The translations under genes were made by a program, and so were the position numbers. This document shows, one piece after another, positions 1 to 22,317 of a DNA stretch of 22,317 nt. The stretch lies in NCBI GenBank assembly GCA_964455675.1, contig CAYVYK010000003.1, positions 124,001 through 146,317 on the forward strand, in the 5' to 3' direction. Source of the stretch: an uncultured Methanosarcinales archaeon (lineage in GTDB: Archaea > Nanobdellota > Nanobdellia > Woesearchaeales > CAYVYK01). Position 1 is the stretch's first letter. Every line of letters begins with the position of its first letter. The notes below the pieces were generated by a model. That model had not been told where the DNA came from. It made no database searches and saw only the letters and a list, made by a program, of their open reading frames with translations.

Positions 1-21
1 ACCGCCTGCTTCTTTCACGAC

Positions 22-933
22 ATGCAGCTTATCCCCCTCGTACCCGTGCACCTCAATGATCCTCATCTCCCTTTGAAAATCCAAGCCCTGAAACGAGCAG
101 TGAACGAGCTACGGATACCTCAGATCGGCCTTGAGCTGCAACTCCGCACGAAACGCGACGTGCAGACGATTGCCGAGAACAACTCGTTTCTCACAGGATT
201 GTCAGAAGAACTTACTAACCTTGGACTTCAACCTCACATTCGCATCCGTATCATCGACCGCAGTTTTGATTGTGCAACATGGGGTCCACTCCTCAAGAAA
301 ATCTCCAGGAACAATATCAAAGGCATCACCATTCCTCCCGATGCAGAGCTGTCGCTTCGTGATTACTGGACATACCGCAAAGGAATGCCATTCGACTATG
401 AGGACAAGGTGCAGCTCCTTAGAAAAATCTCGGCTCAGCTGCGCAAACTTTCCTCGCAGGTCAATCTCTCTGTAGAGAATCGCGCGCTACGATCGACAAA
501 ACAATTTACGTCGGTAGTTGGGCACTATCCTTATGAATTCCTCGATCACTTCATTCCAGCCGGATGCGGCGTTACCCTCAATACCTCAGCCATGGGGATA
601 CACATCGAAGCATGCAGAAAATTTGCCGGCGGATATCGCATTGAAGGCTACTTCTCCGAAGAGCTGCCCCAAGCGCACGAGGTTGCGGACAATGCAGGAG
701 GCGCGTTCATGGCTCTAGCTCCACATACAAAAAGCTTCATCCTCGGCGTCAACCGGGGGCTAGGAGGACAGGGACACAGCCCAGGAACGCCGGGAACACT
801 CTCCCTTGAAGAATACAAGTATTTTCTCCGAGCATACCTTGCAGCAGGAGAAGGCGAGGCGGGAGCGACACTCATCATACGAGAAGGTGTAACCACATAC
901 ACGATGCTCAAAACGTTGCGCGAATTCTATTAG
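22..933 (+). CDS. Hypothetical protein, possibly a degenerate xylose-isomerase-like (AP endonuclease 2 family) TIM barrel
   Basis: 303-aa ORF with alternating strand/helix pattern. LSVENR and GVTLNTSAMG resemble the family motifs lxlEN and lxlDtgH, with metal ligands substituted. No in-frame stop lies upstream within the window, so the start could be further 5'. Confidence 0.5.
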   Translation: MQLIPLVPVHLNDPHLPLKIQALKRAVNELRIPQIGLELQLRTKRDVQTIAENNSFLTGLSEELTNLGLQPHIRIRIIDRSFDCATWGPLLKKISRNNIKGITIPPDAELSLRDYWTYRKGMPFDYEDKVQLLRKISAQLRKLSSQVNLSVENRALRSTKQFTSVVGHYPYEFLDHFIPAGCGVTLNTSAMGIHIEACRKFAGGYRIEGYFSEELPQAHEVADNAGGAFMALAPHTKSFILGVNRGLGGQGHSPGTPGTLSLEEYKYFLRAYLAAGEGEAGATLIIREGVTTYTMLKTLREFY

Positions 934-939
934 ATCTAT

Positions 940-1938
940 TCATGCTGCGGCACGACGTGCGGGCCTTGACGCCGCCCTCGCTTGGGCATACTCCAACCTC
1001 TGATAGTCCTGTGAAAGCCGTACGCGGACATTGTCCACCTTTCGGATTGACGTCCTGTCAAGCTTTGAAATAAAAATCTCGGAATAGTCAACCATATCCT
1101 TGAGCTCTTTCCAGTGCGCATCAAAGTCGCCCTTCACCTCAGGAGCAAGACCTGCCTGCACGAGCGCAGTCAGCCTGAAACTCAGAGAATTCGAGCGGGT
1201 CGTGATGCGACGAATGAGTACGGTTGAATCAACGATCTCACGGTTTATAGCGGTAATCTCGCGATTCATATCATTCTCTAATTTACCGAGCAGACTTTGA
1301 ACCCTGTGAATCATTGACCTCACATTCTGAATCCCTTTCTTTGATCTTGGGATCATGTCAAGAATAGTATCTGCGATGTCATTTCCCACTCTTCTTGTGT
1401 CGCCAGCAGTCCAGCGCTCTCTACGAGCATTGGTCAAGATAAAATTCATCAGCTGACGGTCGGACCTTGGATCACTCTCCCTCAAGGTCTGATGGCCTGC
1501 GTACACATCATAGCCCATCTGGCGATGAAGGCGCAGAACGTTGAACATATTTGTCGCTTGATCACGAATCCTTGAGATCTCCGGCCAGAGCGCAAGGGCA
1601 ATCTCAGGATCAACACTGCGTGTCATTTCATCAAAAGATTCCGCGAGCCGCTCAAGGATTGCCACAAGATTCACTTCAAGCGCGAGCGCCTTCTTCTGAA
1701 TCTGTGTGAGAAGTGCGACGACATCGCCGGCACCCTCGACGTACTGCGTCACAAGACCTGCCAGGACATCAGGATCAACATTCTCAGGAGGGCCAGCAAC
1801 CATAGAGTTCATTACGGGATACGCCTCCAGATAGGCGATGAGCGAATCCTCGGCGGCTTTCGCGTTCTTCACACTACCACGGGCAGTCCAGACCCTAGGA
1901 ACGATTCCCCGGATCTTCGCGCGCGTCCACTCAAACAT
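940..1938 (-). CDS. Hypothetical all-alpha/coiled-coil protein
   Basis: 332-aa ORF whose ATG directly abuts the upstream TAG (TAGATG), with an SD-like GGGGTGGTG before it. Amphipathic helical composition, no TM segment, no recognised motif. Confidence 0.8.
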   Translation of the reverse strand: MFEWTRAKIRGIVPRVWTARGSVKNAKAAEDSLIAYLEAYPVMNSMVAGPPENVDPDVLAGLVTQYVEGAGDVVALLTQIQKKALALEVNLVAILERLAESFDEMTRSVDPEIALALWPEISRIRDQATNMFNVLRLHRQMGYDVYAGHQTLRESDPRSDRQLMNFILTNARRERWTAGDTRRVGNDIADTILDMIPRSKKGIQNVRSMIHRVQSLLGKLENDMNREITAINREIVDSTVLIRRITTRSNSLSFRLTALVQAGLAPEVKGDFDAHWKELKDMVDYSEIFISKLDRTSIRKVDNVRVRLSQDYQRLEYAQARAASRPARRAAA

Positions 1939-4900
1939 CTACACACCACCCCTTGCGCGCCCGAGAACTTCTTTCACCTGCGCCAGATGGGCGGCGAACG
2001 GCTCAAGGTACTCCCGCAAATGCGTCACACACGCACTCCTTGCTGGAGCAAGACTTGGAGACTTCCACTGCACGGCAGAAATCCTTCCTTCAACATTCAT
2101 CCATCGCACACCATGCTCTGGAATCAGGACCGATCCCAAACGGAACTGCAACTTCTGAAGATCCTCTCTTGTATCCTGCAATCTCACAAGGAACGCATGA
2201 TTCTGACGGAAAAGCTCCTCGATCGGACGAGGATCCTCGCGACCTCCATTCTGATTTGCCCGGAGAGCTTTGATATACGCGCTCAGGACCTTGTCCGCAT
2301 CACTCAATGCTTGGCGCAATTCCATAATCTGCAATTCCCTTAAGAGCACATCGGGCTTTCGCTGCATCAGTTTCTCAAATAGATCCTTCTTCTTTTGAAT
2401 AGTGGCATCATCCCACTGACGCATCGCGAGCACGGGCGCAGACACTCGCTCAATTCTTTCAAGTAATTCATCTGGAAGAGTTGGAGACACCTCTCCATAA
2501 GCCGTAACGTCACCAACTTCAAACTCAATAAAATTATGATCAAAGTAACTATGAGCATCCGTTTTTAGCACGTACAACTCCAGACGGTACATTCCTGGAT
2601 CTGCATGCAAGGGAACAGTGAACGTGAAGTTGATGTAGAACCTGCGATCCAATGAACGCTCAACAGGCTTATTGAGAGGGATATCAGTTGAACGGAACAC
2701 ACTGAATGGAATCCATGAACCTTCACGTCCAGACACCTCGCCCTTCCCTTCCCAATGCATCAGTGAGCCATCAGACCGCACGATCTGCGCGAGCACAAAT
2801 CCCCTTGGTTTGCCTTGCGCTTCCACCCTAAACGAGAGCGGATACGCGTGACTTGCTGAACCTCTCTGATATGGTATCCTGTACCGCGCACCAAGATTTG
2901 TGTCGTTTGGATGTTGATGGAATAATCCGCGCTGTCCCTTGTCAAGCCACGGGTTGATGAGAACCCACTGCTGTGAGGGATGATCAGTCACAATTATCTT
3001 CCGTCTCTTCTGCGCAATTTGTTGATCCCTGTGGAACACATTCACGATCACCCAATTCTCACCTGCTGCAAGTTCCTCAGCCTTTTTCATGAAGGCAATA
3101 TCCTCGCTCTCCGCATTCCATTGCGATTCATCCTGAACTCGGTCATGACCTGCTGTATACCACTTATATGAGAGGAATTTGTCCGGCGGATATATCTGAA
3201 TCTTCAAGACTTCGCTGCTCCCTGTCCGATACTCGTCCTCGCCAACCTCACCGTTGATACTGATCCGTGCATTATCAGCCTCGCTTGCGCGAGACTCTTT
3301 CATTATCGGCCGTATCTTCTGCGCAATGGGACGATTATTCTGATAAACTTCCATTACGATATACATTCTTCCGTCAGGAATTTCACGGCCTGGCAATCCA
3401 AACGAAAGCTCCCTACTCTGCTCTTCCCAGGTGCTACGTCTACGCGCTTGTTCAGGAGCAATCAGGTACCAAATACAGCGGACCGGAGCATTCGGAGGAT
3501 ACAGCTGCACGCGCATTTCCTCCATTGGTTTGAGCGAATACTCATCACTACCCACATCACCATTAATACTAATCGCAAGGTTGTCCTTCCCACGAGACTT
3601 GACCAGAATCGGGCGCTCAATGTGCGCTATCTGCTGATCCCTTTGGAATGCATCAACTATCACAAACGTTCTTCCGGCCTCTAAGGTGTTTGTTGCCTTC
3701 GCGAACTTAATGTCAAAGCTCTCAACCTTCCAGGAATTCTGATCGGACTTGCTGTGTTCAGGGACCGTATACCACTTGTACGAGAGATACTTGTCCGGCG
3801 GATAGATCTGGATGTTTAACTCCCTCTCATTTCCCACGACAAACTCATCAGCGCTCACGTCACCGTTGATGCTGATGCCAGCATTCGCTTGATTTTCCAC
3901 TTCTTTTCGGACCAATCTCGATTTTCGTGTCAGGAGAGTGCCGTGATGATAGACTTCTACGACAACAGCATTCTCACCGCTCGGCCAGCGGGGCACATCG
4001 ATCGTGAACTCCGGATCATTACTTACAGAATCTCCAAGGTTCTCGTCGGCGATGCGATCAGGAGGAACAATGAACCAGCGGCACGATACGTTTCTCCCTC
4101 TTGGCGGATATAGCTGAACCCTGAGCTCTTCCTCATTACTAATCCGGAATTCATCCTCACTCACGTCACCATTAATACTGATCTGAATAGCTGGCGGCCC
4201 TCGCTCTCTCCGCACTGCACGCATTACTCTTGCGATGCGAGTGTTCAATTGGAACACATCAACAATAACATAATTTCTTCCCTCAGGCCAGTCTGCCACT
4301 TTCATCTCGAAGAGCTGATCATTACTCACATTATTACTAGGACTCTCATCATTCATATTCTCTGGAGGGACAATATACCACCTGCACGAATACGGCCCTC
4401 TAGGCGGATAGAGCTGAACGCGAAGATCGCGCTCACTACCGATGACATACTCATCATCACTAACATCACCATTCACACTGATCTGCAACGCCGGCCCCGC
4501 AGTACGGAATAGGATGGAACACGGATCGGGGCGCACCAATCTCTCGCCAATTCTTGCCCGGAAATAGAACCAGAGCCTGCAGTTTCTCGTCATACGCATT
4601 CTTCGGGCTAATGCTTGCGTATCACGGCCGGAGAGAGCGTACAACAATTCCCCAGCAGTACCTCGATCCGATTGCGCGACCCTGCGTACGCTCAATGCAA
4701 TCCGGACTGGACGTCCGCCCTCGAGAAACACAAATGCTGCATCATCGAGGATCAACTGATTCGTGTTGATTGGTATTAGATAAAATCGTAACGATTCCCC
4801 AGGACGAGAATTGTCAGTTTCGTCTCCTGCATCATTAACTGCCTGTATTCTAAACGAAGGCTCACCAGGACGCGGGGGTTCACCTGGAGTATTCTCTACT

Positions 4901-5739
4901 GGAGGCTCTCCCGGAACTTCTGGAGGCCTATCAGCATCATCTCCGCCGATTTCCCTGCGTGGCCTTCTCCACCAATCACGCAACCTTCGCCACCATGGTT
5001 CTCGAGCAGGCCTTTCCGGTTCATCAACCTCTTCCCGGTCGCGGTTAAGCCAATTCCTGAACCTATTCCAAAGACCTCTCCCTCTGTTGCCCTGCGTTCC
5101 TCCCCTCGATAGACCAGACATTGCCAGGGCGAGAAGTGCCGCAAGAAGGAGCGCAAGCGCAAGGTATTTCCACCAGTCACCAATGCCGCCAGCTTCACTC
5201 GTGAGCCAGGCAAGGTACCCAAGGAGCGCAAGAGCCGCAGCTCCAAGCGCAATCCAAAGCCACTTGCCACCAAACTGATCCTTAAACGGGAAGTACAGGA
5301 GACTAAACAAAGTCGCCGCCGTCAGGAGTGCGCCCCAAAGACCTAGCGGCACAAGAACGGATTTGATAGCGGTTTCGACGCCGCGGAAACTGACGAGGTA
5401 AAAAATACCGTAAGCGCTCATGAGACCAAGCACGACAGCAAGAGCTTTGCCTGGCTTTGTTAGTCTGCCTCCAGAGAATCTTCCCTGCGTTTGACTTCCA
5501 ATCCCTTGACCCTCACGGAACGCAGGAATAAATCGAAGCGTCGCGGCGTAAATCGCTGTGAACGCCGCAAACGTTCCGATAAGGAGGGTGGAGACCATGA
5601 ATGTCGTACTTTGCGTTGAAGCAACAAGCATATTACCTGCAGTCGAGAAAATACCTGGAACCGTGAGCGCGTACGCACTCCTTGCCATGGCAGCGCCAAG
5701 CGCCGCCATCATGATCAACTTACGAGCGGCGCTTGCCAT
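1939..5739 (-). CDS. Large multi-pass membrane protein with tandem beta-rich (Ig-like) repeats and C-terminal coiled coil
   Basis: 1266 aa with SD AAGGAG before the ATG. Signal-like N-terminus and about 5 hydrophobic segments within residues ~1-210, an Arg/Trp/Pro-rich linker, five ISING(D/E)V...Q(L/I)YPP...W(Y/F) repeats, and a helical C-terminus. Confidence 0.85.
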   Translation of the reverse strand: MASAARKLIMMAALGAAMARSAYALTVPGIFSTAGNMLVASTQSTTFMVSTLLIGTFAAFTAIYAATLRFIPAFREGQGIGSQTQGRFSGGRLTKPGKALAVVLGLMSAYGIFYLVSFRGVETAIKSVLVPLGLWGALLTAATLFSLLYFPFKDQFGGKWLWIALGAAALALLGYLAWLTSEAGGIGDWWKYLALALLLAALLALAMSGLSRGGTQGNRGRGLWNRFRNWLNRDREEVDEPERPAREPWWRRLRDWWRRPRREIGGDDADRPPEVPGEPPVENTPGEPPRPGEPSFRIQAVNDAGDETDNSRPGESLRFYLIPINTNQLILDDAAFVFLEGGRPVRIALSVRRVAQSDRGTAGELLYALSGRDTQALARRMRMTRNCRLWFYFRARIGERLVRPDPCSILFRTAGPALQISVNGDVSDDEYVIGSERDLRVQLYPPRGPYSCRWYIVPPENMNDESPSNNVSNDQLFEMKVADWPEGRNYVIVDVFQLNTRIARVMRAVRRERGPPAIQISINGDVSEDEFRISNEEELRVQLYPPRGRNVSCRWFIVPPDRIADENLGDSVSNDPEFTIDVPRWPSGENAVVVEVYHHGTLLTRKSRLVRKEVENQANAGISINGDVSADEFVVGNERELNIQIYPPDKYLSYKWYTVPEHSKSDQNSWKVESFDIKFAKATNTLEAGRTFVIVDAFQRDQQIAHIERPILVKSRGKDNLAISINGDVGSDEYSLKPMEEMRVQLYPPNAPVRCIWYLIAPEQARRRSTWEEQSRELSFGLPGREIPDGRMYIVMEVYQNNRPIAQKIRPIMKESRASEADNARISINGEVGEDEYRTGSSEVLKIQIYPPDKFLSYKWYTAGHDRVQDESQWNAESEDIAFMKKAEELAAGENWVIVNVFHRDQQIAQKRRKIIVTDHPSQQWVLINPWLDKGQRGLFHQHPNDTNLGARYRIPYQRGSASHAYPLSFRVEAQGKPRGFVLAQIVRSDGSLMHWEGKGEVSGREGSWIPFSVFRSTDIPLNKPVERSLDRRFYINFTFTVPLHADPGMYRLELYVLKTDAHSYFDHNFIEFEVGDVTAYGEVSPTLPDELLERIERVSAPVLAMRQWDDATIQKKKDLFEKLMQRKPDVLLRELQIMELRQALSDADKVLSAYIKALRANQNGGREDPRPIEELFRQNHAFLVRLQDTREDLQKLQFRLGSVLIPEHGVRWMNVEGRISAVQWKSPSLAPARSACVTHLREYLEPFAAHLAQVKEVLGRARGGV
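2985..4490 (-). repeat. Five tandem ~100-aa intragenic repeats (~300-309 bp period)
   Basis: Units begin near 4488 (LQISVNGDV), 4188 (IQISINGDV), 3879 (GISINGDV), 3576 (AISINGDV) and 3267 (RISINGEV). Each contains DE(Y/F), Q(L/I)YPP, W(Y/F) and a V(I/V)V(D/E/N)V(F/Y)-like strand. Confidence 0.9.
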
Positions 5740-5920
5740 TTTTTATCTCCTTGAAACGCGCGAGTTCTTCCTGGCGCTGGAATACAAAGTCCCGCATAAA
5801 ATTCTCGACTTGCTTGCCACGAACGAGACCAAGATCGTCACAGAGCAGCGAGAAATCATCATATACCGACTTATCAATCAAGAAATTGTATCTCTCTTTA
5901 CCTGATGACTTGCGCGCCAT
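5720..5920 (-). CDS. Ribbon-helix-helix (CopG/Arc/MetJ-like) DNA-binding protein
   Basis: 66 aa: basic N-terminus, beta ribbon RYNFLID, helix KSVYDDFSLLCDDLG, then helix RGKQVENFMRDFV. Overlaps the next start by 20 bp. Confidence 0.7.
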   Translation of the reverse strand: MARKSSGKERYNFLIDKSVYDDFSLLCDDLGLVRGKQVENFMRDFVFQRQEELARFKEIKNGKRRS

Positions 5921-5940
5921 GTTCCGTTAAGAACCACGGC

Positions 5941-6057
5941 AGTGTGTATTTATTAATATTATTGTTGTAAAAAGATACAATTATACACACTTTCTCTGCC
6001 TTCTTCACAAATTAAGGTGTGTATAAGTATATAATAAGATTGTAAACGTGTGTATAA
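5941..6057. promoter_or_regulatory. TATA box and four GTGTGTAT(AA) operator-like boxes upstream of the RHH operon
   Basis: GTGTGTATTT at 5942-5951, TTATACACAC (inverted) at 5981-5990, and GTGTGTATAA at 6017-6026 and 6048-6057. Minus-strand TTAATAAA at 5956-5949 lies about 30 bp before the ATG at 5920. Confidence 0.7.
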
Positions 6058-6148
6058 ACCTGGAGTATTGCACCAGTTATTACCATTCCTATCCTTGCTT
6101 TTATTACCATTAATACTATAGAATATAGAATGACTCTTGGCCGGCGTG

Positions 6149-6523
6149 TCAGAACATGAATGCTCCAAGAAGCAAGAGCGAACCCACTATGAAGAAAACC
6201 ACATTCAACAATGTACTTTCAAAATATCCAAGGACCGAAGAGAACTGGTTGAGGATTTTTAGCGCGGAAGCAAGTCCGACAACACAACCAATACCAATGC
6301 TTGCATACCCAATACCTGGATTAATGAGAATCTCCATAAATCCGTTGATCGCAAGATAGAATGATGCGATAGCAAGGATGATCAGGAGGACCATCTCGAT
6401 CTCAGGACCTTTTGGAACCTCCCACGTAATCATACCAATATCCTGCGCGATGGGGATGGCACCAAGAGCAATGATGACAATACCAACAATCAGGCTTGCC
6501 CAGCTCTTACCTCCTTCCCACAT
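6149..6523 (-). CDS. Small 4-TM membrane protein of unknown function
   Basis: 124 aa with four hydrophobic segments and SD GGAGG. Begins 11 bp after the oxidoreductase beta stop, so probably co-transcribed. Confidence 0.8.
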   Translation of the reverse strand: MWEGGKSWASLIVGIVIIALGAIPIAQDIGMITWEVPKGPEIEMVLLIILAIASFYLAINGFMEILINPGIGYASIGIGCVVGLASALKILNQFSSVLGYFESTLLNVVFFIVGSLLLLGAFMF

Positions 6524-6534
6524 TTCAATCCCTC

Positions 6535-7386
6535 CTATACGTGCTCTTCGAGCAATGGTGTTATATCAATCTTACCGAGATCGTGCTTTGGCAACGGAAG
6601 CTTTAGTTGCGGAAGCTGTTCCTCATACAGCACTCGGTTCTCACGATAGAAGATTCCCGTCGGGATGCGGTCACCCCATTCCTGGGCTTTCTCCCACGCG
6701 AGCTTTCGGTTTGCAACATCATGATTCTCATCCTGCAACTTGTACACACGCTTCTGGAAATATTGGAACGTGTTCACGTTATTCCATGTCACGCATGGCT
6801 GGAGCACATCGACCAGAGCAAAACCCTTATGCTGAATCGCTTGCTCAATAAGCCATGTGAGATGCTTGACGTCACCTGCAAAACCTCGCGCAACAAACGT
6901 CGCGCCTTGCGTTATTGCGAGCGCGAGCGGGTTAACCGGTTCTTCAAGAGCCCCAAATGGCGAGGATGTGGATTTATACCCTTTTTCACTCGTCGGAGAA
7001 TACTGCCCCTTCGTGAGTCCATACACTTGATTATTATGCACGATGTACGCAATGTCATTATTCCTGCGCATGGCGTGCATGAAGTGCCCCATGCCAATAC
7101 CGTACCCATCGCCATCACCACCCGAACCTATCACCGTGAGTTCGGGATTCACGAGCTTAATGGATTCTGCGACAGGAAGCAAGCGCCCATGCAACGTTTC
7201 AAATCCGTATGTGCGCATGTAATGCGGCATCTTTCCGGAACACCCGATCCCCGAAACAAGACAAAGTTTATTGAGGTCAAGGTTCAGATTCACGATCGCG
7301 TTCTTGATCGCCATGAGGAGACCAAAGTTTCCACAGCCTGGACACCACTGCACCCTCTGCGGAGTTGTAAGGTCTTGCGCGTCCAT
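6535..7386 (-). CDS. korB: 2-oxoacid:ferredoxin oxidoreductase beta subunit (TPP-binding)
   Basis: WCPGCG, SGIGCS, LHGR, the GDGD...NN TPP motif, YGLTKGQ and LQPCVT. Substrate specificity cannot be determined. Confidence 0.95.
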   Translation of the reverse strand: MDAQDLTTPQRVQWCPGCGNFGLLMAIKNAIVNLNLDLNKLCLVSGIGCSGKMPHYMRTYGFETLHGRLLPVAESIKLVNPELTVIGSGGDGDGYGIGMGHFMHAMRRNNDIAYIVHNNQVYGLTKGQYSPTSEKGYKSTSSPFGALEEPVNPLALAITQGATFVARGFAGDVKHLTWLIEQAIQHKGFALVDVLQPCVTWNNVNTFQYFQKRVYKLQDENHDVANRKLAWEKAQEWGDRIPTGIFYRENRVLYEEQLPQLKLPLPKHDLGKIDITPLLEEHV

Positions 7387-9122
7387 CAGACCACCCCCCG
7401 TATGCGGTCAATCACGTCCTCAATCGCGAGGGCCTTACCTGTATACAACAACATCTGATCCTTGATGTCAATTCCCGTTTTCATCCGTATAACCTGGCCC
7501 GCCTGAGCGGTAGCATTATTCTCGATGAGCAATACCTTCTTCGCTGACTTGAGAATTCTCTCAACTGAAGATACCGGGAAAGGCGAGAAATACTTAATCT
7601 GCAAGAAATTCACTTTCTTTCCTTCCTTTGCGAGAATCTTCATCGCATCAAGGATCGCACCCTTTGTGCTGCCCCAACTGACGACTGTCAGATCAGCCTT
7701 CTCAGACCCATGCAGTGTATAACCCTTTGATTCAAGCTCTCGCTCGGCAAGCTGCAACTTCCTTGCGCGCTTATCAACCTGACGGATGCGCAAGCCAACA
7801 TCCTCAGTCGTATAACCATACTCATCATGCTCATAGGATGTTCCCTTGTTAATGCAATTTGGCTGACCTGGAATTGCGCGCGGGGAAATCCCATTGTCCG
7901 TTATCTGATATCGCTTGAAATCACGCTGCCTTGCAGCCTCATCGTCAGAAAGAAGCATTCCGCGGTCAATCTTCAGTTTTGATGTATCAAACCAGTCAAC
8001 ACAGAACGTTCCTTCACCAAGATGCTTATCCGTCAGCACGATCACCGGTGTCTGATATCTTTCTGCATAATTGAAAGCGTTAAACGTCTCGAAAAATGCC
8101 TCCTCTGCATCGCCAAAAGCAATCACAATCCTTGGGAACTCACCATGGCCTGCGTGCAGAACGAAGAGCAGCTCTCCTGCTTCAGTCATCGTCGGAAGTC
8201 CCGTACTTGGGCCGCTCCTCATCGCAAGGAGACAGACAAGGGGGACCTCGCTTAATCCTGCCATACTGAGCGCTTCCGTCATGAGGCAGAAACCGCCACC
8301 CGATGTCCCTGTCATCGACCTCGCGCCCGTGTATGCACCACCAATAATCATGTTCATTGCGGCAATCTCATCTTCGGACTGCTTGACAACCATGTCGTAC
8401 TCTCGCTCATGCGCAGCGAAAATACTAAGCAATGAGGATGCTGGCGTCATCGGATATGCAGCGTAAAACTTCAGACCTGCCTTGATAGCGCCGTAACTGG
8501 CGGCCTCATTACCTGAGATAATAAGTTTCCTTCCGGAAGATCTCGAAAACGTAAGCTGATATTCATAACCTCCAGCATACTGAGATTTTGCGACGTCATA
8601 ACCCCTACGCGCAGCCTCCACATTCATCGCAATCACATCACTACCTTTCTTCTTGTAATAATCACGCAAGAGATTATCAAGGACACTGAAATCAAGCTTC
8701 AGAAGGCCAACAACGGCTCCAAGAGAAACGGAGTTAATAATAAACTTAGGCCCCTTGAGGTCCCTCGCGATCTGATTCATTGGAACTTGAAACAATTGCA
8801 CGCCATCTGCATGCGCGTCCGGAACATCTTCCTTGTCATAAATGATCGCGCCGCCATCCATGAGTTCGCCCTTATGAAGATCGAACGTCTCCTTATTCAA
8901 CGCGATCACGCAATCAACCCGCTTCAGCGTCATGTGAACAGGCTGGTCCTCAACGCGGATGGTTTGATAGTTGTGACCTCCACGGATAAGGCTTGGATAA
9001 TCAGCAACAGCAACAGGATATAATCCCAGACGAGCGCAGAGTTTTGAGAACAATAATCCAGTCGTCATGATGCCAAAACCTGCTTCTCCGCCGACTAGTA
9101 CAGAGAACTGATTCGTCTTCAT
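7386..9122 (-). CDS. korA: 2-oxoacid:ferredoxin oxidoreductase alpha subunit (fused gamma-alpha)
   Basis: GGEAGFGI, DYPSLIRGGHN, SGNEA, YPMTPAS, EDEIAA, TSGGGF and RSGPSTGLPT. Start reassigned to the ATG at 9122 (MKTNQF), preceded by SD GAGGTG, which avoids overlap with ferredoxin. Confidence 0.95.
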   Translation of the reverse strand: MKTNQFSVLVGGEAGFGIMTTGLLFSKLCARLGLYPVAVADYPSLIRGGHNYQTIRVEDQPVHMTLKRVDCVIALNKETFDLHKGELMDGGAIIYDKEDVPDAHADGVQLFQVPMNQIARDLKGPKFIINSVSLGAVVGLLKLDFSVLDNLLRDYYKKKGSDVIAMNVEAARRGYDVAKSQYAGGYEYQLTFSRSSGRKLIISGNEAASYGAIKAGLKFYAAYPMTPASSLLSIFAAHEREYDMVVKQSEDEIAAMNMIIGGAYTGARSMTGTSGGGFCLMTEALSMAGLSEVPLVCLLAMRSGPSTGLPTMTEAGELLFVLHAGHGEFPRIVIAFGDAEEAFFETFNAFNYAERYQTPVIVLTDKHLGEGTFCVDWFDTSKLKIDRGMLLSDDEAARQRDFKRYQITDNGISPRAIPGQPNCINKGTSYEHDEYGYTTEDVGLRIRQVDKRARKLQLAERELESKGYTLHGSEKADLTVVSWGSTKGAILDAMKILAKEGKKVNFLQIKYFSPFPVSSVERILKSAKKVLLIENNATAQAGQVIRMKTGIDIKDQMLLYTGKALAIEDVIDRIRGVV

Positions 9123-9135
9123 ACTACACCTCTTT

Positions 9136-9354
9136 TTAGATAATCTTCTGATCCTTGTCATCATAGATATGGATGACATTCACGGGGCACGAGTCCGCGG
9201 CAGCCTTATTCGGAGCGTACTCCTCATCGGAGAGCTCCGTCTTCTTCGGCCTTGACTTGCCATCCTTCATCTCCCAGTTCGCAGGACACAAGTTCGCGCA
9301 GGCACCGCAGCCAATACAATTCTTCTCATCGTGAACAATCTTGAACTTTGCCAT
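9136..9354 (-). CDS. Single-cluster [4Fe-4S] ferredoxin
   Basis: CIGCGACANLCP...SCPVNVI. Likely start MAKFK at 9354. Minus-strand TTTAAATA at 9391-9384. Confidence 0.92.
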   Translation of the reverse strand: MAKFKIVHDEKNCIGCGACANLCPANWEMKDGKSRPKKTELSDEEYAPNKAAADSCPVNVIHIYDDKDQKII

Positions 9355-9383
9355 GTTTCCCCCGACTACCCCTCTCACCAAGT

Positions 9384-9497
9384 TATTTAAATGTTTGCAT
9401 GACTCGCATATTCAAGCAAGAACACTTTGATCTAAAAAAACAAAGCTTAAATACATCAATATCGAATTTTGCATGATGACTTTGTGCACTGGAGGTG
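9384..9497. promoter_or_regulatory. Divergent archaeal promoters (ferredoxin/kor operon and surface protein)
   Basis: Minus-strand TTTAAATA at 9391-9384, plus-strand CTTAAATA at 9446-9453, and SD GGAGGTG at 9491-9497. Confidence 0.6.
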
Positions 9498-9502
9498 CTT
9501 AG

Positions 9503-12340
9503 ATGGAAGGACAACCACTTTCTCGATTTACATCACTGCCATGGATTATTTCACTTGTTGTTATTGTGTCGTTTGCGGTACTCGCGATGGCACATGACAA
9601 AAGCATTGAAGCAGCACGATCGCCAAGCGCATTCGCGGTCGCTGGAGCGGAGATGCTTAGTATCGGCGAACCAACGAAGAAGACAACACAAACACTGCGC
9701 AGCATGACACTATCATCCCCAGATAAAGGAGGCGACGCACCAAGGTCCTTGTGCGGAAATGGTATCTGTGAGGAAGATGAAACCACAGAAACCTGCCCTG
9801 TTGACTGTCCGATGACACCCGAGTGCGGGAATGGAATCTGCGAACCACCAGAGGATCCAGAAACTTGTTCAGACTGCCTTGAGGACATCGTATGCGGTGA
9901 TGCAGTCTGCGAGTTTCCCGAAACTGCCGAGACTTGCCCTGAGGATTGTGCACCATCAGTGTTTGAGTGCAACGATCATACCTATTTGGACGCGCCAGGG
10001 GTTCGACCGGTTCTCGGAGATGCGCTCAACGTTGCTGTCAGTGAACTTGGAGAAGATGATTTGCCATTCCTCCTTGCGGATGGATGGGTTGAGCAGAACG
10101 AAGGGTCTGCCTTCCCGTATGAGCAGACTTTAGATATCAGTGGGTGCGCTAGATTTAGCTTTGGCACACCAGAAATCTTTGACAGTCGTACTCCGATCGT
10201 CCACTTGGACACAACATCATGCACAAGTTCAAATCCCATGTATACATACACCATGGATTTCGTGAACGCAAACCTTTCAGACTCTCCAGGTCGAGACATC
10301 AGGATTCTTGGACGAACCTATCTAGTTTCTGCAATCCCAACGGATGTATCATTCTCGAAACTCACGCTCTGGAGAGACTTCGCTTCTGACATCGTTAATG
10401 TAGGTGAGGAACGCGTTATCAACCATGTCACCATCCAGGTCCTTGGAGCGAACACTGATGAAGGCACAGCAACTATTGTTGTGGATGGAGAGACCATGCA
10501 AGTAGAAGAAGGAGACCACATAATCTCGTCCTTCTCTGATATGCATGTTTTCGTTAAGGATATCTTCCTGCAGACGGTACCCGTCCCCACAGCAGCAGTA
10601 GAATTCATCGTCTTTGCGGATGAGATCGTTCTGCAAAATGGCGAGATGGTAGTGGTGAATGGCGAGTCCTACGATGGCACTCGTGCGACATTCACAAGCT
10701 CATCCATCCTTGATAAAATCCAGGTCGCCCTGTTCCCGAACGAGCTCGGAATCCCTGGCGGACTTGAGGACGTTGAATACCTCGAAGCTGGAAACTATCC
10801 GATGCCCGACGCAGAAATGCACTTCAACCCTCTCTTTGACCCTGTGTGGATGTCACTTTTGTCTGACTTTGTTGGATTATCACAAATGGTGGATGATGAA
10901 AGTCGGGACATCATTACGTACCAGGGAACCGGATCAAAAGTGCAGATGAGCTTTGCGAACAAGGCAGAGGTTATTGCACAAGTCGACTTTAACTTTGAAG
11001 CGACAGAGGAAGGAAATCTCGGAAAGCTCAAGTATGGAACCAAATGGCTCCACTGGGATGAAAACGATGGAGATAATGTCACGGTTCCTGAGGATGACTA
11101 CTTCCTCCTCAATATGAACCATAATCCGACGTACACCTACGTGGTAAAGTTCACTTCGTACAGCAGTACCCCTGGAAGCGAGAAATTTGACTGTGCTGTT
11201 GTCGGCCTGCCGGGAGATCCCTGCGACTACATCGATGAACATCACGGAAAGATCACGCTTGGAGGAAAAACTATTGATGTGCTTATCTGGACATTTGGAC
11301 CAGACCCAACCCTCTCCATCCGAGCATTTGGACCCTACTTCCAAGGCGGTATCGGAAAGGAAATCTACACGATGAATGACGCCAAAATCACTCTTCAGAG
11401 AGGGAACCTGTACAGCTGGGGATACTCGATCAACAGGACGTCCATGATACAAGATGCGGAGCGAGCTGATTACACAAGCGATGAAGGTGAAATCATCACG
11501 GTGCAGATGCGATATGATCCATCCGAGGGAGCCGCAGAGCTGTACACCTATTGGTTTGAAGGAACATCGTTCCCACCAGTGCCTGACATGGACACGCACT
11601 CGCTGCAGGGCATGACTGATTTTGGAACATACGCAGTGCTTGACGCAGACACGTACAAGTCAGCATACCTCTACGTTCCGGATGGAGAAGTCAACATGCT
11701 ATTTGAGTTTAAGAGCGATATCTCCACAGATTGCAGCCCACCATACCAGTGCGTGGCGCATGAATGTGTCATGCCACCGCCATCCATCAAGTACCGTGTT
11801 TTTGTGACAAACAATTCCTGGACTGGCAATCTTGGAGGACTTGCCGGAGCGGACCAGAAGTGTGCCCAGGCGGCTACAAATGCAGGCCTTCGAGGAATAT
11901 GGAAAGCATGGATCAGTGACGACTGCAAGGATGCGAAGGAACGTCTCTATCACTCGACGTTCCCCTACGTGCGCCTTGATGGCGTTACCATCGCTAAGAA
12001 CTGGGATGATCTCACGGATGGGTCGCTTTCTTCCGCAATTCTCGTGACCGAATACGGACAGAATGCCACTGATTTCAGCAATGTCTGGACTGCCACGGAC
12101 GCGACCGGAACTGCCATACCAAGTCAATTCTATTGTGGAGGCTGGACAACACCATCTGGCCGCGGCGGAATTGGAGTATGGGATCATACAGACTCGGGAT
12201 GGACATACTATGGTGCTGTATCATGTGATGCACCAGGAAGGCTTTACTGCTTTGAACAGCCAAAGCTGCAGCCAATTCCCATGCCTGTGCCCCATGAACT
12301 CGTATCAGAGTCAGTTCCGAAGGCATACGCAGTTGAGTAA
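9503..12340 (+). CDS. Surface protein: N-terminal TM/signal, Cys-rich repeats, S-layer-like acidic beta-rich body, C-terminal DUF1554 (endostatin-like) domain
   Basis: Hydrophobic N-terminus and three CG(N/D)xxCE...ETCxxDC-type repeats. The acidic middle (LPFLLADG...YEQTL...YTYTMDF) resembles archaeal S-layer proteins. The C-terminus VFVT...GNLGGLAGADQKC...WKAWIS...VWT...LYCFEQ is characteristic of DUF1554. Confidence 0.8.
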   Translation: MEGQPLSRFTSLPWIISLVVIVSFAVLAMAHDKSIEAARSPSAFAVAGAEMLSIGEPTKKTTQTLRSMTLSSPDKGGDAPRSLCGNGICEEDETTETCPVDCPMTPECGNGICEPPEDPETCSDCLEDIVCGDAVCEFPETAETCPEDCAPSVFECNDHTYLDAPGVRPVLGDALNVAVSELGEDDLPFLLADGWVEQNEGSAFPYEQTLDISGCARFSFGTPEIFDSRTPIVHLDTTSCTSSNPMYTYTMDFVNANLSDSPGRDIRILGRTYLVSAIPTDVSFSKLTLWRDFASDIVNVGEERVINHVTIQVLGANTDEGTATIVVDGETMQVEEGDHIISSFSDMHVFVKDIFLQTVPVPTAAVEFIVFADEIVLQNGEMVVVNGESYDGTRATFTSSSILDKIQVALFPNELGIPGGLEDVEYLEAGNYPMPDAEMHFNPLFDPVWMSLLSDFVGLSQMVDDESRDIITYQGTGSKVQMSFANKAEVIAQVDFNFEATEEGNLGKLKYGTKWLHWDENDGDNVTVPEDDYFLLNMNHNPTYTYVVKFTSYSSTPGSEKFDCAVVGLPGDPCDYIDEHHGKITLGGKTIDVLIWTFGPDPTLSIRAFGPYFQGGIGKEIYTMNDAKITLQRGNLYSWGYSINRTSMIQDAERADYTSDEGEIITVQMRYDPSEGAAELYTYWFEGTSFPPVPDMDTHSLQGMTDFGTYAVLDADTYKSAYLYVPDGEVNMLFEFKSDISTDCSPPYQCVAHECVMPPPSIKYRVFVTNNSWTGNLGGLAGADQKCAQAATNAGLRGIWKAWISDDCKDAKERLYHSTFPYVRLDGVTIAKNWDDLTDGSLSSAILVTEYGQNATDFSNVWTATDATGTAIPSQFYCGGWTTPSGRGGIGVWDHTDSGWTYYGAVSCDAPGRLYCFEQPKLQPIPMPVPHELVSESVPKAYAVE
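9752..9949 (+). repeat. Three Cys-rich ~23-aa repeats
   Basis: CGNGICEEDETTETCPVDC, CGNGICEPPEDPETCSDC and CGDAVCEFPETAETCPEDC. Confidence 0.9.
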
Positions 12341-12344
12341 ACAA

Positions 12345-12395
12345 CCCTGCCTTTGCAGGGATCTTTCTTCTTTTTTCCATTCTATCACTTTTTTT
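12345..12395 (+). terminator. Hairpin plus T-rich tract terminator
   Basis: CCCTGC-CTTT-GCAGGG directly after the stop codon, followed by pyrimidine/T runs. Confidence 0.55.
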
Positions 12396-12412
12396 ACGAC
12401 ATACTCGCTAAG

Positions 12413-12420
12413 TTTATAAA
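12413..12420 (+). promoter_or_regulatory. TATA box driving the repeat/tRNA locus
   Basis: TTTATAAA about 25 bp upstream of the first GGGCGTGTAGCATA copy at 12446. No comparable TATA box directly precedes the real tRNA at 12659. Confidence 0.65.
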
Positions 12421-12445
12421 CGGACAATTCTTTGCACAGATCATT

Positions 12446-12601
12446 GGGCGTGTAGCATACGCTGAAATCCTATGGATTTCTGGTCGCTACCCGCCTCGAG
12501 CATAGAACGTGCGGTAGCAATTTTGTTGCTGCGCATTGTACCCACCAATGGGCGTGTAGCATACGCAGAAATGCTTCGCATTTCTGGTCGCTCCACGCCC
12601 A
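12446..12601 (+). repeat. Two 51-bp palindromic direct repeats, each beginning with the 5' 14 nt of tRNA-Arg
   Basis: Copy 1 at 12446-12496 is GGGCGTGTAGCATACGCTGAAATCCTATGGATTTCTGGTCGCTACCCGCCT. Copy 2 at 12550-12600 is GGGCGTGTAGCATACGCAGAAATGCTTCGCATTTCTGGTCGCTCCACGCCC. Confidence 0.9.
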
Positions 12602-12658
12602 ATGGATAGAAATGGTTCAAGGACAACGAAGTTGTCCGAACTGGAAAACAAAAAGATT

Positions 12659-12778
12659 GGGCGTGTAGCATAACCTGGATAGTGCGGCCGGCTTCGGTGA
12701 TCGCTTGCAGTGAGGCAACGCGGAGCAAAAGCGATTGCAAGTAACCGGCTGATGGGGGTTCAAATCCTCCCACGCTCG
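12659..12778 (+). tRNA. tRNA-Arg(UCG) with a 46-nt intron at canonical position 37/38 (12698-12743)
   Basis: Acceptor GGGCGTG/CACGCTC with discriminator G. D stem GCAT/GTGC with GGA (A20, the Arg identity element). Anticodon stem GCCGG/CCGGC with loop CT-TCG-G|A. T arm GGGGG-TTCAAAT-CCTCC. No encoded CCA; a T-tract follows. Confidence 0.92.
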
Positions 12779-12839
12779 CTTTATTTTTCTATGCATAGGT
12801 TTTTAAAGAACAGTTCTTCGTAGTTTTCAAGGTGTAAGG

Positions 12840-13814
12840 TTGCTGTACAGCATTAGAAAAGAGGTGGTGGGATCGTTCCTCTCGGCAGTCCAGAAGGACA
12901 ACCAGCTGTATGCGCCTGTGCGTCAAGGAACTGTTCGTTTCTCAATGATAGAGGATCCGAATACGATATGCCTTGATGAGAACACCGTCATGCCGCTCAA
13001 ACAATTCTTCTTTCCGCAGCGTAGTGTGATCTTTTCCTTTCAGGGAACAAAAATCACTATCCCCAGGGAAAACATACCTTCACGCGTGTTCTTCGGCGTG
13101 CGAAGATGCGACCTGAATGCAATCAGGCATCAGGACATGATGTACATGGAGAAATTCAAGGATCCAATCTATATAGCACGACGGCAGGCAAGCGTTCTCA
13201 TCGGGTACCACTGCCCTATGCCGCCAAGCAAGTACTGCTTCTGTGGTTCCCATAATCTTGGGGACTATTACGATCTTATGTTTTTCGACCGAGGATCAGA
13301 GTATCATGTCCACATCGGTTCACTGCGTGGAGAAGAGTTCTTCAAAAAGTATACGAATCACTTCACGCCTATCAATAAAGAGATCACCGAACAAGATAAA
13401 AAAATACCTGGCTCTGACCGACTGAAACGAACGAACATCAAAGACCTTTACCATCATCCTGACTGGATACCGAAAGGAGTGGACCGGTGCATCAGCTGTG
13501 CGGCATGTACAACACTATGCCCAACATGCTATTGCTCAGAAATGCACGATGAGCAACACGTGGGAGCAACAAAGATCGGGAACCGAGTACGGACATGGAG
13601 CTCATGCCAGCTCAAGGAATTCACAAAAGTTGCAGGAGGCCATACATTCCGCGAAAGCCGAGAGGGAAGATTCAAGCACCGTATCTACCACCAGATGGAA
13701 TACTTCAAACAAAAGAACGGTGTGACACTCTGCGTTGGATGCGGACGCTGCATCCAGTCATGCCCAACGGACATCGACTGGGTGGACATCATCAACAAGA
13801 TGGGTGACAGATGA
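12840..13814 (+). CDS. hydB: Group 3b sulfhydrogenase beta subunit (4Fe-4S dicluster, AsrA-like)
   Basis: GVRRCD, CFC, CISCAACTTLCPTCYC, WSSC and CVGCGRCIQSCP. TTG start, with TTTTTAAA about 35 bp upstream. Confidence 0.9.
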   Translation: MLYSIRKEVVGSFLSAVQKDNQLYAPVRQGTVRFSMIEDPNTICLDENTVMPLKQFFFPQRSVIFSFQGTKITIPRENIPSRVFFGVRRCDLNAIRHQDMMYMEKFKDPIYIARRQASVLIGYHCPMPPSKYCFCGSHNLGDYYDLMFFDRGSEYHVHIGSLRGEEFFKKYTNHFTPINKEITEQDKKIPGSDRLKRTNIKDLYHHPDWIPKGVDRCISCAACTTLCPTCYCSEMHDEQHVGATKIGNRVRTWSSCQLKEFTKVAGGHTFRESREGRFKHRIYHQMEYFKQKNGVTLCVGCGRCIQSCPTDIDWVDIINKMGDR

Positions 13815-14617
13815 TGGCTGCGCGATCGAAACTCATCCCCTGGCCCGTGAAGATCATCAATCGGGTTCAAGAAAGCGAAACGAACTTCACGATAACCCTT
13901 GACGCCAAACTCAAGCATGATCCAGGCCAATTCGTGCAAGTCGGAATCCCAGGAGTTGGAGAATCACCAATCTCGTTTGCATCATACTCAAGCAAGTTCG
14001 TAAAACTCAATATCAGCATGGTCGGAAAAGTCACGATTGCGCTCTCAAAACTGAAAGTCGGTGAAACCGTCCTCATCCGAGGACCATATGGGCACGGCTA
14101 TCCCCTTGACAAACTCTACGGAAACACCGTGTATTTCGTCGGGGGTGGATGCGGCATCGCACCATTGAAAGGAGCGATCGACTACGTCGAACACTATCGA
14201 GAAAAATATCGGGATGTCGTGCTTTTCCTTGGATACCGAAGCCCGAACGATATTCTCTTCAAGAAAGAAATCGAGGAATGGAGAACTAAATACCATCTCA
14301 CAGTGACCGTCGACAAAAATCCCCCAGGAACCTGCTACGAAGGTGCAGTTGGCTTTGTGACGGATGCAGTGAAAGCCGCAAGCATGAATACTGAAGGGAG
14401 CATTGCGATCGTGTGCGGACCACCCATGATGATGAAAAACGCGATCATCGCACTCAAGAGCAAAGGATTCCGGGATGAGCAGATCTTCCTGAGCCAAGAA
14501 CGGCTCATGTACTGTGGCATCGGCGTATGCTGCCACTGCATGATCCAAGACAAGTTCTGCTGCGAGGACGGGCCGGTCTTCAGGTATGATGAAATCAAGG
14601 GGTATGAGTTTGACTAA
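13811..14617 (+). CDS. hydG: Group 3b sulfhydrogenase gamma subunit (FAD/NAD(P)-binding, 2Fe-2S)
   Basis: PGQF, GESPIS, RGPYGHG, GGGCGIAP, CGPPMM and ERLMYCGIGVCCHC...CEDGPVF. ATGA overlap with the upstream gene. Confidence 0.92.
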   Translation: MMAARSKLIPWPVKIINRVQESETNFTITLDAKLKHDPGQFVQVGIPGVGESPISFASYSSKFVKLNISMVGKVTIALSKLKVGETVLIRGPYGHGYPLDKLYGNTVYFVGGGCGIAPLKGAIDYVEHYREKYRDVVLFLGYRSPNDILFKKEIEEWRTKYHLTVTVDKNPPGTCYEGAVGFVTDAVKAASMNTEGSIAIVCGPPMMMKNAIIALKSKGFRDEQIFLSQERLMYCGIGVCCHCMIQDKFCCEDGPVFRYDEIKGYEFD

Positions 14618-15365
14618 ACCAAGAATAGGCATATTCGGCCTTACCGGATGCGCAGGATGCCAGCTCAGCATCATCTTCAACGAAGATGAGATTCTCAATT
14701 TGCTTGATGTCATCGACATTCGCGCATTCCCATTCATTAAAGGAAACAACGACGAGGAAAACTTTGACATCGTGTTCATGGAAGGACTCGTGGCAGACAA
14801 AGAAGACCTTGAAACACTCAAGAAAATACGTGGCAAGACGAAAAAGCTCGTCGCTCTGGGAGCATGCGCACACACGGGATGCATCCCTGCGTATCGCAAC
14901 TACACTATGCCATCACCCTACGAACACCTCTACTACAATAAACGCGAACGGATCAAGGATGTAAAACCCTCTGCGATCAACGAACATGTCACCGTTGATT
15001 ACGTCATCCCCGGGTGTCCGCCCGACAAAAAGGAAATTCTCGCATTCATCCAGGCAGTTGCCCACGGCATCGAGCCAAAATCCTACACGAGCCCAGTATG
15101 CGTGGAGTGCAGGCGCAACAACAACGAATGCCTGCTCATCAAAGGAAAACCGTGCCTTGGGCCCATCACACGCGGAGGATGCAATTCCGTATGTGTGAAC
15201 GGAAAACTCGAGTGCTGGGGCTGTCGCGGACCGACGGATGACGCGAACTTCGCGCTCATGGTACGCCTGCTGCGGCAAAAAGGGTATAGCGATGACTTCA
15301 TCAGGAAGCGGATGAGAAGCTTTGCAGGAGTCCTTTATCCAGAAGACAAGGTGCTTTTCCCATGA
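14604..15365 (+). CDS. hydD: [NiFe] hydrogenase group 3b small (delta) subunit
   Basis: GCAGCQ, EG, GACAHTG, PGCPP, VCVEC, CLGPIT and CWGCRG. Start reassigned to MSLTKP at 14604, after SD AGGGGT. Confidence 0.93.
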   Translation: MSLTKPRIGIFGLTGCAGCQLSIIFNEDEILNLLDVIDIRAFPFIKGNNDEENFDIVFMEGLVADKEDLETLKKIRGKTKKLVALGACAHTGCIPAYRNYTMPSPYEHLYYNKRERIKDVKPSAINEHVTVDYVIPGCPPDKKEILAFIQAVAHGIEPKSYTSPVCVECRRNNNECLLIKGKPCLGPITRGGCNSVCVNGKLECWGCRGPTDDANFALMVRLLRQKGYSDDFIRKRMRSFAGVLYPEDKVLFP

Positions 15366-16639
15366 CTGAAATAACACTCAACCACATCACGAAGATTGAG
15401 GGGCATGCAACGCTCACGCTCAAGATCGAGAATGGCAAAGTCACGACGTGCGAGCTTGGCTCGATTGAAGGAAGCAGATATTTTGAAGGGATGCTCGTCG
15501 GCCGCATGTACCATGAGGCAAACGAAATCACGTCACGGATCTGCGGCATCTGCAGCGCGGCGCACGTGCTTTCCGCAACAATGGCGATCGAACGGGCACT
15601 CAACATCCAATGCTCACCACAGACAGTGGAACTACGCAAACTCCTTGCGCTCGCAGAACGCATCAGAAGCCACGCGACACACCTCTACTTCCTTGCGCTG
15701 CCTGACTATCTCGGATATGAATCTGCCCTCGCAATGCTCCCAAAGTACAAGAAGGAAGTTGGTGCTGCGCTACGCATGATGAAGGTTGGAAACGAAATGA
15801 CGCGGATCGTTGGAGGAAGAGACCTTCACCCTGTCAGTATCACGATCGGTGGATTCCTCAAGGTTCCGAAAAAACAGGAACTCCTCATGCTTATGAGGCA
15901 GCTCGAAGGAATCAAGAGCGACGCGCTCGCCACATGCGAACTATTCCTCGGCCTAAAATTTCCCGACATGACCTTGCCTGGCGCAACATGGTTCTCCCTT
16001 ACTGACCCTGTGCAATACGCAATCATCGATGGAAGTGTTGCGTCAGGAAACGAGCACTTTGCGCCGCAGCAATTCCACGATTTCTTCAAAGAATACCATG
16101 AGGAGTATTCAACGGCAAACTTCGTCGTACGAGATGGCAAGACCTATTTTGTCGGAGCACTAGCGCGTATCAATAACAGCAGGGGCAAGCTATACACCGA
16201 TGCGCGGAACATGCTCGACCGCAGCGGAATCTTGTTTCCGTCCACAAATCCATACGCAAACAACATCTGCCAGGCAGTCGAACTAGTGCATTCAATCGAC
16301 CATGCCATACAAATATGCCGAGATCTCAACGTACAGCAAGAAGAGCCAGTAAAATATGCGATCAAATCAGGCCACGGCATCCATGTCACGGAAGCACCGC
16401 GAGGACTCAACTGGCACGAATACACTATCGATGACAAAGGACTAATCACGCAAGCAAACATCGTGACGCCAACAGCGCAGAATCTGCGAAGCATGAACGA
16501 TGATATACGAAGGCTCCTCTCACCAGAACTCCTTCGGAAATCCAAAGATGAAGTGGTCCTTGAGGTAGAGAAGCTGATACGTAACTATGATCCATGCTTC
16601 TCGTGCTCAACACATTTCCTCAAGGTCAAATGGCTCTAG
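15362..16639 (+). CDS. hydA: [NiFe] hydrogenase group 3b large (alpha) subunit
   Basis: KIEGH, L1 motif RICGICSAAH, EAPRG, TPT, and L2 motif DPCFSCSTH, followed by a 7-aa cleavable tail FLKVKWL. Confidence 0.96.
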   Translation: MTEITLNHITKIEGHATLTLKIENGKVTTCELGSIEGSRYFEGMLVGRMYHEANEITSRICGICSAAHVLSATMAIERALNIQCSPQTVELRKLLALAERIRSHATHLYFLALPDYLGYESALAMLPKYKKEVGAALRMMKVGNEMTRIVGGRDLHPVSITIGGFLKVPKKQELLMLMRQLEGIKSDALATCELFLGLKFPDMTLPGATWFSLTDPVQYAIIDGSVASGNEHFAPQQFHDFFKEYHEEYSTANFVVRDGKTYFVGALARINNSRGKLYTDARNMLDRSGILFPSTNPYANNICQAVELVHSIDHAIQICRDLNVQQEEPVKYAIKSGHGIHVTEAPRGLNWHEYTIDDKGLITQANIVTPTAQNLRSMNDDIRRLLSPELLRKSKDEVVLEVEKLIRNYDPCFSCSTHFLKVKWL

Positions 16640-16649
16640 GGGTGAACTT

Positions 16650-17528
16650 ATGAACACAAAAGGAATCTATCTTATCCTCACCGCTGCAATCATTTCAGGT
16701 TTCTCAATATTCCTCAATAGTCGTGCTGTTATAGGCATCGATAGCTCGATCTTCACGCTTGCGAAGATTGTGCTTGTGGCAATGGCACTGCTCTGTATCA
16801 TTCTTGGCACCATGGCATTTCGTGACATCACGCGTTTATCAGCGACAGAATGGGGAATGCTCTCCCTTGTTGGACTCATAGGTGGATCAGTGCCGTTTCT
16901 CCTGTTCTTTAAGGGACTGCAGATGACGACAGGATCAACTGCTGGACTCATCCAGAAAACACTCTTTATCTTCGTGATTGTGTTCGCAATCTTTTTCCTC
17001 AAAGAGAAGATCACGAAATCATTTGCTGCCGGAGCTGCACTACTCCTGCTCTCCACGTTCCTCATCACGCCATTCAACGGCTTGCAAACAGGACACGTGC
17101 TCGTGCTCACTGCCGCGATCCTCTGGGCGGGTGAATACGTCCTCTCAAAACACATGATTACGCACGTGCCTGCACTCGTCGTTGCATTTGGACGAATGGC
17201 GTTTGGATCGCTCTTCATCCTTCTCTATATCATCATTGCCGGCAAGGGTAACATGCTGCTTCCAAGCGTTGGATCGCACGTGGGTTGGATACTCATCACA
17301 AGTCTATTCCTTCTCGCGTATGTCATAACATTCTATACAGGGCTTGCAGGGGTCCCCGTGAGCACTGCGGCATGTATCCTTACCATCAGCGCGCCAATCT
17401 CCACGCTCCTATCGCTCTTTACCGGCGGAACAATCAGTATACTGCAGACACTTGGCATTGCCACTGGAATTCTTGGAGCAATCACCATCCTATGGACAAC
17501 TCGAGCATCTTATCCATCACGCGCATGA
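16650..17528 (+). CDS. EamA/DMT-family transporter (~10 TM)
   Basis: Two EamA-like halves (e.g. AIFFLKEKI, VAFGRMAFG). Start MNTKG at 16650 after SD GGGGTGA, 10 bp downstream of hydA. Confidence 0.88.
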   Translation: MNTKGIYLILTAAIISGFSIFLNSRAVIGIDSSIFTLAKIVLVAMALLCIILGTMAFRDITRLSATEWGMLSLVGLIGGSVPFLLFFKGLQMTTGSTAGLIQKTLFIFVIVFAIFFLKEKITKSFAAGAALLLLSTFLITPFNGLQTGHVLVLTAAILWAGEYVLSKHMITHVPALVVAFGRMAFGSLFILLYIIIAGKGNMLLPSVGSHVGWILITSLFLLAYVITFYTGLAGVPVSTAACILTISAPISTLLSLFTGGTISILQTLGIATGILGAITILWTTRASYPSRA

Positions 17529-18232
17529 ACGGAATCGAAATTGCAGCACGGTTCTCGTACAGCGTCAACAAGCTTGGATACTGCGGACCAGACGATGCAA
17601 ATACGCTCACGGAAAAGTACCTTAGGGGACAAACCACCGATAGCGAACTCAAGACCGCACTCTGCAAGTTCCAGGCAATGTACCCCTATCTTTGCGCAAT
17701 AGCAAGTAAGCATGGCTTGCAGCCATTTGACAAAAAGGTCGTGGAGGCATACTGGATCGGCAACGACCTTCTCGATACATTTACACCTGACGACATAAAA
17801 GGAATACTCACTACCCTCATGAACCGAGGGCTACCACCGTCCATCGGCAAGCCGCTCCTATCCCGTGTGCGGGAAGGGCTCTTTCCCCATCACAACCTTC
17901 ACGTCTTTTTCATCGGCGTTGGACAAATGACTGGCTCTGTGCCAAGCACTATCGAGACGATGCAGCAATGCCGGGTGACTTCTGGCATCGTTCATTTGGT
18001 CGAGAAAGACACTCTCACTGTTGAAACAGATATGACCATCTACGATAAGGGAGTATGGAAGACTGGGAAAGGTTTGCGACGGAAAATAGGATATCATCCG
18101 CTTTTCCTTCCATCAGTCAAGATCGGAGATATTGTCGCAGTGCACTGGAATTTTGCACCAATGATCCTTACTAAGCAACACCAGAAAAATCTCCGGAATG
18201 CTACTTCATCACTTTTTGCGGCTCTCTCGTAG
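17525..18232 (+). CDS. DUF6390-like protein with C-terminal HypC-like domain
   Basis: ARFSYSVNKLGYCGP, MYPYL, VVEAYWIGN, PHHNLHVF, CRV and GDIVAVHW; family recognised from memory of these motifs. Start reassigned to 17525 (ATGA overlap with the transporter). Confidence 0.8.
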   Translation: MNGIEIAARFSYSVNKLGYCGPDDANTLTEKYLRGQTTDSELKTALCKFQAMYPYLCAIASKHGLQPFDKKVVEAYWIGNDLLDTFTPDDIKGILTTLMNRGLPPSIGKPLLSRVREGLFPHHNLHVFFIGVGQMTGSVPSTIETMQQCRVTSGIVHLVEKDTLTVETDMTIYDKGVWKTGKGLRRKIGYHPLFLPSVKIGDIVAVHWNFAPMILTKQHQKNLRNATSSLFAALS

Positions 18233-18431
18233 CTTCCTTATAGAGTTTTAGGGCGGCACGGGCCTCTTTTGAAGGAACCTTCTGCAGAACAATGCCTGCT
18301 TGCACAATCACGTACTGCCCCACGCGATATGACGACTCAAGAAGCTTTGCCCTGCGGCGCTCAACCTCATAATCGATCAAGGCGGTGTCACCATCGATTG
18401 AAATAATTCTCCCGGGAACAGCAAGGCACAT
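18201..18431 (-). CDS. hypC: HypC/HybG/HupF hydrogenase chaperone (conserved His replaced by Gln)
   Basis: N-terminal MCLAVPG. VGQYVIVQAG replaces the canonical vGdyVlvHxG. Has its own TATA box (ATATAAAAA, 18461-18453). Confidence 0.9.
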   Translation of the reverse strand: MCLAVPGRIISIDGDTALIDYEVERRRAKLLESSYRVGQYVIVQAGIVLQKVPSKEARAALKLYKEATREPQKVMK

Positions 18432-18491
18432 ACATACACGGAGAGTCTTGCGGTTTTTATATCTTTGTTTGAACGACCTATTCGCTTTTGT

Positions 18492-18878
18492 CTATGTACT
18501 CTTCATCATACGCTTGAGGATCACGGCTGTTTTTGCAGCGAGGTCCTGCACGTCCCCCCTCATTGGCACAGCAACAATACGAACCCTCCTCTTTTTCCCA
18601 GACATTCGCTCCTGAAGTTTCAGAAAGAACGCAAGATCAAAGTCATGAAGCGAAACCATCTTTGGATCCGCAAGATGGTCGATATCCGTGATTAGTATCG
18701 GTTCGTGAATATTCTGTGCGACGTCAAGAATGATGAACTCTCTGTCAATATACGAAGCAATGATCTCGGGAGAATCGCATGGAATAAACGTGAATCCTTT
18801 CAACTTCAGAACACTTGCAATACTCTTCGCCATTCTATCTTCTTCGACTAAAGCATTGCCAAAACACAAAACATCCAC
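18492..18878 (-). CDS. Hydrogenase maturation endopeptidase (HycI/HybD-like)
   Basis: VLCFGNALVEED, IILDV and SLHDFDL match the GNxLxxDD, D and sxH motifs. Probable GTG start at 18878 just after the hypA stop; the ATG at 18896 is an alternative. Confidence 0.8.
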   Translation of the reverse strand: MDVLCFGNALVEEDRMAKSIASVLKLKGFTFIPCDSPEIIASYIDREFIILDVAQNIHEPILITDIDHLADPKMVSLHDFDLAFFLKLQERMSGKKRRVRIVAVPMRGDVQDLAAKTAVILKRMMKST

Positions 18879-18879
18879 A

Positions 18880-19200
18880 TCATTCAACCTCAACATTCCT
18901 GAGCACGATCTCGTCACCACTTGTTAAGGGAGGTACCTGTGTGCAGAGAGGGCATTCATACATCGCAATATCATGACCCCGCTCAAGGATCTTTGGTGCG
19001 CCAACATATCCACAGGAACACTCGATCGCTGCCTTAACAATCTCCATATCGACGGGATAGGGAACAATGCTCCGGAGTGTTGCATGCAGTTCCTCGGGAG
19101 GTACATGAGCCAACTCTCCAACAGAAATAGACATTCTTGTTACTTTCCCATGACTCTCGGCTTCCGCAACAAGCCTTCGGGCAAAAACCATCTCATGCAT
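18880..19200 (-). CDS. hypA: Nickel metallochaperone HypA
   Basis: N-terminal MHE Ni motif, VGEL, Zn site CSCG...CPLC, and SGDEIVL. Confidence 0.93.
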   Translation of the reverse strand: MHEMVFARRLVAEAESHGKVTRMSISVGELAHVPPEELHATLRSIVPYPVDMEIVKAAIECSCGYVGAPKILERGHDIAMYECPLCTQVPPLTSGDEIVLRNVEVE

Positions 19201-19222
19201 ACGCCACCGAGGAATCTCATGC

Positions 19223-19292
19223 TATAAAAATATATGGGTCCGTGCATAGTACCTAAGCCGTTGATGCGAAATACCATCCAAACCTTTTTATA
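19223..19292. promoter_or_regulatory. Back-to-back TATA boxes (hypA and membrane protein/rlmH)
   Basis: Minus-strand TTTTTATA at 19230-19223 and plus-strand TTTTTATA at 19285-19292, each about 23-30 bp from its ATG. Confidence 0.6.
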
Positions 19293-19315
19293 CCGCAAAT
19301 TCCAGAGAGTGTGGT

Positions 19316-19717
19316 ATGGCATCACTCGTCAACCATCACACCCGTGATTATATCAAGTCGCGGGCAGAACTAGGGATGACTGAGTCGGAAATCAAAGTGG
19401 AACTTCTCAAAGGTGGGTGGACGACACAGCAAACAAATCAGCTCATGCAAGAGTATCGACAGTCGCTACCGCTCCACAGCAGTGCACCGGATCATTCCAT
19501 GTTCTGGAGCGTGAGTATCCTCGTTGCGAGCATATTTGTGCTCTCAACCATGCTCTTTGCATTCCTTGGACCAAACGTGACGGGACAAGTCGTTGCCGGT
19601 CTTCCGAACACTGATCCATTCGTTTCAGGATTTGGAGTGCTCGTGATTGCGAATATCATCTTTCTCCTTGTGGCAATCACGTTTGTCGTCCTTACCGTAC
19701 GATGGGAAAAACGATGA
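19316..19717 (+). CDS. Hypothetical membrane protein (small N-terminal helical domain plus 2 TM)
   Basis: YIKSRAELGMTESEIKVELLKGGW helical module followed by two hydrophobic segments. ATGA-coupled to rlmH. Confidence 0.75.
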   Translation: MASLVNHHTRDYIKSRAELGMTESEIKVELLKGGWTTQQTNQLMQEYRQSLPLHSSAPDHSMFWSVSILVASIFVLSTMLFAFLGPNVTGQVVAGLPNTDPFVSGFGVLVIANIIFLLVAITFVVLTVRWEKR

Positions 19718-20136
19718 GGCATCTGTACCTTCTCACAGTCGGAAAATACAGTGATGCGAACTACCGCAAGCTCTGTGAGGAATACATCAAGCGCGCAGGC
19801 GCGTGGAGCACTATACATATCAGTGAAATCAAAGATGCCGGAAAGCGAACACAAGAGTGGATTCAGAAGATCGTTCCGGCTGGAGCTGCATGTTACTGCC
19901 TTGACGAACATGGAAAAACATATTCCAGCGGGGAATTTGCCAAGCTCTGCGACCAGCCAAAAATGGCTATCATCATCGGCGGGGCCGATGGACTCGCACC
20001 GGAACTCCTTCGCAAGTACCCCTGCATATCGCTCTCACGGATGACTATGGCTCATGAACTCGCCAAACTGGTATTCCTGGAACAGTACTACCGCGGCCTT
20101 TGCCTCTTACATAATCATCCTTACCATCGAGGATAA
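19714..20136 (+). CDS. rlmH: 23S rRNA pseudouridine-1915 N3-methyltransferase RlmH (SPOUT)
   Basis: LLTVGK, EYIKR, LDEHGK.YSS.EFA, IIGGADG, SLSRMTMAHEL, LEQYYRG and HPYHR. Start MRHLY at 19714. Confidence 0.93.
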   Translation: MRHLYLLTVGKYSDANYRKLCEEYIKRAGAWSTIHISEIKDAGKRTQEWIQKIVPAGAACYCLDEHGKTYSSGEFAKLCDQPKMAIIIGGADGLAPELLRKYPCISLSRMTMAHELAKLVFLEQYYRGLCLLHNHPYHRG

Positions 20137-20241
20137 GTAGTTTCTATCACATATCCCTCACGTCATGCGCGAACATATTCCCTAGCGCTGCCGCAGGATT
20201 CCAAGGAAATTTATTTATAGTGCACAACCTGATAAAACCAC

Positions 20242-20970
20242 ATGAATCTGCTTCGAAAGGTTATCCTTTACGGCATTGCGGTTGCTCTACTCCTGAATAC
20301 TGGATTCATCATCATGGCAAAAGACATCCAGAGCTATGTCGTATACGAGCCAGTCCAGGTCGAAGAGCAGTACACGGAAGAAGTCCCCTATTTTGAGCAG
20401 GAAGAATACATTGAAGAAGTCCCTATGCCCGCAAAGGACTGCAGACAAGAACCTGTGGATTATTCAGTGAGGGACTGGAGCGGAACGTATGAGTGCCTTG
20501 AGCGAGGAGGGTGCGCAAAGTACGATGTGGAATGCAAAGAAACCGATGATTACGGTATCTGCACAAACTATCAGACGATCTGCGTACAGGAAGGTTGTGC
20601 GAGGATGAAAACCGTCTGCTCGCTCAAGCTGAGTAACAAGTATGACCAATCAGGAGTGTACACCGTAAGCGCATACTTTGTGGGAGACGATGGGCGCGTC
20701 GATCAGCCTGCAAGGAGCATGGAAATATCTGCGTACGGCGAGGGCGAGTGGACGTATGAATACGAGATGATATCCCCTGATGAACATGTCTTCTGTGACT
20801 ACAAGATCGAGAAGGTACCAACATATGAAACATGTGAAGAACATGACGTACTCGTGCCTGTGAAAAAATACCGAAAAGTTATCAGGTACAAAACGGAGAC
20901 CAAGACTCGAACCGTGACAAAGAGTCAACCCGTCACAAAGGAACTTGAAGTCTCACGATATCTTTCATGA
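20242..20970 (+). CDS. Membrane-anchored Cys-rich extracellular protein
   Basis: N-terminal TM, acidic strand-like segment, 10-Cys central region and basic Thr/Lys/Val-rich C-terminus. TATA-like TTTATTTATA about 25-30 bp upstream. Confidence 0.8.
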   Translation: MNLLRKVILYGIAVALLLNTGFIIMAKDIQSYVVYEPVQVEEQYTEEVPYFEQEEYIEEVPMPAKDCRQEPVDYSVRDWSGTYECLERGGCAKYDVECKETDDYGICTNYQTICVQEGCARMKTVCSLKLSNKYDQSGVYTVSAYFVGDDGRVDQPARSMEISAYGEGEWTYEYEMISPDEHVFCDYKIEKVPTYETCEEHDVLVPVKKYRKVIRYKTETKTRTVTKSQPVTKELEVSRYLS

Positions 20971-21093
20971 GTACCTCTCTTTCGCGAACCTTTACTCATC
21001 ATTCTCTGCGGCATTACTCCCAGTATCAAGTGTAGTCATCACTTCAATTGCTAGTCATGCTTTTTTGAATTATATGTATAAGTTATGAATATA

Positions 21094-21149
21094 ATAGTAT
21101 TATTATTATACTATAAAATGTATATCTTAATACTATAAAGATTTATAAA
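21094..21149 (+). promoter_or_regulatory. TATA box with ATACTAT(AAA) direct/inverted boxes
   Basis: ATAGTAT at 21094-21100, ATACTATAAA at 21108-21117 and 21130-21139, and TTTATAAA at 21142-21149, before the ATG at 21172. Confidence 0.55.
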
Positions 21150-21171
21150 GGAAACCTGCCAGGACCCCTGT

Positions 21172-21408
21172 ATGACCGGCAGGGGCAAGCGAACGCACAA
21201 GGCAATTCAAGGACAATTGCTGCGGACGCTTGCACGCGAGCAGCTCTCAATCCATGATCTTGCATCTCGTGCAGGAGTAAACTGGAGCACAACCCAGCGC
21301 CAACTCATCATCCTGAAGGGCAAGGATCTTGTCCGTGAGGTATTCTCCCATCCACGCCTTCGACTCTTTGAAATCACGCCGAAAGGAAAAGAGGCGACTC
21401 CGCGATGA
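21172..21408 (+). CDS. Winged helix-turn-helix regulator
   Basis: LSIHDLASRAGVNWSTTQRQLIILKGKDLV HTH followed by the wing RLFEITPKG. Confidence 0.85.
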   Translation: MTGRGKRTHKAIQGQLLRTLAREQLSIHDLASRAGVNWSTTQRQLIILKGKDLVREVFSHPRLRLFEITPKGKEATPR

Positions 21409-22317
21409 AATGGGCTCTCATCATCATGGTCATCCTCATACTTCCCCTAGCGGTACATGCGGAAATTCGTGGAAGCGGCTACACCGTGGATATCGACAGT
21501 CTCAGTCTTGAGATACCCAAAGGAGATTTTGTGGAGAAGTCGATCACGATCACAAACACCCGCAGCTCTCCATTCCAGGTACTTTTCGAATCTGAGGGAA
21601 ACATCTCAAGTATGATCGTGTTCACAGAGCCTGACGCCATTCTCCAACCGCAAGAAAGCTATAATATCATCACGCGAATTGCAGTGGACAAGCAGCAGTC
21701 CGTAGGATTTTTCAGCGGGACAATCCACCTCGGCGGAGACCTTGATGAGCGCATTCCCGTCAGCGTGTCCGTTGGAGAAGAAACTGTGCAAACTGGTGTC
21801 GGCAGCCTTCTCATGGAACTCAAACTCCTCGATGATATCGTGTACTCAGGTCAGCGACTGCGATATACCTTAGACTTATTCAACCTCATATCGGACATTC
21901 ATTATAATGTGACGCTTATCTACGTCATCAAACGGATCGAAAACCAGACAATCATGAGCGAGCGAAACAACACCATAGAACAGATGGAGAATCTTTCGAT
22001 GACACGATCGTTCTCACTCAACAAGGAAGTCAAGATACCCACTGCATTCGAACCTGGTGACTATAGCATCGAAGTTGAGGCAAAATACCTCAATTTCTCA
22101 TCAACCGTCGCAGCCCTCTTTAGCGTTGAAACACCAGTACACAATAGAACAATAGCTGGAGTCATCCCTGTGTGGGTTGCGGCAACGCTCGGGGCGATTG
22201 CGGTCGTTGCATACTTCATCGTCATCATTGTAAGGCGGAATCTTGAGAAGAAGAAGCGCTTTCATGCTAAAATAGACTATGGACAAATGCCGCAGAAAGG
22301 AGAACGCAGCATCCTCG
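21405..22317 (+). CDS. Partial: signal peptide, extracellular beta-sandwich domains, TM anchor and start of a cytoplasmic domain (runs off the window)
   Basis: Translated by hand because it is absent from the ORF track: MKWALIIMVILILPLAVHA|EIRG...PGDYSIEVEAKY...VWVAATLGAIAVVAYFIVIIV-RRNLEKKKRFHAKIDY... The frame is open to the window end and has an ATGA overlap with the wHTH gene. Confidence 0.88.
   Translation, partial: MKWALIIMVILILPLAVHAEIRGSGYTVDIDSLSLEIPKGDFVEKSITITNTRSSPFQVLFESEGNISSMIVFTEPDAILQPQESYNIITRIAVDKQQSVGFFSGTIHLGGDLDERIPVSVSVGEETVQTGVGSLLMELKLLDDIVYSGQRLRYTLDLFNLISDIHYNVTLIYVIKRIENQTIMSERNNTIEQMENLSMTRSFSLNKEVKIPTAFEPGDYSIEVEAKYLNFSSTVAALFSVETPVHNRTIAGVIPVWVAATLGAIAVVAYFIVIIVRRNLEKKKRFHAKIDYGQMPQKGERSIL

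Follow-up and report, generated by a model that had tools for sequence, protein, structure and literature searches.

Gene-free hairpin cassettes upstream of a tRNA-Arg(TCG) gene and at other tRNA ends of an archaeal genome

The tRNA-Arg(TCG) locus

The window analyzed here (the whole stretch of 22,317 nt) comes from an archaeon that is alone in its family and whose assembled genome comprises 1.72 Mb (99% complete). An Rfam scan of the window revealed one tRNA gene at 12659–12778 (plus strand; RF00005, 44.9 bits) and nothing else. The gene, which is intact and has orthologues, contains a 46-nt intron (12698–12743, plus strand) at position 37/38, with an imperfect bulge-helix-bulge motif read from the sequence. 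ARAGORN parsed the intron-containing tRNA by an alternative cut, giving the anticodon TCT; since intron-less orthologues across the order read TCG, we assigned the gene to tRNA-Arg(TCG) with the intron as given above. A splicing endonuclease gene is present in this genome.

On its upstream side the locus is flanked by a gene (9503–12340, plus strand) for a secreted-looking protein of 945 aa with a weak DUF1554/endostatin-like C-terminus, followed by the terminator-like hairpin of this gene (12345–12360, plus strand), which lies outside the cassette array described below. Downstream is a sulfhydrogenase-type NiFe hydrogenase operon (12840–16639, plus strand). No integrase or cargo gene was found in or beside the insertion. 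Elsewhere in the window, a minus-strand gene (1939–5739) encodes a protein of 1266 aa that contains internal repeats and, at its N-terminus, a membrane region, and for which Pfam and NCBIfam gave no match.

The tRNA gene is preceded by two hairpin cassettes, each followed by a linker, all read on the plus strand. The TATA box of the gene (12413–12420, plus strand) is located 33 nt upstream of the first cassette, and the transcript would start near position 12446; the same distance from TATA box to start is found at 28 of the 43 tRNA calls of this genome, which places the cassettes between the promoter and the gene. Cassette 1 is composed of a copy of tRNA nucleotides 1–12, i.e. the target duplication (12446–12457), a core consisting of TACGC, a variable inner stem-loop and GGTC (12458–12485), and an anti-arm that forms an imperfect complement of tRNA nucleotides 11 to 1 (12486–12496). 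Linker 1 (12497–12549; 53 nt) contains a hairpin of its own at approx. 12509–12534 (z −2.2). Cassette 2 repeats this organization: a copy of tRNA nucleotides 1–12 (12550–12561), a core with TACGC, an inner stem-loop (GAA triloop on the minus strand) and GGTC (12562–12589), and an anti-arm (12590–12600). It is followed by linker 2 (12601–12658; 58 nt), also with its own hairpin (approx. 12614–12642; z −3.2).

An initial annotation of this sequence had recognized the order TATA box, repeats, spacers and tRNA, which we confirmed, the TATA box beginning at 12413. It had also reported a 14-nt sequence occurring three times (at 12446, 12550 and 12659; spacing 104 and 109), and these three occurrences are indeed present. 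The true duplication comprises only 12 nt, however, and the final TA belongs to the cassette itself: in 11 of the 47 family units analyzed below the cassette carries T where the tRNA has C13, and the length of the duplication is therefore fixed at 12 nt.

Repeats 1 (12446–12496) and 2 (12550–12600) are identical at 43 of 51 positions, the 8 differences including compensatory ones. Both fold, as had been proposed, into long hairpins with a compensated inner stem (z −3.6 for repeat 1 and −6.9 for repeat 2; 0 of 200 shuffles folded as well). The mimic of an acceptor stem noted at their base is perfect only in repeat 2, whose 7-bp mimic is the sole perfect one among the 47 family units; in repeat 1 it contains a T-C mismatch and a terminal G-T pair. 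The spacers, taken for unique sequences, are present at the reported lengths but are themselves the hairpin-forming linkers described above. Their suggested comparison with phages yielded best matches with E values of 1–5 only, in a phage collection that may miss the viruses of this host, and a comparison of the cassette with Rfam families gave only a chance miRNA match (E 1.5). A role of the upstream copy as a spliced 5′ exon, or as a piece of a split or permuted tRNA, was rejected; by inspection, the copy has no complementary central helix (no bulge-helix-bulge), and the downstream tRNA is complete.

Related cassettes in this genome and across the order

The search for the core beside other tRNAs, proposed in the initial annotation, was successful: the core of the Arg(TCG) locus is found again twice before tRNA-Ser(TGA), before tRNA-Thr(CGT) and, at the end of a contig, before a copy of Thr type. 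Duplications of tRNA ends of at least 11 nt were detected at 20 of the 43 ARAGORN calls of this genome (8 at the 5′ end and 14 at the 3′ end, 2 of them at both), of which calls one or two are probably false. The TATA boxes of three genes, Arg(TCG), Thr(CGT) and Glu(TTC), are shifted by exactly the inserted length. The inner stems at many loci share a common A-rich/T-rich palindrome.

An unbiased scan of the genome for direct-inverted-direct arrangements returned 23 regions, 14 of which touch a tRNA call, against a backdrop of tRNA neighbourhoods that make up 1.4% of the genome; two shuffled genomes gave 0 and 1 regions. The rest comprises two regions that continue tRNA arrays (16 in total with tRNA), three belonging to an unrelated array and four other repeats. 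The same scan revealed structured repeat regions away from tRNAs at C1:35,946–36,171 and C5:49,057–49,417. Many contig ends and two N gaps lie within or next to tRNA genes that have cassette arrays (C1, C2, C3, C8, C12, C15, C16, C20, C22 and C25), and our cassette counts are therefore lower bounds.

A second, longer type of cassette, in which the promoter is duplicated too, was observed in this genome before tRNA-Tyr and tRNA-Ser(CGA) (C8:1–174, C2:130–250 and C20:10,890–11,010). Its sequence resembles, by eye, the 98-nt intron of tRNA-Glu(CTC), a likeness which suggests that cassettes may become introns.

In other genomes, a pattern search matched 9 of 201, two of these by chance (the control gave 1 match). 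In an alignment of 14 units 88% of the cells were paired, and covariation reached 0.43 compared with 0.14 in shuffled alignments (0 of 500 as high), a value inflated by the relatedness of the units. The covariance model built from this alignment (R1) matched 28 of 150 genomes of the order, or 26 after two false matches had been dropped; these tallies include G111, G120 and G131, none of which is a carrier. Inspection of 43 R1 matches placed 38 before a tRNA 5′ end, with 3 ambiguous and 2 false. The model also matched 21 of 150 genomes in a sample of the phylum, all from the same order.

As R1 was trained on units with GCA-type D-stems, the preference of the matches for Ser, Thr and Arg tRNAs is partly built in. 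In an unbiased set (73 tRNAs from 10 carrier genomes), 5′ duplications were found in 2 of 13 GCA-type and 3 of 59 other tRNAs, and 3′ duplications in 17 of 69 tRNAs compared with 10 of 1274 for foreign ends.

The distribution of the cassettes is patchy, and their copy number varies from one to three or more, as became apparent from the comparison of related genomes that had been called for. The orthologous Arg(TCG) genes compared have no cassette; G071, G078 and G109 carry one. Contigs at the Arg(TCG) and Ser(TGA) loci (depth 2–15, from which rare variants are dropped) revealed no polymorphism between empty and filled sites and no excision junction; a single backward contig joint at the Ser(TGA) locus is a reflection of the 3′ array. 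Exact-pattern scans of a genome collection with the repeat, and of metagenomes with the tRNA 5′ half, gave no match, and thus no near strain with an empty site. A loose version of the core pattern was swamped by chance, with one real cassette among 241 genome and viral loci.

Some individual loci deserve mention. In G078, a member of another family, tRNA-Arg(TCG) has the same first 14 nt and a cassette of its own at both ends (loci L339 and L432). In G009 (L029:1430–1590) there are tandem 54-nt palindromic units with the inner stem-loop of repeat 2 and no tRNA nearby. A contig titled Methanosarcinales (L065), possibly mis-binned, contains a cassette identical in the compared part to that of G079.

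In order to describe copy, arm and core, 49 units were collected by regular expression, of which 47 with a tRNA downstream were retained (2 at contig ends were dropped). Copy and tRNA disagree at 6 of 564 positions (the copy being approx. 99% exact), and the arm is unpaired at 116 of 517 (approx. 22%), mainly at positions 2 and 8. At positions 3–6 the arm tracks its own target, forming 2.71 of 4 possible pairs compared with 1.29 in shuffled assignments (maximum 1.62). Of 9 informative wobble positions in the 3′ arm, 7 complement the 5′ copy, 2 fit neither strand and none follows the 3′ strand of the tRNA. Where copy and tRNA disagree, the arm agrees with the tRNA in 4 of 6 cases and with the copy in none, while a G004 unit outside this set shows the reverse; in G026 and G173, where the copies differ, it is the downstream copy that pairs with the acceptor strand.

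The core hardly changes between tRNAs or across 29 genomes, and it has no local template. Inner stems and linkers, on the other hand, vary highly between units. The direct repeat runs upstream of position +1 by a mean of 2.0 nt compared with 0.8 nt in shuffles. An extension of the arm into the upstream flank was rejected (1.43 compared with 1.37, p 0.35), the 4-nt extension seen in repeat 2 being regarded as a chance match.

The putative folded strand and comparison with known systems

The mismatches within the stems were typed on the transcribed strand of 58 5′ units, which had been picked with Watson-Crick-only filters. Isolated mismatches of the outer stem were C-T (42), T-T (6), C-C (2), A-C (8), G-T (6) and purine-purine (4), and those of the inner stem C-T (8), A-C (3), G-T (2) and T-T (1), counts which overstate the independence of the units because these share ancestry. 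Among 27 genomes, pyrimidine pairs outnumbered purine pairs in 21 and were outnumbered in 2. The bias was weaker without positions 2 and 8 (C-T 14, A-C 8, G-T 6), and G-T and A-C taken alone were balanced (6 and 8). The template strand was the more stable one in 54 of 58 units with DNA parameters and in 49 of 58 with RNA parameters.

The tRNA acceptor stems used as a control contained only G-U among their non-Watson-Crick pairs (39 of 39), a control that is itself biased toward G-U by scoring. The mismatch bias of the 5′ units, equivalent to purine-purine oppositions on the non-transcribed strand, and the small number of G-U pairs suggest folded DNA, and not processed RNA, as the structured form of the cassettes.

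One and the same core points toward the tRNA at both ends of the gene, lying on the transcribed strand before 5′ ends and antisense behind 3′ ends; the inverted core was found behind 4 of the 194 tRNAs examined (in G004 and G078). On the sense strand of 14 3′-end units, 11 of them from this genome, the mismatches were A-G (9), G-G (2), G-T (2) and C-T (1). The structure therefore appears to be tied to the orientation of the cassette and not to transcription, as judged from the mismatch types of 5′ and 3′ units together with the inversion of the core. The 3′ polarity was not replicated in the unbiased 73-tRNA set (A-G 2, G-T 2, C-T 2, A-C 1), where the outward strand was the more stable one in 3 of 10 cases.

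We compared the cassettes with several known systems, as these are described in the available parts of the sources cited. At tRNA-Thr of Caldiarchaeum subterraneum, and in att duplications of pNOB8 type, a 5′ tRNA fragment and an insertion are located upstream of an intact tRNA (PMC3293823), and att duplications resembling the cassette layout have been reviewed (PMC4033280). There too the fragment repeats the intact downstream tRNA, the insertion lies between the two and the tRNA is regenerated. However, the Caldiarchaeum insertion is 1.8 kb long and encodes a putative recombinase (PMC3293823), whereas the cassettes are gene-free and of approx. 40–200 nt. In addition, they contain the target in inverted form, can follow one another in arrays and are found at the 5′ as well as the 3′ ends of tRNAs, unlike the att site as described in that source.

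Integron attC sites are hairpins closed by conserved R boxes; by inspection, the outer stem of the cassettes is instead a copy of the tRNA that varies with the target. CTX-type IMEX are integrated at dif by host Xer recombinases. The CTX phage starts from a single strand that is folded and mismatched, of which one strand exchange brings about the integration (PMC3442271). With CTX-type IMEX and attC, the latter also in archaeal arrays (PMC3442271, PMC9668308), the cassettes have in common a folded, mismatched single strand as the proposed substrate and tandem stacking; a strand asymmetry like that of these systems was strong in the 5′ units and in the 3′ units of this genome, but did not recur in the unbiased 3′ set. 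They differ from the published descriptions in that the target is a tRNA end and not dif or attI, the stem changes with each target and there is no cargo gene. Moreover, no integron integrase above the cut-off is encoded in this genome, which does contain a XerA-like gene.

Short, gene-free imperfect palindromes of variable copy number, presumably mobilized in trans, are also typical of REP/BIME elements with RAYT and of MITEs (PMC3733652). Unlike REP elements in the part of this literature available, the cassettes have no fixed GTAG/CGTC tag (the corresponding position reads GTAG, GTGG or GTCG depending on the tRNA, GTAG here belonging to the tRNA copy), and they show target duplication, a strict location at tRNA ends and no association with RAYT. 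They differ from MITEs in having no terminal inverted repeats, the inverted arm being internal and paired with the target copy.

A CRISPR array consists of a promoter followed by repeat-spacer units. The Arg(TCG) locus, with a promoter and then two alternating hairpin repeats and spacers, resembles such arrays and those of TIGR systems (PMC12045711, as far as described in the available part). In contrast to both, however, its repeats are derived from tRNA and specific to the locus, and its spacers are self-paired without a foreign match. A cas1 gene, expected of a CRISPR system or casposon, was not found in the genome, and the flanking proteins gave no match to the Nop domain (Tas) of TIGR systems.

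The cassette family fails a defining test for each of the systems compared (att, REP, attC arrays and TIGR). We found no description of it in a literature search that covered sources outside subscription journals, and the available parts of two 2026 preprints on non-coding clusters do not mention it.

Proposed mechanism and rival explanations

The repeats at the Arg(TCG) locus belong to a family of hairpin cassettes without genes that are located at tRNA ends, whose terminal 11–12 bases they duplicate. With little more confidence than doubt, we lean toward regarding them as non-autonomous, self-targeted cassettes that insert as single-stranded DNA with the help of a putative trans-acting recombinase or nuclease. 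In the strand reading outward, arm and copy would fold together and so imitate the tRNA end in double-stranded form. One strand might then be exchanged with the real tRNA end, and replication would fix the insertion. Such an exchange would renew the exact copy, whereas the arm, not being exchanged, would retain its mismatches. Repeated events could pile up cassettes, as at the Arg(TCG) locus. The tRNA would be left whole. Since it is the downstream gene that is intact and this genome encodes RNase P RNA, RNase P is predicted to trim the 213-nt leader, and the cassettes would then be nearly neutral passengers.

This model keeps, in outline, to the initial suggestion that a very small palindromic element, not autonomous, restores the 5′ end of the tRNA, given the homologues at other tRNAs here and in 26 of 150 genomes and the arm matched to its own tRNA. 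The search for a mobilizing enzyme gave no candidate: no match to Y1 transposase, Cas1 or reverse transcriptase was found in this genome (99% complete), and Y1 shows no enrichment among carriers (12 of 26 compared with 44 of 124 non-carriers, p 0.37). Tyrosine recombinases are near-universal (129 of 150 genomes) and thus uninformative, as is RNase P as a permissive factor (137 of 150). The only tyrosine recombinase of this genome, encoded on another contig (L033:1447–2073, C5), is a XerA-like protein of 208 aa, seemingly without the N-terminal domain, which scores below the cut-offs for archaeal XerA (183 against 220, its best match) and integron integrase (TIGR02249; 124.6 bits against 265). 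The only GIY-YIG match is a frame of 530 aa, a size that we take to be that of UvrC.

An IS110-like protein was rejected as the mobilizer, being present in 2 of 150 genomes; the loops of the array around its gene match tRNA regions no better than shuffles do (9.2 compared with 9.7 nt). The protein (576 aa; IS110/IS116 Transposase_20, E 1.9e-12, no N-terminal DEDD match) is found at L373:838–2568 and L375:3300–6500 (C5, approx. 85,300–88,500). The array consists of units of approx. 180 nt, four on each side of the gene, with three conserved GC-rich stems around variable loops of 27–35 nt, and from its sequence it looks like a guide array of the bridge-RNA or TIGR stem-loop type.

The specificity of the arm implies that each cassette is built for its tRNA, which simple copy-and-paste leaves unexplained. 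Since the insertion model does not account for the origin of such an arm, local synthesis by fold-back stays alive as a rival, which we consider unlikely but the most serious one: a polymerase would fold back twice at a structured tRNA end to produce a direct-inverted-direct triplication, and a structure-specific host factor or selection would shape the junction hairpins, with no mobile donor. It would account well for an arm that complements the local 5′ strand (7 of 9) and tracks its own target, for the extension of the direct repeat upstream of +1 (2.0 compared with 0.8 nt), for the very variable inner stems and linkers, and for the failure to find a mobilizer among Y1, Cas1, reverse transcriptase and IS110-like proteins. 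It does not account for a core that is nearly invariant in 29 genomes without being locally templated. Errors in the arm should, moreover, reach the second copy, yet the copies are 99% exact and 22% of the arm positions unpaired, and the strand-asymmetric, transversion-type mismatches are unlike neutral decay. It is improbable, in our judgement, that the cassettes are DNA elements maintained by the host, such as decoy att sites or protein-binding sites that shield tRNA genes from viruses and plasmids or regulate them. Strong tRNA specificity, a conserved core with covariation and the A-rich/T-rich palindrome common to many inner stems would fit such a role, as would the known use of tRNA genes as integration targets (described in the available part of PMC3293823); the presence of cassettes in only 26 of 150 genomes, a copy number of one to three or more, orthologous tRNAs without cassettes and the failure to identify a cognate protein speak against it.

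Slightly less credible still is the second proposal of the initial annotation, a co-transcribed array whose tRNA-like stems are cut by RNase P and RNase Z to release functional small RNAs. In its favour, the TATA box stands upstream of the array at the usual distance from the start, so that transcription is probable; the two repeats, as RNA, have good predicted folds, and the genome encodes RNase P RNA. This proposal was nevertheless not supported: a perfect acceptor mimic occurs in 1 of 47 units and the T-arm is absent, G-U pairs are rare on the transcribed strand (6 of 68, compared with 39 of 39 in the G-U-biased control of tRNA acceptor stems), the opposite strand folds better even with RNA parameters (49 of 58), the core is antisense behind 3′ ends, and there is neither an Rfam family nor a phage match of the spacers. 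An assembly artefact or a chance local duplication is very improbable. Contigs do break inside the hairpin of repeat 2 (those of X1 span 11800–12603 and 12583–13400, and no single contig crosses the inner hairpin with 31 nt on either side), and many contigs and gaps of the assembly end at tRNAs. As to the support across the junctions that had been asked for, an independent contig from another study (X3) is identical to 12342–12547, with 0 differences, and so covers the promoter, cassette 1 and linker 1. The repeats, however, differ from each other at 8 of 51 positions with compensation, and the family recurs in 26 of 150 genomes.

Returning to insertion of folded single strands, a further step, which we put forward tentatively and with considerable doubt, would be a self-programmed DNA insertion system of DPANN archaea, in which the fold-back arm serves as the target address, the cassette recreates on one strand a duplex replica of whichever tRNA end it addresses, and a host or viral recombinase reads the small structural core rather than a target of fixed sequence. 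Such a system, if real, would provide a recombination site that can be retargeted and a means of remodelling tRNA genes.

Mobile DNA lands mainly at the ends of tRNA genes, and the elements known so far come with an integrase and a fixed attachment site. In this genome, close to half of the tRNA calls are associated with cassettes that contain no gene and in which a core of 9–10 nt stays fixed although the stem differs with the target, and the Arg(TCG) locus is one site of this widespread family of self-targeted cassettes, which is apparently unpublished. If the substrate is folded single-stranded DNA, a recombinase that reads structure and has a changeable target would be mechanistically new and possibly useful; if the cassettes are merely tolerated by-products of replication, they still mark an unusual repair pathway. 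The family accounts for the breaking of DPANN assemblies at tRNAs, and it provides a testable handle on the origin of tRNA fragments, leaders and perhaps introns in archaea.

Follow-up and report, generated by a model that had tools for sequence, protein, structure and literature searches.

The stretch of DNA analyzed here (22,317 nt in total; referred to as the window) covers positions 124,001-146,317 of contig CAYVYK010000003.1 from an assembly (GCA_964455675.1) of a member of the Woesearchaeales. The genome of this DPANN-type archaeon amounts to 1.717 Mb in 25 contigs and is 99.0% complete. Bases 12840-19200 of the window carry the hydrogenase structural genes hydBGDA, a gene for an EamA permease, and a gene for a DUF6390 protein, onto which a second group of genes, hypA-endopeptidase-hypC, converges (Table 1). 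A previous interpretation made from the DNA letters alone (the sequence-only reading) had listed the hydrogenase, the EamA and DUF6390 genes, hypC, a protease, and hypA, and we found each of them in the place where it had been positioned.

Table 1. Genes and protein domains of the hydrogenase locus in the window.
Feature	Position (nt)	Strand	Characteristics
hydB, 4Fe-4S subunit	12840..13814	+	Fer4_22; best NCBIfam match sulfhyd_ShyB (1.8e-52), under equivalog cut-off
hydG, FAD/NAD-binding subunit	13811..14617	+	NAD_binding_1 and DHODB_Fe-S_bind; NCBIfam AsrB-like, sulfhydrogenase gamma
hydD, hydrogenase small subunit	14586..15365	+	Oxidored_q6; sulfhyd_ShyD (1.5e-63)
hydA, [NiFe] large subunit, 425 aa	15362..16639	+	Four metal-binding Cys; 7-residue C-terminal tail
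EamA/DMT permease	16650..17528	+	PF00892, two repeats (4.5e-30)
DUF6390, N-terminal all-helical domain	17525..17971	+	Invariant C20, EAYWIGN motif, H123
DUF6390, C-terminal HypC-like OB domain	17969..18232	+	Invariant C149 just ahead of strand 1; H207-W208
hypC, 76 aa, MC start	18201..18431	-	PF01455 (1.8e-16); TIGR00074 (51 bits)
Divergent hydrogenase maturation endopeptidase	18492..18896	-	17/18 homologues match PF01750 HycI
hypA, nickel metallochaperone, MHE N-terminus	18880..19200	-	PF01155 (3.8e-8); NF001976 (1.9e-13)

The best NCBIfam matches of the four structural subunits are the alpha, beta, gamma, and delta subunits of sulfhydrogenase; on the basis of these matches, all of which lie under the equivalog cut-offs, we assign hydBGDA to a putative group 3b [NiFe]-hydrogenase. 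HydA retains the motifs RICGICSAAH, EAPRG, VTPTAQN, and DPCFSCSTH, the last of them directly ahead of the C-terminal tail, and the intact L1/L2 cysteine motifs and APRG/TPT motifs that the sequence-only reading had described are indeed present in the protein. The motifs are identical in the large subunits from the window, from 30 other loci without HypD, and from 11 HypD-positive genomes.

The open reading frame of the permease opens at 16587 and runs to 17528, with the Met at 16650, 11 nt past the hydA stop, as the likely start. Its product matches PF00892 with 105 bits in two stretches, and a crude hydropathy scan places hydrophobic segments along the whole chain; the conserved residues are K60, K124, E140, E183, K188, and R203, with no Cys or His among them. 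The product of the stand-alone hypC gene matches PF01455 with 60.5 bits. The GDxVLVHxGFA motif of HypC proteins contains a conserved histidine, which we take to correspond to His51 of the E. coli protein. In the window's HypC this residue is replaced by Gln44 (VIVQAGIV), a substitution that had already been noticed from the sequence, and the histidine was lost in all 22 HypD-less loci that we compared (Q, S, N, G, or K taking its place) versus none of eight HypC proteins in HypD-positive genomes. The reading frame of the endopeptidase (18492-18920, minus strand; 142 aa) begins with a GTG at 18920, while the Met at 18896 is the likely start. The window copy has no Pfam match and only an 18-bit NCBIfam match; 17 of its 18 aligned homologues match PF01750, with a best E-value of 8e-6. 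Residues G13, N14, D20, D58, H84, and D85 are invariant in this family, and D20, D58, and H84 presumably form the acidic/Asp/His metal triad. When a profile of the 142-aa family was compared with the sequences in the PDB, no endopeptidase was retrieved; a ribosomal protein ranked first (E 0.16).

The true start of the DUF6390 gene is the ATG at 17525, which forms an ATGA overlap with the stop codon of the permease gene; the gene ends at 18232. Its product matches PF19927 over residues 2-230 with 137.3 bits (cut-off 25); in it a helical domain of a new kind is followed by an internal HypC-like domain. The sequence-only reading had proposed such a fusion, which is borne out by a profile match of the C-terminal domain to T. 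kodakarensis HypC (2z1c; E 0.0066), by a weak match of PF01455 to the same domain (E 0.014; 16 bits, under the 28.5 cut-off), and by a VIA-align superposition with 2z1c_A as the top match (Z 5.8, rmsd 1.8 Å, 70/71 residues). Foldseek gave a target-normalised TM of 0.69 with 2z1c_B. In the course of this work we also found a short homologue of DUF6390 that keeps the C/H/C/H pattern; PF01455 is passed by two of six short-form relatives (30.6 and 30.0 bits) and failed by four, with E-values down to 4e-7. Like the HypC/HybG/HupF proteins (PF01455; PDB 2z1c, 2ot2), the rear domain of DUF6390 combines an OB fold with a C-terminal helix and possesses a GDxVxxH motif, whose H207 aligns with the histidine of T. 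kodakarensis HypC. Unlike these proteins, it has no Cys2; its cysteine is internal (C149), and a helical domain of 148 residues stands in front of it.

Alignments of DUF6390 reveal four invariant Cys/His residues, C20, H123, C149, and H207, the latter present in 29/29 sequences; no other cysteine is invariant. The N-terminal domain was modeled by AF2 with a pLDDT of 92.6, and a Foldseek search of this model against the PDB yielded no match at E<=0.001. The best VIA-align matches, to acyl carrier proteins (Z 4.1), were read as a likeness of generic helix bundles, and no fold was assigned. There is no likeness of DUF6390 to HypD, as its only family matches are those to PF19927 and, weakly, to PF01455, and it lacks a [4Fe-4S] motif. 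Some members of the family are fused to helix-turn-helix domains of four kinds (GntR, PadR, ArsR, and XRE), and one is fused to EamA, in a CPR bacterium. A gene for a PadR-DUF6390 protein sits 5 kb upstream of hydrogenase genes. The literature that we searched contained no mention of DUF6390 and no work joining HypC, EamA, and hydrogenase; the passages searched on Woesearchaeota or DPANN archaea and hydrogenase maturation held nothing relevant, and a search on the absence of hypD, hypE, or hypF from Thermoplasmata brought up only an unrelated rumen study.

The lack of hypB, hypD, hypE, and hypF that had been noticed in the window extends to the whole of this 99%-complete genome. A search of its 1.717 Mb gave no match for HypD and none for HypE; for HypF it gave only partial matches of 32 and 20 bits to the YrdC-like and acylphosphatase parts, and for HypB a single match of 25.8 bits, all of them under the cut-offs. 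The HypB searches were directed at the GTPase type, as distinct from the Mrp/MinD type. The canonical HypABCDEF set is therefore incomplete, consisting here of HypA and HypC only. HydG, considered as an alternative source of CO and CN, was not found in this genome, which contains 17 radical-SAM matches, none of them within the window. The module contains no gene whose product looks like an ATP-consuming enzyme capable of cyanide synthesis.

To place these absences in context, we surveyed 301 related genomes of the same order, each at least 80% complete; the absences rest on HMM searches of mostly draft genomes in which a fast prefilter preceded HMMER, and the related genomes are non-independent observations. 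A large subunit was detected in 118 of the 301 genomes, and 27 of these 118 also possess HypD. The 91 HypD-less hydrogenase genomes comprise 36 with DUF6390, 43 with the short homologue, and 12 with neither, four of the latter having sub-threshold large-subunit matches only. HypD and a DUF6390-type protein occurred together only in G340 and, in the form of a 26-bit fragment, in G316. HypE was present in 27/27 HypD-positive genomes (26 over the cut-off) versus 0/40 sampled HypD-negative genomes over the cut-off, and HypF in 26/27 versus 0/40. One of the 40 sampled HypD-negative genomes gave a 109-bit match to a HypE paralogue. Among 50 other DUF6390-bearing genomes, 48 have neither HypD nor a HypE match that exceeds the family cut-off. 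The picture is similar in a sample of 151 genomes of the class Thermoplasmata, in which HypD is found in none of the 12 DUF6390 genomes versus 98 of the 139 others. The anti-correlation of DUF6390 with HypD, from which the sequence-only reading had hoped for support, hence takes the form of a near mutual exclusion in two archaeal lineages, the Woesearchaeales and the Thermoplasmata. The switch between the HypD and HypD-less states has occurred repeatedly; seven family-level groups hold genomes of both kinds, and a quick HydA tree (42 rows) requires nine changes of the HypD label. Loss of HypB can be ruled out as the driver, since 17 of the 27 HypD-positive genomes likewise lack a HypB of the GTPase type.

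Linkage of the permease and DUF6390 to the hydrogenase, on which the sequence-only reading likewise depended, is conserved. By tblastn, EamA lies directly upstream of DUF6390 in 72/72 archaeal loci, and hydA is located within 6 kb in 51/59; an ORF-based count had undercounted the high-GC loci of Thermoplasmata. EamA is absent from 12/12 hydrogenase or hyp regions of ten HypD-positive genomes. Past the nine module genes there are no further conserved neighbors around the hydrogenase, the next cluster being present in four of 35 sources (34 low-GC loci and the window).

It is very improbable, in our estimation, that nothing unusual is at work here, with HypD, HypE, and HypF simply missed through assembly gaps or divergence, or with the hydrogenase being a decaying relic. 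The draft state of most genomes and the fast first pass of the searches leave room for such an explanation, as does G043, a DUF6390 genome whose HypD and HypE are broken across reading frames, maybe by sequencing error, and were not counted as pseudogenes. Against it stand the near-completeness of the window's own genome and two relatives assembled into single contigs (G065 and G141), in which DUF6390 and hydrogenase are present and HypD, HypE, and HypF are absent. Furthermore, the same searches detected HypD in 98 of the 151 Thermoplasmata and in control genomes, the four cysteines and the PRG motif are retained in each of the 31 large subunits from HypD-less loci, and the pattern is repeated in two phyla.

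In the canonical system, as described in PMC11565642, the Fe(CN)2CO unit sits on two cysteines, Cys2 in HypC and Cys41 in HypD; for HybG, an adduct of +136 Da is reported (PMC8692609). HypD, HypE, and HypF are generally regarded as indispensable for making this iron-cyanide-carbonyl centre. We modeled the complex of HypC and DUF6390 and obtained a score of 0.73, compared to 0.00 for the best of three controls. This score expresses the model's confidence and is no measurement; the 0.73 mark is reached by 116/157 solved complexes and by 2/215 mismatched pairs, counts that are only approximate because our own alignments were used for the HypC-DUF6390 model. In the model, residues 1-6 of HypC contact residues 17-23, 123, and 148-149 of DUF6390, so that Cys2 of HypC is predicted to dock on the pocket formed by the invariant C20, H123, and C149. 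The model runs have at least 86% of their contacts in common, with partner pLDDT values of at least 88. The predicted arrangement is reminiscent of the HypC-HypD scaffold (E. coli; T. kodakarensis, PDB 3vyr) in that Cys2 of HypC would lie beside a conserved cysteine of a larger partner, and the DUF6390 gene fills the slot next to hypC. It differs from this scaffold in that DUF6390 resembles HypD neither in sequence nor in fold, has no [4Fe-4S] motif, and itself holds a HypC-like domain; moreover, the HypE and HypF proteins that deliver cyanide to HypD are lacking here.

The interpretation that we favor, with a probability of roughly 0.45, is that the locus is a self-sufficient group 3b hydrogenase unit whose accessory genes mature the enzyme independently of HypDEF; DUF6390 would serve as the docking partner of HypC, and EamA would supply what HypDEF would otherwise make. 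DUF6390 would take the place of HypD, its Cys20/His123/Cys149 pocket would meet Cys2 of HypC, and the two proteins might jointly hold an iron unit that is then passed to HydA. From the outside, EamA may bring in either a source of the ligands or a ready-made iron-ligand unit, which HypDEF would make in other organisms. HypA would next add nickel, and the endopeptidase would cut off the seven-residue tail of HydA. The gene content, the homologies, the near-exclusive distribution relative to HypDEF, and the loss of the HypC histidine are directly established, and the HypC-DUF6390 contact is predicted; that iron is the species held, that EamA acts in import, and what its cargo might be, we infer in each case.

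We consider it possible, with greater reservation, that Fe(CN)2CO itself is acquired in this way without HypD, HypE, and HypF in many Woesearchaeales, soil Thermoplasmata, CPR, and other bacteria: the permease would import a cyanide/CO source or the finished unit, and the site of DUF6390 formed by two Cys and two His would capture it and hand it to the His-less HypC. Compounds of the Fe(CN)2CO type are not known to occur free in nature. Were such acquisition real, the organometallic core of the cofactor would be common property of anoxic communities, open to salvage. About three quarters (91/118) of the hydrogenase-bearing genomes in one archaeal order are without HypDEF while their active-site motifs are intact, and a set of soil Thermoplasmata is likewise devoid of HypDEF. 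Should EamA and DUF6390 substitute for HypDEF, they would belong to a second and much smaller maturation pathway of five small genes. This would bear on the unsolved origin of the CO ligand in anaerobes, change the way in which hydrogen metabolism is deduced from metagenomes, and could make the heterologous production of [NiFe]-hydrogenases easier.

DUF6390 is also found together with complete hyp gene sets. On plasmids of Mycobacterium intracellulare (NZ_CP012886.2) and Sulfobacillus acidophilus (CP003180.1), it directly follows hypD or hypE in full hypF-C-D-E operons, and in the related genome G340 it occurs alongside HypDEF. These bacterial operons resemble the archaeal locus in that a member of the same family is encoded translationally close to hyp genes and hydrogenase structural genes adjoin; they differ from it in that HypF, HypC, HypD, and HypE are all there, no EamA is annotated beside DUF6390, and the hydrogenases belong to other groups. 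The co-occurrence of DUF6390 with HypD, which the sequence-only reading had named beforehand as speaking against it, was therefore encountered outside the two archaeal lineages, on the two plasmids, and in addition in G340. Since it is part of full hypFCDE operons, DUF6390 is not simply a HypD analogue, and its presence beside HypDEF on the two plasmids and in G340 points to a role that is independent of the absence of HypD. Taken as a whole, the interpretation in the sequence-only reading is partly supported.

The four different helix-turn-helix domains fused to DUF6390 suggest that it is a ligand- or metal-sensing domain. A role of the module in metal supply or sensing, with EamA moving nickel, ferrous iron, or a chelate, DUF6390 passing the bare metal on to HypC or HypA in the manner of a metallochaperone or a sensor, and genes elsewhere in the genome making the Fe(CN)2CO ligands, appears to us rather unlikely, even though these fusions, the position of the PadR-DUF6390 gene near hydrogenase genes, the company of full HypCDEF sets on the two plasmids, and the four invariant Cys/His residues, which fit a metal site, all agree with it. 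The EamA/DUF6390 pair tracks the loss of HypDEF (27/27 versus 0/40) and not that of HypB, the surroundings of the hydrogenase hold no further conserved gene, and the window's own genome is without HydG. In addition, Cys and His are lacking among the conserved positions of EamA, and DUF6390 is predicted to dock on the iron-carrying Cys2 of HypC.

Less probable still is that DUF6390 carries or protects finished Fe(CN)2CO on its way from the source to the large subunit, as it might in HypCDEF-containing bacteria, with the HypDEF-less lineages drawing on neighboring cells for ligand units or maturation proteins and obtaining them by routes other than EamA. The gene order in the bacterial operons, the HypC-like domain of DUF6390 with its retained histidine, and the DPANN-type affiliation of the archaeon are compatible with this alternative; the invariable adjacency of EamA in the archaeal loci and the EamA-DUF6390 fusion speak against it. 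So does the range of carriers, which also shows that the framing of the sequence-only reading, salvage from a host by an archaeon with a reduced genome, was too narrow: the module is shared by Thermoplasmata with genomes of 1.5-2.9 Mb and by soil bacteria, and these Thermoplasmata and the carriers in soil metagenomes are not obviously host-bound organisms. In the soil-metagenome clusters, the module is found beside group-1-like hydrogenases.

The hydrogenase of the window is accompanied by a compact set of accessory genes whose arrangement is given in the table below. Its large subunit, HydA (425 amino acids), has kept the metal-binding cysteines, two near the N-terminus (RICGICSAAH) and two near the C-terminus (DPCFSCSTH); the EAPRG and VTPTAQN motifs are intact as well, and the protein carries a tail of seven residues past its last His. 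Since its homologues align from about residue 22, an internal Met was taken as the likely start of the EamA permease. The 142-residue ORF yielded no match of its own in the Pfam scan; 17 of the 18 aligned members of its family match the hydrogenase endopeptidase family PF01750, and D20, D58 and H84 are invariant throughout this family.

Layout of the hydrogenase module (window coordinates)
Feature	Position	Strand	Basis or remark
Group 3b hydrogenase hydB, hydG, hydD, hydA	12840-16639	+	Pfam and NCBIfam scans
EamA permease	ORF opens 16587, likely start Met 16650	+	homologue alignment
DUF6390, 235 aa	ATG 17525	+	overlaps EamA stop (ATGA)
hypC	18201-18431	-	final 32 nt overlap DUF6390 end
142-aa ORF	18492-18920	-	
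hypA	18880-19200	-	

The DUF6390 family comprises 1658 clusters at 50% identity (E ≤ 0.001), and the loci nearest to the copy in the window are labelled Woesearchaeota or Nanoarchaeota. Across 29 aligned homologues, C20-G21, the motif VVEAYWIGNxLL, H123, C149 and H207-W208 are invariant. The AlphaFold2 model (pLDDT 96.2) consists of ten helices (residues 1-149) followed by a small barrel and a last helix. This rear part is HypC-like: the family profile matches the PDB sequence of T. kodakarensis HypC along GDxVxxHxGFA (E 0.0066), VIA-align ranks 2z1c at the top (Z 5.8, rmsd 1.8 Å, 70 residues), the target-normalised Foldseek TM-score against HypC is 0.69, and there is a weak match to PF01455 (E 0.014). 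C149, just before the first strand, sits where HypC has Cys2, and H207 occupies the place of the conserved His of HypC. The front domain reached a pLDDT of 92.6 when folded alone, and fold searches revealed no convincing relative of it in the PDB.

Many related genomes possess the hydrogenase and lack both HypD and DUF6390. In 12 of 20 such loci, we read a gene of 154-180 codons between EamA and hypC. The rear part of its product matches PF01455 (E down to 4e-7), its pattern of C14, H83, C105 (nearly invariant) and H148 is that of DUF6390, and a profile-profile comparison with DUF6390 (probability 97.5%, E 6e-12) also covers part of the front domain. We treat this short form as a putative compact version of DUF6390. 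In one relative (L093:15909-16757, minus strand) its reading frame also takes in a cytidylyltransferase-like domain (PF01467) at the N-terminus, through either a true fusion or a merged gene call; another relative carries a stand-alone cytidylyltransferase-like gene ahead of hydB (L086:4733-5239, plus strand).

PMC12130793 ascribes cofactor assembly in all [NiFe]-hydrogenases to the six Hyp proteins. The absence of HypB, HypD, HypE and HypF, noted by the sequence-only reading for the window, extends, for HypB as regards its GTPase type, to the whole genome (1.717 Mb, 25 contigs, completeness 99.0%, contamination 0.44%). Genome-wide searches found no match for HypD (PF01924) or HypE (TIGR02124) and a single 25.8-bit match for GTPase-type HypB; those for HypF (32 and 20 bits, to its YrdC-like and acylphosphatase parts) are ordinary housekeeping relatives. 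HydG, an alternative source of CO and cyanide, is absent from this genome, and the same searches matched the expected control genomes.

Within an evenly drawn sample of 301 genomes of the same order (at least 80% complete), 118 have the large subunit (114 above the cut-off), 27 of them together with HypD and 91 without it. These 91 divide into 36 with DUF6390, 43 with a full-length short form and 12 with neither, the large-subunit match being sub-threshold in four of the latter. Two unpublished genomes, G327 (short form) and G154 (neither form), are part of these counts; leaving them out gives 116, 42 and 11 for large subunit, short form and neither form. Of the 81 hydrogenase genomes with either form, 2 have HypD, versus 25 of the 37 with neither; G340 alone combines HypD with a full DUF6390, and in G316 HypD is accompanied by a 26-bit fragment. 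HypE is present in all 27 HypD-positive genomes (26 above the cut-off) and exceeds the cut-off in none of 40 sampled HypD-negative ones (20 with the long and 20 with the short form); a 109-bit paralogue is present in one of these 40. The corresponding figures for HypF are 26 of 27 and 0 of 40. GTPase-type HypB was found in 10 of 27 versus 1 of 40; lacking it is thus not peculiar to genomes with the module. The HypD-positive genomes G219, G323, G200, G089, G309 and G068 each encode an additional large subunit of greater length (502-527 amino acids, about 210 bits to PF00374), which at least in G219, G323, G089 and G068 lies on the hypD contig. It represents a different hydrogenase group, which may be the reason why HypDEF were retained there.

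A further set of 50 DUF6390-bearing genomes, derived from 50 of 80 loci (20 Woesearchaeota/Nanoarchaeota and 30 Thermoplasmata), contains HypD twice: in G016 it adjoins HypE on a small contig, and in G043 both genes are split across frames, be this real or apparent. An even sample of the class Thermoplasmata (n = 151) has DUF6390 in 12 genomes, HypD in 98 and both in none. Since two single-contig genomes (G065 and G141) possess DUF6390 and the hydrogenase without HypD, HypE or HypF, the absence of HypDEF is not an assembly artefact.

HypD-type and DUF6390-type genomes are mixed in seven family-level groups of the order (f23, f50, f64, f75, f80, f90 and f94); an eighth, f105, depends on the unpublished G327. 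Because relatedness makes the genomes non-independent, the distribution is reported without a P-value. A quick maximum-likelihood tree was built from 42 HydA sequences and midpoint-rooted for drawing only; on it the HypD label changes nine times, at least eight changes being forced by well-supported branches, and it is no more clustered than when shuffled (160 of 500 shuffles were equally low). HydA of the HypD-positive G211 is sister to that of a DUF6390 locus with 99% support. Large subunits from HypD-less loci (n = 31) and from HypD-positive genomes (n = 11) have indistinguishable active-site motifs. These three observations argue for repeated switching between accessory sets; near-identical enzymes thus coexist with either of them.

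The switch is mirrored in HypC. The protein of the window starts with MC and reads VIVQAGIV where the family has His. In stand-alone HypC of HypD-less loci this His was lost in 22 of 22 cases (replaced by Q, S, N, G or K), whereas 8 of 8 HypC proteins from HypD-positive genomes retain VLVH(V/A)GFAI; the His is always kept in the HypC-like domain within DUF6390 or the short form. Complex predictions that paired HypC (alignment of 21 rows) with DUF6390 (29 rows) reached 0.74, 0.72 and 0.73, and the best of three controls 0.00. Of 157 solved complexes, 116 attain the score mark, as do 2 of 215 mismatched pairs; both figures apply only roughly here, the alignments being our own. At least 86% of the contacts are common to the runs, with partner pLDDT of at least 88. 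According to this model, HypC would dock onto DUF6390 through its residues 1-6, 42, 44-47 and C-terminal helix, facing residues 14, 17-23 (with C20), 47-53, 98-107, 123 (H123), 126-135, 145 and 148-149 (with C149) of its partner. The score is unlikely to stem from recall of the HypCD structure, given that no solved complex exists for the DUF6390 family and that its new front domain makes the contact. In the canonical system, as an excerpt of PMC11565642 has it, Fe(CN)2CO sits between HypC Cys2 and HypD Cys41. We consider DUF6390 to be a [NiFe]-hydrogenase maturation factor acting at the HypC step, with a probability of roughly three in four.

EamA lies directly 5' of DUF6390 in all 72 loci whose upstream sequence spans 1.1 kb or more, and in 51 of 59 loci hydA is located no more than 6 kb upstream; the linkage of the transporter to the hydrogenase is thus kept in other genomes. 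hypC was found within 6 kb of DUF6390 in 34 of 42 loci, and the comparison of locus neighbours revealed no further conserved ones. EamA did not occur in any of 12 hydrogenase/hyp regions from 10 HypD-positive genomes. A Candidatus Kerfeldbacteria (CPR) record encodes a 563-residue EamA-DUF6390 fusion, and on soil-metagenome contigs hypC-EamA-DUF6390 also follows group-1-like hydrogenases. The conserved residues of EamA include Lys, Arg and Glu and no Cys or His, so an anionic small molecule may fit slightly better as its cargo than a bare metal ion. Because EamA and DUF6390 are the sole conserved module genes of unknown function, are present where HypDEF vanish, and HypC loses its His concurrently, we tentatively propose that together they make HypDEF dispensable, which among the explanations at hand accounts best for the distribution.

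The sequence-only reading cast DUF6390 as a possible replacement for HypD. Its near-exclusion of HypD holds in the same-order and Thermoplasmata samples. Outside these lineages, DUF6390 is located directly 3' of hypD on a Mycobacterium intracellulare plasmid (operon hypF-hypC-...-hypE-hypC-hypD, hydrogenase genes alongside) and after hypF-hypC-hypD-hypE on a Sulfobacillus acidophilus plasmid; within the order, G340, in which DUF6390 lacks EamA, carries hypC, hypD, hypE and hypF on a different contig. A plain substitute for HypD it is therefore not. The HypD-positive G211 has a degenerate 177-residue DUF6390-like gene between the endopeptidase gene and hypF (L110:10749-11282, minus strand), in which EAYWIGN and HWG are kept and the first Cys motif is not clear. 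Four kinds of DNA-binding heads (GntR, PadR, ArsR and XRE; P0095, P0102, P0103 and P0123) are fused to DUF6390, one PadR fusion being encoded 5 kb ahead of genes for the small and large subunits of a hydrogenase (L118:8001-9107). These fusions point to DUF6390 as a ligand- or metal-binding domain and are possibly regulators sensing the same ligand. They speak for the main rival explanation, a role in metal supply or sensing with the ligands made by unknown unlinked genes, which we regard as less likely. Two of the soil-metagenome contigs, with bacterial hypA-hypC-EamA-DUF6390 clusters (L147:8809-9147, plus strand, and L157), encode directly 3' of DUF6390 a 112-residue AIRS_C fragment, the C-terminal part only of an AIR-synthase-type domain; its best tblastn match is HypE, of which it may be a remnant. 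The hyp operon on the M. intracellulare plasmid further encodes, at L104:11070-12433, a protein of 236 residues with a HypC-like stretch over the final 50, as well as a SIS-domain protein between hypC and hypE.

DUF6390 is not mentioned in the literature searched, the supplementary tables of metagenome papers lying outside this search, and no paper in it brings HypC, EamA and a hydrogenase together; such tables may list the missing hyp genes uncommented. Downstream of hypA, the window encodes a SPOUT methyltransferase (RlmH-like; 19702-20136) and a small winged-helix protein (21172-21408) with no visible tie to the hydrogenase module. Large ORFs of 303, 332, 1266 and 945 amino acids without a Pfam family (22-5739 and 9503-12340), the last with weak DUF1554/endostatin-like matches, probably encode surface proteins. 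Two subunits of a 2-oxoacid:ferredoxin oxidoreductase (POR alpha and beta domains; 6535-9179, minus strand) are encoded 3.7 kb upstream of the hydrogenase, for which they may serve as an electron source; at L097, a por pair likewise lies 3 kb from the hydrogenase.

What the first reader, a model, noticed from the sequence alone, without database searches (positions are those of the whole stretch)
17969..18232. DUF6390-like protein contains an internal HypC-like domain retaining both Cys and His
Seen in sequence: residues 149 onward, CRVTSGIVHLVEKDTLTVE, align without gaps to the neighbouring HypC N-terminus CLAVPGRIISIDGDTALID (C, G and DT identical, hydrophobic pattern kept). VKIGDIVAVHWNFA matches the HypC vGdyVlvHxGfA motif and is followed by a C-terminal helix. 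The N-terminal domain adds candidate metal ligands (GYCGP, PHHNLH). Established: HypC acts through a free N-terminal Cys2 and a conserved His. Inference: this is a fused scaffold in which the internalised Cys and extra Cys/His residues form an Fe- or Ni-binding site.
Basis: partly seen in the sequence, partly recalled or inferred. Interest (0 to 1): 0.75.

Follow-up and report, generated by a model that had tools for sequence, protein, structure and literature searches.

The report
HypC-derived stand-in for hydrogenase maturases
This small microbe has a nickel-iron hydrogenase but no detectable copy of the three genes thought essential for building the enzyme's iron-cyanide-carbonyl centre; it has instead an unstudied protein whose tail is a copy of the iron carrier HypC, encoded hard against a membrane transporter gene, and the pair likely takes up that iron unit ready-made and hands it on.

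Summary
Observation confirmed. The gene at 17525-18232 (+) is DUF6390. Residues 149-234 are a HypC-type domain (profile match 96%, E 1.7e-9, Cys149=Cys2, His207=the HypC His; top structural hit HypC, Z 5.8, rmsd 1.9). Cys20, His123, Cys149 and His207 are kept in 149-150 of 150 relatives, and coevolution suggests they share one pocket; metal binding is untested. The larger point is the setting: the 99%-complete genome has a group 3b hydrogenase with intact cofactor motifs but no HypD, HypE, HypF or HypB found. Among 269 hydrogenase-bearing genomes in three samples, 79 had DUF6390 only, 146 HypD only, none both, 44 neither, with the two states interleaved on the hydrogenase tree. An EamA permease gene abuts DUF6390 in 76 of 84 loci and is once fused. 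Best reading (0.5): a permease-fed scaffold that salvages a pre-made Fe(CN)2CO unit and passes it to a His-less HypC. Against: DUF6390 also sits inside complete hyp operons on two named plasmids, and HypC's His is shown to be an interface residue. Not found in ten literature searches. This scan has already reported the same module on other genomes (23 earlier notes).

The parts
17525..18232 (+). DUF6390 gene, 235 aa: helical N-domain (1-148) plus HypC-like domain (149-234)
   Evidence: (PF19927 E 7.8e-40)
17969..18232 (+). HypC-like OB-fold domain with Cys149 (codon 17969) and His207-Trp208 (18143-18148), with an insertion of about 15 residues and a C-terminal helix
17525..17968 (+). all-helical N-domain with Cys20 (17582), VVEAYWIGN, His122/His123/His126 (17888-17902); no clear fold match found
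16650..17528 (+). EamA/DMT permease, 292 aa; its stop codon overlaps the DUF6390 start (ATGA)
18201..18431 (-). free HypC, 76 aa, Cys2 kept, conserved His replaced by Gln44; tail-to-tail overlap with DUF6390
18492..18920 (-). divergent hydrogenase maturation protease-like gene
   Evidence: TIGR00072 E 0.015, below cut-off; recurs in related loci
18880..19200 (-). HypA nickel chaperone
15362..16639 (+). group 3b [NiFe]-hydrogenase large subunit, four Cys and cofactor-pocket motifs intact, 7-residue C-terminal extension
12840..15365 (+). beta, gamma and delta subunits of the group 3b hydrogenase

Best explanation
DUF6390 is a HypC-derived protein (new helical domain plus an internal HypC domain) that occurs in place of HypD in these genomes, and it likely acts as a holding scaffold that receives a ready-made iron-cyanide-carbonyl unit, likely brought in by the adjacent EamA permease, and would pass it to the free HypC for insertion into the hydrogenase. 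Shown: the HypC-type domain; four near-invariant Cys/His residues; EamA and DUF6390 genes abutting or fused; no HypD, HypE, HypF, HypB, HydG, CarB or carbamate kinase found in this genome; exclusion with HypD in three genome samples; intact cofactor motifs in the hydrogenases served. Inferred: Cys20 (in the role of HypD Cys41) and Cys149 bind the iron with His123 and His207 as ligands or hydrogen-bond donors, making a one-chain mimic of the HypC-HypD site; the permease imports rather than exports; the cargo is Fe(CN)x(CO) released by other cells; the free HypC lost its His because it no longer docks on HypD but keeps Cys2 to deliver; HypA and the protease then finish maturation as usual.
For: Domain and residues. 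Own genome, 99.02% complete: no HypD, HypE, full HypF, HypB, HydG, CarB or carbamate kinase. HypD in 1 of 50 and HypF in 1 of 54 DUF6390 genomes; HypE in 0 of 5. Thermoplasmata-centred sample: of 161 hydrogenase genomes 32 DUF only, 122 HypD only, 0 both, 7 neither. Small-genome bacterial phylum: of 56, 25/11/0/20 (49, 54, 55). Own order: of 52, 22/13/0/17 (94-96). On an 87-row large-subunit tree the HypD label needs 13 changes, 11 forced by starred branches, so this is not one loss in one clade. EamA within 20 bases in 76 of 84 loci, fused in P0079, with many invariant polar residues across 111 copies, and not found in 9 of 9 loci checked from HypD-bearing operons. All 70 large subunits in DUF6390 loci keep the four Cys, Glu13, Arg347 and Pro370-Thr371. 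Free HypC lacks the His in 67 of 80 copies in DUF6390 loci, keeps it in 8 of 9 from HypD genomes; that His serves HypD binding (PMC9002611, passages).
Against: No metal, cargo, transport direction or hydrogenase activity is shown. DUF6390 with all four residues lies inside complete hypFCDE clusters, with no EamA annotated in the stretches read, on plasmids of Mycobacterium intracellulare and Sulfobacillus acidophilus, and genome G058 has both systems, so it is not only a substitute. 44 of 269 hydrogenase genomes had neither gene by these searches. Internal Cys is Ser in 3 of 9 short homologues and 1 of 5 in a third family. 13 of 80 HypC copies in DUF6390 loci keep the His (79). Four relatives are fused to DNA-binding domains, which points to a sensing role too. 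A free, stable Fe(CN)2CO species outside proteins is not known to me (recalled). The structural Z of 5.8 is modest and its first aligned pair is 147 with 2, not 149 with 2.
Confidence: 0.5

Rival explanations
1. The module builds the iron unit itself by a new route: EamA imports a small ligand source (cyanide, thiocyanate, an iron-cyanide complex) and DUF6390 assembles Fe(CN)2CO on its Cys/His site with ambient CO.
For: Same exclusion with HypD and same gene linkage; no carbamoyl-phosphate source found in the genome; the N-domain has no clear fold match, so new chemistry is not excluded.
Against: No Fe-S or nucleotide-binding family is matched by DUF6390, whereas HypCD needs a [4Fe-4S] cluster and ATP (PMC11565642, PMC12134894, passages); a 150-170 aa homologue fills the same slot, small for a synthase.
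Confidence: 0.2
2. DUF6390 is a general accessory or storage protein of hydrogenase maturation (like HoxV/HupK) that survives loss of hypDEF; the cofactor reaches these cells some other way (for example from a host), or the enzymes are inactive or repurposed.
For: DUF6390 inside full hyp operons in two named organisms and both systems in G058; fusions to transcription regulators.
Against: It does not explain 0 of 146 HypD-only-type genomes carrying DUF6390 across three samples, repeated switching on the tree, the dedicated permease, or full conservation of the active site; DUF6390 genomes include 1.4-2.9 Mb Thermoplasmata-class genomes.
Confidence: 0.15
3. DUF6390 and EamA handle nickel (import and chaperoning in place of HypB), and the hydrogenases have an altered centre without cyanide.
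For: Cys/His-rich site; HypB over cut-off in 0 of 6 DUF6390 genomes; this window's large subunit has Asn350 where 69 of 70 have Leu (80).
Against: HypB is also missing in 3 of 5 HypD genomes that lack DUF6390; HypA is present; the domain derives from an iron carrier; the Arg and Pro-Thr that contact cyanide in known enzymes (roles recalled) are kept in 70 of 70.
Confidence: 0.1
4. The missing hyp genes are an artefact of incomplete assemblies or undetected divergent copies.
For: Most genomes searched are metagenome assemblies; 44 of 269 show neither gene.
Against: Own genome 99.02% complete; G016 is one contig, 100%, with no HypD, HypE or HypF; the same search finds HypD in 122 of 129 DUF6390-free hydrogenase genomes of the same class (45).
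Confidence: 0.05

Closest known systems
HypC/HybG/HupF chaperones (PF01455, TIGR00074; PDB 2z1c, 2ot2, 3vyr)
   Same: OB fold with C-terminal helix, Cys at the start of the domain and His in the GDxVxxH motif.
   Different: Cys is internal, not a free N-terminus; 15-residue insertion; Trp after the His; fused behind a 148-residue helical domain with further invariant Cys and His; below the Pfam cut-off.
HypC-HypD scaffold with HypE/HypF (E. coli, T. kodakarensis)
   Same: Predicted role: holding Fe(CN)2CO between two cysteines near histidines, then hand-over through HypC (PMC11565642, PMC8692609, passages).
   Different: No HypD sequence match, no Fe-S motif family, no HypE/HypF in the genome; coupled to a permease.
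HoxV/HupK intermediate Fe(CN)2CO scaffolds
   Same: A non-synthesising holder of the iron unit between source and large subunit (PMC12134894, passages).
   Different: HoxV/HupK resemble hydrogenase large subunits and work downstream of HypCDEF; DUF6390 does not match PF00374 and mostly occurs without HypDEF.
Group 3b hydrogenases of CPR bacteria and Woesearchaeota (PMC7304191, PMC8421398)
   Same: The enzyme served; PMC7304191 notes a context family with some homology to HypC.
   Different: In the passages read neither paper mentions maturation, missing hypDEF, DUF6390 or the permease.
Archaeal [FeFe]-hydrogenases without HydEFG (PMC11216029)
   Same: Hydrogenases in small archaea lacking the known maturases, with an alternative route proposed.
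   Different: Other enzyme class; no candidate genes named in the passages read.

Membership tests
DUF6390 (PF19927) | Pfam score above the gathering cut-off over the full model | tested here: met
   137.3 bits against 25, model 4-233 of 244
HypC/HybG/HupF | OB fold plus C-terminal helix | tested here: met
   top hit in Foldseek and VIA-align, Z 5.8, rmsd 1.9, 71 of 71; profile match E 1.7e-9 (85)
HypC/HybG/HupF | conserved His near position 45-51 | tested here: met
   His207 in 150 of 150, aligned to the motif
HypC/HybG/HupF | Cys2 as free N-terminal residue | tested here: not met
   the equivalent Cys149 is internal; no stop or split seen in the aligned relatives
HypC/HybG/HupF | score above family cut-off, stand-alone 70-100 aa protein | tested here: not met
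   16 bits against 28.5; no NCBIfam hit; 235 aa
HypC/HybG/HupF | carries Fe(CN)2CO and binds the apo large subunit | not testable with these tools
HypD | sequence match to PF01924 | tested here: not met
   no match anywhere in the genome or for the protein
HypD | HypD fold in the N-domain | tested here: inconclusive
   N-domain model is all-helical; best Z 4.0 to acyl carrier proteins, no clear match
HoxV/HupK | similarity to hydrogenase large subunits | tested here: not met
   no PF00374 match for the protein
Group 3b [NiFe]-hydrogenase (the neighbour) | four subunits and L1/L2 cysteine motifs | tested here: met
   best NCBIfam and PDB matches are sulfhydrogenase subunits, under the equivalog cut-offs; motifs intact
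Group 3b [NiFe]-hydrogenase (the neighbour) | NiFe(CN)2CO centre and H2 activity | not testable with these tools
   needs purification and infrared spectroscopy

The most novel reading that the evidence does not exclude
Many archaea and ultra-small bacteria scavenge the organometallic Fe(CN)2CO unit from their surroundings or hosts through a dedicated EamA permease and a DUF6390-type receiver, a salvage pathway that has swapped with HypD/E/F many times and makes the hydrogenase cofactor a traded community good.
Probability: 0.4. Interest if true: 0.92.

Novelty: categorically new. Interest (0 to 1): 0.78.

Why it matters
A 2025 review states that six Hyp proteins are necessary to make the NiFe(CN)2CO centre (PMC12134894, abstract and passages). 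Here 79 of 269 hydrogenase-bearing genomes sampled keep an intact-looking enzyme with no HypD and carry this module instead. Either they mature the enzyme by an undescribed route or the many group 3b hydrogenases annotated in DPANN and CPR genomes do not work as assumed. The module is three small genes, so the question can be tested directly in a laboratory E. coli hyp mutant. If a permease plus one small scaffold can load a hydrogenase from a supplied iron unit, it would also simplify recombinant hydrogenase production. The protein taken alone is a new variant of HypC; the class given here refers to the HypDEF-free system.

Tried and rejected
The 19-residue gapless alignment as evidence on its own: 43 of 2740 ORFs do as well. 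A known fold for the N-domain: none with E under 1.9 in Foldseek, best Z 4.0; the Atlas gave no usable hit; this does not show the fold is new. HydG as an alternative CO/CN source: not found over cut-off in 5 of 5 genomes, none at all in G000. DUF6390 as HypB replacement: HypB is missing in HypD genomes too. Direct homology of the 250-260 aa family (A3) to DUF6390: only 3%; it links weakly through the short family (59%, E 9e-5). Binding of DUF6390 to HypC: the complex predictor was not available, so this is open. Ligand distances in the model: no coordinates were available. Expression: no RNA holder was listed. Literature: 'DUF6390' 0 papers; NiFe+maturation+hypC+EamA+hydrogenase 0; NiFe+HypD+HypE+HypF+'non-canonical maturation' 0; searches listed no paper whose title or abstract start describes the module. 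Subscription journals and supplements were not searched, and a supplement of PMC7304191 may list the family. The careful tree did not finish; the quick tree was used.

Full report
The gene. The finding lies in an ORF whose real start is the ATG at 17525, giving 235 residues that match Pfam DUF6390 at E 7.8e-40. Upstream on the same strand are the four genes of a group 3b [NiFe]-hydrogenase (12840-16639; best matches sulfhydrogenase subunits) and an EamA permease whose stop overlaps the DUF6390 start (ATGA). Converging on it from the other strand are hypA, a divergent maturation protease and hypC. The named closest relatives are from Woesearchaeota, so the host is probably one; no call names it.

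The HypC-like domain is real. The 19-residue match quoted has 4 identities and is matched or beaten by 43 of 2740 ORFs of the genome, so alone it proves little; with a HypC profile DUF6390 ranks first among those ORFs but only at E 0.11. Family-level tests are clear. A profile of 150 relatives finds HypC structures as its two best PDB sequences. HypC against DUF6390 profiles gives 96.3%, E 1.7e-9, pairing Cys2 with Cys149 and the motif position with His207. The model (pLDDT 97.7, pTM 0.94) has HypC 2z1c first in Foldseek (E 0.017) and in the wide search (Z 5.8, rmsd 1.9, 71 of 71 residues, model 147-234), HypC 2ot2 second (Z 4.5) and the first unrelated OB fold at 4.2. Z 5.8 is modest by that tool's own note, and its range starts at 147 against 2, so the exact overlay of the cysteines rests on the sequence profiles.

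Candidate ligands. In 150 aligned relatives Cys20 is kept in 149, His123 in 150, Cys149 in 149, His207 in 150, Trp208 in 149; His122 in 124 and His126 in 112. Direct-coupling analysis on 296 sequences (effective 262, shallow) recovers expected strand pairs and ranks F10-A205 first, with F10-M213, Q148-N209, Y55-H126 and, weakly, P22-V127: the helix leading to Cys20 packs on the strand carrying His207, and the Cys149 and His207 flanks touch. This suggests one pocket but is not a distance measurement. The N-domain folded alone (pLDDT 95.8) had no clear match. In known HypCD the unit is modelled between HypC Cys2 and HypD Cys41 with hydrogen bonds from a HypD His (PMC11565642, passages; PMC8692609, passages). 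The HypC His is near Cys2 but was shown to be needed for HypD binding (PMC9002611, passages), so His207 need not be a ligand.

The genome lacks the usual machinery. G000 (1.72 Mb, 99.02% complete) gave no HypD, no HypE, only short sub-cut-off pieces for HypF and HypB, no HydG, no CarB and no carbamate kinase. HypF was in 1 of 54, the same genome G058 (37), which has a second hydrogenase operon beside its hyp genes. HypE was in 0 of 5, including a one-contig 100% genome.

Controls. Class sample around G031 (titled Thermoplasmata; 251 genomes, centre included): 161 had a large subunit, 33 DUF6390, 124 HypD; among the 161, 32 DUF6390 only, 122 HypD only, 0 both, 7 neither. Phylum sample around G070 (301 mostly 0.5-1.5 Mb genomes, presumably Patescibacteria, not named by the tool): 56 had the large subunit, all 25 DUF6390 genomes are among them; HypD, searched in those 56 only, was in 11, none with DUF6390. 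Own order: 53 of 141 had the large subunit (this tally includes unpublished G691, left out afterwards); of 52, DUF6390 22 (one weak, E 3e-6), HypD 13, both 0, neither 17. Total 269: 79, 146, 0, 44. Kin are not independent, so Fisher values overstate; but on a quick tree of 87 large subunits from the order and the bacterial sample the HypD label needs 13 changes and DUF6390 16, 11 each forced by starred branches. The tree cannot tell gain from loss.

The 'neither' class is partly explained. In 9 of the 17 order genomes a 150-180 aa protein sits beside HypC (and mostly EamA) and is homologous to DUF6390 over its length (98.4%, E 8e-15), with an invariant Cys and two His; its internal HypC-type Cys is Ser in 3 of 9. 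In 5 of the bacterial loci read, a 250-260 aa protein with a HypC-like His motif fills the slot after EamA; it links only weakly.

The partners. EamA was found in 78 of 84 DUF6390 loci, within 20 bases in 76 (135), fused in P0079 (32). 111 full copies share many invariant residues. It was not found in 9 of 9 loci checked from HypD-bearing operons, and 5 HypD genomes gave only distant EamA matches or none. Free HypC lacks the His in 67 of 80 copies in DUF6390 loci (Gln in 58), and has it in 8 of 9 from HypD genomes; 5 of 109 hits without a Met-Cys start were dropped. I ran this count after reading earlier notes that mention a His-less HypC. All 70 full large subunits from DUF6390 loci keep Glu13, the four Cys, Pro-Arg-Gly, Pro370-Thr371 (80); that Arg and Thr contact cyanide is recalled, not from a call.

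Against a pure substitute. DUF6390 follows hypD directly on a Mycobacterium intracellulare plasmid and lies in a full hyp cluster of Sulfobacillus acidophilus; both keep the four residues and no EamA is annotated in the stretches read. Four relatives are fused to GntR, PadR, ArsR or XRE DNA-binding domains. So the domain has a life beside the normal pathway, perhaps as store or sensor, as HoxV/HupK are intermediate holders (PMC12134894, passages). I did not sample those phyla.

Mechanism. The simplest account is salvage: cells that cannot make cyanide ligands yet keep a normal pocket must get the unit from outside; a coupled permease and a HypC-derived two-Cys, two-His receiver fit that, and a HypC that keeps Cys2 but drops its HypD-binding His fits delivery. 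I give it 0.5; new synthesis from imported small ligands 0.2; general accessory with another source or inactive enzymes 0.15; nickel handling 0.1; artefact 0.05. Transport direction, cargo and metal are all inferred.

Literature seen: passages of PMC7304191, PMC8421398, PMC10811913, PMC11565642, PMC10134863, PMC11216029, PMC11606122, PMC8692609, PMC9002611, PMC12134894; no whole text or supplement. No description of DUF6390 or the module came up in ten searches. This scan has 23 earlier notes with the same module on other genomes; my salvage reading was entered before I saw them, and their agreement is not independent evidence.

Noticed in passing
L147:5308-6609 (+), L156:836-2146 (+): HypC fused to a HydE-like radical SAM enzyme (TIGR03956 269 and 254 bits, cut-off 254.6) near a group 3b large subunit in genomes where HypD, DUF6390 and HydG were not found (55, 49, 67): possibly another route linking [FeFe] maturase chemistry to [NiFe] maturation.
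   Followed up: partly
L160:13309-13851, L161:2701-3195, L165, L167, L169, L170, L172, L175, L177: Short DUF6390 homologues (150-180 aa) missed by the genome searches with the Pfam model or my profile, beside HypC.
   Followed up: yes
L142:6637-7413, L143, L144, L146, L153:10007-10765; L149:5672-6298: Unannotated 200-260 aa proteins with a HypC-like His motif in the DUF6390 slot; no NCBIfam match for the three scanned.
   Followed up: partly
P0093, P0099, P0103, P0122: DUF6390 fused behind GntR, PadR, ArsR and XRE DNA-binding domains, suggesting use as a sensor.
   Followed up: no
window 16409-16411 (HydA residue 350): Asn where the other 69 of 70 large subunits have Leu three residues after the conserved Arg; that Leu lines the CO pocket in known enzymes (recalled).
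   Followed up: no
window 6535-9381 (-): 2-oxoacid:ferredoxin oxidoreductase genes and a ferredoxin close to the hydrogenase, a likely fermentative context.
   Followed up: no
window 1939-5739 (-) and 9503-12340 (+): A 1266-aa membrane protein with about five internal repeats beginning ISINGDV and no clear Pfam match, and a 945-aa surface-type protein with Cys-rich CGNGICE repeats and a weak endostatin/DUF1554 domain.
   Followed up: no
L013:8750-9385; G679, G667, G669: A second DUF6390-like ORF or fragment in some genomes.
   Followed up: no
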